A stretch of DNA of 64,000 nt from an uncultured Planctomycetaceae bacterium. Its GTDB lineage: Bacteria > Planctomycetota > Planctomycetia > Isosphaerales > Isosphaeraceae. The notes under the pieces are model-generated. The model did not search any database. It was not told where the DNA came from and worked only from the letters and a program-made list of their open reading frames with translations. The position numbers and the translations under genes are program-made. Below, piece by piece: positions 1 to 64,000 of this stretch (within the stretch, counting starts at the first letter, position 1; the number at the start of each line of letters is the position of its first letter). The stretch is taken from contig CAWIAD010000002.1 in the NCBI GenBank assembly GCA_963833985.1, forward strand, positions 5,184,001-5,248,000. The letters are read 5' to 3'.

Positions 1-40
1 CACGAATTCACATCTGCGGACGGTCAAAAAGGTCCGTTTT

Positions 41-3000
41 TCAAGAGCAGCCCATGCTGTTGCCGCAGTTGAAGCAGCGGTAGCAGGTGCCGCAGCGGAC
101 GGTGAGAGCGCCGCAGTTGTCGCAGGCGGGCGCGTCGCTCTGGAAGTGGGCGAACTGGCGGTCCTGCTCGCTCAGGCCGTCGCTGAGCTGGGCTTCTTCC
201 ACGTCCACGACAGACTGCGGTGCGGCCTGCTGAAGGGCCTTGGCACCCATCACGGCCTCGGCATGCTCGAGATCGGCGATCGTGGCCGAGCGCAGGCCGT
301 TGACCTTGAGCACAGGCGCGGCAAGTGGGGCCGGTTCGGCTTCGTCGGGGCCTGGGCGGCGGGGCGCGTTCGCCTCGCGGTAGCCGGGAATGAACTCCAT
401 GCCCATCCAGCGGAAGATGTAATCGGCAATGCTCTTGGCGATCGGGATATCGGGGTTCTTGGTGAACCCGGCGGGCTCGAAGCGGCTGTGGGCGAACTTG
501 TTGACGAAGACCTCCAGCGGCACGCCGTACTGCAAACCGATCGAGATGGCCGTCCCCAGCACGTCCATCAGGCCGCCGATGGTCGAGCCTTCCTTGGCCA
601 TGGTGATGAACAGTTCGCCGGGGCGGCCGTCGGGGTAGAAGCCGACGTTGATGTAGCCCTCGTGGCCCTGGATGTCGAACTTGTGGGTGACACTCCGGCG
701 GGTGTGGGGCAGGCGCTCGCGGCGCGGCTGGTAGATGATCTGCGGAGCCGGCGCAGGAGCCGGCGCTTCGGCGGGGGCGGGCGCCGGCGCGGATGCCGCG
801 ACGTCCTTCGCCTTCTGCCTCTCCTTCGACTCGTCCTTGGTGGAAACCGGCTGGCTTCCCTTCGAGCCGTCGCGGTAGATGGCCAGCGCCTTGAGGCCCA
901 GCCTCCAGCCTTCCAGGTAGGCGCCGCGGATGTCCTCGACCGTGGCGTCGTTGGGCACGTTGCAGGTCTTGGAGATCGCACCGGAGAGGAACGGCTGCAC
1001 GGCGGCCATCATCTTCAGGTGGCCGCGGAAGTGGATGCTGCGGCCGCCTTGCGGCGGTGCGAAGGCGCAGTCGAAGACCGGCAGATGCTCCTCGCCAAGC
1101 CCCGGCGCCTGCTCGATGGTGTCGTGCTCGTCGATATGCTGGAGGATGCCGCGGATCACCGGCTCGTCGTAGCCCAGCTTCTGCAAGGCCATGGGGACGG
1201 TCCGGTTGACAATCTTGAGCATGCCCCCGCCGGCCAGTTGCTTGTACTTGACCAGCGCGATGTCGGGTTCGATGCCGGTGGTGTCGCAGTCCATCATGAA
1301 GGCGATCGTGCCGGTGGGGGCCAGCACCGTGACCTGGCTGTTGCGATAGCCGTGCTTGCGGCCGTGGTCCAGGCACTCGCCCCAGACCGCGCTGGCCGCG
1401 GCCCGCAGCTCAGCGGGCGCACGGTCGTCGATTGCCAGGGCCGCGGCACGGTGCATCTCCATGACCTTGAGCATCGGCTCGCGGTTCAGGCCAAAGCCCT
1501 CAAAGGGGCCAAGATGCGCGGCGTGCTCGGCGCTCGTGAGATAGCACTGGCCGTGCATGATCGCCGTGATCGACGCGGCCAGCGACCGGCCGGCGTCCGA
1601 ATCATAGGGCAAACCGCAAGCCATGAGCAGGCTGCCCAGGTTGGCATAACCCAGCCCCAGAGGCCGGAAGCGATGGCTGTTCTGAGCGATCTTCTCCGTG
1701 GGATAGCTGGCGTGATCGACGAGGATCTCCTGAGCGGTGATGAAGATGCGCACAGCCGCCCGGAACAACCCGACGTCGAAGCTGCCATCCTCGCGGTAGA
1801 ACTTCATCAGGTTCAGCGACGAGAGGTTGCAGGCCGAATCGTCGATGAACATGTACTCGCTGCACGGGTTCGACGAGTTGATGGGCGCGGTATTGGGGCA
1901 GGTATGCCAGCGCTGGATCGTGTCTTCGTATTGCATGCCCGGGTCGCCGCACAGCCAGGTGCCCTCGGCAATTCTGTCCAGCAGTATCCCGGCCCTGTGC
2001 GCCTGCATGGGACGGCCCGTGGTCACCGCCCGCGTGGTCCAGTCCTGGTCGTTCTCGGCGGCCTTCAAGAACGCGTCGCTGCACCGGACCGAGAGATTGG
2101 CGTTCTGGAACATCACCGAGCTGTAGGCGTCACCGTTGAAGTTCGCCTCGTAGCCCTCGCGGATCAGCGCCTGGGCCTTGGCTTCCTCCTTGGTCTTGCA
2201 CTCGATGAACTCGAGGATATCGGGATGCCAGCACTTGAGAGTCTGCATCTTCGCGGCGCGGCGCGTCTTGCCGCCCGACTTGACCACGCTGGCGATCGCG
2301 TCGTAGACCCGCATGAAGCTGACCGGACCGGAAGGCTTGCCGCCGCCGGAGAGTTTCTCGCGGCTGGAACGCAGGGTCGAGAGGTCCGTTCCGGTCCCCG
2401 AGCCGAACTTGAAGAGCATGGCCTCGCTGTGGGCCAGCCGCATGATGCTCTCCATGTCGTCGCTGACGCTCTGGATGAAACAGGCCGACGCCTGGGGCGT
2501 CTGGTAGGCGCTGGTGGCGCGGACCACCGTGCGCGTCTCCTCGTCCCACCTCCAGTTGTTGGCGGGACCGGCAAGGCCGTAACAGTGGAAGAGCCCGACG
2601 TTGAACCAGACCGGCGAGTTGAACGAGCCGTACTGGTTCACGCACAGCGAGGTCAGCTCGTCGTAGAAACGCTCGGCGTCCTCGGGGGTGGCGAAGTAGC
2701 CGTCGTCCCGTCCCCAGTCGGCGATGGTCCGGGTCACACGGTGAATGAGCTGGCGCACCGAGTACTCGCGCTTCCCCTCCGACGGAGAGCCGTTGCCGCT
2801 GGCCACGTCGCCATAGAAGTACTTGCTGGCCACCACGTTGGTGGCAAGCTGGCTCCAGTTCCGGGGAATCTCGCAATCGGCCTGCTGGAAGAGGGCCCGC
2901 CCGCGCTCGTCCTTGATCTCGGCGGTCCGCAAGTCCCACTCGATCCGGTCAAACGGGCTCGTCCCCTCGGTGCTGAAGACCCGGGGGACCCCCATCCCCG

Positions 3001-3094
3001 CTCGTTTCCGGCCCCGTTCCCGGGCGCCCTCCGCCTCCGCTCCCGCTTGCCCCGCGGCGGTCACCGATCCTGCCCGTTCGCCTACTGCTGCCAT
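41..3094 (-). CDS. nrdJ: Vitamin B12-dependent (class II) ribonucleotide reductase with C-terminal TSCPD-type domain and Zn ribbon
   Basis: 1017-aa ORF with motifs FNSPVWFN, QASACFI, SNPCSE (thiyl Cys), LGLGYANLG and APTGTI, plus a C-terminal CDNC..C..CFNC; no intein seen. Confidence 0.96.
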   Translation of the reverse strand: MAAVGERAGSVTAAGQAGAEAEGARERGRKRAGMGVPRVFSTEGTSPFDRIEWDLRTAEIKDERGRALFQQADCEIPRNWSQLATNVVASKYFYGDVASGNGSPSEGKREYSVRQLIHRVTRTIADWGRDDGYFATPEDAERFYDELTSLCVNQYGSFNSPVWFNVGLFHCYGLAGPANNWRWDEETRTVVRATSAYQTPQASACFIQSVSDDMESIMRLAHSEAMLFKFGSGTGTDLSTLRSSREKLSGGGKPSGPVSFMRVYDAIASVVKSGGKTRRAAKMQTLKCWHPDILEFIECKTKEEAKAQALIREGYEANFNGDAYSSVMFQNANLSVRCSDAFLKAAENDQDWTTRAVTTGRPMQAHRAGILLDRIAEGTWLCGDPGMQYEDTIQRWHTCPNTAPINSSNPCSEYMFIDDSACNLSSLNLMKFYREDGSFDVGLFRAAVRIFITAQEILVDHASYPTEKIAQNSHRFRPLGLGYANLGSLLMACGLPYDSDAGRSLAASITAIMHGQCYLTSAEHAAHLGPFEGFGLNREPMLKVMEMHRAAALAIDDRAPAELRAAASAVWGECLDHGRKHGYRNSQVTVLAPTGTIAFMMDCDTTGIEPDIALVKYKQLAGGGMLKIVNRTVPMALQKLGYDEPVIRGILQHIDEHDTIEQAPGLGEEHLPVFDCAFAPPQGGRSIHFRGHLKMMAAVQPFLSGAISKTCNVPNDATVEDIRGAYLEGWRLGLKALAIYRDGSKGSQPVSTKDESKERQKAKDVAASAPAPAPAEAPAPAPAPQIIYQPRRERLPHTRRSVTHKFDIQGHEGYINVGFYPDGRPGELFITMAKEGSTIGGLMDVLGTAISIGLQYGVPLEVFVNKFAHSRFEPAGFTKNPDIPIAKSIADYIFRWMGMEFIPGYREANAPRRPGPDEAEPAPLAAPVLKVNGLRSATIADLEHAEAVMGAKALQQAAPQSVVDVEEAQLSDGLSEQDRQFAHFQSDAPACDNCGALTVRCGTCYRCFNCGNSMGCS

Positions 3095-3358
3095 GTGCTC
3101 GACTCCATCTGAGACGACGACCTGGACCGATCCTCAAAAAAGATCGGTGCCCAGCGTAGCCACTTTATGTCCAAAAGTCCAGAGGTGCATCTTCGTCTAG
3201 CTAAGAATCGGCAGTTCGCGCCGGCTCCATGAGATCCAGCAGTCCGGCACTCGCTCGCAGAGTATCCATCAAAGAGCAGGGTTTCCGGAAGTCCTCATCG
3301 CATTCCCTTGCTGCACGACTGCACTTAGCAAACGCAATGCCGCGCCCAAACTGATGCC

Positions 3359-3390
3359 GCTCAATACTTAGAGACACCCCCAAGTAGTGT
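3359..3390. promoter_or_regulatory. Possible tandem degenerate NrdR boxes upstream of nrdJ
   Basis: GCTCAATACTTAGAGA (10/16) and CACCCCCAAGTAGTGT (8/16) compared with the ACACWATATATWGTGT consensus; AT-rich patch about 270 bp upstream of nrdJ. Confidence 0.3.
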
Positions 3391-3611
3391 ACGGCATAGC
3401 GGCCGCCGTGATCGCGCAGATCGACCATTGACCCGGTCCGGCCGGCGCTACACCGCCCCGATCAACGGGCTCCTCGAGTGGCTCGCCGCGACTTCATCAT
3501 GGTAAGCATTGGCCACCTGAATGGAAGAAAAAAACGTCTTATCCGCCAAAAATGACGAGTTTGGCCAATGCTCTGTTTGATGGGACAGGGCCCAGTCCTG
3601 GGAAAGTGCGG

Positions 3612-3932
3612 TCAGCGCGACGCTGCCACGCTGGTGATCCGCACGGTCGTGTAAGATTGCCGGTGGCCCCGGCGGCGCCGTACGTTCTTGCGGCGACGGA
3701 ACTTTTGAATGATGATCTTCTTCGTACGGAACTGGTCCACGACGACGGCGCGAACTTCGGCGCCCTCGATCACAGGAGTACCGATGGTCGGACCGGCCGG
3801 GGCTCCGGCGATCAGCAGGACTTTGGGAAAGACGACTTCGTCCCCTGCCTTCCCATCGCGCCGGTCGACCCGTACATGGTCCCCTTCGCTGACCCGAAAC
3901 TGATGGCTGCCGTCTTCAAAAATTGCATACAT
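3612..3932 (-). CDS. rplU: 50S ribosomal protein L21
   Basis: MYAIFEDGSHQFRVSEGD...KKIIIQKFRRRKNVRRRRGHRQSYTTVRI, typical bL21. Confidence 0.96.
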   Translation of the reverse strand: MYAIFEDGSHQFRVSEGDHVRVDRRDGKAGDEVVFPKVLLIAGAPAGPTIGTPVIEGAEVRAVVVDQFRTKKIIIQKFRRRKNVRRRRGHRQSYTTVRITSVAASR

Positions 3933-4305
3933 TCCGAGCGCTCCTTGCGAGGACTCAAACTCACTCGATCAGGACGTCGCCGCCGTCCCGAGTTCCATAA
4001 TGCCTCGCGACCCGTACGAGTTCACCGGGCAGGTCCACTGGCCTTCCACGTGTGATGGGTAAAGTTCGGATTGTACTGGCCCGCACCCGAAAATAAAAGA
4101 GCCCTGCGGTCCGTACGCAACAGCTCGCCGGCCTTCGGACGGCGCCGCACCTGGAAACGGAACTCCTGTTCCTGAAGCCTTTTAGTTCGACAGGCCCGAA
4201 CCTCTCGTTGTACTTGACAGGGTTCCCGCTCCGGAGTATGAAACCCTTGAGCCAGCCGATGTTGCGGCATGCCGTCGAGTCTTCGCGGCAGCCGAGCATG
4301 AGGAA

Positions 4306-5056
4306 ATGCCGTTGGTCGTCTTTGAAATGCTCGTCAAGGTCGCCTGCCTGCCAGCTCTCTGCGTGATCGGCGATCACGGCGGCCCGCCCGCGGCACGCGA
4401 TCCCCAGGCGCGGGCAGCCGGCCCGGTCCGGCAGGCCACGCCCGCACCCGCGCCGGCCGCCCATTCCCAGGCGGAAGCCACGAGGCAAAGAGTCGATGAT
4501 CCCGCAACGCAGGCCAGTTCCGCCGAGCTTCGGCGACTCGACAGCATGCACCAGATGGTCATTTCCAGCCAACCGGTCGCGGAATGGCGGTTCGAGACCA
4601 TCCGACTGGGCTATCAGAGGCTGCTCAAGCAGGCCGGGAGCGACCTCGAGCTGGAAGAAGCCCTGCGCACCCGGCTGAACCGGCTCACCCAGCACGAGCA
4701 GGCAGCCAGGGCAGCGCGGAGCATCGAATCGATCCTGGCCGAAAGCCATCGCAGGGACCACGACGTGGCCGCCATCCGCAGGAAGCTTGCACAGGTGGAG
4801 CGGAGCCGGGCTGCGCAGTTATGACGCGGTCGGATTTGTCCAGCCCTCGGCCCGGCAGGTGGATGGCCACAGGGTGTACGCCCTGATCGGCCGGCAGGGC
4901 TCGACGATCGCTTACCTCGACATCCCTCCCGGGCTTGACCCCCAGCCGTTCCTGGCACGCCGCATCGGCGTGCGCGGCCAGGCCCACTACAGCGAGGATC
5001 TCGGCACCCGGCTCATCTCCGTTCGCGACATGGAGAACCTCGAGGCCCGGAAGTAA
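4306..5056 (+). CDS. Planctomycete hypothetical exported protein, apparently split by a frameshift near 4810
   Basis: ORFs 4306-4824 and 4787-5056 join at ...GCCGGGCTGCGCAGTTATGAC (RSYDAVGFV..VYALIGRQG..YLDIPPG); hydrophobic N-terminus and coiled-coil middle. Confidence 0.6.
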
Positions 5057-5103
5057 CAACACTCGCTGATTCCGAGCAGGTGAACACTGGCCTGCCGGAC
5101 GCG

Positions 5104-6630
5104 TCAGCGATTCACTCGGCTGATCAGGTCGAGCACGGCCCTGGAAACTCCTGGCCCGGGCGGGAAGTGGCCCTCGCCTTCCCGGATGATGACCGTGATC
5201 GGGCCGCCAAGCTCATGGTATCGCTGCTCCACGACGCGTGTCTGGCTCTCCAGCCATGGGTCGAGGCTGCCGCAGAGGTGGATGAGCGGCACGCCGGCCC
5301 TTGCCAGGACGTCCAGATGATCGAGCAGCGGACCTTTGGTCATGAGGCTGCGCAGGGCGGGGTTCTCGGCGTAGATGCACGCGACCTGTGCGGGATGCGC
5401 AATGGCCCAGGCGTATGCCTCTCCGGCGCCCGTGCCGGTGCCTTCCAGCACGGGCTTCCTGGAAAAGCCGCGGTCGGTGAAGAAGCGGTAGACAGCATCC
5501 CACTGTTCCCGGACCGGTCCGGACTGGGCGGTGACGGGGGCCGCGACGATGTGGAACCCCCTGGCAAGCAGCTCCAGGTCAAGAGCCTCCGCAGCGCGGC
5601 CGATCCGATTGGCCCGGAACACCCAGGGCTTACCCGGCGCGACCGCCGCGGGCACGATCACCGTCATGCCTGTCACTCCCCAGGGGCTCTTCGTCGTGGC
5701 GTCGTATCGGTCGTAGCACGCCACGAACCCCGGCCCGCGGCAGACCGCATAGGTATTCTCTTCCTCGAGCTTACTGTACGTGCTGGCGAAGCTGTAATGA
5801 GACGACCGAGCAAACGAGTCGTCGGCGAAATCAGGGCGAGGTGCGGGCGATCGGCTGTTCTGCTCGATCCAGTCGGCGATGCGTTTGGGGTTGCGCAGGC
5901 TGTGCGGATGGTGCGCCGCGCCTTCCTTGATCAGCACCGTGATCCGCCCGCCCAGTTCGTGGTAGCGACTCTCGATGGCCAGCGTATGGCGCTCCAGCAG
6001 GAAGTCGAGGCTGCCGCAGATATTCAGAAGAGGGATGTCGCGCCGGGCCAGCTCGTCAAGGCTGGCGAAGGCGGCCGGCCGGATCGCGGGGTTGTCGGCG
6101 TAGATGCAGGATACCTTGTCGGGGTGCGCCGCGGTCCAGTCGTACTCGTTGACCCCTCCCTTGCTCATGCCGATGAACGCGGGCTTGCCGGCGAGCCCGT
6201 GCTTCCCGGTCAGGTACGCGTACCAGGCATCCCAGGTTTTGTCCGGATCCGGAGTGATGAAGACCACGTGAAAACCCCGGCGGAGCAATTCCAGCTCGGC
6301 CTGGGGCTCGTGGTCCCAGTAACAGCCGCGCCAGGTCCAGGGGCTGCCCGGCGCGACCGTGCGAGGAGCCACCACGATGCAGCGCCGCTTGCCTGGAGGC
6401 GGAGGCTTGACTCCGAAGCGTTCGTCCGTAGCCCTCTGGAACGGCTCGACGGACAGGGATTGCTCGTCCATCACGAAGTCGTAGCGGTCAAATTCGCCAT
6501 GCCAGTCGGTGTGCTGCCCCGTGAACGGGGTGTACTCCGCGCTCCTGGTGGCGGGTAGCACCCCGAGCAGCGTCGCCAGCAGAATGGCAGACGGCCCCCG
6601 GCGCAGTCGGATCAACCATTGCAGGTTCAT
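5104..6630 (-). CDS. Secreted tandem alpha/beta-hydrolase (esterase-like)
   Basis: Signal peptide; two homologous halves (PWTWR/PWVFR, ELLRRGFHVV/ELLARGFHIV, SCIYADNP/ACIYAENP); GMSKGG nucleophile motif in domain 1. Confidence 0.8.
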   Translation of the reverse strand: MNLQWLIRLRRGPSAILLATLLGVLPATRSAEYTPFTGQHTDWHGEFDRYDFVMDEQSLSVEPFQRATDERFGVKPPPPGKRRCIVVAPRTVAPGSPWTWRGCYWDHEPQAELELLRRGFHVVFITPDPDKTWDAWYAYLTGKHGLAGKPAFIGMSKGGVNEYDWTAAHPDKVSCIYADNPAIRPAAFASLDELARRDIPLLNICGSLDFLLERHTLAIESRYHELGGRITVLIKEGAAHHPHSLRNPKRIADWIEQNSRSPAPRPDFADDSFARSSHYSFASTYSKLEEENTYAVCRGPGFVACYDRYDATTKSPWGVTGMTVIVPAAVAPGKPWVFRANRIGRAAEALDLELLARGFHIVAAPVTAQSGPVREQWDAVYRFFTDRGFSRKPVLEGTGTGAGEAYAWAIAHPAQVACIYAENPALRSLMTKGPLLDHLDVLARAGVPLIHLCGSLDPWLESQTRVVEQRYHELGGPITVIIREGEGHFPPGPGVSRAVLDLISRVNR

Positions 6631-6645
6631 GGCGTGCTGTTCCCG

Positions 6646-7995
6646 TCAGTGCTGGGGAAAAGGGATCGTCTCGGGTATGCTCCGCGACAGCGGAGCATCG
6701 CCGCGGATCATCCGGGTCGCCGCGCCCGTCAACCTGAGGTACCAGTCGCCGGGCTTCCCCTCATAGGTCAGGAAGTATTTTCCCACGGGGACCTTGTCGG
6801 CCACCTTGTAGATGGCCGTTCCCTCGTCGACCTCGTCGAACATGCCCACGAAGACGGTGCGGATTCCCAGCTCCCGGAAGATCGCGATCTGGCGCCAGAA
6901 GAAGGCGCCTCCGCGGCGATCGATCTTTGTGCGGCCCGGCGCGGTCCTGCGCAGGTTGTCCCAGGAGAAACCCGGGAAGGCCGTTGGCATGTAGCCCTTG
7001 CCGGCGGGGCTCAGCGCGGCGAGGTCGCCTTCCCAGACGGCCTTGCGAATGTGGTCCATGGACGCGTCGTCGCGATAGCGGCCGGGATCCCACGGGCTGA
7101 TCGCGTCGAAGGAACGATAGACCGGGAGCCAGGCGGGGTCGGGCCGGGATTCGCCGCGGAGCGTGCGCCAGAAGGGATCGACGCCGCCGATCAGGTAAAC
7201 GCCCCCGTACCTGGGATCGTCCTTGAAGAAGGCGACCAGCTCCGCTCCTTGCTCGGGCGACCACGGGCGGTCCTTGAAACCAAGGCCCCAGAGCAGGACC
7301 ACCGGCTTGCCCTGGTGGTGCAGGTAGCGAGAATCGTCGCGCACCTTGACCTGGTCGCAGAGGAACTTCCAGTCGTCCATGACCATCCTGGTCGTGGCGC
7401 GGCGTCCCATCGACAGGTCGAGCATCATCGCCCAGACGCGGCCCTCGCGGTGGCAGCCCTCGCGGAGACTGGCCAGGACCCGGTTCACGTGGCGCGACCG
7501 CGCCGGGCTGGCCGCCTCGCCGATGAACCGGCTCACGAAGACGCCGTCGATGCCGTACTGCCGCATCCATCGGGTGTGCAGCAGGACCGGTCCCTTCCTG
7601 TTGGCACTGTAGAGCCGTGCGGCTGCGCCGTCGGGGAGCTTCAGCCCGGGAACCGCGCACAGGTCGTCGGATGCGTACTCGGAAACGTCCGGCCAGAGAT
7701 CGACGGTGAAGCGGCCCGCACCGGGCCGTTCAAGTCCCTGGCCCCAGTGCGTGAAGCCGAAGCCCGCGCCGTCGCAGGGGGTGTTGAACCACCCCTGGTA
7801 CCCGCAGAGAACCTTGCCGTCGAGCGTCGTGGCGTCGACGTCGGAGCGGGTCGGACCGGCGTAGGGATGCAGCCAGGGCTCGTCGTCCGGAGTATCGGCC
7901 GCGGGGGTGCGCCCTGAAAGCCATGCCAGCAAGGTAACAGCCAGGACAGCTCGTCGCCAGCGGCGTTGCGTTGGTGGATGGCCTGGTAACTTCAT
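6646..7995 (-). CDS. Secreted glycoside hydrolase, GH71/GH99-like (xylosidase/arabinosidase-type)
   Basis: KVLCGYQGWF, WPDVSEY, WMRQYGIDGVF, PGFSWDNL, VGMFDEVDEGTAI motifs; likely start MKLPGHP at 7995 followed by a signal peptide. Confidence 0.8.
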   Translation of the reverse strand: MKLPGHPPTQRRWRRAVLAVTLLAWLSGRTPAADTPDDEPWLHPYAGPTRSDVDATTLDGKVLCGYQGWFNTPCDGAGFGFTHWGQGLERPGAGRFTVDLWPDVSEYASDDLCAVPGLKLPDGAAARLYSANRKGPVLLHTRWMRQYGIDGVFVSRFIGEAASPARSRHVNRVLASLREGCHREGRVWAMMLDLSMGRRATTRMVMDDWKFLCDQVKVRDDSRYLHHQGKPVVLLWGLGFKDRPWSPEQGAELVAFFKDDPRYGGVYLIGGVDPFWRTLRGESRPDPAWLPVYRSFDAISPWDPGRYRDDASMDHIRKAVWEGDLAALSPAGKGYMPTAFPGFSWDNLRRTAPGRTKIDRRGGAFFWRQIAIFRELGIRTVFVGMFDEVDEGTAIYKVADKVPVGKYFLTYEGKPGDWYLRLTGAATRMIRGDAPLSRSIPETIPFPQH

Positions 7996-9273
7996 TGAAC
8001 GTGAGATCCTCTCGTTCCCCAGAGGTCCCGAATGGTCTCTTCGGTGTTGAAGCCCTGAGGGCAGGCGTCGCTGCGGGTGTTGGCCCAGTACCAGTGCGGG
8101 GCATCGGGCTTGCCGGGTGTCAGGACACGGCTGCCAGGCATTTGCAGGTGGCCGTCGAGATCCGTCTGTTTGAGCCACTTCCAGGCGTATCTGAGCCACA
8201 AGTTGCGCTCGGATTCGGGCTGAAGGGCAAACCAGGTGATCTCGTCCCATCCCCAGATGAACGGCGGCTTACCGGGCTTTCCCGGGTTGTGAGCGCCGAA
8301 GTTGTCGAATTCCACCAGGTATGGCAAATGCGAGCAGGACCAGCCGCTGGGCGTGACACCTCCACGGCTCTTGAGGTAGATTCCGTCGCTGTAGCCAACC
8401 TTGAGCTCTCCCTGAAACGGATGATCCGCGACCTCGGCGATGCGCATGGGGAAGGAGTGGAAATCGAAGAGCAGCTTGCCGTCTTCCACGTATCCTCCGG
8501 TGGGCGTGTGGGCATCGCAAAGCACGAAGTGTCTGCGGGCATGTTCGCGGGCGTACGCGCGCACCCGGCTCAGCATCTCGAGCCAGTGAACGTGGCCGGG
8601 ATCATGCTTGTCCATCAGGCCCACCTGGCCGAAGTGAATGGCCTCGATGCCGGCGTTGATGTAGCTGCGCGAGAAAGTCAAACCACATGCGCGTTTCGGG
8701 ACGGCTCATGTCCGGGACCGAGCCATGGCGCCCCCAGTGGTTCACGAAGCGGCCATCGGCGTAGAGCATGTCCTGGTACCGGAAGTGGCGGTCCTGAACG
8801 GGCAGCCCGAACGAGCGGAAGACTTCCTCGGGGACTGCGATCGATTCCACTCCCGGTGTGACGATCTCGAACTCGGCCGCCTGGAGGATGACCTCGGGGT
8901 CGGCCTCGTGGATCGCCCGGGCGTAGGGCTTCGCCGTTTTCAGGAAAACCGCGAGCTCCGGCTCACGGCCCCAGACCATGAGTGCCCGGCCCACGAACTT
9001 GGCCTTGCACGCCAGCAGGAGCCGCAGGTTGTCGTGGGGATCGACGCCCCGCTGGTTCCGCGGCCGGGTCAGGTCATCATGCAGAAGCTCCGTGAAGGAG
9101 ATCGATCGATCGAGATAGCTCTCGAGCACCGATCTCGGCATCGAGCCGTCGAACTGGAACGACTGGCCGAAGGCCGGCCCGCTCCAGCCCGTGAGTGCGG
9201 CCAGAAAACCGAAGACTCGCAGAGTGTCGCGAGCCGCCGTTCGCCCGATCGTCATGCCACTCGGTATCCGCAT
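7992..9273 (-). CDS. Secreted hypothetical glycan-active (TIM-barrel-like) protein, frameshift near 8672
   Basis: ORFs 8602-9273 and 7992-8681 join at VPDMSRPETRMWFDFL/RSYINAGIEAIHFGQV; signal peptide; stop overlaps the next start (operon). Confidence 0.65.
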
Positions 9274-9319
9274 CTGAGATCCTCAGCCTCCGTCCGTTTC
9301 CGTCATCTCCGGGGCCAGT

Positions 9320-12300
9320 CTACTTCCGCAAACTTTCGATGGCCTCATCGAGCCTGGTGCGAAAAGCCGACCAGTCCGATATGGGCAACAGTGCCTCATG
9401 GTCGCGCTGGCCGAGGTGGAACAGCTTCATGCGGCCGTCAATCAGGGCCCGGCCCGTTCGCGCGGCCGGCGCAGTCGGGATGCACCTTCACCAGCCGCTC
9501 CAGCGTGATCAAGCGGCGGTAGTCGTCCAGGCCTTCGCGCAGCCGCTCGAACTCGACCGACGGGATCAGGCCACCGTCGGGCGCGGCGCTGCACCAGGCG
9601 TAATCGTCCTCGCGGCAATCGAGGGCGTAGTACGGGTCTCCGGCGGCGGCGTTCCAGTGCCAGGAGGTCCGGAACTTCATGCCGAACTCGCGGACGGCCT
9701 TGTACATATAAATCCCATACGTCCAGCGGTCGCCTCCGTTATAGAAGGCCCAATCGCTGCCCGCGGCGTGCAGCAGCGCCACGCCGGGCTCGTCGTGGCC
9801 GTTCCAGCTCACCACGTGCAGGGCTTTCGAGAGCCGGAAGTGGGGGTTGTTCGGGTCGTTGCCGGTGAAGCTGCTGGCGCCCGTGAAGCAGGGCGGTCCT
9901 CCGGGAAAGGCACGGCGGTACGCCTCGGCATTCTCGGCCGCGCGGATGGTGTCGTCGCCCAGGGGTTCGTCGGCCAGGTTGTAGTAAACGGGAATCCAGC
10001 CGTTGTGCTGCGCGTGCGCCTGCACGGCGCCGTAGACCGCGACCAGGAAGGCCGAGTACTCCTGGAACCCGGCGGCCGCCATCGCGCTCTTGTCCTCGAA
10101 GTACGGCTCGAAGCCGGACACGCCTCCGCCGTAGGAGGTCACGGCCAGGAAGCCAAGGTCTCTGGCCAGCTTCATCTGCCTGTCAGCCGTGCTGAAGTCC
10201 ATCACGGGTCGGCCGTTCTTGAAGCCCTGGTACGCCAGGCGCGGCAGGCCGGTGCACGCGGTGAAGCCGTACTCGCGCATCGCCCGCAGGCTCTGCTCGA
10301 GCATGCGCTCGTTGTACCTTGCCGCGCCCGGGTCGTCGTCGAACCAGGGCATGCCGAGCGAGTGTCCGAACGGGCCAGCCGGGACGTCGAGCGGGTCCAG
10401 CGTACCGGCCCGGACGCGGAACTCGAGGGGGACCTGATCGATGCGCCCGCTGGCGGTTTGAATCGACAGCGTTCCGCGGTAGTCGCCCGGCCGGGCGCTG
10501 GGCGGTGCGTGCACCGTCAGCCAGAATCTCCGGGTCAGCCCGGGGGCGACGCGCGCCGACCCGCCCGCCATGACCAGCCGCGGCTGGATGGTGTACACGG
10601 CCCCGTCGGCGGTGACGCGGGTGATGCGGTTCGAGACGTGGCCGAGCCTGATGGAAGGCGACGGCAGCGTGCCCGCCGGACCGGCAAGGTCGCTGACGGT
10701 GAGCTTGACCGTTCCCAGGTCGGCCAGCGGACAGATCGACAAGGTGAGCGGCTCGTACTCACCCGCGAAGGCGCTGCCGTGCAGGACCTGAACCACCTCG
10801 CGCTGTAAGGGCGTATCGTTGTACGAGACGTCTTCCATGGGATCGCGCTGGAAGAGCACGAATCCCCGCTGGCGGTCCTCAGCCGTCGGCTTCAGCGGGT
10901 CGCCGTGCGGCAGGGGCAAGACGCGCTTGAAGGCGTTGTTGAAGTAGAACCTGCGCTTCGCCTCCACGTAACGCAGGAACGCGTTGCCCTGCTCGGCTTT
11001 CGTGACCGGGAAAATGATCACGGCCGATACGCAGCAGGCCCAGTTCTCTCCCTGGAAATCCAGGTTCAACTGACCGTCGGTGACCTCGACGTCGAACCGC
11101 TTCTCGCTGAAGTAGGTCTTCTGGTACTTGTCGAACGTGTTGTCGCCGGCAAGGTCCTCGACGTTCCAGTAGCGGAAGTACTTCGTACGGAACGAGTCGA
11201 AATTCATCGTCCCGGCCACGACGGGCTTTCCCTCGGCCAGGATCGCTCGATTGCGGTACTTCTGGTATTCGCCCCAGAAGCCCGAGGGGCTGTCGATGTT
11301 CACGAATACGCGGTACTTGCCTGCTGGCAAGTCGACGGCCATGCCGCCGGATTCGATGCAGAGAAAATCCTGATAGAGCGGGTCCGGCTGGAGAGCGTCG
11401 AAGGCGCGCCAGACCCTGGCGTTCTTCAGCCCGTAGCCACGGCCCCGGCTGTACAGGGTCGCTGGCGAGACCTGTGTGAAGCCTTCCATCACCGGGCTCG
11501 TGCTGGTGCCGAGGTCGAATGCGAACAGGCCGTCGAAGGCGGCCCGCCGCGGCGATTCGTCCCGCTCCAATCGCAGGTTGTCCAGGTACAGGGGTGCCGG
11601 CGGCTGATCGCTGATCGAGAGCACGAGCCGGGTGACGTGCGCCAGATCGAGCATCCGTCCCGGGCGCGATTTCTCGCCGACATAGAGCTGCTTGACCGGG
11701 ATGACGAGTGTGCTCTTCCCCGGAGGCACGACCGTGGAATGATTCACCCGCGTCCAGTAATCGCGCGTGGCGGCGTCCCGGATCTCCACATACAGATCCA
11801 GCGGTCTGGCCGCGGCGGTGTACAGATCGGCCTTGAGGAAATCATAGCCGTGCCAGTCCTGGGGCTCTTCCAGGCTGGCGAACGAGCGATCAATGCGCAG
11901 CGCCCGTCGGCCTGCGCTGGCGTGCTCGGCGACAAGGGTCCCTCCGGAGAACGGATTGCGATCCTCGAACGAAGCGACGACTTTCAGCCTGGGGCCCGCG
12001 GTAGCCCGCACCTGCGCGACCATCGCCGCCCCGCAGGCGTAGCAGCGTCCGCCGGCTGCATTGTTGCGGTACCCGCACTCGGAGCAACGAACCGCGCTGG
12101 CCGCGATCTCGTCGCGCGGCGCGATCGGCGTTTCTTCTGCTCCCAGCACCGGCACCGCAGTCAGCGGCACGTCGTCGCCAACCTGCTCCAACGACACGTC
12201 GTCGATCCAGAAGTACCCTGGAGCCATCAGTCCGAACGACGGCCCAGCCTTCTTCTTCTCGGTGATCTGCGCCACGTAACTCAGCCTGGTCCAGCCAAAT

Positions 12301-12698
12301 GTTCCATTCTTATTCAACTGAATATACTTATCATCGAACATGAACTCGGTGGTGAAATGATAGGTCCCCGTGCCGATATCAAGGCCCCGGAGGTAGGCCG
12401 TCACCCGGTATCGCCCCGGGGGAATCTCGACGTTCTGCGCGACCCGGATCTTGGCGTTCATCCCGCCGTGGAGCAGGCAGGAGTGCTTTCCGGTATGGGC
12501 CACGTCGCCAACCCGGAACTCGCAGTCCCCCTCATACTTCCACCCCCCCCACCTGGCGAAGACCAGGCCGAACTGGTCCTTGCTTTTGGTGATCTCAAAG
12601 GAGGAGTCAGCGAGCAGGTTGCCGCCTTCGGCGTTGCACGCCCCCGAGATGGTCATGAGTGCGGCGGTAAGAAACCACAGCAGTTTCGGGCTGCGCAT
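9320..12698 (-). CDS. Large secreted multidomain CAZyme-like protein (CBM-like domains plus GH123/DUF4091-like C-terminus), frameshift near 9473
   Basis: Start MRSPKLLWFL with signal peptide; NLLADSSFE..AHTGKHS..WIDDVSLE CBM-like domain; DWHGYDFLKADL..LYLDNLRL; YYNLADEP; FERLREGLDDYR; the shifted frame gives a helical end ..RLDEAIESLRK*. Confidence 0.7.
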
Positions 12699-12748
12699 CG
12701 TGGAATCTCCAGAAACGCGGTGACGTCGGTAATCGGCGGTGATGAGCA

Positions 12749-12900
12749 TCCGCCCATGGCGGTGGCGTTGATGGCGTTCGCACGCAGGTTAAGCACGACC
12801 CGGTTCACCTCTCCAGGGTAGCACAGCAGCGAGGGCAATGATTCAAGCTTCTCGACCAGCATGACGTTCTCTTCTCGCTGGCGCCGAACCGGGGTTTTTG
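12749..12900 (-). pseudogene. Fragment of a histidine-kinase HATPase domain (N-box region)
   Basis: LESLPSLLCYPGEVNRVVLNLRANAINATAMGG resembles the 'LP.V.CYPG.LNQV.LNL..NA..A...GG' N-box; no G1/F/G2 boxes follow. Confidence 0.5.
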
Positions 12901-13132
12901 ACCGTCGAGCGGATCCCATCGTCGGGGTCCGTCTCGATCCGCGCGGGGACCGGCATGACACCGGCGGCAAGACCCGCGCGTCCGCGGCCCACGGCCTCGC
13001 ACCGGCTGCTGCGCCCTCTACAAACCAGCCTCCTCTCGCTAGTGTAAGGTGCCTCCGAGTGGGTCAGGCTCGGATCGCCGTGCGAGCAATCGCCATGGCC
13101 GCAAACGTGTCGGAGCCCTGGAAGGACGCATC

Positions 13133-15004
13133 ATGCCGCTCTCCGATTATCTGTTCGGCAGGCCTCTGGCCACCTATGAAGAGGGCGAGCAACGGGTTGG
13201 GGTGATTGCCGGCATTCCGATGCTTGGACTCGACGCACTGGGGTCTGCCGCTTACGGCCCCGAAGCTGCGCTCACGCTCCTCATCCCGCTGGGCGCCGCC
13301 GGACTGGGATACATCGGTCCCATCAGCACACTGATCATCCTGATCCTGCTGGTGGTTTACGTCTCGTACCGGCAAACGATCGGGGCCTATCCGCTTGGCG
13401 GCGGATCCTACACCGTGGCACGCGAGAACCTGGGTCAGGTGCCTGGCCTGCTGGCGGCGGCGGCGCTGATGCTCGACTACGTGCTGGTGGTCGCCGTGGG
13501 CATCTCGGCCGGCGTGGGAGCGCTGGTCTCCGCGATCACGGCCCTCCAGCCGTACACGCTGCCTCTCTGCCTGGCGATTCTGGCTCTGCTCACGCTCGTC
13601 AACCTGCGCGGCGTGCGCGAATCCGGAGTGGCGTTCGTCTTCCCGACGTACCTGTTCATCGTCAGCTTGCTGGCCGTGCTGGGCATCGGTCTGCTCAAGA
13701 CGATCGCGGCCGGCGGCCATCCCGCGCCCCTGGAGCCGCCCGCACCCCTGCCGGAACCGCGGGTGGCCGCCGGTCTCTGGATTCTGATGCGCGCCTTCGC
13801 CAGCGGCTGCACCGCCATGACCGGCGTCGAGGCCGTCAGCAACGGCGTGACGGCGTTCCAGGAGCCGGCCGTGCCACATGCCCGCAAGACGCTCACGGTC
13901 ATCATCGTGGTCCTGGCGGTCATGCTGGCCGGCATCGCCTTTCTGTGCCGGGCGTACGGCATCGGCGCCACCGAGCCCGGCCAGGCCGGCTACCAGAGCA
14001 TCCTCTCGCAGCTTACCGGTGCAGTCGTGGGGCGGGGCGTCTTCTACTACATCACCATCGGCGCGGTGCTCTGCGTGCTGGCCCTCTCGGCGAACACCGG
14101 ATTCGCCGACTTCCCCCGTCTTTGCCGTATCGTGGCCCAGGACGGATACATGCCTCGAAGCTTCGCCCACCGCGGCCGGCGCCTCGTCTACTCGCACGGC
14201 ATCCTCGTCCTGGCCGGACTGTCCGCCGGCCTGCTGGTCGGCTTCGGCGGCATCACCGATCGGCTCATCCCGCTCTTCGCCGTCGGCGCGTTCCTGGCCT
14301 TCACGCTCTCGCAGGCCGGCATGGTGGTGCACTGGAGGCGAGTGGGTGGTCCGCACGCCAGCAAGTCGATGGCCATCAATGCCACGGGCGCAGTGTGCAC
14401 GGGCGTCACGCTCATCGTCGTTCTCGTTTCCAAGTTCGCCGAGGGAGCCTGGGTGATGATCTTGCTCATCCCGGGGCTGATCCTGCTGTTCACGAGCGTG
14501 CACCGCCACTACCAGTCGGTAGGCCGCCAGCTTGCCAGCAACGAACCGCTCGACGTCCAGGGATTGCAGCCGCCCGTCGTCCTGTTGCCGGTCGGCGGCT
14601 GGAGCACCATCACGCGCAGGGCCATGCGGTTCGCGCTCGAGCTCTCGCCGGACGTGTGCGCACTGCATATCGCCGGCGATGAGCATGCCATGCTGGCCCT
14701 TGAGGACGGCTGGAAGACCCTGGTGGTGGACCCGGTCAAGGCGGCCGGACGAGCTGCCCCCAGGTTGTTCGTCGTTTACTCCCCCTACCGCCGGCTTTAC
14801 TCCCCGCTTAAGGACGCCGTCACCGAGCTGCGCAACGCCCACCCCGAGCGCGACATCGCCGTGATCATCCCGCAGCTCATGGGCACTCGCTGGTACCACG
14901 TCCTGCTGCACAACCAGACGGGCATCCTGTTCGAGGCCTATCTCCGGCTCAGCGGCTTCAACCGGGTGATCGTGATCAACGTGCCGTGGTACCTGAAGGA
15001 GTGA
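13133..15004 (+). CDS. APC-family permease, KimA/YdaO-like K+ transporter
   Basis: GLDALGSAAYGPEA, SYRQTIGAYPLGGGSY, AMTGVEAVSNG, ANTGFADFPRL, LIPLFAVGAF; about 12 TMs plus a cytosolic C-terminal domain ending LLHNQT..INVPWYL. Confidence 0.9.
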   Translation: MPLSDYLFGRPLATYEEGEQRVGVIAGIPMLGLDALGSAAYGPEAALTLLIPLGAAGLGYIGPISTLIILILLVVYVSYRQTIGAYPLGGGSYTVARENLGQVPGLLAAAALMLDYVLVVAVGISAGVGALVSAITALQPYTLPLCLAILALLTLVNLRGVRESGVAFVFPTYLFIVSLLAVLGIGLLKTIAAGGHPAPLEPPAPLPEPRVAAGLWILMRAFASGCTAMTGVEAVSNGVTAFQEPAVPHARKTLTVIIVVLAVMLAGIAFLCRAYGIGATEPGQAGYQSILSQLTGAVVGRGVFYYITIGAVLCVLALSANTGFADFPRLCRIVAQDGYMPRSFAHRGRRLVYSHGILVLAGLSAGLLVGFGGITDRLIPLFAVGAFLAFTLSQAGMVVHWRRVGGPHASKSMAINATGAVCTGVTLIVVLVSKFAEGAWVMILLIPGLILLFTSVHRHYQSVGRQLASNEPLDVQGLQPPVVLLPVGGWSTITRRAMRFALELSPDVCALHIAGDEHAMLALEDGWKTLVVDPVKAAGRAAPRLFVVYSPYRRLYSPLKDAVTELRNAHPERDIAVIIPQLMGTRWYHVLLHNQTGILFEAYLRLSGFNRVIVINVPWYLKE

Positions 15005-15169
15005 ACCACATCGCGACGCGGTCGATTCGAGAACAAATCGCACCGGGACGGCGTACTTGCGAGAAATCGCGCGTGCAGTCTGATGATGCGCACCTCTTCC
15101 ACGTCATAATGAGGGAAGCCTCATCATCGCTGGTCACTGAATCGTCCTTCCACGCGAAGACGGAACGCC

Positions 15170-16139
15170 ATGAAACGACACTTCACCCTGAGCGTCTTGC
15201 TGGTCGCGCCCATCCTCGGCTGCTCCGACGCCCGCTATGTCGGGGAGGAGTACTCCAATAAGTCTGCGGAGCCACTCGCGACGACTGCGCCAGCGGGCGT
15301 GGTGCCGCGCAGTGAAGCTGCTCGGGCAGCGGTTCCCTCTACCGTCACGGCCGGGATGATGGGAACCATGGGCACCGCCTTCCAGGCTCCCGCAGGCACG
15401 CCCGCGCTGGCGCAGGATCATCTACGACGGTGACATCGCATTGATTGTCAGGGACGTGGACGCGACCGCCCGAAAAGTATCAACCTTCATTCAAGAGGCT
15501 CGCGGCTACGTCGCCGAGCAGAGCACGACCGGCTCACCCGGATCGCAGCGGTCCATGCACTGGAAGCTCCGCGTGCCCGTCGAGCAGTTTGAACCGCTCG
15601 TGCAAAACGTGCTGGCCCTGGGCGAGATCGAGAAGAACCAGCGAACCTCGCAAGACGTCACCGAGCAGTACTACGACATCGAGGCCCGCATCAGGAACAA
15701 GAAGTCCGAGGAGAAATCGCTCACCAAGATCCTCGACGAGCGCACCGGCAAGCTGGAAGACGTGCTCCGCATCGAGGCGGAGCTGAGCCGCGTCCGAGGC
15801 GAGATCGAACAGCTCGAGGGCAGGATGCGCGTGCTCGAGAATCTCTCGTCCCTGGCCACGCTGAACGTGAGCATCCGCGAACGCGAGAAGTTCGAGCCGC
15901 CGCCCCCCGCCGTGGCCGACTTCCCCACTCAGGTCTCCCGCACCTGGGAAAGCTCGTTGCACGGCCTGATCGATCTTGGCAAAGGCGTGATTCTGTGGGC
16001 CGTGAACTGGGTGCCCTGGATTCCGCTCCTGATCCTCGGTGCATTCCTCGCGTGGATCGTGCTGCGCGTTTTGATCAGGCTTCTCCCCAGGCTGATCGCT
16101 CTGGCGAACACGCCCATCACACCGCCGCGGCCCCGGTGA
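15170..16139 (+). CDS. DUF4349-domain lipoprotein, frameshift near 15412
   Basis: Lipobox ILGC; the shifted frame gives RRIIYDGDIALIV..; LRVPVEQF, SQDVTEQYYDIEARI, IEQLEGR..LATLNV; C-terminal TM. Confidence 0.8.
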
Positions 16140-16201
16140 CACCAGGCAGCCCGCGGCGGGTCAGCCGAAAGGGGGCCCACCGCGGCGCCGGGCGCCGCCG
16201 A

Positions 16202-17453
16202 TCAAGCCAGCCGTCGATCCACTTCGGGGAGCAGCCGGGCGAAATCAAGATGATTGGGGCAGGCCTGGCGAGCAGCCTCCAGGTCGGCACCCGACCAGTC
16301 GCGAGCCTCGGCAGAAAGCTTGTCGTAGCGCTGCTTCGCCTCGGTGCGCAGGCCGTGGTGGTCGTGATAGGTAAGAAAGCGGGTCAGGCTGCCGAGCTCG
16401 GCCCTGGTGCCGGCGGCCTCCGAGCAGCGGCCGTCGCAATCGGCGCAGAGTGTGGGGCCGGAGGCCAGCACCGCCTCGCGGAGCTGGCGGAGATCGGCCG
16501 CCTTCACCGGCTCGAATCGACGGGCCGCGTCGGCATTGATCCGCAGGTGATCGGTGTTGTTCATCGACACGCACGCAGAGCTGATGCGCTCGTCGGTCCA
16601 GATCGCGTGCAGCAGACCCTGGAACGGGGTGAGCTTGCGTTCGGCCAGCATCGGCACCTTGCGCGTCACCTCGTCGAGGATATTCCCCTTGTTCTCGCCA
16701 ATGCGGAACTGGCCGGCGATCTGTTTCATCGAGATCAGCCCGATTCCCCTCTTCCAGCAGGCGTCGAGCCCGGTTGAGCGGCGCATCCTTGTCCAGCCAG
16801 GGGGTGTAGGCGACCATGATGGCGTCGACGATCCCTCCCTCGGCGGCCGCCTGGAGGATCTGGGCGCGGTTCTTGTGGTGCGTGGAGATACCCACGAACC
16901 GTGCCTTGCCCGACTTGCGGACGGCGTCGACCGCCTCCTTGAACTCGCGGCTCTTGACGAAGTGAATGGCGTCGTCGAGCGAATGGTTGTCGCCGAAGCT
17001 GTGGATGAAGAACAGGTCCAGGTAATCCGTCCCCATGTTCGCCAGCCGCTGGTCCAGCTTGTTCATGATCTCCGCGGGCGTTTGCGGCAGGTCCTTGGTG
17101 ACCACGAACACCTGCTTCCGCACCGCCGGCTCCTGCTGGAACCAGAGCTTGAAGTCGGGCTCGGACTGGTAGCGTTCCGAGGTGTCGAAGCAGCGAATCC
17201 CCTGCGAGTACGCGTAGCGGAGAATGCGCTGAATGCCCGCGCCCCGGCCCGTCCCGGCGTTCAGGATGGTGATCTCCGCGCCCGTCTTGCCCAGCGGCCT
17301 TCTGGGAATGGAGAGTCCCTTGGCGGCCTCCGGCACCTGGGCTTGGGCGTCAGCGCCCTTCCCCAGAGTGGCGGCCGAGGCGGCCGCGGCCGCCATGGCT
17401 CCGGCCTGCAAGAACGAGCGTCGATCGGTGCTGCTGCACGGTTCGGTGGACAT
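16202..17453 (-). CDS. Tat-exported aldo/keto reductase with C-terminal Cys motif, frameshift near 16770
   Basis: DRRSFLQ twin-Arg signal; IPRRPLGKTG, FDTSERY, VVTK, DYLDLFFIH, GIGLISMKQ, CADCDGRC..ACP. Confidence 0.85.
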
Positions 17454-17561
17454 GGCGGTTGGTTCTCCCCACTCGAGGACGGCTGGAACCGGAAATGCAG
17501 TGATTGTTCTCTCCAGGATCGTAACCACCCCGATGGCGGTTTCCAAGCCGTATCGAGCGCG

Positions 17562-18815
17562 CTACCGCACCCCGGCCGGGCCGGGCATCTCGGCGCGGGT
17601 GTCTTCGATGATCACGGAGAGCAATTCCAGCGCGCACCGGCGCACGCTGGGGTCGCCGTCGCCAAGCTGCCGGATCAATCCCGGAGTCACCTTCGCCTTG
17701 TGCTTGAGCTTTTGCAGCAGGTCCATACGCCACTCCATCGGCTGGGACTTGTCGGCGACCGTCTCGATCATCTCCGCGACGAGGCGAGGATTCTGCGACT
17801 CAAATCCTTCCGTCCCCTCCGCGGCCGGGCCCAGCCCGTCGGGCGAGGCCACAAGCTGGTCCTCGCGGATCGCCAGGATCGCACGCACGGCCGATGCACG
17901 CTTGCCGGGATTGGGATCGTCGAGTAGCGTCTGGAGCGCGGGTACGGTGGACTGGGCGAGTCGGCCAGCCTCGCACAGCGCGGCCAGAGCGCTGGCCCGT
18001 ACCATCTCGTCACCATGGGAGAGCAGCTTCACCAGCGAGGTCAGACCCGTATTGCGCGTCTGGTCGTCCGCTTGTTGCAGCAGCTTGAGCGCAGACCCCC
18101 GATCGACGAGCGGCTCCGGATCGGCGAGAAGTCCGAGCAAGATGGCCGCGGCCGTGCGGTCCTTCGGTCCGCTGATTTTCATCAACGCCCGTGCGATCTC
18201 CAGCCGCACGTCCCGCTCGGAATCGCCGGCCGCAGCGATCAGCAGGGGCGGCACCGACGGGTCGAACCCGCCATGCCCGAGCGCCTCGGCGGCAACGCCG
18301 CGCACGCCGCTGACAGGGTCCTTGAGCAGGTGATCCAGGACGGCGACGCATTTGTCCTTTTGAAAACTCGCCGGGCTCCTCTGGCTGTCAGCCGTCGAGC
18401 GAACCTCGTGGCCCAGGCGGGCGAGGACCTCGCCCAGGATGCGCGCGGCCTCGGCCCGCACCTCGCCCTTTTCATCCGCTGCGGCCGCCGAGAGCGCGGC
18501 AACCAGTGGTTCCAGGTCCGTATTCCTCCCGGCCAGGACCCGGCAGGCCTCGAGCCGCACCTCCGTGCTGGGGTCGTCCACCGCCTGGACCAGCAGCCTG
18601 GTGACGAACGGGGCATGCTCCCGCTCGAGCATCTTCAGCACGCTCTGCCGGTGCTTGTCGTCCCGGCTTCGCATCGCCTGCTGGTAGTTCCGCTCTTCGA
18701 GCCAGCTCTGCACCCTGGGCGTGAAGATCTCGATCCCCGAGTACAGCCCCACCAGCGCCCAGGCCAGCAAGGTCGCGAAGGTGAGCGGCCCAAAAATTCT
18801 CTTGCGCCGGGACAT
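17562..18815 (-). CDS. Membrane-anchored HEAT-repeat protein
   Basis: N-terminal TM (MSRRKRIFG..); repeated D....VR..AA..LG units. Confidence 0.8.
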   Translation of the reverse strand: MSRRKRIFGPLTFATLLAWALVGLYSGIEIFTPRVQSWLEERNYQQAMRSRDDKHRQSVLKMLEREHAPFVTRLLVQAVDDPSTEVRLEACRVLAGRNTDLEPLVAALSAAAADEKGEVRAEAARILGEVLARLGHEVRSTADSQRSPASFQKDKCVAVLDHLLKDPVSGVRGVAAEALGHGGFDPSVPPLLIAAAGDSERDVRLEIARALMKISGPKDRTAAAILLGLLADPEPLVDRGSALKLLQQADDQTRNTGLTSLVKLLSHGDEMVRASALAALCEAGRLAQSTVPALQTLLDDPNPGKRASAVRAILAIREDQLVASPDGLGPAAEGTEGFESQNPRLVAEMIETVADKSQPMEWRMDLLQKLKHKAKVTPGLIRQLGDGDPSVRRCALELLSVIIEDTRAEMPGPAGVR

Positions 18816-19557
18816 GAACAGCCCCCTGATCTTGCCGGTTGGCACGACCCGCGAACGACCGGAACTCCTTCTATCTTGCCATGAATCCGACAAGTGTACA
18901 AGGCGAGGGTGGATGACCCGGGAGAAATGGCCCGGCAGGCTGAAAAGCCAGCGAGGGACCGGCGGAAGCACGCGAAGCGTGGCCATCCGCCGGTCCCTCG
19001 GGTGTGGTGTCTTCCTTGAAATTGTGGTGCGCCGGGGGCCGGCGCTTCGTGATGAAGCGCGGTACCGTGTTGATTCAAGCGGCGCCGGAAAGCCGGTGAC
19101 CTTCGTGCGGGATCGGTTCCCTGTTGCTTCGAAAACACGATATGGGGCGCGAACGAAAGGCGGCTCAGCGCGAGACGCGCGGCCTCATTCGAGATCGCCT
19201 TGCAAGCTGCCCGCCGGCGCGGAAGTGCTGGAAGCGGAAAACATCCCGGTCATGGAGATCACCGGCAGCATGCAGAGCGCAGGGACGACAGTGGTGGGCA
19301 GCCAGTAAAGAAAAATCATTCGACTCGCTCTCCTGGGTTTCAGAGCGGGGCGCACACGAGCCCCATGAGAAATCCACCCGGCGAACGCAGCAAAGACCAT
19401 GCCCGTAAGGTATTGTGCATGTGCGACATCGGTCACGCGGAGCGTGGTGATCTCGTGTGCTCGCTTGAGTTAAGAACCGGAGCGTTGATTTTTTGGGACG
19501 ACCTTATTCTGAAGTTACTTTCATCATCCGCTCATTTTTTCAGCCATACTGGCATAC

Positions 19558-19578
19558 GATATGTCATTCTGACATCTC
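19558..19578. promoter_or_regulatory. Palindromic operator-like site GATATGTCA-TTC-TGACATCTC
   Basis: Perfect ATGTCA-N3-TGACAT inverted repeat in the AT-rich divergent intergenic region between the HEAT and VWA genes. Confidence 0.4.
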
Positions 19579-19895
19579 ATAAAGGCACTCGCGACGGGAA
19601 GCCAGGTTCACACTTTTCGCGATCACTGCCGGGACTTCCAGTCCGTAGCACGTCATTCATCTCACGAAACTTGCTCCGACATCAAGAGCGTGGAGCACTG
19701 CGGGAGCGCAGCCGCGAAACGGCCTTGCGCTTGGTTTGAGAAAGCTCTCGCCTCAGCGTCAAATTGTGAGCGGTTCTAAGGAACAGTCCCGCCGTCCGTC
19801 AAACCAGTTGCTGGCGCAGTTCTTCTCGAGTCGCGCGTGCGCCGTGGGTGGCGCGGCGCGGTAAGCGACACTGCCTTGCCATCGGGAGACAACTG

Positions 19896-21071
19896 ATGCA
19901 ACGGGCTCAGAGGATTCTTGCGTGCGCGGCGATCTTGTTCGCACCGCCGGCCGTCCTGGCCCAGGACAACCCCGCCGCACGGGTCAAAGATGTTGCCGGC
20001 GGCAAAGCAGTGATTGAGCTGGTCTTCGTGATCGACACCACCGGTTCCATGGGCGGCCTGATCGAGGGAGCCAAGCAGAAAGTCTGGAGCATCGTCAACG
20101 AGGTCATGCAGACGCCCTCGAAGCCGGAAGTACGCATGGGCCTGGTTGCTTTTCGGGACCACGGCGATGCCTACGTCACACAGGTTACCCCAATTACCCG
20201 CAATCTCGACAGCGTCTACAACACGCTCATGGCGTACAGGGCCGAAGGAGGAGGCGACGGACCGGAGGACGTCCGACAGGCGCTCGCCGACGGCGTTCAC
20301 AAGGTGGGATGGTCGCCTCGCTCCGCCAGCGTCGCCCAGATCCTCTTTCTGGTCGGCGACGCACCCCCCCACGACGACTACGGCAACGAGCCCGACACGG
20401 TCGCCTCCGCGCTCCAAGCCGTGCAGGCTGGGATCCTCGTCAATACCATCCAGTGCGGCAGCATGCAGGGCACGGACACGGCCTGGAAGAGGATCAGCCA
20501 GGCGGGCGAAGGCCAGTACTTCGCGATCGCTCAGCAGGGAGGCGTCGTGGCCATCACCACACCATTCGACGCCGAACTCTCCCGGCTCGGGACGAGCGTG
20601 GGTAGGACCTACATGGCCTATGGCGGCGGGATGATGATGATGGGCGGTGCAGCCTTCCGGCAGGGCAAGCTCGAAGACCAGAAGAGAATGGAAGCCACGA
20701 TCGCCAAGGACGCCCCGGCGGCCGCTCAGGCCGACCGTGCCTACAACAAGGCCATCAACGCCCGTGCTTATGACGACAGCGACCTGATCCAGGGCGTCGA
20801 GAACGGGACCGTCAAGCTTGGCGCCCTGAAGACCAGCGAGCTGCCTGACGAACTCCAGAAGCTCACGGCCGAGGAGCGTCAGAAAGTCGTCGCCGAGAGG
20901 ATCGAGGAACGCGGGAAGATTCGCCTCCGGATCCTCGAACTCTCAAAGAAGCGCGAAGCGTTCATCCAGGAGGAAAGCAAGAAGCAATCGGCCCATCATC
21001 CTGCCGGGTTCGACGAGGCGGTCCGTGCGGCCCTCAAGCAGCAGATCGCTCGCACGGGGACCCATCCCTGA
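19896..21071 (+). CDS. Secreted von Willebrand factor A domain protein
   Basis: Signal peptide; MIDAS DTTGSM, GLVAFRD, GGGDGPED, LVGDAPPH; C-terminal coiled coil. Confidence 0.85.
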   Translation: MQRAQRILACAAILFAPPAVLAQDNPAARVKDVAGGKAVIELVFVIDTTGSMGGLIEGAKQKVWSIVNEVMQTPSKPEVRMGLVAFRDHGDAYVTQVTPITRNLDSVYNTLMAYRAEGGGDGPEDVRQALADGVHKVGWSPRSASVAQILFLVGDAPPHDDYGNEPDTVASALQAVQAGILVNTIQCGSMQGTDTAWKRISQAGEGQYFAIAQQGGVVAITTPFDAELSRLGTSVGRTYMAYGGGMMMMGGAAFRQGKLEDQKRMEATIAKDAPAAAQADRAYNKAINARAYDDSDLIQGVENGTVKLGALKTSELPDELQKLTAEERQKVVAERIEERGKIRLRILELSKKREAFIQEESKKQSAHHPAGFDEAVRAALKQQIARTGTHP

Positions 21072-21183
21072 GCCGGGGACAGGGTGGCCAGCGTCGCAAT
21101 GACCGGGAACGACTTCCGCTTCAAAGTCGCATCGGCTACCTTGCCGTAATGGCTCGGAGACGGTTCGTGTTTGGAGGCTGGAG

Positions 21184-22179
21184 ATGATTCCCCCTGACGA
21201 CAAGCCCCTGACTCCCGAGCAGGCCCGAGAGAGACTTCAGCAGGGCCTGATCGATGACCTGGCGGGCAATGATACGGTACCCGTTGTCTTCAGGCTGAAA
21301 CCGACCGGGAAGGCCAGCGAGACCTATCCGCTCAAGCTCACCCGGCTCCAGCGGGAAACACTGCTCGGGTTCACCCGATTGAACCAGGCATTGAGGAACA
21401 AGATCTTGCAGGCCGGAGAAGGCACGCAGATTGTTGGCGTGACCTGGAACGAACTGGACAAGCTGAACGATGAAACGGGAGCAGCCGCAGTATACGCCCC
21501 CAGAGTCCACAAGAATCGCCTGCTGGCGGTCCAGTCAAAGGTGATCAAGTTCTTCGAGGCGGAACACGCAGGAATCTTTGACGGGATCGTCCCGAAGACC
21601 CGCAGAAGGCGCCCCGCGAAGTCCGGGATTCTGTTCCAGTTCAGGATCACCTTGCTCGACATCAAACCGGCGATCTGGCGGCGGATTCAGGTTACCGATT
21701 GCAGGCTGCCCGATTTTCATACGCAGATCCAGGCTGCGTTCGGCTGGTGGGACTATCACTTGCACCAGTTCGAGATCAACGGCGTGCCGTTCAGCCTGCC
21801 AGACCCGGACGGGGACGATTTCGGCCAGGAATTCGAGGACGAGACGCATGTTCTTCTGAGCGACCTGCTGCCGAAGTCGACAAAGAAAACGCGGTGGATC
21901 TACGAGTATGACTTCGGTGACGGCTGGCGGCACGACGTCTTGTTCGAGGGCTTTCCCCCATTCGATCCCAACATGAAGTACCCGCTCTGCCTCGAGGGGG
22001 AGCGGGCCTGCCCACCGGAAGATTGCGGCGGGCCCTCGGGCTATGCGGATTACCTTGCCGCCATCGCTGACCCGGATCATGAGCAGCACGAGGAGATGCT
22101 GAAATGGCGAGGGCCCTTCGATCCCGCAGCGTTCGATGCGGAGCAGGCGACGGCGAAGATGAGAGAGAAGAAACCATGA
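21184..22179 (+). CDS. pRiA4b ORF-3 family protein with N-terminal extension
   Basis: QFRITLLDIKPAIWRRIQV, FGWWDYHLHQF, YEYDFGDGWRH, GERACPPEDCGG, FDPAAFD. Confidence 0.9.
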   Translation: MIPPDDKPLTPEQARERLQQGLIDDLAGNDTVPVVFRLKPTGKASETYPLKLTRLQRETLLGFTRLNQALRNKILQAGEGTQIVGVTWNELDKLNDETGAAAVYAPRVHKNRLLAVQSKVIKFFEAEHAGIFDGIVPKTRRRRPAKSGILFQFRITLLDIKPAIWRRIQVTDCRLPDFHTQIQAAFGWWDYHLHQFEINGVPFSLPDPDGDDFGQEFEDETHVLLSDLLPKSTKKTRWIYEYDFGDGWRHDVLFEGFPPFDPNMKYPLCLEGERACPPEDCGGPSGYADYLAAIADPDHEQHEEMLKWRGPFDPAAFDAEQATAKMREKKP

Positions 22180-22361
22180 GACAGCAGGGCCGCAAGCTGT
22201 CCGAGGTCCTCAAGGCGACGTCCGAATTGAGATTGCGGTACGCCGGCGAAGTCCCAGCTTCCGGGTCGGCATACCATGCCCTGCTCTTCGCCCATCTCGC
22301 ATGAAACGAGACCGCCAATCTCGATCAGATCCCGACAATGACTTCGCCGTGACCGGGCCGA

Positions 22362-22649
22362 TCAGGTGATCTCGATCTCGTCAAGCTCGTCGGCATCCTC
22401 GATTTCCTCGACCTCCACGCTGAAGGCCCGGATCCTGGTGCCGGGTGGCAGCTCCTCCCGGTGCTTCTGGTACTCGGCGCTGGCATCGTCCCAGTCGGTG
22501 AAGACCAGCACATAATCGGAAAGGTGCGCCAGGGTGGCAATCGGGCCAGTGTACCACCGGGAGGAGTCGTTCAGATTCGAGTCGTCGTCGATCGTCGGAA
22601 TCTTGCCATCCGGGGTGATGACCGCGAAAAAACCAAAATGTCCGTTCAT
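22362..22649 (-). CDS. Small acidic hypothetical protein
   Basis: About 95-aa ORF MNGHFGFFAVITPDG..., preceded by purine-rich AGGGGG; GC3-biased codons. Confidence 0.55.
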   Translation of the reverse strand: MNGHFGFFAVITPDGKIPTIDDDSNLNDSSRWYTGPIATLAHLSDYVLVFTDWDDASAEYQKHREELPPGTRIRAFSVEVEEIEDADELDEIEIT

Positions 22650-22938
22650 GCCCCCTAAGTCCTGCATCGTGGTCGCTCCTCTGGGCATTGCCCCATGGAA
22701 CCGGGCGAAACCATCACTCTACCCGATTTTCGCCGCCAGCGTTGGCCTCGGTGCGGAATCCGCATGAGTGCGACCGTCAGCCCGCCGACATCCGGGAGCG
22801 GAGCACGGCTTTCCCGAACCGGATTGCCCGAATAGACGATCGGCGATAGGGTTCGGGGGTTGGTGTCGCGGACGCGGGGACCAGGAAGGTTCCGGGGAGC
22901 TCGGGATGCACGGAGGAACGGTGCGGGTGATCCGCTCG

Positions 22939-24751
22939 ATGAACGGTCGCTGGTGGCCGGAGCTCGTGGCCGCGGTGCTCGCGGTGGGGATCTTCCTGGG
23001 GTTTCTGGGCACACTGGAGTTCTGGGGCAAGCGTGAGCAGCGGGCGGCGGCGGAGACGCTCGATACGCTCGATCAGAAGCACTGGCTGGTGGCCGAGATC
23101 CAGGGGCGGCCCCGACTGGAAAAACCGCCGTTGCCGCGGTGGACGACCGCCGCGCTCATGGCCCTCTCCGGCCGGCGTGACGAGTGGATCGTCCGGCTGC
23201 CGGGCGCCTGCGCGGGGCTGGCCACGGTGGTGCTGCTCTACCTGCTGGGAACGCGCATGGGCGGACGCGGACTGGGGCTGGCCAGCTCCATCATCCTCGG
23301 CAGCATGTGGCTGTTCATCGCCGAGCTGCGGCAGGCCGGCAACGACGGACCGCTGGCACTCTGCACCACGCTCGCACTGCACGCCGCCTGGTGCCAGCTT
23401 CACGGCAAGCCGCGCGGCGGCGCCGGCGTGGCGGAAACGCCCGCAGCCAGTTCGTCGCCATCGCGTCTTGGGGCCCTGGTCTTCTACCTGGCGCTCGGGC
23501 TCGGCTTCCTGTGCAAGGGGCCGATCATCCTGCTCGTCGTCGGGCTGACGCTGGTTCCCTACCGGATCCTCTCCGGGCAGGCGGGCGCGGGCCTGCGCAG
23601 CCTGGCCGACCTGCGAGGGCTGCTCCTCTTCCTCGGCCTGGCGCTTTGCTGGCCGCTGCCGGTGCTGCTTCGCGATCCTCATGCCCTGGGCGTGTGGGCG
23701 TTGGAGATCGGCCAGAAGACTGGCATGCTGCCGATTGTCCACCAGGGCCGTACCGTGCTCGGACTGTCACTGCCGGTTCTTGTGATGCCCTGGCCGGTGC
23801 CGGTCCTGAGCGGAGTGGTGCTTGCCTTGCTGCCACGCCGCGGAGTCTGCCTGCCGTGGCCGCGAGGCGATCTGGTTTCCCTGGTGCTGGGCGGTTGTGA
23901 ACCTGGCGGTATTCAGCACCTGGGCGGTCGCCAAGCCCAACTATTACCTGCCGTGTCTGCCAGGAGCGGCGCTGCTGGCGGGAATGGCCTGGATCCGCCT
24001 GAGCCGTGCGGCGCGCGCCACCGAGCGGCCAGTGATGGCGAAGACCGCTCTGGCGTTGCTGGGTGGCCAGTGGGTCATGATCCTGGCGGCCGGGACCCTG
24101 GCCCCGCTCCTGAGCGGCCATTCCCTGGGCGGGTTGCTGCCGGTCGCCCTCGCGGTGGTGATGGGTTCGGCCGCCTGCGCGGTCGCTGCCAGCGGGGTAC
24201 TCTGGCGGCGGGGCAAGGACGAGTTGGCGCTACTGCCAGTCCTGGCGGCCAGCGCGGTCGGGGTGCTGGTGGGCTACGGGATGCTGGCCCCTGCGGACAA
24301 CCCCGCACGCGGGCATCGCACGCTGGCGCGCGAGCTGGAGCGGCGGGTGCCGGCCAACGTGGGAACCATCCACTTCTTCCATGAGATCGACAAGGGGTTG
24401 TGGTTCTATCTGGACAGGCTCAGGCTTGCGCCCGTGCCGGGGAGCCAGCCCCGCTACAGCGAAAGCTATGACCGCATCGGTGGCCTGCTGAGCGCACCGC
24501 TGGCGTTCGACGCCCCGGCCGACCCGACCCTGCGGCGCGCCGACCGGCAAATGGCGGGGCTGGTGGACTGGCTGAAACTCCACGGTCCGGAACGACCCTA
24601 CCTGGTCCTCCGGAGCGCACTGTATGCCCGCATGGCACCTGATCTGGGCGGCAGAACCACGCTGCTCTACCAGGAGGACGGCATGAAGCGAAACACCTTG
24701 ACCTTGCTCCAGATCCACCCTTTGCAGGAAACCGGCGCACCGACCCGGTGA
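22939..24751 (+). CDS. ArnT/PMT-family (GT39/GT83) glycosyltransferase, frameshift near 23868
   Basis: GKREQR..E, PRLEKPPL, VRLPGA, RQAGNDGPL, GFLCKGP; continues in the second frame with AKPNYYLPCLP; multiple TMs. Confidence 0.85.
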
Positions 24752-25199
24752 ATCTTGCGGCCTGAAGCGGTTCGGCCGTTGGAAAGCAGCATGCCGGTGG
24801 CGTGAAGCCTGGCGGTCAGCGAAAGCACGGCATGCCAGAAATGCGGTTTGCGCCGATTGTGCGGGCCAATCATGTTATGCATTTTCTCTATTTTGCCCGA
24901 CCCTGACGACCGTCAGGATTTCCGACGTAAAGTGTTGGTACAAAACGTGAAACGAATTCAAGAGGCGGCCATTGGGGGACGATACAACGAGTGGCTCGCC
25001 ATGGAACACCACGGCGAGAACTCGGGAGCACCAAGTTGTGTGGTATCGACCGGCGGGGAGACGGCAACGTCTCGGGTCCCGGGAAGACCTGAACCAAAGG
25101 CTTGATGCCATGGACGATCGACAAGAAACAGGGTCGAGCGAAACGGCCGGCCGGAATCGCTACCCTCGATCAAACGTTAGCCAAGGAGAGTATTCTCCC

Positions 25200-25781
25200 A
25201 TGTTGAAGCCCTTGACGTTGAGCCTCAGCCTTGCCGTCGCCCTTGGGTTTTGCAGCGTGAGCATGGCAGGCGGTCATGACGGTTGTACCACCTGTGGTCT
25301 GGCCTCCCCGCAGGGCGGCCCGATGGCCAGTGCTCAGGGTCCGATCGCAACGGGTTGCGAGACCCCCTGCGCGCCCAAGAAGCACCACTTCGCCGATTTC
25401 TGCTGCAAGCTGAAGTCGGCTCTTCATCCCCCGGTCTGCTACGAGTGGGTCCTGAAGAAGAAGAAGATGTGGGGCCACCACAACAACTCCGGCTGTGAGA
25501 CCTGCGGCGCCGCTGGTGCTCCGGTCTATGCGACCGGCCAGGTTGCTCCCTCCGGCCAGGGCGGCTACGCCGCTCCGTCGGGCCAGGGTGGCTATGCCGC
25601 TCCTCAGGCCGCGCCGATCTACGGTGCTGGCCAGCACGCCTACCAGACGATGCGTCCTTCCACGACGATCGCGTCGGTTCCCGCCGAGATGACCCCGGCT
25701 GTCGCTGGCGACGAAGCTCCCCCGGCCCCGGAAGTTCGCGAGACCAGCGGCCTGCTGCTGCCGACCCCCTCGGGCAACTGA
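25200..25781 (+). CDS. Secreted Cys/Gly/Pro-rich planctomycete protein with short repeats
   Basis: AAGGAG RBS; signal peptide; CTTCG, CETPC, CETCG; APSGQGGYA tandem repeat. Confidence 0.75.
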   Translation: MLKPLTLSLSLAVALGFCSVSMAGGHDGCTTCGLASPQGGPMASAQGPIATGCETPCAPKKHHFADFCCKLKSALHPPVCYEWVLKKKKMWGHHNNSGCETCGAAGAPVYATGQVAPSGQGGYAAPSGQGGYAAPQAAPIYGAGQHAYQTMRPSTTIASVPAEMTPAVAGDEAPPAPEVRETSGLLLPTPSGN

Positions 25782-25821
25782 GTGAGCCGGTCCGTCGCAG
25801 ACCTCTGTTGGAAACCTTGTG

Positions 25822-25872
25822 AGCCGGTTCGTGGATCCGGTTCCTGACAGGACCGGATCCCGCCGGCCGGCT
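25822..25872 (+). terminator. Strong stem-loop downstream of the Cys-rich gene
   Basis: GGATCCGG-TTCCTGACAGGA-CCGGATCC core flanked by AGCCGG/CCGGCT; no clear U-tract. Confidence 0.4.
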
Positions 25873-25983
25873 GATGGCTCGGGTTGGCACGGAAGCAGTG
25901 CAGGGCAAGATGCCGCTCCCGAGCAACAAGATCCCCCTCCCACGTTGATCACCCCAGAAGTGGCGTGACCTGACATCAGCACG

Positions 25984-26019
25984 ACGGTCTCCGCAAAGCC
26001 TCGGCCTTGCGGAGACCGT
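25984..26019. terminator. 13-bp perfect inverted repeat (terminator-like or RNA-stabilising hairpin)
   Basis: ACGGTCTCCGCAA-N10-TTGCGGAGACCGT followed by TCGCTTT. Confidence 0.45.
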
Positions 26020-26395
26020 TCGCTTTGGGTGAACACCGCTGCCCCCTGCCGCCGGATGCGGTTGACAGATGAGCCCCCTTATGCGTAACTCTTGCACCGC
26101 AAGAAGCGCCGGACCATGCACCCAGGGATGGGCATGCCGGAGTGGACCAGGATCGACGCGTGTGCCGGCCTCGTCGCCGTGACGGGCCCGAATGGGCGCA
26201 TCCTCGTCTCTGGGGGCGACGCTCGGGTCGCACACAGGGTCGTCCTTTCCTGGCCGTTCCCAGTCGCCGTCCCCGTGTGTGCATCGGTCTCCCGGTGACC
26301 ACGCACACAACTGGCTCGGCCACCGCGCTCAGGGTCCTGGTGAGCTGCCCTCCCTGAGGCAGGTGGAGCGGAGGCGGACGCCCGGAGGATGGTTG

Positions 26396-28071
26396 ATGGC
26401 GAGATTTGCCTGGTTGACGTCCGGTCCAGGCCTCAACAGTCTTGGCCCGCGCCTGGAGAGCTTGCGCCGGCGGGCGGCAGCGCGCAGTCCGGCTGTCCGC
26501 TGGGCGCGGCCGCCTTGTGTACCGTGGCTCTGGGACTGGCGGTGTACCTGAGCAGCGTGGCTCTTTCCACGGGGTCCAGCGTCTATCTTGGCTCCGGGCG
26601 GCGGTTCAGCCCGGAGGACCTCAGCAAGATCTCGCGCGGACTCGATCACCAGCGCCTGACCTACCGCATCGACGACCAGAGGCGGGTGGCCGTGGCAGCG
26701 GAGCAGCTCGAGCTGGCCGGTACCGCAATCAGCAAGCTCGAGCTCGGACCGAGGCCGCCGGGAGAGATTCGCGACGACCAGTCGGCCGCGTCAAGCGTCT
26801 GGGAATCGATCCACGACAAGGAGCTTCGCGAGTTCCAGGGCCGGGAGAAGATCCTCGAGTCCCTGATTGGCGACCTGCCCGGGATCGTCGGCTCGTTCGT
26901 CTGGATCAACCGGACAAAACCGCGATGGGGCCTTCAGCAGGCCGTCAAGCCGTCGGCGTTTGTCCGGCTGGAGACCGAGGGCGATCGCCAGTTGCCCTTC
27001 CGCACCGTGCAGACGCTGAGCACCATCCTGACCCGCACCGAACCGGGTCTCACCGCTGATGCGGTCACGGTCGTGGATCGCCGGGGACATACGTACCTCG
27101 ATGCTGGCAACCCGGCCCTGAGCGCGCTCTCGCATAACCGGGCGCGTGAGGAAGAGCTGAGCCAGCAGATCCTCGAGCAGCTCGACTGGATTGGCGGCGT
27201 GCGCGTCTCTGTCCAGCTTGCCGAGACGACGCGGCCGGGAACGAGCACGGTGGAGACCAGGCCCGCGGAACGGCGCCCTTCACCCGATGGGAAACCGGTT
27301 CAGAGCGCCCTTGAGCCGCCCCGCGGAGAACCGCCGTCACGGTGGAAGCCGGCCTCGGGAAGCGGACCGGAGACCAGAACTCTGGCCCCCGCCGTGGCGG
27401 TGAACCGGCCGCTGACACTCGACCCGGAGTTTCCGGCACCGGTGCCAGCACCACCGTGTGGGGCCGGCGTCACCTCGGCGACGTCGCAGCCGGCCGCGGT
27501 CCCTGCGGCAGACACTGGCCCGCCGACGATACCTCGACCCGGCGCCCGCGAGCTCACCGGCGACACCGGCGTCGTCTGGGTGCGCGTGCCGCGCAGCTAT
27601 TATTACAAGGCCGGCATCGCACTGAACCGCAGGGAACCTTCTCTGGACGAGTTTCAGAAGCTGGTCGCTCGCACCGAGGAGCAGATCAGGACCGGCATCG
27701 GGCTGGTGGTCAACCTGTCCGGGCCGCTGTCCTGGACCGCCAAGATCGACATGATCTCCGACGACGTCCCGCTGGACGCTCCGGCCGCAGTGGCGTCCCC
27801 CAGGGCAAGCCGGCGCGTCTCGATGGAATGGGCCGTCGCCGGAGCGCTCGGGGCCGTGGCAGTGGTGATGGCGGCCATCGGATCGTGGGTCCTGAGCACC
27901 CGGAGGCCGGCGCTCGCACCGGCAGCGGCCCCGCGCAACCTGCGTTTCCACGACGCATCCGCCTTCTCTCCGGGCCCCTCGGAACGGCTTCGGGAATTCG
28001 TCCGCCGGAACCCCGAGTCGGCCGTCAGCGTGCTCGAGCGCTGGACGAGCCAGGGAGGCACAGCCTCATGA
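26396..28071 (+). CDS. fliF: FliF/YscJ-family MS-ring protein (probable start 26396 with a frameshift near 26503; alternative in-frame ATG at 26389)
   Basis: TM1; RBM-like LESLIGDLPGI..KPSAFVRL..PGLTADAVTVVDRRG; EEELSQQI..VRVSV; TM2; C-terminal ERLREFVRRNPESAVSVLERW (FliG-binding). Confidence 0.8.
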
Positions 28072-28688
28072 TCCGTACAACCTCTTCGGCGGCAGATGCG
28101 AAGCACGACCCGGCTGCCCCGGCGGCACTCCAGACGCCGGGCTCGCCGGTCCCGCCTCCGCATGACGATGGCCCGCCCGGCGCGACCATCGCCCCCTTGC
28201 GCAAGGCGGCGATTGTGCTCGTGAGCCTGGACCAGTCGCTGGCGTCCCAGTTGCTGGCACAGCTCGACCGCTCATCGGTGGAGGCGGTCACCTGGGAGAT
28301 CGCCCGGCTGGAGCGGATTGATCCGCAGGAGCAGTCGGCCGTCCTGGATGAGTTCCTGGGGCTGGGCCTGCGCCGGCTCTGCTTCGTCTTTGACGACCTG
28401 CTCCGCCTGGGCAACCCGGACATTCGCGGGGCCTATCATCAGGAAGACATCACCACCTGGGCGCTGGCTCTTGCCGGCGCGGCCCCGCTGGTGCGGGCCA
28501 AGGTGCTGCGCTCGCTCGACGCCGCCGACTCCGCGGCCCTGGAGCGTTGCCTGGAGGGCCTTGGTCCGTTCCGGCTCTCCGACGCCGAGGCCGCCCAGGC
28601 CGAGATCGCCGAGCGATTTCGCCGCCTTCACGACCGGGGCCTGATCGCCCTGCCCGACCCGAGCGGGCGTGAAGCCGTGCTGGTCTGA
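28068..28688 (+). CDS. fliG: Shortened FliG (N- and C-domains fused, middle domain absent), 206 aa
   Basis: LRKAAIVLVSL..EIARL..VLDEF (FliG-N) is joined directly to FVFDDLLRL..ALALAGA..LGPFRLSDAEAAQAEI (FliG-C); ATGA overlap with fliF. Confidence 0.85.
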   Translation: MIRTTSSAADAKHDPAAPAALQTPGSPVPPPHDDGPPGATIAPLRKAAIVLVSLDQSLASQLLAQLDRSSVEAVTWEIARLERIDPQEQSAVLDEFLGLGLRRLCFVFDDLLRLGNPDIRGAYHQEDITTWALALAGAAPLVRAKVLRSLDAADSAALERCLEGLGPFRLSDAEAAQAEIAERFRRLHDRGLIALPDPSGREAVLV

Positions 28689-28746
28689 TGCGGCGAGCGG
28701 CAAGAACCATCCATCGGCTGCTCGACGCGACGCCGGAGACCCGGAC

Positions 28747-29229
28747 ATGAAGACCACTTGCCGCATGCAAGCTCGAAGCCTGCCGCTGTGCTCCGCTCTG
28801 CTGGCGGCTCTGCTGGCGGGCGTGCCGGCCTCCGCGGAACAGGAGCCTTTGCGCGTACCAGGGCCGTCGAGCCGGCTCGTCGGGCGCGACGGGTCCGCCT
28901 CGTCCCGGGGAACGGCTCCCCCCGCAAGCAGCGCGACGGGATGGTGGCTCGGCTCGGCGGGAATCACCCTCGTTCTGGCGGTCTGCGGGGCCCTCTGCGT
29001 GGCGGCGCGGAGGTACTTGCCACAGGCGCCTTCCGGATCGCTACGGGTCGTCGGCCGCGTCAGCCTGTCGCCCCGGCATTCCATTTACATGGTGCGGGCC
29101 GGTGAGCGGGTCTGGCTCATTGGCACCGGCAGCCAGGGTGCGCCCACCCTGCTGGGCGAGCTGACCGCGGAGGCCGCCACGCCCCGCGCGGCGACCGGGC
29201 TCGACGTCCGTCTGGGAGAGGAAGAATGA
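28747..29229 (+). CDS. fliO: Flagellar export chaperone FliO
   Basis: TM followed by LRVVGRVSLSPRHSIYMVRAGERVWLIG...LLGEL; lies directly upstream of fliP. Confidence 0.85.
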   Translation: MKTTCRMQARSLPLCSALLAALLAGVPASAEQEPLRVPGPSSRLVGRDGSASSRGTAPPASSATGWWLGSAGITLVLAVCGALCVAARRYLPQAPSGSLRVVGRVSLSPRHSIYMVRAGERVWLIGTGSQGAPTLLGELTAEAATPRAATGLDVRLGEEE

Positions 29230-30146
29230 AGCGCTCCCGGCACGACAGACTGCCTCGAATCGCGGCCGCCCTGCTATGGCCACTGCTCTTGCTGGCGCTG
29301 GGAGCAGCGCCCTCCGGCGAGGCCGCGGCCCCGGCGGGCGCCCACCGCGAAGCAGTCGCCCTGCTCCCGGGCGCGGCCTTCGGCTCCGGCGCCGGCTCGG
29401 ATGCAAGCGTCTTCCGCGCGGGGGACGCTCCAGCACGGGACCTCGCGCCTGGCGGCAAGCCGCCCATTCCCGACCCGCGCGACGCCATGCGCGTCATGCC
29501 GACGATGCTCCTCTATGGGCTGATCTGGCTGGCCCCGATGGCGGCGATGATGGTCACCGCGTTCGTGCGGATCAACATCGTTCTGGTGCTCTTGCGGCAG
29601 GCCCTGGGCAGCCCGCAGATCCCGGGGAACCAGGTGCTCATGGTGCTGTCGCTGCTGCTGACCGCCCTGGTAATGCGGCCAGTGGGCGAGCAAGTCTACA
29701 CGCGAGCGATCGTTCCGTACATGGCGGGGCAGGCCACTCCGGCGCAGGCCTGGTCCGCGGGCTCAACTCCGCTCAAGACCTTCATGGTCGACCAGATCAT
29801 CAGGACCAACCACCAGGACCATCTCTGGGCGCTTTACCGTTACGCGGTGCCCTACAGTCCGGGCCAGGTTGATCCTCAGTATGCCGACGAGTTCCCTTTC
29901 CGGGTGGTGGCGCCGGCTTACATGCTCAGCGAGCTCACCACAGCGCTGGTGATCGGCTTTTATATTTACCTGCCGTTTCTGGTGATCGACCTCGTGGTCT
30001 CGGCGGTGCTGGCGGCCATGGGCTTGTACATGCTGCCGCCGTCGCTCGTGGCTATCCCGATCAAGCTGATGGCCTTCGTGCTGGCCGACGGCTGGCTGCT
30101 GGTAGCGTCGAAGCTGCTCTCAACCTTCGCCGTCGGTGGGACCTAG
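29226..30146 (+). CDS. fliP: Type III/flagellar export gate protein FliP
   Basis: TAFVRINIVLVLLRQALGSPQIPGNQVL, PAYMLSELTTA..GFYIYLPFLVIDLVV, PIKLMAFVLADGW. Confidence 0.95.
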   Translation: MKRSRHDRLPRIAAALLWPLLLLALGAAPSGEAAAPAGAHREAVALLPGAAFGSGAGSDASVFRAGDAPARDLAPGGKPPIPDPRDAMRVMPTMLLYGLIWLAPMAAMMVTAFVRINIVLVLLRQALGSPQIPGNQVLMVLSLLLTALVMRPVGEQVYTRAIVPYMAGQATPAQAWSAGSTPLKTFMVDQIIRTNHQDHLWALYRYAVPYSPGQVDPQYADEFPFRVVAPAYMLSELTTALVIGFYIYLPFLVIDLVVSAVLAAMGLYMLPPSLVAIPIKLMAFVLADGWLLVASKLLSTFAVGGT

Positions 30147-30180
30147 GACAGCCAGGAAAGGAAGGAGGGCCGCCCTGGAC

Positions 30181-30441
30181 ATGAATCATGCGATCGACTG
30201 GTCTCGCGAAGCCCTGCGGATGGCGCTGTTTCTTGGCGGTCCGCTGCTGGCTGTCGCCCTGCTTGCGGGGCTGGTGATCAACATCCTGCAAACCGTCACC
30301 CAGTTGCATGAGCCGGTGGTGGGGCTTGTCCCGCGGCTGGTGGCCGTGCTGCTGGTCTTGCTGGCGATCCTTCCCTGGCTGATCGGCCGCTGGGTCAGCT
30401 TCACCGTCGAGATGATCGGCTCGATTCCCGATTTGTTATGA
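30181..30441 (+). CDS. fliQ: Export gate protein FliQ
   Basis: 86 aa; PLLAVALLAGLVINILQTVTQLHEP..VPRLV..PW. Confidence 0.93.
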   Translation: MNHAIDWSREALRMALFLGGPLLAVALLAGLVINILQTVTQLHEPVVGLVPRLVAVLLVLLAILPWLIGRWVSFTVEMIGSIPDLL

Positions 30442-30451
30442 AACACAGGCA

Positions 30452-31222
30452 ATGGCCGTTGACGTGGATTCCATCAACTCCATCTGGATTGAAGCCCATG
30501 CTCCGGTCTGGGCCCTGGTGATCGCGCGTGTGGGCGCGGCCTGCATGACGGCGCCCGTGACCGCGGCTCCGGGGCTCGGCTGGCCCATGCGCCTTGTGCT
30601 TTCCCTCATGCTGGGCGTGGTGGTGATTCCGGTGCTGGAGCCCTCGATCGGGGCGGTTCCGGGCGGACCGATACTGCTCTGGCTGTGCGTGATGGAGCTG
30701 CTCGCGGGGGGGTTGCTGGGATTGACGGCGGGCCTCATCGTGGCGGCCGCGCGGCAGGCCGGCGACCTCGTTGCGGCCCAGGCGGGGCTCTCGGCCTCGA
30801 CGCTGTTCGATCCCGAGACTGGCGAGGAGCTCACGCCCCTGGGCCACCTCTACGGCCTGATCGCGCTGGCCGTGTTCCTGGCCATGGACGGTCCGCTGGT
30901 GCTGGTGGGAACCGTGGTGGAGAGCTACCGCTCCGTTCCTGCGGGCGGCTTTCGGCTTGACGCGAACACGGCGTCGGAGCTCTTCGCCCACCTCGGCGGC
31001 GCGCTGGCCCTTTCGCTCCGCGCCGCCGCGCCCGTCGCCGTCTCGCTGGTCGCGGCCGGAATCGTGCTCGGCTGGATTGGTCGGCTGGCGCCGGCGGTGC
31101 CTCTTCTGGCCCTGTCGCTCCCCGTCCGATCGCTGCTGGGGATCCTCCTTGTCCTTCTGAGCCTGACCACATTGGCCGCGACGTTTGCCCAGGCGTGGTC
31201 CGGCTGGCCCTGGGGACCATGA
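30452..31222 (+). CDS. fliR: Export gate protein FliR
   Basis: ARVGA..APV, ELLAGGLLG, AGDLVAAQAGL..FDP, DGP, LRAAAP, GRLAP..LSLP. Confidence 0.9.
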   Translation: MAVDVDSINSIWIEAHAPVWALVIARVGAACMTAPVTAAPGLGWPMRLVLSLMLGVVVIPVLEPSIGAVPGGPILLWLCVMELLAGGLLGLTAGLIVAAARQAGDLVAAQAGLSASTLFDPETGEELTPLGHLYGLIALAVFLAMDGPLVLVGTVVESYRSVPAGGFRLDANTASELFAHLGGALALSLRAAAPVAVSLVAAGIVLGWIGRLAPAVPLLALSLPVRSLLGILLVLLSLTTLAATFAQAWSGWPWGP

Positions 31223-31254
31223 GAACCGTGGTCGATCACAACTGAGGCCGTCTC

Positions 31255-32292
31255 ATGTCCGAGGATCGAACTCAGCCCGCCTCGAAGCGCCGCTTGCAGA
31301 TGGCACGCGAGCAGGGCCAGGTGCCGCACAGTCCCGAGCTCACGGCCGCCGGCGGCTGGCTGGTTGCGCTGCTGGTGCTGGGTTTCTGGGGCCAGGACCT
31401 GATGGCGGGCCTGGTCGGCCTGGTGCGGCAATCGGCCGGCCCGGAGCGCGCGATCCTGTCCGATGCCGACTCGCTGGTGACGCACGTGCACGCGGCCGCA
31501 CTGGCGGTTGCGGTGCCACTGGGCCTCGTCGGGATAGGATTCGCGGCCGGAGCGCTGGCCACCCACCAGATGCAGGTCCGCGGGCTCTGGGCCGTGGGAC
31601 TGGTCGCTCCCGATTTCAGCCGACTCTGGGCCGTGGGCCGGGGCGCTGGATCGAGCGCAGGAGTCGAGCGATTTGCCTGGGCGGCGGTCAAGGCCGTGGT
31701 GCTCGTGGGTGTTTCCTGCTGGGTAATGAGCGCGGAATGGACCGCGATCCAGCGGCTTGGGTCCTTGAAGTTCCCCGCCCTGGCGATTGCGGCAGGTCGT
31801 CTACTGATCCGGCCGGTTCAGGTGCTCGGGGGAGCGATGCTGGTTCTGGGCCTGTGCGACTTCGGCCTGCGCCACTTCCGTTACGAGGCGATGCTGCGGA
31901 CGACGCCGGAAGAGCAGCGTGAGGACCTGAGGGTGATGGAGGGCGATCCTTCCCTGCGAGCCAGGCGCAGGCGCATGGCCCGGGCCTGGCGGGGCGACGC
32001 GCCGGAATTGCTTGCCGGGGCCAGCCTGGTTCTCATCGGCAAGGACGGTCTGACCGTGGTCCTGGCCGGCGGGCCCCCACCGCGGCGCGTGAGCGTCCGG
32101 CATGTGGCCCAGGGAACGACCGGCCAGGGCCTGCGCCGCTCGGCGATCTCCACCCGGCTACCGCAGGTGGATGCCGCCGAACTGGCGCGGGGCGTGGCAC
32201 GGCACGTCGCGACCCAGGGCGCTCTTGCCTCGAACTTGCCGGCGGAACTTCAAAGCGAGCTGGCCAAGGTCTGGCCGGCCCGGGAATCTTGA
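31255..32292 (+). CDS. flhB: FlhB/EscU-family export switch protein, divergent (no NPTH)
   Basis: MSEDRTQPASKRRLQMAREQGQVPHSPEL N-terminus; 4 TMs; LRTTPEEQREDLRVMEGDP linker; C-domain ELARG..LPAEL. Confidence 0.88.
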   Translation: MSEDRTQPASKRRLQMAREQGQVPHSPELTAAGGWLVALLVLGFWGQDLMAGLVGLVRQSAGPERAILSDADSLVTHVHAAALAVAVPLGLVGIGFAAGALATHQMQVRGLWAVGLVAPDFSRLWAVGRGAGSSAGVERFAWAAVKAVVLVGVSCWVMSAEWTAIQRLGSLKFPALAIAAGRLLIRPVQVLGGAMLVLGLCDFGLRHFRYEAMLRTTPEEQREDLRVMEGDPSLRARRRRMARAWRGDAPELLAGASLVLIGKDGLTVVLAGGPPPRRVSVRHVAQGTTGQGLRRSAISTRLPQVDAAELARGVARHVATQGALASNLPAELQSELAKVWPARES

Positions 32293-32678
32293 CCTCCGCA
32301 GTTAAAGAAAGCATTGAGCGCGAGACGCGAGATCCGCGACCAAAAGACAAATAGAGCGAGTACCGGGGCGATTGCGGGGGCCATATCGGCTCAATTAAAC
32401 TGCCCACGAACGCCGCATTCGCTCTGGACAGTGGCGGACCTCGGCGGTAGATTTCCCGCACACATCAGCCGAGAGCCAGCTCTGGCTTCCCTTGATCAAT
32501 ATTCACCAACCCGGCGCGGGCCGGTGTTTCGCTGGACGGTCTTCGCGAAGAGTCTCGGGAGCGCGGTTCCAGGCGACGGCGAGGTCGCCGGCGGTTCCGG
32601 CCTGTCGACCGGGTGCTACGGCCTTGCGAAACCGACCGGCCGCCGTACGTGGATTTCAAAGGCCTGTGGAGGACGCGG

Positions 32679-34925
32679 ATGCCTGGCACGACGTCGAGTT
32701 CACCGGCCTCGGGATGGAGCCAGGCCCTGGGATTGGCCCTGCCGGTCGTGATCATCGGCGCGATCCTCGTGTTCGTGATTCCCATCCCGCCCGTGCTGCT
32801 CGACGTCCTGCTCTCGGCCAACCTGACGCTGGCGGTGGTGGTGCTGCTCACCACCCTGGCGATCCGCACGCCGCAGGAATTCAGCGCCTTCCCGACGATT
32901 CTCCTGACCACGACCCTGACACGGCTGGTGCTCAACGTGGCGACGACGCGTCTGGTGCTCACTCATGGTGGGGATGACGGGCTAGACGCTGCCGGCGGCG
33001 TGATCCGCTCGTTCGGTGAATTCGTGGCGGGCGACCAGGTGCTCGTGGGCGTGATCCTGTTCTCGATCCTCGTGGTGATCCAGTTCGTGGTGATCACGCG
33101 CGGGGCGACCCGGATCAGCGAGGTGGCGGCGCGGTTCATGCTCGACGGTCTGCCCGGCCGGCAGATGGCCATCGACGCCGACCTGCATGCCGGACTCATC
33201 GACCAGCATGAGGCGCACAAGCGGCGCGACGAGGTTTATCGCCAGGCCGACTTCTTCGGCGCCATGGACGGTGCCGGCAAGTTCGTCCGCGGCGATGCCA
33301 TCGCCGGTGTCGTGATCCTGATGGTGAACATCTCGGGCGGATTGTTCCTGGGGATCGTGAACCACCAGATGAGCCTGGGCGAGGCGGTCAATGTCTTCAC
33401 CAAGCTGACCATTGGGGACGGCCTGGTGAGCCAGGTGCCAGCCTTCCTGATCTCACTGGCGGCGGGCCTGATCGTGACCCGCTCGTCGTCGTCGACCGAC
33501 CTGGGCCATGACGTGGTCAGCCAGCTCTTCAGCAGGCGGGGCGTGATGGGAACGGCCGCGGCCTTCCTCGGTTTGCTCCTGTTCACGCCGCTTCCCAAGC
33601 TGCCGCTCATGGTGCTTGCGGGGGGGCTGGCGACCGCGGCACTCTGGCTGCGGACGAATCCGGACGAGACCGCGACACAGGAACCGCACACACACCCTGC
33701 CCCGGCGCGGCAGCGCGAGCGGCGAACGGGTGACGGAGGCGGAAACGCAGCGCGAAGGGAGAATGCCGGAGCGACGCGGGTGGCTGAGCGTGCCACGTTG
33801 GTCCCCAAGGAAAGCTCCAGCATCGCCGGTCCTAACTCCGAGGGCATGGACGATCTCTTGCACGTCGATCCGCTGGAGCTGGAGATCGGGTTCCGGCTCA
33901 TCGGCCTGGCCGATCCGACGCGTGGAGGAGACCTGCTGGAGCGGCTGCGCACGGTCCGGCAACAGGTGGCTCGCGAGCTCGGTCTGATCGTCCCGCAGGT
34001 GCGGATTCATGATCAGATCAGCCTTGCGCCCAACGATTACCGGGTCAAGATCCGGGGGACGGTCGTCGGTCAGGGAACGGCCTACACCGGCCGGCTACTC
34101 GCGATTCCGCCGGCGGGGATGGTGTCACGGCCCGACGGCCGCGACGGGGTCGACCCGGTCACCGGCCTGCCGGCGGTCTGGATTCACGCGGACGGCCGCG
34201 AAGTCGCCGAGCTGGCGGGCTGCCAGATCCTTGAGGCGTCGGCCGTGGTGGCCGGACATTTCGGTGAGATCGTCCGCAACCACGCCGACGAACTCTTGAC
34301 GCGTGAGCAGATCGAGCGGCTGCTCGACCGCGTGAAAACCTCGGCGCCCACCCTGGCCGCCGAGGTGGTGCCGGCCCTGCTCCGCCCCGGAGAGCTACAG
34401 CGCGTGCTCCAGAACCTGCTCCGCGAGCGCGTGAGCATCCGCGACCTGGAAACCATTCTCGAAGCCCTGGCGGTCCATGCCGGCCGGACCAAGGACATCG
34501 ACGTGCTCACCGAGCACGCGCGTCAGAGCGTGGCCCGGCAGATCACCGAGAGCTACCGTGGCGGTGACGGCCGGCTGCGTGTGGTGACGTTGTCGCGGGC
34601 GCTTGACGCCCGGCTCACGGCAGCGGGCAGCCAGACCGACGTCCGACCGACCGAGGCACTGGGCGATGAGACTGCCCGGAGCATCGTCCGCGCCGTGGCG
34701 TACGCGGTGGGCAACCTGATCGAGGCCGGCCTGGCGCCCTTGATCCTGACATCGACGCCCGCCCGGGCCGTGCTCAAGGACCTGACGCGGGCCGACCTGC
34801 CCCGGCTGGTCGTGCTCAGCCAGCGGGAGATCCCGCGCGACACGCCGGTCGAGGTGCTGGGAACCGTGCTCGAGGAAGAGCCGGAAAGCGTGACCACCTT
34901 CTCCACCACCGAGGCCATGGCCTGA
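32679..34925 (+). CDS. flhA: Export apparatus protein FlhA
   Basis: FSAFPTILL..RLVLNVATTR, RISEVAARFMLDGLPGRQMAIDADL, DFFGAMDGAGKFVRGDA, TIGDGLVSQVP, LLRERVSIRDL. Confidence 0.97.
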   Translation: MPGTTSSSPASGWSQALGLALPVVIIGAILVFVIPIPPVLLDVLLSANLTLAVVVLLTTLAIRTPQEFSAFPTILLTTTLTRLVLNVATTRLVLTHGGDDGLDAAGGVIRSFGEFVAGDQVLVGVILFSILVVIQFVVITRGATRISEVAARFMLDGLPGRQMAIDADLHAGLIDQHEAHKRRDEVYRQADFFGAMDGAGKFVRGDAIAGVVILMVNISGGLFLGIVNHQMSLGEAVNVFTKLTIGDGLVSQVPAFLISLAAGLIVTRSSSSTDLGHDVVSQLFSRRGVMGTAAAFLGLLLFTPLPKLPLMVLAGGLATAALWLRTNPDETATQEPHTHPAPARQRERRTGDGGGNAARRENAGATRVAERATLVPKESSSIAGPNSEGMDDLLHVDPLELEIGFRLIGLADPTRGGDLLERLRTVRQQVARELGLIVPQVRIHDQISLAPNDYRVKIRGTVVGQGTAYTGRLLAIPPAGMVSRPDGRDGVDPVTGLPAVWIHADGREVAELAGCQILEASAVVAGHFGEIVRNHADELLTREQIERLLDRVKTSAPTLAAEVVPALLRPGELQRVLQNLLRERVSIRDLETILEALAVHAGRTKDIDVLTEHARQSVARQITESYRGGDGRLRVVTLSRALDARLTAAGSQTDVRPTEALGDETARSIVRAVAYAVGNLIEAGLAPLILTSTPARAVLKDLTRADLPRLVVLSQREIPRDTPVEVLGTVLEEEPESVTTFSTTEAMA

Positions 34926-34949
34926 GCCATGAAACCAGAGAGTCCGAGC

Positions 34950-36094
34950 ATGGGAGCAAGAACCTACAGGGCCAGAACCATGAAAGAGGCGCTGGCGCGG
35001 GTGCGCCGGGACCTCGGCGGCGACGCCGTCATCCTGGCCTCGCGTGAGGTGCGCAGGCGGAGACTCTTCGGGCTCGGCGCAGGAGCTGATCGAGGTGACT
35101 GCCTCTTCCACCATGCCCGCGGACCTGCCGTCCCTGCTGGGTCCGGAAGTCGCCGGACCGGCGCGACTCGCTCGGTTCCACGCTCTCGGCCGGTGCCCAG
35201 GCGCGGTTTGGAACACAGCTCAGCCAGCTTCATGCCATGGTGGAATCGCTGAGCCGGCAAGGCAGAATTGACCATCTGCTGCCGGACCTTCCCGGCGACC
35301 TGGTTCCGACGTACGCCCGGCTGGTCGAGGCGGATGTCCCGGAAGCGCTGGCCCGCCGGCTGGTCCGGTACGTGGCCGAGGGACTGGAGGATAGCCCGCA
35401 AGGCAACCGGCCGTCCATCGACCGGGCGCTCTGCGAGGCGGTCGAGCAATGCATCGCGATCGCGCCGCCGATCCGCGCGGTCGTGGGAACCCGGCGGATG
35501 GTGGCCCTGGTGGGGCCGACCGGGGTGGGCAAGACGACCACGGTGGCCAAGCTGGCGGCCAACTTCAAGCTCGTCCATGGTTTGCGGGTGGGCCTGGTCA
35601 CCGTGGATACGTACCGGATCGCCGCGGTGGAGCAACTGAAGACCTACGCCGAGATCATCGACCTGCCGCTGGCCGTGGCCAACGATCCAGGCCAGATGCA
35701 GCAGGCGGTGGATGAGCTGGGCGCGGTGGACATGGTCTTCATCGACACCACGGGGAGGAGCCCCCGCGACGAGATCAAGATCCGCGAACTGGCCGACTTC
35801 ATGGCACAGGCGCGGCCGGACGAGGTCCACCTGGTGCTCAGCGCGGGGGCTGCGGAGCGCACGCTCCGCTCGGCCATCGAGCGCTTCGCCGCCGTCAGGG
35901 CCGACCGCCTGATCTTGACCAAGCTTGACGAGGCTGAAGGCCTGGGAGCGATCCTGGGCGTACTGGGCCAGATGGATCGTCCGGTCAGCTACCTGACCAC
36001 GGGCCAGGCCGTGCCGGAAGACATCGAGCCGGCGGACCGCAAGCGGCTGGCTCGACTGATCCTCGGAATGGAGGCGATCGGTTGCGAACCCTGA
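34950..36094 (+). CDS. flhF: SRP-family GTPase FlhF (two apparent frameshifts near 35080 and 35160-35200)
   Basis: MGARTYRARTMKEALARVRRDLGGDAVILASR B-domain; GPTGVGKTTT, DTYRIAA, DTTGRS, TKLDE, TTGQAVPED. Confidence 0.93.
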
Positions 36095-36148
36095 TTTGTA
36101 CGAGGGGCCCGAAGCGCGGCCGGACAGGCCGGGAGGGGAGGTGGCACG

Positions 36149-36388
36149 ATGTCCGACCAGGCGGACAGTCTGCGGCAGCTCGTCCGGGCCCAGCGCCAGT
36201 GGCGTGAGCTCGCCCTGCAAGAGCAGTCCGCGGCACTCGCGTCCGGACCGTTCGCGAAGTCCGCAATGCCGCAACTGCGGACCGCCGGGCATGACCGGCC
36301 GTCCGGTCCCGGCCACGCGGTCGGCCAGTTCGTGGGGCGGGCGGTGCGCTGGGCCGTGGGCCGCCGGGGCGTTCGGAAATGTTCTTGA
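36149..36388 (+). CDS. Mini-FlhG-like peptide (DQAxxLR activator helix plus amphipathic C-terminal helix, no ATPase domain)
   Basis: GGAGG RBS; MSDQADSLRQLV; occupies the canonical flhG position between flhF and fliA; C-terminal VGQFVGRAVRWAVGRR. Confidence 0.7.
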   Translation: MSDQADSLRQLVRAQRQWRELALQEQSAALASGPFAKSAMPQLRTAGHDRPSGPGHAVGQFVGRAVRWAVGRRGVRKCS

Positions 36389-36476
36389 TGGTTCGTGGCG
36401 TGAAACGGACCGTCACACAGGAGAAAGGAGAATCGGCATGGAAGTCTCGATTTTCGGGTTGGCGTGAGAGTGCTGC

Positions 36477-36505
36477 TCAAGCCGGTTGGTCGGGTTGTCC
36501 GATAT
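36477..36505 (+). promoter_or_regulatory. Possible sigma28-type promoter upstream of fliA
   Basis: TCAA-N17-TCCGATAT compared with the TAAA-N15/16-GCCGATAW consensus; spacer slightly long. Confidence 0.3.
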
Positions 36506-36697
36506 TCAATCAGGATCAAGTTCCTTGAACGGCGGGAGGTCAGAGGGCGGGCAAGCCACGGGCCGGGGCACCGGCGTCGCGGCCACCCAGAAATGGCGAC
36601 GCAGCACTGAGTGTTTCGCAACCACGTCGTGATCGTCGCTGGCCTGCCCTTGACACATGGATGTGGGTCCTTCCGCTCAGGCGACACGGAGGTCAGG

Positions 36698-37474
36698 ATG
36701 TCAACCAAGGTGGATGTGGATGTAGCCGAACTCTGGCGTGAGTTCAAGGAACACCCCACCACGGAATTACGGAACCAACTGGTCGAGCGCTACTTGCCTC
36801 TGGTCAAGTACAACGCCGAACGGATCTGGCAGCGGCTGCCCGAGGGGGTCGATCTGGACGATCTGATCTCCGCAGGGGTGTTTGGGTTGATGGACGCCAT
36901 CGATGCGTTCGACCTCGGCCGCGGCGTCAAGTTCGAGACCTATTGTGTTCCGCGGATTCGCGGCGCCATGCTCGATGAGCTGCGCACTATGGACTGGGTT
37001 CCGCGCCTGGTCCGCTCCAAGGCCACCAAGATGGAGGAGGCGCGCAAGGAGCTGGAAGCGCGCCATGGCCGCCCGCCCACCGATGCCGAGCTCGCCGCGC
37101 AGCTCGGTCTGCCCATGGAAGAATATGAGAAGATGGCGCTCGACTCCAACGCGGTCGGGCTGATCAGCCTGAACAAGAAGTGGTACGAGACCGACAGCTA
37201 CAAGGATGTCCGCGAAATCGACATCCTCGAGGATAAGAAAGGGGAAGACCCCACCCGCCGGCTCCAGCGCAAAGACCTGATGCGCATGGTCACCAAGGGG
37301 TTGAACCGCAATGAGCGGCTCATCATTATTCTTTACTATTATGAAGAGTTGACGATGAAGGAGATCGGCGCCACGCTGGACCTCAGCGAGTCGCGGGTTT
37401 CCCAGATGCACTCCTCGATCATTCAGCGGCTGCAATCTCAGCTCTCGACCCGGCGGCCCGAGTTCGGCACCTGA
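36698..37474 (+). CDS. fliA: FliA/WhiG-family RNA polymerase sigma factor
   Basis: RNQLVERYLPLVK, DDLISAGVFGLMDAIDAFD..RGVKFETY..RIRGAMLDELR..DWVPR, LYYYEELTMKEIG..LDLSESRVSQMH. Confidence 0.96.
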   Translation: MSTKVDVDVAELWREFKEHPTTELRNQLVERYLPLVKYNAERIWQRLPEGVDLDDLISAGVFGLMDAIDAFDLGRGVKFETYCVPRIRGAMLDELRTMDWVPRLVRSKATKMEEARKELEARHGRPPTDAELAAQLGLPMEEYEKMALDSNAVGLISLNKKWYETDSYKDVREIDILEDKKGEDPTRRLQRKDLMRMVTKGLNRNERLIIILYYYEELTMKEIGATLDLSESRVSQMHSSIIQRLQSQLSTRRPEFGT

Positions 37475-37761
37475 AACGGGTGGCCTGGCAGCAGATCCGT
37501 CGTGGCCGACCTGGCTGCGGCGGACTTGTGCCGCGGCTTCAAGGGGCGCTGCGAACGCCAGAGCGCGGCGACGAGGATCAGCAAGACGGCGATCCCCACG
37601 ATCCAGAGGACGGCCTTCACGCCTGACGAGAGGGGGACGGCGGGTGTCTCGCGGAGATAGACGGGGAACGGCTTGACGGCCGGACGATCGGCCGCGGCCG
37701 CGTTCGGATCGACGAACAACTCCTGCTCTCGCTTCTTGATCGAGAGCTCCTGCTCGGGCAT
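37438..37761 (-). CDS. Small single-TM hypothetical protein
   Basis: MPEQELSIKKREQELF..KPFPVYLRETPA..LWIVGIAVLLILVAALW; convergent with and overlapping the fliA 3' end. Confidence 0.65.
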   Translation of the reverse strand: MPEQELSIKKREQELFVDPNAAAADRPAVKPFPVYLRETPAVPLSSGVKAVLWIVGIAVLLILVAALWRSQRPLKPRHKSAAARSATTDLLPGHPFQVPNSGRRVES

Positions 37762-37844
37762 GTTCCGCGCTTCCGAACTCATGCGACCGGTCCCGGGTCA
37801 TGACGTCCGCAGCCCCAACGTGAGGCAGTTCCCTCTCTTCAAGA

Positions 37845-38690
37845 CTAGGGCGAACCCGGCCTGCTGGCAATGGCTCCCCTTCTGGGCTGCTGCCGGCCCC
37901 GGCGGGCCATGAAGAACCAGTCCCAGCTGGGGGGAAAGTTGCACAGCTCCACGCTTCCCGGCTGCGTTTCCTCCCAGGGATAGAGAACCTTGCTCAGCCG
38001 GACGTCGCGAAAGCCGGCCCTGCCCAGGCGATGTTCCACCTCGAAGGGAAGCCAGAACTTCTGCCGCAATCCCTCGAACTTGAAGGTTCCGAACGCGAAG
38101 TCGTAATACCGATGCTCGGCGTGGTGCCGCGTGAACCGCATGGCTTCCGGCGGCTCCAGGCCTTGTTCGAGCGTCTGATCCAGCACCAGCATCGTCTGGT
38201 ACTGGATGGCGTCGATGGATGGCACGATCCCGAGCAAGACCCCGCCCGGCCGCAAGCTGGCGTGAATCGATTGCAGCGTCCGCTCGATCAGGCGGACGTC
38301 GGGCATGACGAGTGAATTCACGGTGATGGCCACGTCCACCTGGCCAGCCAGGTCGTCCAGGTCGTGCATGGCGCGGTTCAGAAACTCGACCCGGCCCGCT
38401 TGCTCCGGACCAAGACGCTGTTGCGCGGAGGCCAGCATCGCGGGAGCGAAATCGAGCGCCAGGACGCGCCCGAAGCGCCCCAGCAGGTAGGGCAGTAGCG
38501 GACCCGTTCCGCAACCCAGGTCGGCCACGGTCTTGCGGCCGGGACTGGCGACCGATTCGAGTGCGGCCCAGATCGGGTTCTGCACGCCAGGGGCAAACGG
38601 GTCGACGAACGTCGCGGCATAGCTGGCGGCGTGCCGGCTCCACTGCCGCCCCTGATTCCCGAGTAACTCCATGGGATCATTCACAGTCAT
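37845..38690 (-). CDS. Class I SAM-dependent methyltransferase
   Basis: VADLGCGTG, LDFAPAML, LRPGGVL; exact start uncertain (38672-38696). Confidence 0.85.
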   Translation of the reverse strand: MTVNDPMELLGNQGRQWSRHAASYAATFVDPFAPGVQNPIWAALESVASPGRKTVADLGCGTGPLLPYLLGRFGRVLALDFAPAMLASAQQRLGPEQAGRVEFLNRAMHDLDDLAGQVDVAITVNSLVMPDVRLIERTLQSIHASLRPGGVLLGIVPSIDAIQYQTMLVLDQTLEQGLEPPEAMRFTRHHAEHRYYDFAFGTFKFEGLRQKFWLPFEVEHRLGRAGFRDVRLSKVLYPWEETQPGSVELCNFPPSWDWFFMARRGRQQPRRGAIASRPGSP

Positions 38691-38865
38691 GACCATCTTC
38701 AGCGCCGAGATCGTGGCTCGAGAGTCCCCGCGGGCCGATGTAACGTTCGCCCGAGCCAGAGTATGGGTGCTGCTGTGAATAGCATGGAACACCCTGACGG
38801 GCAGGTCAAACCCGGAGCCCGCCGCAAGACAGACGCGAGAGGATCCAGGGTCGGTCCTGGGCTGG

Positions 38866-39423
38866 TCACAGGCCCTGGGGTCCGGGGGTGGCTGCCCGGG
38901 GCGCCTCGGGTATCAGGCGGATCACGTCGATCGCCAGCCCCTGCGAGGTACCCAGCACGTCGCGACGGTACGATCGCGGGTAGCCCAGTTTCGGGTCCGG
39001 AGTGAAGCGCATCACCACCTTCGACCCCTTGGGTTGGCCAAACGGCTGTTCCGCCTTTTTCTGCTCCATTTCGTCGGCGATGGTCGTGAACAGGCCTTCG
39101 ACACCGTAGAACCGGGTCTCAGCCGGGTGCACGTCGAACCTCTGGCCGTCGGGCGCCACCGACTGCACGTCCCGCACCTGGCCGCGCCGCACGGTCACAT
39201 AGTAGTGGGCGTTTGTCTTTCCCGAGGCCGTCCATTCCAGGTCGTAATCGTGAATCCCCGCATCAGTCCAGAGCTTGCGCGCCGCCGCGAGTGTCTCAGG
39301 TGTCACGGTCTCGCCGCTGGAGCAGCGGGCGAACAGACAGACAGCGGTCAGGCCGGCCATGGCCAGCAAGGTCATGCCGATCGCCGGCCGCCGGATTCGT
39401 CGTCTCTCACGGGGTTCGCTCAT
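38866..39423 (-). CDS. DUF6174-like exported protein
   Basis: N-terminal TM/signal; ARKLW..AGIHDY, VTVRRGQV, VEGLF, DPKLGYP pattern. Confidence 0.6.
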   Translation of the reverse strand: MSEPRERRRIRRPAIGMTLLAMAGLTAVCLFARCSSGETVTPETLAAARKLWTDAGIHDYDLEWTASGKTNAHYYVTVRRGQVRDVQSVAPDGQRFDVHPAETRFYGVEGLFTTIADEMEQKKAEQPFGQPKGSKVVMRFTPDPKLGYPRSYRRDVLGTSQGLAIDVIRLIPEAPRAATPGPQGL

Positions 39424-39496
39424 CGCTCCGCTCCTCTCCTCTGGCTCGAAGGTCGTTCGCCCGCCCGGCCGGCCCCTGTCTGCAACATGCCAGGAA

Positions 39497-40216
39497 TCAG
39501 CACCCGGCGGCCAGCCTTGCGGCGCCGCCCAGGGGTTCGCCGGTCGCTGCAATCACAAGATTGTCAGGACTGGATGCGCCCTCGAGAAGCCTGGGCAGCG
39601 CCGTCAGATCAAAATGATTGGCGGTGCCGTACGCCCAGGTGGCAACCGAAGCCTTGCACCTCAACCACGCAGGGAGACGCTGCCACGCCGCCTGGGCCAG
39701 GTCGTCGATCGGCGTGGGCGAGACGACAATCACCCGCCGCCCCTGACGCATCGCCGCGACGATCGCCGCGACGCGGGGGTCTTCGGCGGGCGGCCGCGGG
39801 CGATTCCGAGACGAAAGGACGATCAGTCTGGCTGGCAACGGCCGATCCTGATCGTCCGGGCTCCAGTCGCGCCTCAGCGCTTTCGCGAACTCGAACGGCC
39901 ATCCGCCACCGAGCCAGTACGACCAGGGGTTGACGAAGACGGCATGGAACGCCAGCGCCCCGGGCCGCCCCTGGTCGTCGTCGCCCTGCGGCGCCACGTC
40001 CACGATCATCCAGGGCCCCTTGCTGATCCGTAATGCGAATGTGCAGGGTTGATCCAGGACGCCGGGCGGGCGCTCGCCAAATTTCTGCCCGGCCGCTTTC
40101 AGGGCATCGAGCCAGTCCGCGCGACAGCCGGCGGAAGACGAGAGCAAGGCATAGCCACGGCTCCAGAACGCAAAGCTGCCGTACACCGCTTGCTCGCAAC
40201 GGACCGTCCTCGTCAT
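39497..40216 (-). CDS. Hypothetical protein, GAP1-N2-like N-terminal domain
   Basis: EQAVYGS....GYALLSSSAG..., GDDDQGRPGALAFH, AWQRLPAWLR..SVAT; recalled resemblance to GTPase-associated protein 1 N2/M domains. Confidence 0.5.
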   Translation of the reverse strand: MTRTVRCEQAVYGSFAFWSRGYALLSSSAGCRADWLDALKAAGQKFGERPPGVLDQPCTFALRISKGPWMIVDVAPQGDDDQGRPGALAFHAVFVNPWSYWLGGGWPFEFAKALRRDWSPDDQDRPLPARLIVLSSRNRPRPPAEDPRVAAIVAAMRQGRRVIVVSPTPIDDLAQAAWQRLPAWLRCKASVATWAYGTANHFDLTALPRLLEGASSPDNLVIAATGEPLGGAARLAAGC

Positions 40217-40277
40217 CTTGCCTCGGAGATCAAGTTAAGGGTGATGCCAAGCGTGGATGAAGGATTTTCAGGAATTC

Positions 40278-40307
40278 TTGAAGTCGCAGACTGAAGCATG
40301 GTATAAC
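40278..40307 (+). promoter_or_regulatory. Sigma70-like promoter for the sirtuin gene
   Basis: TTGAAG-N18-TATAAC with extended -10 TG, 70 bp upstream of the ATG. Confidence 0.45.
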
Positions 40308-40376
40308 AATTTCGCTCTTTGGTAATTGCTCAATCGGGCCTGACTGATCGTCAAGTCCGTCACTGCGAGTCTCACC

Positions 40377-41207
40377 ATGTGCTCGACTCAGACCGACCGC
40401 GCCATGGACGCGCCGGTGCTATCGCAGGATGACGAGCGTGCCATCGACCGAATCGTCCACTCCATGAGTCGGGCCCGGCGCCTGCTGTTCATCACGGGCG
40501 CGGGAATTTCGGCCGATTCCGGACTTCCCACCTACCGCGGACGGGACGGGCTCTACCGGGTCCAGCAGACCACCCCACACGGACTGTCGATCGAGAAAGC
40601 GCTCTCGGGGTCGATGCTCCGCACGCGTCCCGAGATCACCTGGCATTATCTGCTTGAACTTGAGAAGACGAGTCGTCATGCCACTCCGAACCGCGGTCAC
40701 CAAGTGATCGCCGAAATGGATGACTACTTCGACGCAGTCTGGGTGCTCACTCAGAATGTGGATGGTTTGCACCAGAGCGCAGGGTCCCGCAACGTACTGG
40801 ACCTCCATGGCAGCCTGCATGAGCTGCTCTGCACGCAGTGTGGCCAGCAGTCCACGACGCCCGATTATTCCGGCCTCGCGTTGCCGCCCCGTTGCGCCGA
40901 GTGCCAGGGCCTGATCCGCCCCAAGGTCGTGCTGTTCGAGGAAGAACTCCCCTACGACAAGCTTTCCCGTCTCTGGTTCGAGATGGGCACCGGCTTCGAT
41001 CTCATCTTCAGCGTCGGCACCAGTAGTCTCTTCGAGTACATCGTCGAACCCGTCCGGGTCGGCCGCCGGATGGGCACCACGACAGTCGAGATCAACCCCG
41101 AGGACACGACCATTTCGGGCGAGGTGGATATCAAGATCCGTGCCGGCGCAGCCACCGTGCTGGGAGCTGTCTGGGAACGTTACCTGGCCTGGTGGCCCTG
41201 GTCCTGA
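40377..41207 (+). CDS. cobB: NAD-dependent protein deacylase (sirtuin)
   Basis: TGAGISADSGLPTYRG, TQNVDGLH, LHGS, CTQC..CAEC, RPKVVLFEE, GTS, INP. Confidence 0.9.
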   Translation: MCSTQTDRAMDAPVLSQDDERAIDRIVHSMSRARRLLFITGAGISADSGLPTYRGRDGLYRVQQTTPHGLSIEKALSGSMLRTRPEITWHYLLELEKTSRHATPNRGHQVIAEMDDYFDAVWVLTQNVDGLHQSAGSRNVLDLHGSLHELLCTQCGQQSTTPDYSGLALPPRCAECQGLIRPKVVLFEEELPYDKLSRLWFEMGTGFDLIFSVGTSSLFEYIVEPVRVGRRMGTTTVEINPEDTTISGEVDIKIRAGAATVLGAVWERYLAWWPWS

Positions 41208-41217
41208 CCCAGCCAGC

Positions 41218-41514
41218 TCAACCGCCTGGTGCCTCCTGGCCGGGGGGCGCGTCGAACTTGACGTCCCCTGGCTCCGCCGTGGCCACACTGGCCGCCGGAG
41301 TACGTGATTCCTGGGCCGGGGACGGTTCATTGTCAGACGGGGGCGGATACTCGTAGTTGAGAATCGTCTCCACCAGCAAGGTCCCGAAGGGCGGAAGATT
41401 GCCCGATTCGATGCCGGCATGCTTCTTGAGGATTTCCAGGATCTCCTCCTTCCCGCGCTGGGTGGTCAGGAGATTTCGAATCTCGTCCTCGCGCTCTTGG
41501 CGGTTCATCGTCAT
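41218..41514 (-). CDS. Small hypothetical protein
   Basis: MTMNRQEREDEIRNLL..ETILNYEYP; GC3-biased codons. Confidence 0.55.
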   Translation of the reverse strand: MTMNRQEREDEIRNLLTTQRGKEEILEILKKHAGIESGNLPPFGTLLVETILNYEYPPPSDNEPSPAQESRTPAASVATAEPGDVKFDAPPGQEAPGG

Positions 41515-41634
41515 CGCCTCGTTGTCGAGATGGCTGCCCCGCATGACCCGCCGTCCACCGATGGGCCAGTAACAGTCATGATGATCATGCAACTGGCGGG
41601 CCAGTCGGAACCGGTTCGTTCGTGGACGGGCCGG

Positions 41635-42183
41635 TCAGGGCTGGGCCTCCAGCACGAAATACATGCGCAGAGTCGGTTGCGGCTCGGTGCGCGCGTACAT
41701 GAGACCGAGGAAGAGGCCGGGACCGATCTGGCGGATCTCGTCGCGATTCCGGGCGTAGACGCGTGAGGTCTGGCTGTAGTCCAGGATCAACGCCGGTGCT
41801 CCGTCGAGCCAGCTTTGCTGCTGATAGACCTGGGCACGGATCATCGGCAGGCCGAAGAAACGATTGACCGCCGACGAGCTGGCGGGATCGAAGACCTTGC
41901 CCTGCCAGAGGATCCGGGTTCCCCGTGCCATGGTCACGTTCCGCCGCGTTCCCGGTGCCAGGATGGCCGTTCCGCGGACTCGCCCCGCCGGGATGGCCGT
42001 GGCGCTTCCCTGGCGATAGAGTGCCTCGAGTTCGGGGCCGGTCATGTGAAGCAGTTGCTCGGGACGAAGTGGTGTTTCCAGGCAGAGCGCCCGGGACGGA
42101 AGCTCCATGCAGCAGAGCCAGGCAGCCAGGCTGAGAGCAGATATGGGGATTCGATGTCTCGATCGATCAGCTGAAAAACTCAT
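41635..42183 (-). CDS. Secreted hypothetical beta-rich protein
   Basis: 3' end of the 902-aa frame; signal peptide then ELEALYR..P.G..RG..WQGKVF..SWLDG..ILDYS..RDEIRQIGPGLFLG. Confidence 0.7.
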   Translation of the reverse strand: MSFSADRSRHRIPISALSLAAWLCCMELPSRALCLETPLRPEQLLHMTGPELEALYRQGSATAIPAGRVRGTAILAPGTRRNVTMARGTRILWQGKVFDPASSSAVNRFFGLPMIRAQVYQQQSWLDGAPALILDYSQTSRVYARNRDEIRQIGPGLFLGLMYARTEPQPTLRMYFVLEAQP

Positions 42184-42356
42184 GGATGACCTCGGCGGAG
42201 GGTGCTGCGGCCGATGGGGATGCGTCGGTATCCCCAGACATCGGCCAGACGTGCCCGGCGGCTTGAGCCTTTGTAGCCGAGACAGCGACACGCGCCGCGC
42301 AGCCAGCGCAGACCGGCGCGGCATCGCCAGGCAACCGCTCGGGTCGGGCCCGATCG

Positions 42357-45300
42357 CTACTTCACGGCCCGGCCGATCGGCTCCAGCAGTGAGCCGAGCC
42401 AGTACCCAAGCGACGGGAACGCAGTGAGCACGAAGCCCACGACGGGCACCGCATACGGCAGCAGGTTGGACATCAGCGTCTGATCGAGCTTGAAGCTGTT
42501 GGGCGCCTTGCGAGAGACGCGGCTCACAAAGTCGCTCTTCTCGATTTGCAGGAGCACCAGCAGGGTGGCCAGGACGCCGGCCGCGATGAACCCCCAGATG
42601 ATGATCGACATCAGTTTCAGGGGGTGAAACGGGTACCAGGCCACCGCCAGCAGCAAGAGCAGAGGCCCATAGATGAGCTGGGCCGACATGCTGCGGAGCG
42701 GATGGGCGAACTGGCTGACCAGGTAGACAACCCTCAACGCCAGGAGCTGCTCGGCCAGGTCGAGCCACTGGCTGGTGGCGGCATCGGTGTCTGGCGTGAC
42801 GGGACCACCCGCTTCGCCCTTGGCCTGACCGTCGTCGGCCATGGTTCCGCCGTAGGCCTGCTCCAGGCTGCGCCTTGGCCACGCCAGGTTCATGACCGGC
42901 CCGACACAGGCGTTCGACACGATCTCGAACCGCTCCACATCGGAGGTGGGACCGCGGGCCGCGACCGCAGCCCGGAGCGCTTCCTGAGCGGGCAGCCGCG
43001 CGGCGTCGGCTTGCTCGGCCGCGGGCGCCCAGCCCAGGACCAGCCGGCATTGCTGAAGGGGGATCTCCAGGTCCATGTCCTCCTGCAATGAGGTCCGCAG
43101 GAACCGGCCGAACTTCGCGGCCACGCGGGGAGGGATCTGGTCGAAGGCCGAAGCCATCGGCAGCAGGCTGATCTGGCGAAAGAGCTGGAACAGCGACCGC
43201 CAGAGCCAGAGGTAACGCACCTGCGAGTAGACCAGCAGCAGCAGGTAGGCCAGGAGCGCCAGGATGATCAGCAGATCGAACCGCGCACCCTCGGGCGTGG
43301 GAATGAACCGCGGCCAGATCACGCCCCAGACCAGGACCAACAGCCCGGCCACGGCCGAGACCACCAGCCCGGCCACGGGCAGGTTCTTCGAGACCAGCAC
43401 GGTCACCGGGTACTCCAGCAAGTCGACGCACAGCCGGAACCGGGCATTGAGCCGCGGAATGACGCGCTTCCAGGGGAAGTCGCCAGGCATCGTCACACCC
43501 GCCAGTGAGATCAACTCCGAACCTCTGCGCAGCAGCGGATAGGCCCTGAGCCGTTTGAGCTCGAGATAGCACCACCAGAAGATCGCCGCGCCGATGCAGG
43601 TGACCGGCACGATGGGTGAGATTCCCCCCAGCAGATGGGCGCTGCGGTCGAGCGCCAGCCAGGAATTCGGCAGCTCCGGGCGCAACAGCGCGAACTCGAA
43701 GAGACGGATGACAATGAAGGCGATTCCGACCACGACCACCGAGAGAGTCATGACCCTGTAGAACAGGCTCTCGAAGATCAGCCAGCGGTCCACTTGCACC
43801 GGCCCTTTGCCCGCGGTCCGCTTGCCGGAGCTGTTCCGGCGAATCGCCTCGCGCAGGCAAACCAGCAAGGGGACGAGCAGCCAGAGCATGGTCAGGATGC
43901 CCAGCATGGCCAGTGCGTAGACGTCCCAGCTCACCATCAGCCTGGCCTCCCGATCCCCGGCGGGCGCCACGCGGGGCGGTATCGCCACATCCAGGGGCGT
44001 GGCCAGCATGCCGTACGGTACCGCCAGAGCGACCAGCAACAGCGAAGTCAAGAACAGATGCTTGCGCGTGCTCGACTGGCCGGAGACCACGAACCGGCTG
44101 AGAACCGGGTCGAACCAGCTTGTCAGCGCCCGCGGCTCGCCGTCTTTCCGGGCACGCAGGTTCGTGTAAAGCACCAACGCCGCAACCATGAACGTGACGA
44201 AGGTGCCCACGCAGAAGACCAGTTTCCAGATCAGTGGAAAATCGTACTCGAATTTGAGCGAGATGACCGTCTCGGCCTGCGGGTCCAGGCTGACGATGGG
44301 GGGGATGAGGGCCTCGCCCCGCGCCCGCTGTTCCGTCTCGCAATGACTGAGCGAGCGGACCGCGAGCGGCCAGATCCGGCCCAGCCCCACCTGGTTGATC
44401 CAGATCTGCGGACGGCGGTTCACCGAATCAAGGAACGTGGCCACGAAGGGTCGGCCATAAACCAGGAAGTCCTCGGCCTTGGCGGTATCGACGACCAGGC
44501 GATTGGCCCGGTCGGGATCGCTCACCGCGTTCAGCAACACCAGCGCGGCGTTGTACCGGCCGACGTCGAACTCGCTGGCAAAGAGACGCCGCTCGATGGA
44601 TCCCTGGAACGGATACGACCAGACCTGGGCACGGGCGTCCAGCGGGTACGACGAGGCGATGATGGTGCCCCGAAAGTCGAGTGTGAACTGCGGATCGGAG
44701 TAGCGCAGGTCGTTGCCCACCAGGATGATCTGCACATCCGGGCAATTCTCCCGGACCAGCCGGGTGAGGTAGATCACGTCCAGGATATCGGTCGCCACGA
44801 TACCCAGGTAACGGACGTCCTCGTGGGCGATCGTCGTGAGGATGTTCGAGAGGATCAGACTGTCGGTGGCGACAGTCATTTTGGGCGAAAGCGCGGGCAG
44901 GCGGTCGGTCTGGCGGCCCGTCGGTGGATCGAAGGGAATCGAGACGCGGCTCTTGGCCGCAGCGCCTGTGCCCGAGCTGGCGCTGGCCGCTTCGCTGGCT
45001 CGAACCTGGGCGATCTGAGACGGAAAGGGAATCGAGATGATCTGTTTTGACTGGTTGCTGGTGCCGCTGGTGCCATAGGTGTTGCCCACCACGGAGCCGT
45101 AACCCGATCCGGTCTCGACCAGCAGTGCAATCTTGCCCGCGGGCAGCGCGGGGCTGGAGGGATCGTGCCGGCGGGCAGGGTTGGCCAGGAAGCGGTAGAG
45201 CGCGGCCAGCAGAATGTCGTCGGGAATCACGCTGGCGGAGTAGAGGGCACGAGCGGGCGAGGCGTTGCGTTCGAACGAGGATTTGTCGATGGCAGTGGCC

Positions 45301-46247
45301 GATCCCGAACAGACCCAGATGGGGGCCTCGCGGCGCTCCTGCCGGGCTTCGGCCCACATTCGCAGCACGCGCGCCATCGAATCGCCAGTGCCGGAGAACG
45401 TCGGCGCCAGGACGCGGATGACCGGCTCGCGATCCAGCGACTTGCTGTTTCGCTGGTAGTCGAGCGACCAGGCGATATTCAGGCTCGTCGTGAGCGCCTC
45501 CTGCTCGATGCCCCACGTCGGCGTCTCGCCGACGATGAGCAAGAGCAGCAGTTCCTGGGGAGCGGCGAGTTGGCCGGGTTGCGGCGGAGAGCGGTCGATC
45601 CGGAACAAAATGGATCCGGGCTGACGCTCATACCGAGCACCGCGGAGAGCGGCCAGGACGGCCGCGGGGGGAGCGGGGCCTGGTGCTGCCGGCGTGGCGC
45701 CTGCCCCGGAAGCAGCAGCGGAAGCAGGAACACTGGCGGCAGCAGGGGGCGCGGAGGCGGCCGGCGCGCCGCCGCTGGAGGAGGAGGCATCAAGCCACGG
45801 CAGGCGGAAACGATCGAGCGTGTATCCCTCGGACTCGATGGCCCGCTGGATCGCCTCGGTCGCCATGTCGAAGTCATAGCCCAGGCGCGACTCGGTCGGG
45901 TCAGGAAGCGAGGCAATCACCGTGGTGACGCGGTATCCGCCCAGCGCGCCCGCGAGCTCTTCGAGTGAGCCTGGCGTCTGGCGCAGGTTGAGGAACCTCA
46001 GAAGCGGTTCGCACGCCTCCAGCGCGTCGGCCTCGCTGGCGTGTGGGGGAGGGCCGGAGAGGACCCCGGCCGGTGCCGTGGACTGGCCCGAGCCATCTCC
46101 CTGCGCCGAACCACCTCCGGAACGCGCCGAGAGGTTGTACACGCCGGCGGTCGCCGCGAGGATCAGCATCAGGGCAAGCACGGGCGTCGGCCCGCGGGTG
46201 GCAATCGCCTTGCCCAGGTCGTTGGAATCCGAATCAGCCATCGTCAC
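42357..46247 (-). CDS. 1296-aa polytopic membrane protein with a large extracytoplasmic alpha/beta domain
   Basis: N-terminal TM; about 620-aa soluble domain (LPDP..RL..FD, VGETPTWGI, APTFSG, LGIVATD); about 10 or more C-terminal TMs. Confidence 0.8.
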   Translation of the reverse strand: MTMADSDSNDLGKAIATRGPTPVLALMLILAATAGVYNLSARSGGGSAQGDGSGQSTAPAGVLSGPPPHASEADALEACEPLLRFLNLRQTPGSLEELAGALGGYRVTTVIASLPDPTESRLGYDFDMATEAIQRAIESEGYTLDRFRLPWLDASSSSGGAPAASAPPAAASVPASAAASGAGATPAAPGPAPPAAVLAALRGARYERQPGSILFRIDRSPPQPGQLAAPQELLLLLIVGETPTWGIEQEALTTSLNIAWSLDYQRNSKSLDREPVIRVLAPTFSGTGDSMARVLRMWAEARQERREAPIWVCSGSATAIDKSSFERNASPARALYSASVIPDDILLAALYRFLANPARRHDPSSPALPAGKIALLVETGSGYGSVVGNTYGTSGTSNQSKQIISIPFPSQIAQVRASEAASASSGTGAAAKSRVSIPFDPPTGRQTDRLPALSPKMTVATDSLILSNILTTIAHEDVRYLGIVATDILDVIYLTRLVRENCPDVQIILVGNDLRYSDPQFTLDFRGTIIASSYPLDARAQVWSYPFQGSIERRLFASEFDVGRYNAALVLLNAVSDPDRANRLVVDTAKAEDFLVYGRPFVATFLDSVNRRPQIWINQVGLGRIWPLAVRSLSHCETEQRARGEALIPPIVSLDPQAETVISLKFEYDFPLIWKLVFCVGTFVTFMVAALVLYTNLRARKDGEPRALTSWFDPVLSRFVVSGQSSTRKHLFLTSLLLVALAVPYGMLATPLDVAIPPRVAPAGDREARLMVSWDVYALAMLGILTMLWLLVPLLVCLREAIRRNSSGKRTAGKGPVQVDRWLIFESLFYRVMTLSVVVVGIAFIVIRLFEFALLRPELPNSWLALDRSAHLLGGISPIVPVTCIGAAIFWWCYLELKRLRAYPLLRRGSELISLAGVTMPGDFPWKRVIPRLNARFRLCVDLLEYPVTVLVSKNLPVAGLVVSAVAGLLVLVWGVIWPRFIPTPEGARFDLLIILALLAYLLLLVYSQVRYLWLWRSLFQLFRQISLLPMASAFDQIPPRVAAKFGRFLRTSLQEDMDLEIPLQQCRLVLGWAPAAEQADAARLPAQEALRAAVAARGPTSDVERFEIVSNACVGPVMNLAWPRRSLEQAYGGTMADDGQAKGEAGGPVTPDTDAATSQWLDLAEQLLALRVVYLVSQFAHPLRSMSAQLIYGPLLLLLAVAWYPFHPLKLMSIIIWGFIAAGVLATLLVLLQIEKSDFVSRVSRKAPNSFKLDQTLMSNLLPYAVPVVGFVLTAFPSLGYWLGSLLEPIGRAVK

Positions 46248-46260
46248 CCGGCTGGTACCG

Positions 46261-46728
46261 TCACGGCCTCTTCTTCAGGTCGAAGGCGAACGAGTTGCCG
46301 AAGTCGGTCTTGAACTCCTTGGGACGGCCCGAGTCGCCATTGCTGAAGCAGATCTTGAGCGTGCCGTCGCTGGTGAAGCGGTAGATTCCCCGGGCCTTGT
46401 ATCCCTTTGCGTTGGGCGAATTCTCGAGGACGTCGAAATCGATCTGCTTCTCGGGCTCGGCCCTGGAATTGAGCTTGATGGTCATCTCGTAGCCGCGGGT
46501 CGGGGTCTTGAGCGAGACATGCTCCCTCTTGAAGCTCCAGACGCTTTCATTGCCCTGGCCGTCCCGGGAGACCCACTCCCCTTGCATGGTCTTGAGGTCG
46601 CCGGTGATCTCCGGCGCCGGCTTCTGGTCCTGGCCAGGCACCGGCTGGCTCGCCAAAGCTTCAGGTACCAAACAGGCAGCCACGAGAGAGAACAGCATCG
46701 CGGCCCGCAGAGATCGAGGCATCGTCAA
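46261..46728 (-). CDS. TIGR03067 (planctomycete) domain protein
   Basis: Signal peptide; DLKTMQGEW, PEKQIDF, GIYRF..DGTLKICF..RPKEF..F.LKK. Confidence 0.85.
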   Translation of the reverse strand: MTMPRSLRAAMLFSLVAACLVPEALASQPVPGQDQKPAPEITGDLKTMQGEWVSRDGQGNESVWSFKREHVSLKTPTRGYEMTIKLNSRAEPEKQIDFDVLENSPNAKGYKARGIYRFTSDGTLKICFSNGDSGRPKEFKTDFGNSFAFDLKKRP

Positions 46729-47397
46729 GTGGCTCCTCGCAGCAGATCGGGGGCGCAGCCGATGGATTGTAGGGAGATCCGCTGCGCACCCGGTGGTGTA
46801 CGGACGGGGAAATCTTGCAAGAGAGTCAGCCTAGCATGAGCCATGCGCCGAGTCGAGACGTCGGCTCAATCCTGGTCGGGCGCCGGGTGATTGATCTGCG
46901 TGAAATCAGACCGAGATCGGCCAGTCGGGTTGACAGCACCGCGGGCTCAGGGTTAAATCGCCGGAGTCATGGGAAAGGAGACCCACAATCTTGAGTTGTC
47001 GCGCCAGCGTTGGCCGCTTGAGGCCAGGGAATCGCCAGGCACTCCGAGGTGCTTCCGCGGCAGTTCCTGCGGGCCGTCCTTTCGTTCTGGACACGGACGT
47101 ATCGATGATCTATCACGGGTAACCGTAGCGATATTGCAGGCGTATCAGGGATGACGCGGCCGCAGCGGGGGACTCACCGGTTCATGGATGAACCGGTCCC
47201 CGCAAACCTTCTCACCCGGGCAGTTCTCCTCCGCCAGATCCCGTCATCTCCGCCGTCGACTTTCCTTTCATCCCGTTATGCCGGGCGCCGATTTTCCGCG
47301 GGCTGGCTCAGTCAGAGGTAGGACCTCGAGCATCCGCCGTGCGAATGGCTTGAGCCCTGGACGACCGGGAGTCCCGCCAGGGGCAGGGGGCCGGTTC

Positions 47398-48816
47398 ATG
47401 AGTGCGGAGATCAGAGACCATAAAACCCGCAGGCTGGCGCCGCATCGCAAGTATTTCCCCGCCGGGGAGCAGGCCCAGCGCGACGGCCGCGTGGCCCCAT
47501 CGTGGTGGGAACTGATCTACCAGGACGAGCCGGAAGCCTGCCGCCGCCGCCTCGTGCCGTTTCTCCGGTCGCTGATCCAGCTTGGCCTCCTGGTGGTTCT
47601 GTTCAAGAAGTATCAGATCGAGGGCCGGGCGTTCCTGGCGCTGGCGAAGCTGGCACTGGCCGCCCTGCCGATCCACTATCTGGCCCCCTACCGCTGGAAG
47701 AAGCCGCTCTTCCTGGCGGTCTCGGTGGCCGGGCTGTACTGGGTCTTCGGAACCGAGATCGCCTCCGTGGTCGTGGGGCTGGCCGCAGTGTTCATTGGCA
47801 TCTGCTGCGCGCCTGTGCCCTGGCGGCTTCGTGCCGGCTGCATGGCCGCGCTGGCCGTGGGCCTGGCCGTGGCGCGCAGCCACTCGCTGCTCTCGTTCGT
47901 ACCCAGCACGGTCTGGCCAATCATTGCAACCATGTTCATGTTCCGCACGATAATTTACCTTTATGAGCTGAAGCACGCGAAGGCCCCCGAATCGCTGGTG
48001 GATGCCGCTGGTTACTTCTTCTTGCTGCCTAACTTCTGCTTCATGCATTTTCCGGTCGTCGACTACCGGACGCTCCAGCGCGGCTACTTCGCCGACGACA
48101 TTCACGCGATCCAGCGGCGGGGCTTTCAGATGATGTTTCGCGGCACCATTCACTTGCTGATTTATCGCCTGATCTACCACGAATTACTCATCCCCGCCAC
48201 CGACGTCCAGGACTTCGGGAGCCTTGCCGGCTACCTGGTTTGCAATTACCTGCTTTACATGCGCGTTTCAGGGCAGTTCCACATGGCCTGCGGCATGCTT
48301 CACCTGTTCGGCTACCAGCTTCCTGACACGCACCACCACTACCTACTGGCCACCAGCTTCACCGACTACTGGAGAAGGATCAACATTTACTGGAAAGATT
48401 TCATGGTTCGGCTTTTCTTCAATCCCGTTGTCTTCCGGCTCAAGCGGTGGCCGCAATCTGCCGCCCTGGCGATGGCCACGGTGACGGTCTTTCTGGCCAC
48501 ATGGGCACTGCATGCGTACCAGTCGTACTGGCTGCGGGGAACCTGGGGACTGTCGGTGCCTGATGCGCTGTTCTGGGGTGTGCTGGGGCTTCTGGTCTTG
48601 ATCAACGTGCAGCTGGACGCCCGGCGCAGCCGGAGACGGCCGGCCGCCCGGAGAGCGCGCGATCCGGACCGTTGGATCGTGGTCCGGGGGCTGGCGGCTC
48701 GAGGGCTGAAGACCGCGGCCACCTTCACCACGATTGCCGTACTCTGGTCGCTGTGGTCCAGCCCCACACTGTCGGAGTGGCTGGAAATGATGCACCGCGG
48801 ACTTCTGGGATCGTGA
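47398..48816 (+). CDS. MBOAT-family membrane O-acyltransferase (DltB/AlgI-like)
   Basis: Multi-TM; YLYE, FPVVDY, LYMRVSGQFH..G..LFG, LATSFTDYWRRINIYWKDFM, TWALH (catalytic His). Confidence 0.85.
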   Translation: MSAEIRDHKTRRLAPHRKYFPAGEQAQRDGRVAPSWWELIYQDEPEACRRRLVPFLRSLIQLGLLVVLFKKYQIEGRAFLALAKLALAALPIHYLAPYRWKKPLFLAVSVAGLYWVFGTEIASVVVGLAAVFIGICCAPVPWRLRAGCMAALAVGLAVARSHSLLSFVPSTVWPIIATMFMFRTIIYLYELKHAKAPESLVDAAGYFFLLPNFCFMHFPVVDYRTLQRGYFADDIHAIQRRGFQMMFRGTIHLLIYRLIYHELLIPATDVQDFGSLAGYLVCNYLLYMRVSGQFHMACGMLHLFGYQLPDTHHHYLLATSFTDYWRRINIYWKDFMVRLFFNPVVFRLKRWPQSAALAMATVTVFLATWALHAYQSYWLRGTWGLSVPDALFWGVLGLLVLINVQLDARRSRRRPAARRARDPDRWIVVRGLAARGLKTAATFTTIAVLWSLWSSPTLSEWLEMMHRGLLGS

Positions 48817-48834
48817 CAGGGGGGCTGGATCGCG

Positions 48835-50061
48835 ATGGCAAGCAACCCGGCAACGTCGGTGGCCGCGGCCCGGATGATGGCGATCCAGTGCCTGCTACTG
48901 CTGGCTCTGGCATTCATACCCTGGCCCGAACGGTGGACCTTCCTCCGCTCGCTGCTGGCCTCGGCGCGCTCTCCGGAGCTGAACCGGGCCGAACGGGAGG
49001 TGCATGCCGCGGGCTATTACGAGGGGCTGATCGGCGGCGGCGATGGCGCGGAGGGTGCGCGCGGCGAGCTGGCGCTGCGGCTCATGGGCAAGCCCAACGG
49101 TTGGGTCCGGTTCAACGACGCCGGCGTCTCGCGGATGCTCCCCGGCGATTTCCTTCAGTTCGAGCTCGTGCCCGGCGTGCGGCGGATGCTTTTCGGCCAG
49201 CCGTTCGTCATCAACTCCCACGGCATGCACAGTGCCGAGGTCACCGTCGAGAAGCCCCCGGAGACCTTCCGGATCGCCCTTCTGGGCTCCTCGCTCGACA
49301 TGGGCTGGGGCGTGACCTTCCAGGAGACCTACAGCCACCAGCTCGAGGAATGGCTGAACCGGCACGCCCGGCGGCTGGGCCGGAATTCGCCCCGGCGGTA
49401 CGAGGTGCTCAACTTCGCGGTCGCCGCGTATAGCCCACTTCAGCGGCTAGAAACACTGCGCCGCAAGGCCCTGGCGTTCCACCCGGATCTCGTCATCTAC
49501 TCGGCAACAATGCTCGACCCGCGGCTCATGGAGATCCATCTCTGCGACGCCCTGGCCAGCAAGGCCGATCTGACTTACGGCTTCGTCAAGGACGCATTCG
49601 AGCAGGCCGGAGTCGGCCCGGAGCAGTTCGAGGTTGACGGCGAAGGCAAGCTGGTCTTCAAGGATCAGATCAAGGCCAGGATGCAGCCGCATCACTGGAC
49701 GCTGTACGACTCCACGATCGGTGCGCTCGCGGGAACCTGCCGCAGCGCGGGCATGCCGGTGCTGGTCGTGATCATCCCCCGGGTTGGCAAGGCCGATGCG
49801 CCGCTGGCCCGCGCCGAGTCCGTCGCCCGCCTGAAGGCGATCGCCGGCCACCACGCCCTGCCGATCTACGACCTGAGTGATACGTTCGACCGGTTCGACC
49901 CTGCGACCATCGAGATCGCCGCATGGGACGACCATCCCAACGCCCTGGGACACAAACGGCTCTTCCTGGCACTGGCCCGCTCGCTGGTCAAGGACGAGGC
50001 TCGCTACCGCTTGCTTTTCCCCGAGGATTCCGATCAATCACCGAGATCCCTGAGCAGGTGA
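48835..50061 (+). CDS. Extracytoplasmic SGNH/GDSL-family protein (AlgJ/DltD-like)
   Basis: N-terminal TM; INSHGM, RIALLGSSLDMG, EVLNFAV, WDDHPNALGH. Confidence 0.85.
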   Translation: MASNPATSVAAARMMAIQCLLLLALAFIPWPERWTFLRSLLASARSPELNRAEREVHAAGYYEGLIGGGDGAEGARGELALRLMGKPNGWVRFNDAGVSRMLPGDFLQFELVPGVRRMLFGQPFVINSHGMHSAEVTVEKPPETFRIALLGSSLDMGWGVTFQETYSHQLEEWLNRHARRLGRNSPRRYEVLNFAVAAYSPLQRLETLRRKALAFHPDLVIYSATMLDPRLMEIHLCDALASKADLTYGFVKDAFEQAGVGPEQFEVDGEGKLVFKDQIKARMQPHHWTLYDSTIGALAGTCRSAGMPVLVVIIPRVGKADAPLARAESVARLKAIAGHHALPIYDLSDTFDRFDPATIEIAAWDDHPNALGHKRLFLALARSLVKDEARYRLLFPEDSDQSPRSLSR

Positions 50062-50087
50062 CTCGACGCACAAGAGAGATTTTGCCC

Positions 50088-51674
50088 ATGGATGGACTCC
50101 ATCTGAGCAAGCTGCTCGACCACGCCGCGACCGAGCGGCCGGACCACGCGGCGATACTTGACGAGCATGGCCGCAGCCTGTCTTATGCCATGCTGCGGCA
50201 TGAGGCGGATCGCCTCGCCACACGGCTGGCCCGCTGGGGAGCGGGCCGGGGCGACCGCGTGGGGCTGTGGCTGCCCAAGAGCCTTCAGGCCGTCGCCGCC
50301 GTCCACGGCATCCTCCGTTCGGGGGCCGCTTATGTGCCCGTCGATCCCACGGGCCCGGCCCTCCGCGCCGCGGGCATCTTCGCATCGGCCGGAGTGAAGG
50401 CGGTGGTCGTAGACCGTGCGCTGGCGGGTGCTCTGAAGGATGCCTGGACCGGTCCGGGGCCCCTGCCCCGCGCGATCATTGTTGATCGGGACGGCTCCGA
50501 GCCAGCCCCCGTCGCCGCTCCCGACGCCCACTGGGCCGATATCGTGGCCGACGATGCGTCTTCTCCCCTGCCGCTGATCCGTGATGCGGAAGACCTGGCC
50601 TACATCCTGTTCACCTCGGGCTCCACGGGCCAACCCAAGGGTGTCATGCTCTCGCACGGCAACGCCTTCACGTTCCTGGACTGGTGCCAGCAGACGCTTG
50701 GCCCCTGGCACGCGGACGACCGCTTCTCCTCGCACGCGCCTTTCCATTTTGACCTGTCGGTCTTCGACCTCTTCATGGCTTGCCGCAACGCCGCGACGCT
50801 CGTGCTCATTGGCGAGAGCCTGGCGAAGGAGCCCGAGGAACTGGGCGCGTTTCTCAGCCGGCAGCAGATCAGTGTCTGGTACTCGGCACCCTCCATCCTG
50901 GCCCTCATAGCGAGCCAAGGCGGGCTCGATCGCCCCGGACGCCAGGCCCCGCGGCTGGTGCTCTTTGCGGGCGAGGTCTTTCCGATCGGCCCCTTGCGCA
51001 GGCTCAGGCAGCTCTGGCCGGAGTCTCGGCTCTGGAACCTGTACGGCCCGACCGAGACCAACGTCTGTACGGCCTACCCGATTCCGGACGACATCCCCGA
51101 GGATCGCACCGCTCCCTATCCCATCGGATCGGTCTGTCCTCCGCTGCGGGCGCGGGTCGTCGACGAGCAGGGCAACGATGTGGCCGCCGGCGCACTGGGT
51201 GAGCTGGTGATCGCCGGGCCTGGCGTGATGCGTGGCTACTTCGGCCAGCCCGAGCTCACCGCCCGCGCGTTCTTCACCAGCGATGAGCAGACGCGCTGGT
51301 ATCGTACGGGCGACCTTGTCGTCGACGATGGCACCGGCTGCTACCAGTTCCACGGGCGCCGCGACCGCATGGTCAAGAAGCGCGGCTACCGCATCGAGCT
51401 CGGAGAGATCGAGTCCGCCCTGTACCGTCATGACGGCGTCGACCGCGCGGCCGTCGTGGCCCGTTCCGACGAGGCGGGAGTGTCGATCGCGGCCTTCGTG
51501 GCCCTCAAGCCCGACCACAAGAGGTCCATCATCGCCATGAAACGGCATTGCACCGTCTACCTGCCCCACTACATGGTACCCGACACGATCACCTTTCTGG
51601 GCAGCCTTCCCGCTACCTCGACGGACAAGGTGGACTACCAGCGCCTCGGGACGATCGCGGGGGAGGAAAGCTGA
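50088..51674 (+). CDS. Stand-alone amino-acid adenylation enzyme, DltA-like
   Basis: YILFTSGSTGQPKG, HAPFHFDLSVFD, NLYGPTET, YRTGD, GRRD..KKRGYRIELGEIE, TSTDKVD. Confidence 0.9.
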   Translation: MDGLHLSKLLDHAATERPDHAAILDEHGRSLSYAMLRHEADRLATRLARWGAGRGDRVGLWLPKSLQAVAAVHGILRSGAAYVPVDPTGPALRAAGIFASAGVKAVVVDRALAGALKDAWTGPGPLPRAIIVDRDGSEPAPVAAPDAHWADIVADDASSPLPLIRDAEDLAYILFTSGSTGQPKGVMLSHGNAFTFLDWCQQTLGPWHADDRFSSHAPFHFDLSVFDLFMACRNAATLVLIGESLAKEPEELGAFLSRQQISVWYSAPSILALIASQGGLDRPGRQAPRLVLFAGEVFPIGPLRRLRQLWPESRLWNLYGPTETNVCTAYPIPDDIPEDRTAPYPIGSVCPPLRARVVDEQGNDVAAGALGELVIAGPGVMRGYFGQPELTARAFFTSDEQTRWYRTGDLVVDDGTGCYQFHGRRDRMVKKRGYRIELGEIESALYRHDGVDRAAVVARSDEAGVSIAAFVALKPDHKRSIIAMKRHCTVYLPHYMVPDTITFLGSLPATSTDKVDYQRLGTIAGEES

Positions 51675-51692
51675 GACCGAGGGGCCACAACA

Positions 51693-52723
51693 ATGAATCC
51701 GCTGCTCCGCGAGCTCTTCTGCTGGAAGTTCGTGTTTTACTCCCTGCTCTTGCCCGTGCTTCGCCGGCTGGGTCCGGTACGCTGCGATGCGGCCCTGCGT
51801 CGCCTGGGCCAGGCCCTGGCGGTGCTCTGTCCGGGACGAAAAAAGCGGTTGCAAGCCGCGCTCATGGCGGTTCAACCGGCGCTCGAACGGGATGCACCGG
51901 CCGCGGCGCTCTGGCTTGACCTGGCCGCCGGCTCGGCGCGGTTCCAGGCGCGCGACTGCACGCTGGAAGGATCCTCGGAGAAGGCCCTCTGGCGCGGTTC
52001 GATGTCACGGGAAATGAGCGCCTTCAGCAAGCTCTGGAGGCCGGCCGCGGCGCGATTCTCGTCGGCAGCCACCACGGTGCGTACATTGCCGGCCTGCACT
52101 GGCTGGCCCGCGCCCGGTTGCCCCTGCGCGCCCTCATCCAGCGTCCACGGCACGTCTCGCGTGAATTGCGCGCGTGGTTCGATGAAGCCAGACCCCCGCA
52201 TCCGCAGAGCGAGATGTTCCTGCGCCGCGATTTGACGCCCGAGGAGGGCATCAAGCTGCTGTTCCGCGCCCGTGCCGCCCTGCGCGACGGCCAGGCGCTT
52301 TATCTCTGCGGGGACATCCCCTGGAACGGTCTGAACACGCGCCAGGGAACGCTGCTGGGCCAGCCGCTGAACTTCCTGGCCGTCTGGACCGAGCTCGCCG
52401 TACTCACGCGGGCTCTCGTGTTTTACGTGTTCTGTGCGCATCGTCCCGGCGGCAGGTTCCGCCTGGAGATCGAGGCGGCCGGCCAGGTTCACGCCGGGCA
52501 GGAGAACGACGCCATGGCCGATTATCTCAGGGAGCTCGAGGCGCGGATCGCCCACGATCCGACTTCGGCCGTCGCCCACCTGCTCTGGCCCTGCTTCAGC
52601 GGCTCGCCCGCAGCGAGGGCCAGCCGCCGAGCAACGCGGGGCCCGGCCGGCTTCCGTCCCGGCCGCCGCCAGCCCGCCCGTTTTATCGTCCCGAGAGTGG
52701 ATCGCCGCGACACGCCGGCTTGA
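51693..52723 (+). CDS. LpxL/HtrB-family lysophospholipid acyltransferase-like protein, frameshift near 51988
   Basis: The shifted frame gives RFDVTGNERLQQALEAGRGAILVGSHHG; ALRDGQALYLCGD; YLRELEARIAHDP...LW. Confidence 0.75.
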
Positions 52724-54297
52724 CCCCGACGCCCGCCAGGTTGAGTGAATCCGCCTCGGCACCCCCCTCCAGGCGCTTCCCCGCCAGTTCATAACGCTGC
52801 GCTTTCCGCGTGCGTTCCGCGGCATCGAACCGGATCCGCAAGGTGGTCCGGTAAAAGCGAGCCGCGAACCGGCACACCTCTTTCCAGGCGGCCGGAGTGA
52901 GATCGAAGTGCCGGGCGCAGGCAGACGGATCAAGGGCTGGAGCGGGAATGCCGGCCGGCCAGCCGAACGCGCCGCGCGACTTCAGCGCGGCCAGCACGCT
53001 CTCGGCCAGCGCCAGGTGCCCCTCCAGCGAGGGGTGCATCGCGTCGTGGAACAGAGCATCATCGAGCTGGCCGCAAGCGTGCCGGGCGTGGAAGACCGCC
53101 TGGCCGTCGACCAGGACCGCTCCGTAGCGCGGGGCGAGCGTGCGGTAGACGTCCTGAAACGAGCTCACGCAGCGCATCGGATGGCCGTCCAGGTCGCGGG
53201 CCCGAACGTACTCGCGGTACGCCTCTTCCAGGCGCCCCGCCTGTTCGAGCATTCGAGCCAGGCGGAAGTGCGTCTCGGCAAAGCCAGGCTGCTGCGCGAT
53301 CAGGGCACGATAGCGCTCCATGCTTTGCTCGGGCTCATGCGCTTCCAGTGCGCGCGCCCACTCCACCTGACGGACGAACTCCTGACGTTGGGCCATGGGC
53401 AGATCAGCAGGCAAGAGCGACCGGTTCGGCTCGTAACCGGCGTCGTTTCCCGGCGGTATGATGACCACCGTGAGCACACCCGAGGCTTGCAGATCGGCCA
53501 GCATGATTTGCAGCCGGCGGCGAAAGTCTTCAAGCCGCTCGCGGTGCTCGGCAAGGGTGTGCGACGGCACGTCGGCAATGCTGCGCGGCCGTGGCTCCGG
53601 CGGGAGTGCAACCAACATGCGCTCCCGGGATTCGTGAACCAGCCGGCAGAGCGGCGAATGCTGCGTGACCCAGGCCGCCAGACGCTTCGTCCACCAGGCC
53701 GGTGGATCGTCCCGATAGTAGGGAACTTCCGAGGACCAGGCGTGCCGTGACGCGAACTCGTTGTGTCCCGCGTAGAGGATCACCGCGTCCGGGCGCTGCC
53801 GGGATTCCGCCAGCCGCTGGTGCATCTGCTCCAGCGTCCATCCGGGTCTGGCCTGCACTTCCAGGTGGAACATGCGCCGGGGGAACAGCCAGCGAAGCTG
53901 CCAGACGACGAGCTTGCCGACGGATAGCCAATCCTTGTACGGCACCCCCTCCGCGCTCGACTCGCCCACCACCACGATGGTGGCATCCTGATCCGGTCCG
54001 GCAGCCCTGGCCGGGGCGTTCGTCATGCTCAGCCGGGGTGCGCGATGCAGCCACGACGCATACAGGGCGCAGGAAAACTCGGCCAGCACCAGGCCCGCCA
54101 GCGTGGTCGTCGCCACAGCGGTGGCACGCAGGATGAGACGGCGGCCACGGCCCGGCCGGTGCCGCAGTCGAACGAACGCCAGCGCCGTGAGCACCGCCAG
54201 GCCGAGCGCCTCCCAGGATCAGCAACGGGTAAGCGGTTTCCACTGCCACCAGAATCGCAGCGCGGGAAGCTCCATCCTGGGGCGTCATGGACACCAT
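52683..54297 (-). CDS. Membrane-anchored SGNH hydrolase with inserted TPR, frameshift near 54212
   Basis: VVGESSAEG, YAGHNEF, PGFAETHFRLA (TPR), HDAMHPS. Confidence 0.8.
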
Positions 54298-54302
54298 CCT
54301 GA

Positions 54303-56088
54303 TCAGGGTGCCGGCGCGGGGTGCACGCCCAGGCCGGTGATCCCGGCCGACTCAGGCGGCTTACCCCCGGTGATCAACCTGGCCGCGTGCTGGTATTCGT
54401 TCTCGCGTTTCAGCCGCTCGCTGGGATCGTGGCGGATGAACGCGGTCAATCCGTAAAAGTGCCCGGAGCGCTCGCAGACAGTCGCCCAGCGCTCTCGCGT
54501 TCAACCCGAAATGCCTGGCACACTGGTCCGCATCGATCATGGGCGTGGCGGCCCTGGCGGGCCAGCCCAGAGCGTGACGGTCGTGCATCTGCTTGAGGGT
54601 CTCTTGAGCCAGCGCGAGATAACCGCACAGGTTGGGATGCTGCGCGTCGTGGTAGAAGTGGTCGTCCAGGATCTGGTGCGGGCTCACCGGTTTGAGCACC
54701 TGGGTGCTGTCGATGAGGATGAGCCGGGGATGGCGTGCGGCCACGTCATGGTAGGCCCGGCGAAATGCCTCGGGACAGCGCATGGGCATGGCATCGGCTT
54801 CACGCGCCGCGACGTAATGCGTTGCCGCTTCGTTCCACTCTCCCGCCCGTTCCAGCAACTGCGCCAGGCGGTAATGCGCCTCGGCAAACCCGGGCGCGGT
54901 CTTGAGCAGGGCGCGGTAGGCAGCGCAGGCTTGCGCCGGTTCGCCCGGCTCGAGCTCACGGGCATGATCAAAGCTCTGCGTGAAGGCCTCGCGCACGTCC
55001 CGGCCCGCGGTGGGAGGGAGGACCGACCGGCTGGGCTCGAAGTCGCCGTCGTTCGAACCAGGGACGATGAACACAGGCAGTGAGCCGATCGCCTCGCAGT
55101 AAGTGGCGATCGCCTCGGTCCTGCTCTGAAAGTCGCTCAGGATGCGGGCTCGCTCGCTCTCCGTACAGACCGGACGGTCGACGAGCTGCCGCGTGATCAC
55201 CGCCCGGGGGATCCGCTCGAGACGCTGATGGTCCAGGGTCTCGAGGATCAGCCGGCAGATCGACGACTGCCGCAGGATCAGGTCCACAAGTGACCTCACG
55301 GCCTTGCGCTCTTGCTCGTCATCGTAGTAGGGCGGGTTACGGTCCCAGGCATAGCGGCCCTGGAACTCGTTGTGGCCGGAAAAGAGCAGAACCAGGTCCG
55401 GCCGGTAGTTCAGAAAGGACAGCTTCTGATGCATCCGCTCCAGGGTCGCGCCGCCCTCCGCCCACATGTCGACCTCGATCTTCCGGTCCGGGAAGACCCG
55501 TTCGAGCTGCCAGCCGACAATCTGACCCACCGAGAGCCACGGGTGATAGGGCTCGCCGCGCCCGCTCGATTCCCCGATGACCAGGACGCGCAAGGGCTCA
55601 GCGCTCGATTCCGGTTTCTCGTCGGAAAACGCCGTCGGCAGTTTCGACGAGGCATCGGCCGTCCTGGCCCCGGGCTTCGGCGGTGCCGGGGCGCGATGCA
55701 GCCAGCCGGTCCAGACTGCCGCGGTCAGCTCCAGAATGCCCAGGCTCAGGACCAGCGAGCTCCAGAGCAGAAAAAGCCGGGCGATCCTGGGACGGCGGAA
55801 GATCGCCGCCCGCCCTCGAGTCAGCAGCAGGCTGCCGATGAGCAGTCCCAGAATGGCAATCGCCAGCACCGCCACGTAAGCGATGAGCAATCCATTCAGG
55901 AACGCGGTGGCGATGCTGCACCGCGTGGAATAAGGAAGAGATTCCCAGGCGAGCGAGAACCACGCGGGAACGAGCTCCCAGGCGAAGAATGCGCAGGCAC
56001 AAAGGCACCCCAGGCCCGCCAGGCGAAGAAGCCGCCCCGGTTGGAGCGATGCGCGGACGCCGTGCGACAGGGGATCGCTCTCTTTCAT
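54303..56088 (-). CDS. Paralogous membrane-anchored SGNH-TPR protein, frameshift near 54490
   Basis: VIGESSGRG, FSGHNEF, PGFAEAHYRLA, HDAQHPN; the shifted frame ends WATVCERSGHFY..AGITGLGV, matching the paralog's C-terminus. Confidence 0.8.
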
Positions 56089-56304
56089 GAACGAGGATGA
56101 CTCCCCGATCGTATCCTGCCGTGCAAGACCCTGGACTCATTGAGCCGCCTATCTTACTGGAAATGCTCGATGTGGGTACACCAACTGGAAGTCGTTCGCA
56201 CGGGCCAGGGAACGCCGACGGCTGTTCATCGTCCACCGGCCGCGTTAGATTGAACCTCCTTCGAGCTGACCCTGAAACCCTGGTCTCCACGATCCGCGCG
56301 GCCC

Positions 56305-57495
56305 ATGTCGAGTGCTTCATCGTTGCGCCCCGATCCCGATCCGTTCGCCTCGATGTTCGAGACCGTCTCCGCACTGACGCAGCGGATCAAGGATGCCCTG
56401 GAGACCGACTTCACGGAGATCGCCCTGCACGGCGAGATCACGAACCTGGCCCGGCCGAAGTCGGGGCATCTCTACTTCAGCCTCAGGGACCAGTCCGCGG
56501 CGATCCGCGGGGTGATGTGGAGAGGCGACGCCCAGCGCCTGGCCTTCGACGTCTCGGACGGCCTGGCCGTGCGCTTGCTCGGCCGGCTCACGGTCTACCC
56601 TCCCCGTGGCGAGTATCAGGTCGTCGTCCGCCACCTCGAGCCCGATGGCCTGGGTGCACTCGAGCTGGCTTTTCGCCGGCTGCACGCCCGGCTTGCGGCC
56701 GAGGGGCTCTTCGATTCCGCGCGGAAGCGGCCGCTGCCGCGTTACCCGGGGCGCATCGTCATCGTCACCAGCCCGACCGGTGCCGCGGTTCGCGACCTGC
56801 TCCAGGTGACCGGCCGGCGCTGGAACCCCACGGAGATTCTCATCGCGCCGGCTCGCGTTCAGGGCAACGGTGCAGGCGCCGAGATCGCTGCCGCCATCAT
56901 GCTGGCCAACCAGGTCAAGGACGCCGAGCTCGTGATCATCGCCCGTGGGGGCGGGTCCGCCGAGGACCTCTGGGCCTTCAACGAGGAGATCGTGGTCCGC
57001 ACCATCGCGGCGTCGCGCCTGCCGACAATCTCCGCCGTGGGCCACGAGATCGACGTCACCCTGGCTGACCTGGCCGCTGACCGGCGCGCCCTCACACCCA
57101 GCGAGGCCGGCGAGCTCGCCGTGCCCGATGCCCGCGAGGTTGCCATGCACCTCGACCGCCTCGCCGAGCGCATCCGCATCCTCTCCGAGGCTCGCCTCTG
57201 CGAGGCGCGTGCCCGCCTCGACCAGCTTGGAAAGATCGCCGAGCAGGCCATGCACCGAACCCTCGAAGCGCGCCGACACCTCTTGACCCGCCTGGCCGCT
57301 TCGCTCGAGGCCCTCAGCCCCCTGGCCGTGCTCGCCCGCGGCTACAGCCTCACCTTCCAGGCCGACAAAACCACACTCGTCCGATCCGCCAGCGACGTTC
57401 GACCCGATGACCTCATCCACACCCGCCTGGCCTCTGGTCAGGTCACTTCCCGGGTGATCTCATCCATCTCACCTGGCACTCCCTCCACTTCCTGA
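56305..57495 (+). CDS. xseA: Exodeoxyribonuclease VII large subunit
   Basis: GEITN..SGHLYFSLRD, VTSPTGAAVRD, RGGGSAEDLWAFNEE, SAVGHEID, ALSPLAVLARGYS. Confidence 0.96.
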   Translation: MSSASSLRPDPDPFASMFETVSALTQRIKDALETDFTEIALHGEITNLARPKSGHLYFSLRDQSAAIRGVMWRGDAQRLAFDVSDGLAVRLLGRLTVYPPRGEYQVVVRHLEPDGLGALELAFRRLHARLAAEGLFDSARKRPLPRYPGRIVIVTSPTGAAVRDLLQVTGRRWNPTEILIAPARVQGNGAGAEIAAAIMLANQVKDAELVIIARGGGSAEDLWAFNEEIVVRTIAASRLPTISAVGHEIDVTLADLAADRRALTPSEAGELAVPDAREVAMHLDRLAERIRILSEARLCEARARLDQLGKIAEQAMHRTLEARRHLLTRLAASLEALSPLAVLARGYSLTFQADKTTLVRSASDVRPDDLIHTRLASGQVTSRVISSISPGTPSTS

Positions 57496-57712
57496 ACTGA
57501 TACGGCTGCTGGAGCACCGAGTTAGCACTCTGGATAATCTCTAGCAGTCGCCACGACTGAATACGATTTGCACGGCCTGGAAGGATAGGTATTATTGATA
57601 GCCTACTTCAGGCAAGCCATCATCCCCTTCGTGCATCGAGACGGGTCCCACAGCGGAAGCGTACGCTTCCTGGCGGCACTCGCCAGGAATCCACACCACG
57701 GGAGACAGAACG

Positions 57713-60667
57713 ATGAGTCGTGATTCCGGAATTCCGGTCCACACGGGTTGGTTCGGACTGCGGCGCCCTTCTTCTTCAAGGGCACTTGCTGGCGGGAGGC
57801 GTTTGCCCCGGCGACGGCCTTGCGAGTTCCTGGACTTGCTGGAGGAGCGCACGCTTCTTTCCACGATCACTCTCGATATCGCCGGTGGCGCTCTCAGCTA
57901 CGCCGAGACAGGCACTCCCGGATCGGGCAGCGTGCTCACGGTGTCCACCACGGGCAAGGCCGGCAGCTACACGTTCAGTGAGTCGACTCAACCCATCACG
58001 CTTGGACCCGGTGCGGTCCTGGCCGGCTGGACGGGAAGCGGGACCGACACCGTCACCGGGCCGGATAGCTCCGTGACATCGATCGCGATCACGAAGCTCG
58101 GTCAAGATAACATCAACATCGAATCCGTGGATGCGAGCACGGTCGTTGATGCCGGTTCAGGAACCACCAGCGTGCACGTTGGCAATGCCGGCAGTCTGGC
58201 CGGCATCCAGGCCGCGATCACCGCCAGGTCCACCGGGGGCAGCGGCGTTCTGAGCGTGGACGATTCGAGCAACTCCGCGAGCCGCACCTTCAGTGTGACC
58301 AGCACCCAGGTCAACGGCAATGCTCTCGCCGACCCGATCACGTTCGGCACCGGCATCAGCAACGTGACGATCAAAGGGGGAACCGGCGACGATACGTTCA
58401 ATGTCAGCAGCTTCGGCACCGGCAGCCTGTCGAGTTACAACTTGCAGGGCGGCACCGGCACGAACACGCTGAACGTGACTTCCACCCTGGCCGGACTGAC
58501 CTTCACGAACCCAGGTCAGATCGTGGCCAGTCCGTCGCTGATTCTCAACTACGCCAACCTCGCGAGCGTCCACATCACCGAGCCGGCGACCGCACCTTCG
58601 GGCACGGCCGCAACGATCAAGGGCGTTGAAGGCACGCCAGTGAACAACCAGGTCGTCGCAACCTTCACCGACAGCGACCTGGGCGTGACCCCGACCGACT
58701 TCGCGGCCTCGATCAACTGGGGCGACAGCACGGCGGCTTCCAGCGGCCAGATCGTTTCCACCGGACCCGGCGCATTCGAAGTACTGGGAAGCCATACGTT
58801 TGCGGCCACGGGAACATTTCCGGTCAACGTCACGCTGAGCGCGCTGGGCGCAACCGGTTCGACCACCGTCGGCGGCACAACCATCGTGGTGACGACCACC
58901 GGCCCGGTCGCGTCCACGCCCAGTCCGATTGTATCGTCGGCCACGGTGGCCGCGGCGCCGCTGTCCGCGCAGGGTGCGCCGATCGCTGGTTACCAGGGAC
59001 TGCCGCTGAGTGATTACCCGGTCGTCAGCTCTCCATCGGCGGACGTCCTGGTCGCGACGTTCACAGACACCGGGACCATTGGAACTCCGGCGGATTACAC
59101 GGCCAGCATCAACTGGGGGGACGGCAGCGCCGCAACTTCAGCCACGCGCATCGTCTCCGCCGGAACCGCCAACGGAACGGTCTTCAGCGTCTACGGCGAC
59201 CACACGTACGCGGGTCTCGGCCCTTATCAGGTGGTCACCACAATCACCAAGACCGCGTCGGGCGCCCAGGCGGTTGCCACGTCCCAGGCGACCATCGTCG
59301 ATGCGCCGCTTTCAGGAACGACCACGCCGACGTTGAGCGTCACGGAGGGCATGTACTTCACGGGGACCCTCGCCTTGCTTACCGACACGAATCCCTCATC
59401 CAGCCCGGATCATTTCCGGATCATGATCGACTGGGGAGACGGCTCGCCCGAGTCGGCCGGCATCCTGGTGGCGAGCCCTTCGTCGGGGGGAAGCGGTGTT
59501 TCTTACGCTGTTGATGGAAGCCACACCTACGCCGACTCGCTCCCCACCGGCGCTCCGGGAACCGGCTTGCCGGGACCCCAGACCGGCAACTATCTGATCC
59601 ATGTTTATATCACCGAGACCGGCGGCGCGACGCTGAACCTGACCAATAACGCACTCGTCACGGACCGGGCCTTGACCCTCACCGGCAAGCTCAACCCCTC
59701 CAGCGACTCCGGCATCTCGAACAGCGACAACATCACAAACGTGGTGCAGCCGAACTTCATCGGCACGACCAGCGAGCCGGATGCCACGGTTTCGCTCTAC
59801 GCCACGGCGGCCGGCTCATCCTCGCCGGTCCTCCTGGGCACAACCCGGTCCGACTCCAGCGACGCCTGGAGCATCACTTCGAGCATGGCTCTGTCCGACG
59901 GCAGCTACGCCATCACCGCGCAGGCCACCGACAGCTCGGGGCACACAATCAGCAACATGACGACCATCGTGTCCAGCCTGGTGATCGACACGGTCGGACC
60001 GAAGGTGACGAACATCTACTTCGACCGCATCCACGGCCAGGTGCAGATCACCTTCCAGGATTTCGGCGGGGTGGGCAACGCCGGTGTGGGTATGAACCAG
60101 TCCACCGTGGTCGATGCCAACAACTACGCCTTCTCGCTCATCTACTCGCCGTTCAACCCCAAGCGTGTACCCAGGTTCCTGGTGACCTCGATCACCGTCA
60201 GCCCGGGCACGCAGACCGGCGCCCAGGCGGCGACCGTCGTCATCAACCACAACCGGTACCTCCGCGGGGGCCACTTCCTGTTCACGGCCCGCTCGGTGAG
60301 TCCGACGAACCTGACGGGCATCCAGGATATCGCGGGCAATGCGCTGGACGGCGAGTTCTACAGCTATTTCCCGTCGGGCAACAACCACCCGGGCGGCGAC
60401 TTTGTGGCCGAGATTGACGCTGAACACCATAAGGTCTACGCGCCGCGATCCGTGATCGGCTCGGCCACGCCCGTGAGTCCTCCCGGCACGCCGGGAACCT
60501 CCAGCCATATTCCGACCTACCAGCCGGGCCGTTCCAGGTACGGGACTGCCGCGGTCAAGCTCGCCAGCAAGCAGGTCGTGAACACAACTCCCAGGGCAAC
60601 GGCCACTCCGGTCGCGCGGGCCAGCCTGGCGCATGTACGGAGAGAGCTTCCGGCCAGGCGCCGTTGA
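57713..60667 (+). CDS. Large Thr/Ser/Gly-rich surface protein with PKD-like and Ig-like repeats
   Basis: LLEERTLLS planctomycete extracellular signal; three FTD..INWGD-type units; SDSGISNSDNIT Ig-like domain; DIAGNALDGEF..PSGN..PGGDF C-terminus. Confidence 0.85.
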   Translation: MSRDSGIPVHTGWFGLRRPSSSRALAGGRRLPRRRPCEFLDLLEERTLLSTITLDIAGGALSYAETGTPGSGSVLTVSTTGKAGSYTFSESTQPITLGPGAVLAGWTGSGTDTVTGPDSSVTSIAITKLGQDNINIESVDASTVVDAGSGTTSVHVGNAGSLAGIQAAITARSTGGSGVLSVDDSSNSASRTFSVTSTQVNGNALADPITFGTGISNVTIKGGTGDDTFNVSSFGTGSLSSYNLQGGTGTNTLNVTSTLAGLTFTNPGQIVASPSLILNYANLASVHITEPATAPSGTAATIKGVEGTPVNNQVVATFTDSDLGVTPTDFAASINWGDSTAASSGQIVSTGPGAFEVLGSHTFAATGTFPVNVTLSALGATGSTTVGGTTIVVTTTGPVASTPSPIVSSATVAAAPLSAQGAPIAGYQGLPLSDYPVVSSPSADVLVATFTDTGTIGTPADYTASINWGDGSAATSATRIVSAGTANGTVFSVYGDHTYAGLGPYQVVTTITKTASGAQAVATSQATIVDAPLSGTTTPTLSVTEGMYFTGTLALLTDTNPSSSPDHFRIMIDWGDGSPESAGILVASPSSGGSGVSYAVDGSHTYADSLPTGAPGTGLPGPQTGNYLIHVYITETGGATLNLTNNALVTDRALTLTGKLNPSSDSGISNSDNITNVVQPNFIGTTSEPDATVSLYATAAGSSSPVLLGTTRSDSSDAWSITSSMALSDGSYAITAQATDSSGHTISNMTTIVSSLVIDTVGPKVTNIYFDRIHGQVQITFQDFGGVGNAGVGMNQSTVVDANNYAFSLIYSPFNPKRVPRFLVTSITVSPGTQTGAQAATVVINHNRYLRGGHFLFTARSVSPTNLTGIQDIAGNALDGEFYSYFPSGNNHPGGDFVAEIDAEHHKVYAPRSVIGSATPVSPPGTPGTSSHIPTYQPGRSRYGTAAVKLASKQVVNTTPRATATPVARASLAHVRRELPARRR

Positions 60668-60825
60668 GCTCGGGCCGTCGAGTGCCGCGCGTCGCGTCCG
60701 GCCAGGGGTGGTCACCGCTCCCTTGGCCGGATCGCCTCCGGAGAGTACCTTGAGAATGGATCGAACCTGAAACCCAAGCGGTATCCCCTGAACGCGCCGG
60801 AACGCGCTTTGTCCGCGAGTGAACC

Positions 60826-61227
60826 ATGCCCGAGGAACCTGAGCCTTGCTTCGAGGCCGCTGTCAGCCAGCTCGAGCAGATCGTCGCGTCGCTGGAGCGC
60901 GGCGAGCCCGAACTGGCGGCGGCCCTGAGCAAGTACGAGACGGGCATCCGGCTGCTCAGCCGGTGCTATGCGCTGCTGGAGCGTGCGGAACGCTCCGTGG
61001 CGCTGCTGACGGGCGTCGATGCCGCCGGGAGCCCGAAGACGGTCGCGTTCGACTCCTCTGCAACCATGGGTGTTCAGAGCGAGAAGGCCGCGCCAGCTCC
61101 ACCAGTGCAGAAGGCACCCGCCACCGAAGACATCCTCGAGCCGGTCATCGCACCGAAGCCGGCGCGTCCACGGCGTACCAGGCCGCTGGCCGAGCCGGAG
61201 GCCGATGTTCTCGAACCGCCCTTCTAG
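60826..61227 (+). CDS. xseB: Exodeoxyribonuclease VII small subunit
   Basis: FEAAVSQLEQIVASLERGE..LAAALSKYETGIRL..C..LLERAE; Pro-rich C-terminal extension. Confidence 0.92.
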   Translation: MPEEPEPCFEAAVSQLEQIVASLERGEPELAAALSKYETGIRLLSRCYALLERAERSVALLTGVDAAGSPKTVAFDSSATMGVQSEKAAPAPPVQKAPATEDILEPVIAPKPARPRRTRPLAEPEADVLEPPF

Positions 61228-61715
61228 CTACCAGGCCATGCCCTGGCAGCAGCCCCACCAGTCCTTTACGGATACAGCCCGAGCTTCCCACCGACCCCCG
61301 GCCGCAGGGCCATCCCCTTTTTCCTTCCCGATTCTCTAAACCTGAATATTTTTACATTGATTGCCGCCTGATCGGGTATTCTTTCGCCCGGCCGTTTCGC
61401 GGCAGGTTCCGAGGTTCCCTCTTCCCACAGAACGCAAAACTTGATAAGTAAAGGATTTGTGGAATATGTGCTGGCATCAATCTTTGCCCATTTGCTCCAT
61501 CTCACCACCCGTGGCGGGACGCGGCGAAGCGGCTTGCCGAATCCGACGCTTTGCCGTACAAAGTTTTCGCGGGTGGCATGTGGACATTCGGGTCCTGAGT
61601 GTCAACAATATCGAGAGCACCGGGCGCCCGGGGAGGCAAGCCCTGTGAACCCATCGTCCGCCAGCACGCTAGGGTTCCGCCCGGGTTCCTGGAACATGAC
61701 GTAACAAACTGTCCC

Positions 61716-62657
61716 ATGACACCTTGCCCCCAAATTTCGAGTGAGTTTTCGTTACGCGATTACCTGGAACAGGCGCGTCGCCAGGTGGATGACGCACTGG
61801 ATGGGTACTTACCGGAAGTTGAGAACGGCTGCGAAACGGCAACGCCGGCACGGCTGGCCGCGGCGATGCGTTACAGCGTCCTGGGAGGAGGCAAGCGGCT
61901 ACGGCCCCTGCTTTGCTTGATGGCCACCGAAGCCTGTGGTGGCGATGCGACCGCGGCGATGGGTCCGGCGTGCGCCCTGGAGCTGATCCATACGTATTCC
62001 CTGATCCACGACGACCTGCCCGCTATGGACAACGACGACCTGCGTCGCGGGAGGCCGACCTGCCACAAGCAGTTTGACGAGGCGACGGCCATTCTGGCCG
62101 GGGATGGTCTTTTGACCTTGGCGTTCGAGTTGATCGCTCAAGAAGTGGAACCGGCGGCCGCGGCGCTGCGGTGCGTGCAGATCCTGGCCGGGGCTGCCGG
62201 TCCGGCCGGCATGGTGGGGGGGCAAATGGCGGACCTCCAGGCGGAGCAGCAGCTCTGCGGACAGCACCTCGAAGGCTCGCTCTGCGCGCTCGAGGCCATC
62301 CATCGCCGCAAGACGGGTGCGTTGTTGCGGGCTCCGCTCCAGATGGGGGCAGTGATTGCGCATGCTCCCCAGGCACACCAGGAGGCCCTGGACGATTACG
62401 GGCGGGCCGTGGGCCTGGCGTTCCAGATCGTCGACGATCTGCTCGACGTGGAGGGGGACGAGACCAAGCTGGGCAAGCGCGTGGGCAAGGATTCCGGGCA
62501 CGGCAAATGGACTTATCCGCGGTTTCTGGGCGTTGATGGCAGCCGCCGTCGCGCCCGGCAGCTCGCCGACGAGGCCACGGCGGCGATCGCGCCTCTGGGT
62601 CCTCGCGGCTATCGTCTCCGCGAGCTGGCGCTGGCTCTTTTGGAAAGGGATCGTTGA
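61716..62657 (+). CDS. ispA: Polyprenyl (farnesyl/geranylgeranyl) diphosphate synthase
   Basis: GGKRLRP, LIHDDLPAMDNDDLRRG, KTG, FQIVDDLLD, GKD. Confidence 0.95.
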   Translation: MTPCPQISSEFSLRDYLEQARRQVDDALDGYLPEVENGCETATPARLAAAMRYSVLGGGKRLRPLLCLMATEACGGDATAAMGPACALELIHTYSLIHDDLPAMDNDDLRRGRPTCHKQFDEATAILAGDGLLTLAFELIAQEVEPAAAALRCVQILAGAAGPAGMVGGQMADLQAEQQLCGQHLEGSLCALEAIHRRKTGALLRAPLQMGAVIAHAPQAHQEALDDYGRAVGLAFQIVDDLLDVEGDETKLGKRVGKDSGHGKWTYPRFLGVDGSRRRARQLADEATAAIAPLGPRGYRLRELALALLERDR

Positions 62658-64000
62658 TGGTCAATGTGGACTCGTTGCTGGCACGGATTGCGACACCCGA
62701 TGATCTCAAGAACCTGTCCGAAAAGGAGCTTGATCAGCTTGCCGCCGAGATGCGAACCGAGCTCATCGGCGTGGTCGGCCGGCGGTCCGCGCACTTTGCA
62801 AGCAACCTTGGCGTGGTCGAGCTTTGCCTCGCCTTGCATCTTTCGTTCGACTTTTCGCAGGACCGGCTGATCTGGGACACGGGCCACCAGATCTACCCCC
62901 ACAAGCTGATCACCGGCCGGGCCGCGGAGCTGCACACCATCCGCACACGGGGCGGCCTGATGGGCTATCCCAACCCGGCCGAGAGCCCCTTCGATCTGTT
63001 CATGACCGGCCATGCCGGCTGCGCTCCCTCCACCGCCCTGGGGCTGAAGTTCGGCGACCAGCTCATGGGCCGGCCCGACCGCCATGCCGTGGCCGTCATC
63101 GGCGACGGGGCACTTCCTTCGGGCATCGTCTTCGAGGCGCTCAATGATGCCAGCGGCCGGAAAGCCAAGCTGCTGGTCATCCTCAATGATAACCAGATGT
63201 CAATCTGCCCGCGCGTCGGCGGCCTGGCCGACTACCTCGACCGCGCACGGATGTCGACCACCTATCACGACTGGAACAAGCGCGTCAAATCCCTCTTACC
63301 CAGCATCCCCTTAGTCGGCGAGCACGCCGAACGCTGGTTCCAGCAATTCAAGGACGCCATCAAGGCCTCGCTGCACCACGGCATGCTCTTCGAGGAGCTG
63401 GGCTTCACCTACCTGGGCCCGATTGACGGCCACGACCTGAAGTGTCTGCGCACATACCTTGAGAAGGTCAAGGCGATGGACGGGCCGATCCTCCTGCACG
63501 TGCTGACCAACAAGGGTCACGGCTTCGAGCCGGCCGTGAAGGACCCGGTCAAGTTCCACGCCCCGGCGCCGTTCCGCAAGGCCGAGAACGGCATCATCCC
63601 GCTCAAATCCTCGTCGAGCCGCACTTACACCGACGCCGTCAGCGATGCCCTGTTTGAGGCCTGCCGGCGGGACGCGCGCGTGGCCATCCTCACGGCAGCC
63701 ATGTGCGAGGGAAACAAGCTGCAAAAAGTCCGCGAGTCGTTCCCGGGCCAGTTCTTCGACGTGGGTATCTGCGAGAGCCACGCCGTGGCCTTTGCCGCCG
63801 GCATGGCCAAGGCCGGCGCACGGCCTGTCGTCGACATCTACAGCACGTTCCTTCAGCGGTCCTACGACCAGATCTTCCAGGAAGTCTCGCTCCAGAACTT
63901 GCCAGTGGTCTTCTGCCTCGACCGCGCCGGCCTGGTGGGCGCGGATGGTCCGACTCACCACGGCAGCTACGACATGGCCTACCTGCGCGTCTTCCCCAGC
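62657..64000 (+). CDS. dxs: 1-deoxy-D-xylulose-5-phosphate synthase (partial, runs off the window)
   Basis: TGATG overlap with ispA; HFASNLGVVEL, WDTGHQIYPHK, VIGDGAL, LNDN, GPIDGHD, FDVGICESH, DRAGLVGADGPTHHG. Confidence 0.96.
   Translation, partial: MVNVDSLLARIATPDDLKNLSEKELDQLAAEMRTELIGVVGRRSAHFASNLGVVELCLALHLSFDFSQDRLIWDTGHQIYPHKLITGRAAELHTIRTRGGLMGYPNPAESPFDLFMTGHAGCAPSTALGLKFGDQLMGRPDRHAVAVIGDGALPSGIVFEALNDASGRKAKLLVILNDNQMSICPRVGGLADYLDRARMSTTYHDWNKRVKSLLPSIPLVGEHAERWFQQFKDAIKASLHHGMLFEELGFTYLGPIDGHDLKCLRTYLEKVKAMDGPILLHVLTNKGHGFEPAVKDPVKFHAPAPFRKAENGIIPLKSSSSRTYTDAVSDALFEACRRDARVAILTAAMCEGNKLQKVRESFPGQFFDVGICESHAVAFAAGMAKAGARPVVDIYSTFLQRSYDQIFQEVSLQNLPVVFCLDRAGLVGADGPTHHGSYDMAYLRVFPS

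Follow-up and report, generated by a model that had tools for sequence, protein, structure and literature searches.

Among the closest described systems is the FlgM/sigma-28 checkpoint of Salmonella and Pseudomonas, which has the same gate proteins, anti-sigma factor, sigma factor and promoter type (-10 GCCGATAA) as the locus analyzed here. In Salmonella, the uncleavable FlhB variant N269A is unable to switch to FlgM export, while removal of the FlhB C-domain in the absence of Fluke leads to periplasmic FlgM export without rod, hook, or FliK, the truncated FlhB allele requiring both Fluke loss and over-expression (PMC13344023). Sigma-28 is itself the secretion chaperone of FlgM (PMC3372961), and export is possible without FliHIJ (PMC4230889). 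Parts of this machinery are also known from bacteria without flagella. Legionella oakridgensis keeps FliA and FlgM, with flgM under sigma-28 control, as is predicted for the present case; it has no basal body, and its FlgM is apparently degraded (PMC5655016). Lysobacter enzymogenes OH11 has a functional export gate without flagellin, in which FliI is used and which acts on twitching; the main text of that paper contains no mention of FliA or FlgM (PMC7277350). The minimal set FliOPQR-FlhAB, which is matched here on gene content, is the proposed CORE nanotube platform. The section on CORE-only bacteria names Myxococci, Chloracidobacterium, and Succinatimonas and no planctomycetes, and the table entry for Isosphaera pallida lists FliP and FlhA only, with no link to FlgM (PMC6456723). 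Buchnera, Chlamydia, and the non-flagellar type III secretion systems of Myxococcales likewise have flagellum-derived export parts without motility (PMC3459982). A literature search drawn largely from papers available without subscription yielded no description of such a system in planctomycetes.

Profile searches of the window, the whole 64,000-nucleotide stretch of Isosphaeraceae DNA analyzed here, identified all eleven genes of the operon proposed in an earlier sequence-only reading, in one orientation (forward strand) and in the order claimed, fliF-fliG-fliO-fliP-fliQ-fliR-flhB-flhA-flhF-flhG-fliA. The MS ring gene fliF (26396..28071; PF01514, E 2.5e-12; FliF_C unmatched) is followed by a 205-aa mini-fliG (28071..28688), in which the N-terminal part is fused to the C-terminal domain. 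Then come fliO (28669..29229; PF04347, E 1.9e-7; start codon uncertain), the gate core gene fliP (29226..30146; PF00813, E 1.3e-60), fliQ (30136..30441; PF01313, E 1.3e-20), fliR (30452..31222; PF01311, E 3e-44), and a full-length flhB without NPT[H/E] (31255..32292; profile match and alignment). The flhA gene (32733..34925; longest ORF from 32613) precedes flhF (34929..36094), encoding an SRP-type GTPase with intact G1/G3/G4 motifs that lies in three frames in the assembly, a 79-aa mini-flhG (36149..36388) whose sole remnant is a DQAxxLR motif, and the sigma-28 gene fliA (36698..37474; 258 aa; TIGR02479 over cut-off). The flagellar export gate set of FliP, FliQ, FliR, FlhB, FlhA, and FliO plus the FliF ring gene is complete. 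In flagellated relatives, the ancestral order is flgB-flgC-fliE-fliF-fliG-fliH-fliI-fliJ-X-fliK-flgD-flgE-flbD-motA-motB-fliL-fliN-fliO-fliP-fliQ-fliR-flhB, followed after a gap by flhA-flhF-flhG-fliA. The operon in the window is this order minus flgB/flgC/fliE and minus fliH to fliN, the same gaps that had been proposed.

The proposal that the locus does not serve a motility organelle was supported by genome and family searches. The genome is 96% complete. Its best flagellin match had an E value of 0.056, and flagellin was found in 0 of 47 good Isosphaeraceae genomes. Rod/hook proteins (PF06429) were found neither in this genome nor in 36 genomes of the family, and both FliE and a MotB plug over the cut-off were absent from five family genomes. 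A tblastn search of this genome, for which four flagellated relatives supplied the flagellar query proteins, recovered no FlgB/C/D/E/F/G/H/J/K/L/N/A, no FliC/D/S/E/H/J/K/L, and no MotA/B or FlhG. The FliI queries recovered F1/Rho-like matches only, and the FliH/FliI/FliJ ATPase complex is missing. Flagellum-related genes outside the window were flgM (G000:C2:2555896-2556180, where G000 is this genome; PF04316 over cut-off), fliW-csrA, a FliM-like/FliN fusion, and an FlgI-domain protein.

This genome shares with the Salmonella checkpoint a FliA-family sigma factor, FlgM, and sigma-28-type promoters, but has no hook-basal-body coupling, as rod, hook, and ruler are absent. Isosphaeraceae have no flagellum and no export ATPase, and the genes predicted as targets have envelope and regulatory roles. 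Also missing from the features of a flagellar export apparatus are FlhB autocleavage at NPT[H/E] and the FliK switch. An injectisome would have an SctV-type FlhA homologue and SctN and would be without FliO, FlhF, and FliA, whereas FlhA here scored 764 bits with the flagellar model (TIGR01398) versus 506 bits with SctV, and SctN/FliI was absent. Buchnera keeps its basal body and the Myxococcales systems belong to the injectisome line (PMC3459982), while here FlhA is flagellar and the bacteria are free-living.

All four components described in the sequence-only reading as altered, FliF, FliG, FlhB, and FlhG, proved to be so when the sequences in the window were checked. In FliF, Pro/Ala-rich sequence replaces the beta-collar strands, with RBM1-2 and the C-terminal FliG-binding helix retained; FliG has lost its middle domain. 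The FlhB autocleavage motif, counted by eye in the alignment, was missing from all Isosphaeraceae sequences seen. The C-domain of these proteins is remodelled, tethered, and predicted to be uncleavable, bears a conserved GGPPPR motif, and had dN/dS of 0.08-0.56 (8 pairs). The mini form of FlhG is real in this genome, but not general to the family, as FlhG was full in 19 of 45 loci, mini in 17, and apparently frameshifted in 3, with no match in the other 6. DQAxxLR is reported as the FlhF-activating motif (10.1101/2022.03.19.484964), and the FlhF GTPase motifs were intact in 41 of the 45 loci. Two gate proteins were also altered. The Met gasket of FliP changed from GM(M/L)M to GL(Y/F)M. In FlhA, with residue numbers taken from the alignment, R85, R94, K203, D208, and D249 are the charged residues for ion-coupled export, and their equivalents were present in 35/35 aligned sequences with one K->R change. 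The equivalent of F459 in the chaperone pocket is Thr here; this residue differed in every Isosphaeraceae sequence seen, as it did in 18 of the 21 other reduced gates, and was kept in 7/7 flagellated or rod-bearing ones. F459 is the docking site of FlgN/FliT/FliS complexes (PMC5916509). Early substrates dock at the FlhB C-domain and chaperoned late substrates at the FlhA F459 pocket; both sites are altered here, whereas the residues for ion coupling remain. The loss of FliG torque residues, judged by eye, was rejected as a sign of lost motility, because the canonical charges are also missing in flagellated relatives.

Isosphaeraceae have lost the flagellum and retained the export gate under purifying selection. 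FlhA, FliP, and FlgM were each present in 47/47 good family genomes, and the gate genes were single-copy in these genomes and in 53/53 genera. Over trimmed coding regions, the median dN/dS of the genes ranged from 0.04 to 0.31, which supports the earlier argument for purifying selection rather than decay. Medians were 0.04 for fliA, 0.14 for mini-fliG, and 0.21 for up1 (4 pairs), a gene upstream of fliF; residues 1-40 of FlgM had values of about 0.04-0.15 (6 pairs).

The stripped-down gate is not special to Isosphaeraceae but recurs across the class. Ten other Planctomycetia families showed the same reduction (30 genomes), with stepwise loss of flhG, fliG, fliF, and fliH-J across lineages, and the smallest reduced forms consist of exactly fliO-P-Q-R-flhB plus flhA. 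Outside Isosphaeraceae, the FlhB NPT motif was absent from 27/27 rod-less gates read, 22 of which end before the C-domain. These 22 natural genomes have the same anatomy as the Salmonella laboratory strain that lacks Fluke and the FlhB C-domain as well as the rod-hook genes (PMC13344023), in contrast to Isosphaeraceae, which retain the uncleavable remodelled C-domain. FlhA is of flagellar type by model score, and it clusters with the FlhA of native planctomycete flagella. One origin for all the reduced gates was not rejected in an FlhA tree test (p-AU 0.454).

The form of FlgM differed with the presence of the gate. Among 75 flagellin-less genomes, 33 had a native gate and 42 did not (41 had no gate at all). 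The FlgM profile, 14 of whose 17 rows are from gate-bearing genomes, matched end to end in 33/33 genomes with a native gate, and its match began at position 23 or later in 42/42 genomes without one, a split behind which lie few independent gate losses (families f5 and f14 and two genera of f4). The 25 partial FlgMs that were read had remodelled N-termini and lacked the D-x-V-E-I-S segment. With no basal body and an apparently degraded FlgM, L. oakridgensis resembles the gate-less f5 and f14 planctomycetes, not the gate-bearing ones. FliA was retained in 78/80 genomes, gate or no gate, at 72-84% identity; therefore, the gate is tracked by the form of FlgM and not by sigma-28.

The connection with a sigma-28 regulon that had also been proposed earlier was supported by conserved sigma-28-type motifs, called by consensus match and conservation alone. 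In the window, such motifs occur 221 nt 5' of fliA (TCAAG-N16-TCCGATA, 36477..36504) and before up1 (TCAAG-N15-GACGATA, 24958..24984), both on the forward strand. The up1 gene (25200..25781, forward strand) encodes a Cys/Pro-rich protein of 193 aa that, judged by eye, bears a signal peptide and that belongs to no Pfam family, and the gene usually adjoins fliF or flhA. A scan for sigma-70 promoters and terminators gave no signal above chance. The sigma-28-type motif was found at 51/76 fliA loci versus 0/34 fliF and 0/104 flhA loci, and 5' of 19/23 up1 homologues. It also precedes flgM and the genes for a second sigma-70 factor, TolC-like proteins, and a thioredoxin/trypsin-like protein. fliA is thus predicted to be autoregulated and up1 to be a sigma-28 target. 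The targets found, up1 included, have ordinary Sec/lipoprotein-type signals by eye, and FliP was found in 0 of 40 flagellin-less genomes searched in the Gemmata-like family f5, a family of budding bacteria. The gate is therefore not generally needed for budding, and the earlier suggestion that it exports budding, holdfast, or envelope material was not upheld.

We propose that the gate is a regulatory valve which would export FlgM and so release sigma-28, a reading to which we assign a probability of about 0.6. FlgM, the sole known gate substrate left in the genome, is the candidate cargo and would bind FliA as its anti-sigma factor. FliF and mini-FliG may form the housing ring of the gate, and FlhF, switched by the DQAxxLR stub, might place or time it at the pole or bud. 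Export of FlgM would start positive feedback by way of the fliA promoter, with the flgM promoter as a damper, and envelope genes may as a result be expressed in a pulse, perhaps inside the new bud. Gate assembly itself is the simplest candidate for a trigger. Several observations count against such a valve. The Isosphaeraceae FlhB C-domain is tethered, uncleavable, and under selection; the split in FlgM form rests on few gate losses and on a profile made mostly from gate-bearing rows; degradation can control FlgM where there is no gate, as in L. oakridgensis; the closed genome G059 has no flhB beside fliR and a degenerate FlhF (fliR neighbourhood only); FliH/I/J are kept in some reduced lineages, although a single small substrate may not require that much; further, unrecognised substrates may exist; and the FlhA tree is compatible with one origin of the reduced gates.

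If FlgM export is correct, the locus would represent a minimal type III gate of natural origin that serves gene control, not building or injecting. The independently reduced gates are a natural experiment on gate requirements, and the FlhB C-domain losses that recur among them are a parallel to a 2026 genetic model of the substrate switch. More tentatively, type III secretion may have been pared repeatedly to a one-substrate, ion-driven anti-sigma valve firing a class-wide developmental sigma-28 (a bud or daughter envelope programme) in budders without FtsZ, with the Isosphaeraceae FlhB C-domain as a timing plug. A sigma-28 so similar across Planctomycetia with or without flagella is a candidate life-cycle regulator. 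The control of planctomycete division and budding is poorly understood, and a promoter motif and target genes are now available for testing.

It is rather unlikely that the cargo instead consists of other proteins that escaped recognition (periplasmic, polar, holdfast, or bud material), exported at a place which FlhF selects, with FlgM export secondary or absent. The intact FlhF motifs, the FliH/I/J ATPase kept in several reduced lineages, and the use of such genes for export and twitching by non-flagellated Lysobacter (PMC7277350) are consistent with this, as is the FliM/FliN fusion, which was found in 49/60 family genomes and forms with its FliG-like neighbour a pair resembling a sorting platform. 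However, the operon has no linked candidate substrate, up1 and the regulon genes having Sec/lipoprotein-type signals, both known docking sites are altered, and 41 of the 75 flagellin-less relatives do without any gate. Other cargo would also leave unexplained why the N-terminal half of FlgM tracks the gate.

A gate that secretes nothing has a still smaller chance of being correct; it would act as a polar landmark, a CORE-like platform for a mother-bud tube, or a membrane site where FlgM is held or destroyed. The smallest gates are the FliOPQR-FlhAB set reported for nanotubes (PMC6456723), and Isosphaeraceae have an altered FliP gasket and an uncleavable FlhB C-domain. Such a scaffold is at odds with the retention of all five FlhA charged residues and with an FlgM N-terminal region that is under selection and tracks the gate.

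Decay of a leftover from the lost flagellum is very improbable. It would fit the stepwise gene loss across lineages, FliF dN/dS values reaching 0.52, and the frame breaks of this assembly, one in fliF (about 26507) and two in flhF (about 35078 and 35125-35170), but is largely refuted by the retention of the genes in every good genome and genus, the low dN/dS medians, and the intact genes of relatives (FlhF, 380-384 aa; FliF, 556-585 aa). Because relatives' genes are intact and other genes are split in this genome, the most likely cause of the breaks is misassembly. A functional flagellum, or another appendage, with axial genes too diverged for detection is hardly credible: the genome is short of complete by 4%, the FlgI-domain protein and FliW-CsrA remain, and one flagellin occurs among 121 genomes, in a 61%-complete one, but axial genes are absent from dozens of genomes, closed ones included, the search controls worked, and no swarmer cells have been described for the family (PMC5352709). 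The FliG-like neighbour of the FliM/FliN fusion did not match FliG significantly in a profile comparison (probability 0.8%), and the fusion itself was rejected as an ordinary planctomycete FliM, since its C-terminal domain alone matches flagellated relatives.

All eleven genes of the flagellar-type operon described in the sequence-only reading were found in the window in the order given there: fliF (26396-28071) came first, followed by fliG (28071-28688, lacking its middle domain), fliO (28669-29229), fliP (29226-30146), fliQ (30136-30441), fliR (30452-31222), flhB (31255-32292), flhA (32733-34925), flhF (34929-36094), a 79-aa flhG stub (36149-36388), and fliA (36698-37474). The operon's GC content was similar to that of the remainder of the window, the closest named relatives were Isosphaeraceae, and FlhA scored 764 bits on the flagellar model versus 506 on the injectisome model. 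The operon matched the ancestral one seen in flagellated relatives minus flgB-flgC-fliE and minus fliH to fliN, confirming the reported absence of both blocks. In the genome carrying the window (G000), flhF was read in three frames and fliF had a frame break near its 5' end. We read these breaks as probable assembly errors because the relatives' copies were intact and further genes were split in this genome (both ATP synthase alpha-like matches, plus at least two others). In several family genomes, a PMT-family glycosyltransferase gene (22768-24751 in the window, split by a frame break) lies upstream of up1 (25200-25781, plus strand), which encodes a 193-aa Cys/Pro-rich protein, and genes for a small membrane protein and a SAM methyltransferase (37438-38792, minus strand) are convergent with fliA. 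Proteins resembling vWA, plasmid-ORF and sirtuin proteins (named by eye) are encoded at 19848-22179 and 40377-41207.

Profile searches of G000, which is 96% complete, found no flagellin, rod/hook, FliH, FliI, MotB or FliE gene. Using flagellar proteins of four flagellated relatives as queries, tblastn recovered the operon genes, FlgM, FliW, CsrA, a FliN-like domain, a weak FlgI-like match and nothing else; rod, hook, filament and stator genes, which were to be sought elsewhere in the genome, were found by neither method. Across Isosphaeraceae, FlhA was present in 112 of 121 genomes and in 47/47 good ones, and FliP in all 60 genomes at least 90% complete. Flagellin exceeded the cut-off in one of the 121 genomes (itself 61% complete) and in 0/47 good ones, and the rod/hook family was matched in none of the 36 genomes searched, which upholds the view that the operon does not serve a motility organelle. 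A comparative paper speaks of 'poor representation' for flagellar genes, and of no swarmer cells, in this family (PMC5352709). Elsewhere in G000, a FliG-like gene is followed by a FliM-like/FliN fusion (L034:10531-12949; C2 about 3115530-3117950, minus strand). The nearest Atlas clusters of the former are from Planctomycetota, Myxococcota and Chlamydiota, and the pair resembles the SctK-SctQ sorting-platform pair; the fusion occurred in 49/60 family genomes, with none found in the closed genomes G014 and G059. A fliW-csrA pair (L368:1103-2016; C1:2269102-2270015) is retained despite the loss of flagellin, the usual FliW partner, and a 699-aa protein with an FlgI (P-ring) domain and HEAT repeats (L374:582-2681; C2:342081-344180) is encoded away from all flagellar genes.

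Pairwise median dN/dS values, calculated on trimmed coding regions with 4-7 pairs per gene, were 0.31 for fliF, 0.14 for fliG, 0.11 for fliO, 0.12 for fliP, 0.15 for fliQ, 0.18 for fliR, 0.20 for flhB, 0.18 for flhA, 0.15 for flhF and 0.04 for fliA. Judged from this range (0.04-0.31 over ten genes), the operon is under purifying selection, as had been proposed, and is not decaying. The component changes were selective, and all four alterations reported earlier (in FliF, FliG, FlhB and FlhG) were recovered. In FliF, the ring motifs and the FliG-binding helix at the C-terminus were retained, but the beta-collar strands, which hold the rod in flagella, were replaced. The NPT[H/E] autocleavage motif was absent from FlhB in every family sequence read, leaving an uncleavable, remodelled C-domain (dN/dS 0.08-0.56) that could be either a new plug or a stump with no inhibitory effect. 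In FlhA, five charged residues were kept in 35/35 sequences, and the equivalent of F459, a residue of the chaperone-docking pocket, was Thr or Ser in all family sequences. FlhG was full length at 19 of 45 loci and 59-98 aa long at 17, and the short forms always kept DQAxxLR, the FlhF-activating motif. In several genera, an ORF of about 100 aa with only the FliG C-terminal domain follows the mini-fliG (L036:6365-6673, also L039, L049, L201, L202, L204, L205); it is absent in the window. The most reduced family member seen (G059; L199, L040) had no flhB beside fliR, no FlhG stub, no G3/G4 motifs in FlhF and no FliM/FliN fusion, and fliP was in two frames in the closed genome G108 (L037:7219-7850).

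Reduced gates, here meaning export gates without axial flagellar genes, recurred across Planctomycetia, in which 152 of 301 genomes had flagellin. FliP was kept in 34 of the 80 flagellin-less genomes searched (of 91 outside Isosphaeraceae); among 75 of these 80, FlhA was present in the same 34, and both proteins were missing in 41. One of the 34 (G224) had a lone fliP and an FlhA on a very long branch, and three had rod/hook matches, leaving 30 genomes in 10 families, all outside Isosphaeraceae, with a reduced native gate. Their operons formed a series from fliF-G-H-I-J-N-O-P-Q-R-flhB through fliF-G-O... and fliF-O... to (fliN-)fliO-P-Q-R-flhB alone. The NPT motif was absent from all 27 readable FlhB proteins of these gates, 22 of which ended before the C-domain, as judged from the flhB gene itself and not from separate C-domain genes elsewhere. 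The F459 equivalent was lost in 18/21 other reduced gates read and kept in 7/7 flagellated or rod-bearing genomes. In a FliP+FliQ+FliR tree of 32 rows, flagellated genomes were interspersed among reduced ones and a single origin was rejected (p-AU 0.004, approximate because fast topologies and 5000 replicates were used). It was not rejected by the FlhA tree (p-AU 0.454), in which just three rows were native and flagellated or rod-bearing. The FliP+FliQ+FliR tree favours several origins, as does family placement, because families f3 and f4 are mostly flagellated (flagellin in 26/33 and 65/79 genomes, respectively).

FlgM was the sole known flagellar-gate substrate left in G000 by tblastn, encoded by an orphan gene (C2:2555896-2556180). 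Of the 74 family genomes at least 85% complete, 73 carried the gene, as did 47/47 good ones; identity was 70-87% among the family sequences aligned, and the first 40 residues were strongly selected. In enterobacteria, sigma-28 is freed by FlgM export and is itself the FlgM secretion chaperone (PMC3372961). FliA was found in 78/80 genomes at 72-84% identity, with or without gate or flagellum, and a FlgM-like protein in 80/80. Among 75 flagellin-less genomes, all 33 with a native gate matched the FlgM profile over its full length, and in the remaining 42 the match began no earlier than position 23; the profile derived mostly from gate-bearing rows, the gate-less set amounted to about four lineages, and three f4 genomes served as a within-family control. 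The 25 partial proteins read had varied, remodelled N-termini, lacked the D-x-V-E-I-S segment and kept the C-terminal helices; one type was nearest to Gemmata and Frigoriglobus records. On this sequence evidence, the form of FlgM tracks the native gate in Planctomycetia. Six flagellated genomes with partial FlgM (G141, G198, G258, G300, G320, G359) had FlhA from a separate, foreign clade, which fits loss of the native gate, remodelling of FlgM and gain of another flagellum, and suggests that motility was regained by transfer. The flagellar system of that clade lies at loci L211-L213, L388, L389, L392, L404 and L406; beside the native sigma-28, an additional, distant FliA occurs in G141 and an additional FlgM in G198.

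The motif TCAAG-N15/16-xxCGATA, which resembles known sigma-28 promoters (PMC12784957), occurred upstream of flgM, up1 (24958) and, by 221 nt, fliA (36477). It was present at 51/76 fliA and 19/23 up1 loci, and at 0/34 fliF and 0/104 flhA loci (some loci being duplicates). Matches at the best spacing in G000 were 24 intergenic versus 4 coding, and four other genera gave 49 versus 16, 19 versus 4, 17 versus 2 and 12 versus 5 against a reversed control. From motif conservation, the predicted targets common to genera are up1, fliA, flgM, a second sigma-70 factor, a TolC-like outer-membrane efflux protein, a thioredoxin/trypsin-like protein, a secreted protein that has no family, another TolC-like protein recognised by eye, and the region 5' of enolase (families by Pfam); they were drawn from 79 sites in relatives, and most of 19 among the 49 matches of genome G098 lie outside that set. 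Neither the enolase site (L362; C2:5292332), conserved in four genera, nor another (L379; C2:1345862), which precedes a hairpin and T run, has a clear ORF within the next several hundred bases; both may mark small RNAs.

We consider it probable (roughly 0.6) that the gate exports FlgM and so releases sigma-28 onto envelope genes; presence, selection, covariation and motifs were observed, and binding, export, location and timing are our inference. The gate genes, having no sigma-28 promoter, would be made first, and FlhF, activated by the FlhG stub, likely positions FliF-FliG and the gate. The assembled gate would then export FlgM, driven by ion motive force, and free sigma-28 would boost its own gene, switch on envelope genes and a downstream sigma factor, and renew FlgM, ending the pulse. 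In a Salmonella study, loss of the FlhB C-domain together with Fluke fixed the gate in its late mode, and neither rod-hook genes nor FliK were needed for FlgM fusions to enter the periplasm (PMC13344023). The main objection comes from the same source: uncleavable Salmonella FlhB fails to switch, and FlhB without its C-domain requires over-expression. FlhA F459 is the docking site of FlgN, FliT and FliS complexes, FlgM is missing from the substrates listed in that part of the source as reduced by F459A (PMC5916509), and export can proceed in the absence of FliHIJ (PMC4230889). Export of substrates other than FlgM is a distinctly weaker candidate, and a non-secreting scaffold is more doubtful still. 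The operon observation of the sequence-only reading is thus confirmed and its interpretation in part: no motility organelle and no decay both stand, and FlgM now ranks above other exported material as cargo.

The proposed system would work like the flagellar FlgM checkpoint, yet without a flagellum, and the switch and ATPase features of the standard export apparatus were not found here. It also differs from Legionella oakridgensis, where FliA/FlgM are retained without a gate (PMC5655016), and from Lysobacter, where the gate is retained for other uses (PMC7277350). The CORE paper names other CORE-only bacteria (PMC6456723), and Buchnera and Myxococcales remnants are treated in PMC3459982; our literature searches found no description of such a system in planctomycetes. 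Stieleria marina K23_9, which is in culture, may have a reduced gate: at L148:9968-14564, its FlhA is without the P-A-F-G pocket, and gene calling gave no flhG in the flhF-fliA interval.

Follow-up and report, generated by a model that had tools for sequence, protein, structure and literature searches.

Organization of the gene cluster

The window (the whole 64,000-nt stretch of DNA analyzed, from an uncultured Planctomycetaceae bacterium) contains a flagellar-type gene cluster in the order fliF-fliG-fliO-fliP-fliQ-fliR-flhB-flhA-flhF-mini-flhG-fliA (positions 26389-37474), in which mini-flhG is a short ORF located directly 3' of flhF and followed downstream by fliA. The host is a member of the Isosphaeraceae, and the closest named relatives of the FliA encoded here are Isosphaeraceae. 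The features of the cluster are as follows.

26389..28071 (+): fliF, divergent
28068..28688 (+): fliG, short (206 aa), with N- and C-terminal domains and without the middle domain
28669..31222 (+): fliO, fliP, fliQ, and fliR
31255..32292 (+): flhB without the NPTH cleavage motif
32613..34925 (+): flhA
34950..36094 (+): flhF, SRP-type GTPase; NG part open at 35237-36094, G1-G5 intact
36137..36142 (+): Shine-Dalgarno-like GGAGGT, 6 nt 5' of the mini-flhG ATG
36149..36388 (+): mini-flhG ORF, 79 codons (79 aa); same slot in 11 of 11 genomes of the genus
36149..36208 (+): activator (enhancer) helix with DQAxxLR, residues 1-20; predicted helix, pN/pS 0.09-0.12
36209..36316 (+): linker of variable length, putative site of the lost MinD-type core; mostly coil, pN/pS 0.66-0.90
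36317..36364 (+): C-terminal basic amphipathic helix (predicted), FlhG-tail homolog by profile, putative membrane-targeting sequence
36422..36467 (+): Shine-Dalgarno-like word and 9-codon ORF (ORF 36438-36467), which begins 38 nt 5' of the promoter-like box
36476..36505 (+): sigma-28-like promoter box TCAAG-N15-17-CCGAT, 5' of fliA; found in 89 of 108 family loci
36698..37474 (+): fliA (FliA/WhiG sigma factor), TIGR02479 above cut-off

The export gate proteins FliP, FliQ, FliR, FlhA, and FlhB are all encoded in the window. Upstream of fliF, an ORF at 25200-25781 has a signal-peptide-like start and a Cys/His/Lys-rich middle; it is matched in 18 fetched loci and has no hit in Pfam. The flhF gene matches PF00448, and its best NCBIfam model is FlhF, with the open NG part scoring just below the cut-off. 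Two frame changes occur near its 5' end (34950-35237). Because frame changes are frequent in the few-contig genomes of the survey set (and absent in most others), and because two contigs about 96% alike carry two extra bases at each of these sites, the two changes are likely assembly errors; this frame check used one DNA run with a small share, and the contigs lack most of the mini-flhG ORF.

The translation of mini-flhG has the N-terminus MSDQADSLRQLV and contains VGQFVGRAVRWAVGRR, followed by six more residues. It confirms the 79-aa ORF with a strong ribosome-binding site that an earlier note on this DNA had placed in the flhG slot, and a Shine-Dalgarno-like word precedes 28 of the 29 mini-flhG ORFs found in the family. 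The deletion of the ATPase domain claimed in that note is also borne out. Only 604 nt separate the flhF stop (36094) from the fliA start (36698), such that there is no space for the 270-aa core of FlhG. The ORF has no match among Pfam and NCBIfam families, a MinD-type core with a deviant Walker A is absent, and neither tblastn nor a profile of full-length planctomycete FlhG cores detects a core in the flhF-fliA interval. A full flhG elsewhere in the host genome was considered and is ruled out by the same core profile, which finds only distant ParA/Mrp-level matches (best E 3e-19, compared with 8e-91 for a true FlhG locus).

AlphaFold2, run on an alignment of 26 mini-FlhG sequences, predicts a helix at residues 3-31 (pLDDT 84-90 across residues 1-20), a middle part that is mostly coil (pLDDT about 50), and a second helix at 58-71 of low confidence (pLDDT <60). 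A PDB search with the peptide returned a chance match only (E 10), and the ESM Atlas gave no match at >=0.9. Since the tail is homologous to that of FlhG (see below) and helices are predicted at both ends, mini-flhG is, by homology and predicted structure, an internal deletion that unites the two ends of FlhG without the ATPase core. The earlier expectation that annotation pipelines would miss such an ORF is not upheld. Eight of 10 mini-FlhG proteins looked up are present in the protein collection, among them records from Paludisphaera borealis, P. mucosa, P. soli, strain SH-PL62, and Aquisphaera giovannonii, whose mini-FlhG (QEH35761.1) is 59 aa long. Where these entries carry a name, it is "hypothetical" or "uncharacterized," so pipelines call the ORF without recognizing it.

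The region before fliA contains the TCAAG-N15-17-CCGAT box, which resembles the sigma-28 consensus. A genome-wide scan for this box found seven sites and no clear regulon, and a scan for sigma-70 promoters and terminators found nothing above chance. The strong Shine-Dalgarno-like word and 9-codon ORF recur at all 11 genus loci, at two of nine from g63, and at 11 of 12 from the metagenomes. This ORF has a pN/pS of 0.6-0.7 and overlaps a DNA motif that is also present in relatives without the ORF; it may represent regulatory translation or a by-product of a promoter element. In four Pirellulales-type loci (L047, L055, L086, and L089), a small hydrophobic ORF of about 85 aa lies between the promoter-like box and fliA, and flhG is absent from the interval.

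Distribution and repeated origin of mini-flhG

A FliA search of 121 Isosphaeraceae genomes matched 112. About 13 kb upstream of fliA was taken for 107 genomes and the window, four having been skipped for too little upstream sequence, and one of these 108 loci (G042) is too short, leaving 107 informative. The mini class, defined as short DQAxxLR ORFs of 59-98 aa without a core (G007 was assigned by hand), comprises 29 loci; 72 others have a full FlhG core, some of them frameshifted in error-prone assemblies, and six have neither. The minis are found in all 11 scored genomes of g1 (the genus of the window), six of nine in g63, three of three in both g32 and g56, and single genomes of g30, g37, g47, g49, g54, and g59. 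The other three g63 genomes have a degenerate flhG remnant. A metagenome scan returned 12 loci, all of which are minis, with flhF motifs upstream in the 11 that have enough sequence. The conservation in relatives that had been named beforehand as a check is thus observed in 11 of 11 genus genomes and 12 of 12 metagenome loci. Outside the family, 39 flhF loci were fetched and 36 were scorable: 30 encode an FlhG of 202-357 aa that contains DQA, six have no flhG, and none has a mini-flhG. A profile search for minis, limited to proteins of 32-172 aa, had only planctomycetes among its named matches.

Frame errors near mini-flhG in the assembly of the window might point to an artifact in which a full flhG was deleted by mis-assembly, an objection that the earlier note had itself raised. 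However, independent assemblies carry the same short form (29 genomes and 12 metagenome loci), and mini-FlhG sequences exactly match database entries from named species of Aquisphaera and Paludisphaera, which rules out such a deletion and reduces the chance of an artifact to a negligible level.

In a tree of seven concatenated cluster proteins, which keeps 99 of 113 loci, the g49 and g32 minis each have a full-length sister (support 0.99). An AU test on a 40-taxon subset rejects a single clade of all minis (p 6e-29) as well as clades of the g32+g47+g49+g54 and g32+g49 minis; a g1+g63+g30+g56 clade is not rejected (p 0.12). The constrained trees were built by FastTree under LG+G4, and these are trees of cluster genes, not a species tree. 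Based on these patterns, flhG apparently shrank to the mini form several times in Isosphaeraceae, with at least three and perhaps five or six origins in a count in which g59 could not be placed. One candidate for an independent origin, G061, was dropped; its assembly has six frame changes in three genes.

Selection on the activator helix, linker, and tail

The 12 helix codons from Asp3 have a pN/pS of 0.12 in g1 (11 genomes), 0.11 in g63, and 0.25 when all 29 minis are pooled, compared with 0.24 for the corresponding codons of 51 full FlhG genes; all pN/pS values here derive from pairwise counts, which are not independent and involve no tree model. As controls, the other reading frames in g1 give 1.7-2.3 and fliA gives 0.04. 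Synonymous differences among minis reach 0.5-0.8 per site. Among 14 distinct genus-type ORFs, pN/pS is 0.09 for the helix, 0.90 for the linker, and 0.61 for the tail, and a set of five to seven genomes gives 0.66 for the linker and 0.68 for the tail. Amino acid identity among 27 genus-type proteins, which were gathered by a profile search that possibly favors intact tails, is 0.97, 0.47, and 0.74 for the helix, linker, and tail, respectively. The D, Q, A, L, and R of DQAxxLR are invariant in 26 aligned minis, and the motif is kept in 29 of 35 core-less family loci, which is the fair count because the mini class was itself defined by the motif. Judged by these codon comparisons, purifying selection acts on the activator helix (pN/pS about 0.1), the linker evolves almost neutrally, and constraint on the tail is weak. 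In the g1+g63 clade, constraint runs past DQAxxLR to residue 20, and Trp18 is present in 16 of 17 minis; among the full-length FlhG proteins inspected by eye, this Trp was seen in one only (G041).

These values also bear on the possibility that mini-flhG is what remains of a decaying flhG, has no function as a protein, and is translated, if at all, just to spare fliA from polarity. The near-neutral linker, the lack of a flagellum in the family, and the series from full to mini, degenerate, and absent flhG would fit such decay. Yet the typical pseudogene signs (pN/pS near 1 and loss of start signals) are not found for the helix, the linker alone being near neutral, and the codon-specific helix constraint is maintained across synonymous differences of 0.5-0.8 per site. 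Moreover, a separate promoter-like box precedes fliA in 89 of 108 loci, and the presence of the peptide is coupled to the FlhF motifs. A functionless remnant is largely refuted by pN/pS and is very improbable.

The full-length FlhG proteins of the family end in a conserved helix (consensus RRPGFFAALAARWALS). The profile of this FlhG tail matches the mini tail in the window with p=0.004 against 1000 shuffles, and both other frames are negative. Twelve of the 29 minis, spread over five genera, have in-frame matches with p<=0.05 (seven in g1, two in g32, and one each in g47, g49, and g59), and the other 17 lack a significant in-frame match, including all three minis of g56, all six of g63, and those of g30 and g54. 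Two further g1 minis match in a shifted frame only, and their assemblies have other frame changes. The mini-FlhG tail is, on this profile evidence, related by descent to the C-terminal helix of full-length FlhG, and it appears expendable in g56, g63, g30, and g54.

The membrane-tethered tail claimed in the earlier note is therefore upheld in its homology but not in strong constraint, nor across all genera. The claimed basic amphipathic helix is predicted at residues 58-71 with low confidence, but its hydrophobic moment (0.74) is not beyond that of shuffled sequences (p 0.08). If mini-FlhG activates FlhF, the tail would fairly likely act as a membrane anchor in the genus of the window. Alternatively, the peptide may be a soluble activator of FlhF, with the tail a fading leftover or a mere stabilizer of the peptide. 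The tail pN/pS (0.61-0.68) is near that of the linker (0.66-0.90), and its central part reaches 0.97 in five close genomes. Also consistent with a soluble peptide are the lack of a tail match in g56, g63, g30, and g54, where the helix and FlhF motifs are intact, and the loss of the tail in two genus-type proteins. In addition, FlhG is described in the available text of PMC12826062 as binding membranes as a dimer, such that the tail of a monomer may be too weak. Nevertheless, the tail is in frame in five genera that include separate origins, 34 of the 36 genus-type proteins in the database retain its motif even though indels alter their linkers, and its R, W, and A are invariant in the 27 aligned genus-type proteins. 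A soluble activator is rather unlikely in light of these findings.

Loss of FlhG partners

No flagellin was found in any of the 74 family genomes that are at least 85% complete, whereas four of 14 controls were positive in the same search. This absence agrees with the accessible part of PMC5352709, in which described Isosphaeraceae have no motile swarmers and few flagellar genes. Rod/hook proteins and FliH were found in none of four family genomes tested (one of which has a full FlhG) and FliI had no match over the cut-off in the same four, the single outgroup genome being positive. A search with PF20560 (MotA_N) gave no match in the family, nor in the flagellated outgroup. The NPTH motif is missing from FlhB in 48 of 48 scored loci. 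Counted from its first conserved motif, FliG measures 161-163 aa at each of the 31 scored loci, whether these encode a full or a mini FlhG. The missing FliG partner domain reported for the window thus corresponds to a lost middle domain that is absent family-wide, also where FlhG is full-length.

A single SpoA-domain ORF, for which SctQ is the best model, is present in 61 of 74 family genomes, and the host of the window also keeps a divergent FliM/SctQ-like protein outside the cluster; the coordinates of the ORF are as follows.

L223:5534-6850 (-): lone SpoA-domain protein, about 400-450 aa
G000:C2 about 3115530-3116850: lone SpoA-domain protein, about 400-450 aa

Weak FliM hits (middle domain) in six of the 74 genomes fall in this ORF, such that a complete absence of FliM, which had been considered, is rejected. 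The protein is possibly a FliM-FliN-type fusion. An EIDAL-like motif is present in none of 19 FliM/SctQ-like proteins of the family, from genomes with full and mini FlhG alike. The Walker A motif reads GKGGVGTSN in all 51 complete FlhG of the family (e.g., L159:1174-2088), and its Thr, which is also common to the FlhG of most class relatives, stands at the position of the P-loop Lys. Because this Thr occurs in the family and in many class relatives, the ATPase activity of planctomycete FlhG may be weak or lost. Since the losses hold in genomes with full and mini FlhG alike, the loss of partners would have preceded the core deletions, and the weakening of the ATPase probably did too.

Coupling of the peptide to FlhF

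FlhF retains every one of its motifs G1-G5 in 59 of 61 scorable genomes with full FlhG and in 28 of 28 with mini-FlhG, compared with none of five without the peptide (G017, G078, G110, G111, and G113; three independent lineages or events, with G078 read from four motifs). A further genome without the peptide, G043, has no flhF match. Outside the family, four of six flhF loci that lack an adjacent flhG keep all FlhF motifs, so loss of the peptide need not degrade FlhF, and within the family G068 has a degenerate helix motif next to a nearly intact FlhF. As the FlhF motifs decay within the family only where the helix is lost, this pattern indicates, at the level of motif conservation, that an FlhF GTPase cycle is still live in a family without flagella. 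Candidate pseudo-GTPases with altered G2/G3/G5 are found in L143, L141, and L165 (g63), L205 (G078), and L206 (G017), all with a degenerate or missing FlhG peptide. In L324 (G136), flhF is on a separate stretch from flhG-fliA, so the two genes are separable.

Taken together, mini-FlhG is, with good probability, a translated stand-alone GTPase-activating peptide for FlhF. In the available text of PMC12826062, the glutamine of DQAxxLR acts as a co-catalytic residue in the FlhF homodimer, which it drives to the monomer, and a 23-residue FlhG peptide is bound to FlhF in the crystal structure 3SYN (PMC7226244, as far as accessible). An ATPase-dead K31A FlhG of Vibrio still stimulates FlhF, according to the accessible part of bioRxiv 2022.03.19.484964. 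The same source describes the motif as dispensable for negative flagellar control at matched protein levels. This finding, as well as the constraint to residue 20 and Trp18 in 16 of 17 minis of the g1+g63 clade, may favor a helix that binds FlhF or another protein in a mainly non-catalytic role (dimer capping, or an adaptor through the Trp18 extension). Such a role is improbable, given that the co-catalytic Gln is invariant and that G2/G3 of FlhF decay where the peptide is lost.

Proposed mechanism and comparison with known systems

The further proposal that this FlhF-activating peptide is held at the membrane by its tail in the genus of the window is only slightly favored. The ancestor of the family would have lost flagellin, the rod, FliH/FliI, the FliG middle domain, and the EIDAL end of FliM. 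With its partners gone, the FlhG core would then have been deleted in several lineages, and we propose that it was deleted because of their loss. The activator helix would have stayed because FlhF must still cycle from GTP dimer to monomer, and FlhF presumably places the remaining FliF-FliG-FliOPQR-FlhBA gate. The core-less peptide would be a constitutive activator without ATP-dependent timing, and in g1, g32, g47, g49, and g59 its tail would enrich it at the membrane.

Mini-FlhG resembles FlhG/FleN/YlxH in that its gene lies directly 3' of flhF and in having an N-terminal DQAxxLR helix and a predicted C-terminal amphipathic helix of apparent common descent, but it lacks the SIMIBI ATPase core, is 59-98 aa long compared with about 300, and occurs in hosts without flagellin. 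Because this core is absent, the peptide would neither dimerize in an ATP-dependent manner nor present a core surface to FliM/FliY or FlrA/FleQ. FlhG is described in the accessible portion of PMC11236974 as binding the FliM N-terminus and FlrA through a shared site; binding of the FliM/FliY N-terminus would not extend to mini-FlhG, in which the core is absent and whose family has an EIDAL-like motif in none of 19 proteins. Given that the defining ATPase core is missing, mini-flhG is not filed as FlhG; it is better described, by sequence, as a putative new variant of the known FlhF-FlhG switch, likened to the activator arm of FlhG.

The closest structural parallel considered is the 23-residue peptide of Bacillus subtilis FlhG on the FlhF NG homodimer (PDB 3SYN, as described in part), in which the activator helix is likewise isolated, and the FlhF of the window matches the 3SYN FlhF sequence with E 8e-38. 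However, the 3SYN peptide is an experimental truncation, whereas mini-flhG is a natural gene under selection, often with the tail joined to the helix. The SRP RNA acting on Ffh-FtsY (PMC12826062, available text) is similarly a small activator that works in trans and contributes a co-catalytic group to the dimer of an SRP-type GTPase; unlike this RNA, mini-FlhG is a protein derived from FlhG, and its proposed target is a homodimer. As for the gate, Lysobacter enzymogenes keeps FliOPQR-FlhBA, possibly co-opted, without flagella (PMC7688988, accessible part), and the nanotube CORE reuses the flagellar gate without flagella (PMC6456723, accessible part). In the Lysobacter description FliI and FlgD are kept, whereas in Isosphaeraceae FliI, FliH, and the rod were not found in four of four genomes tested and FlhB lacks NPTH. 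Isosphaeraceae, unlike the Lysobacter system as described there, keep FliF, a short FliG, FlhF, FlhG or its mini form, and FliA.

The literature searched, with subscription papers outside its scope, describes neither a core-less FlhG of natural origin nor this cluster in Isosphaeraceae. The string "planctomy" is absent from the main text of PMC12826062, PMC6456723, and PMC12403147, although the genome tables of the latter two may list planctomycetes. In the available text of a 2025 review (PMC12826062), FlhF-FlhG is described as a pair of full-length NTPases that counts and places flagella, and the understanding of FlhF as incomplete.

If the proposed role is correct, mini-FlhG would be the first natural stand-alone GTPase-activating protein of an SRP-type GTPase. 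Evolution would have carried out the domain dissection repeatedly, with the ATPase dispensable and the activator helix not, leaving a minimal two-component system that is testable with synthetic peptide and cultured strains, as identical proteins are recorded for both Aquisphaera giovannonii and Paludisphaera borealis. The finding also puts a name to a group of small proteins now labeled "hypothetical" and draws attention to an export gate conserved in planctomycetes. More tentatively, and with somewhat less than even confidence, Isosphaeraceae may run an ATPase-less, flagellum-derived membrane machine (FliF, FliG without the middle domain, FliOPQR, an uncleavable FlhB, FlhA, and a FliM/SctQ-like ring protein) that is placed by FlhF, the activator of which was repeatedly cut to a membrane-anchored peptide. 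Such a machine, if real, would separate the core job of FlhF from flagellum counting.
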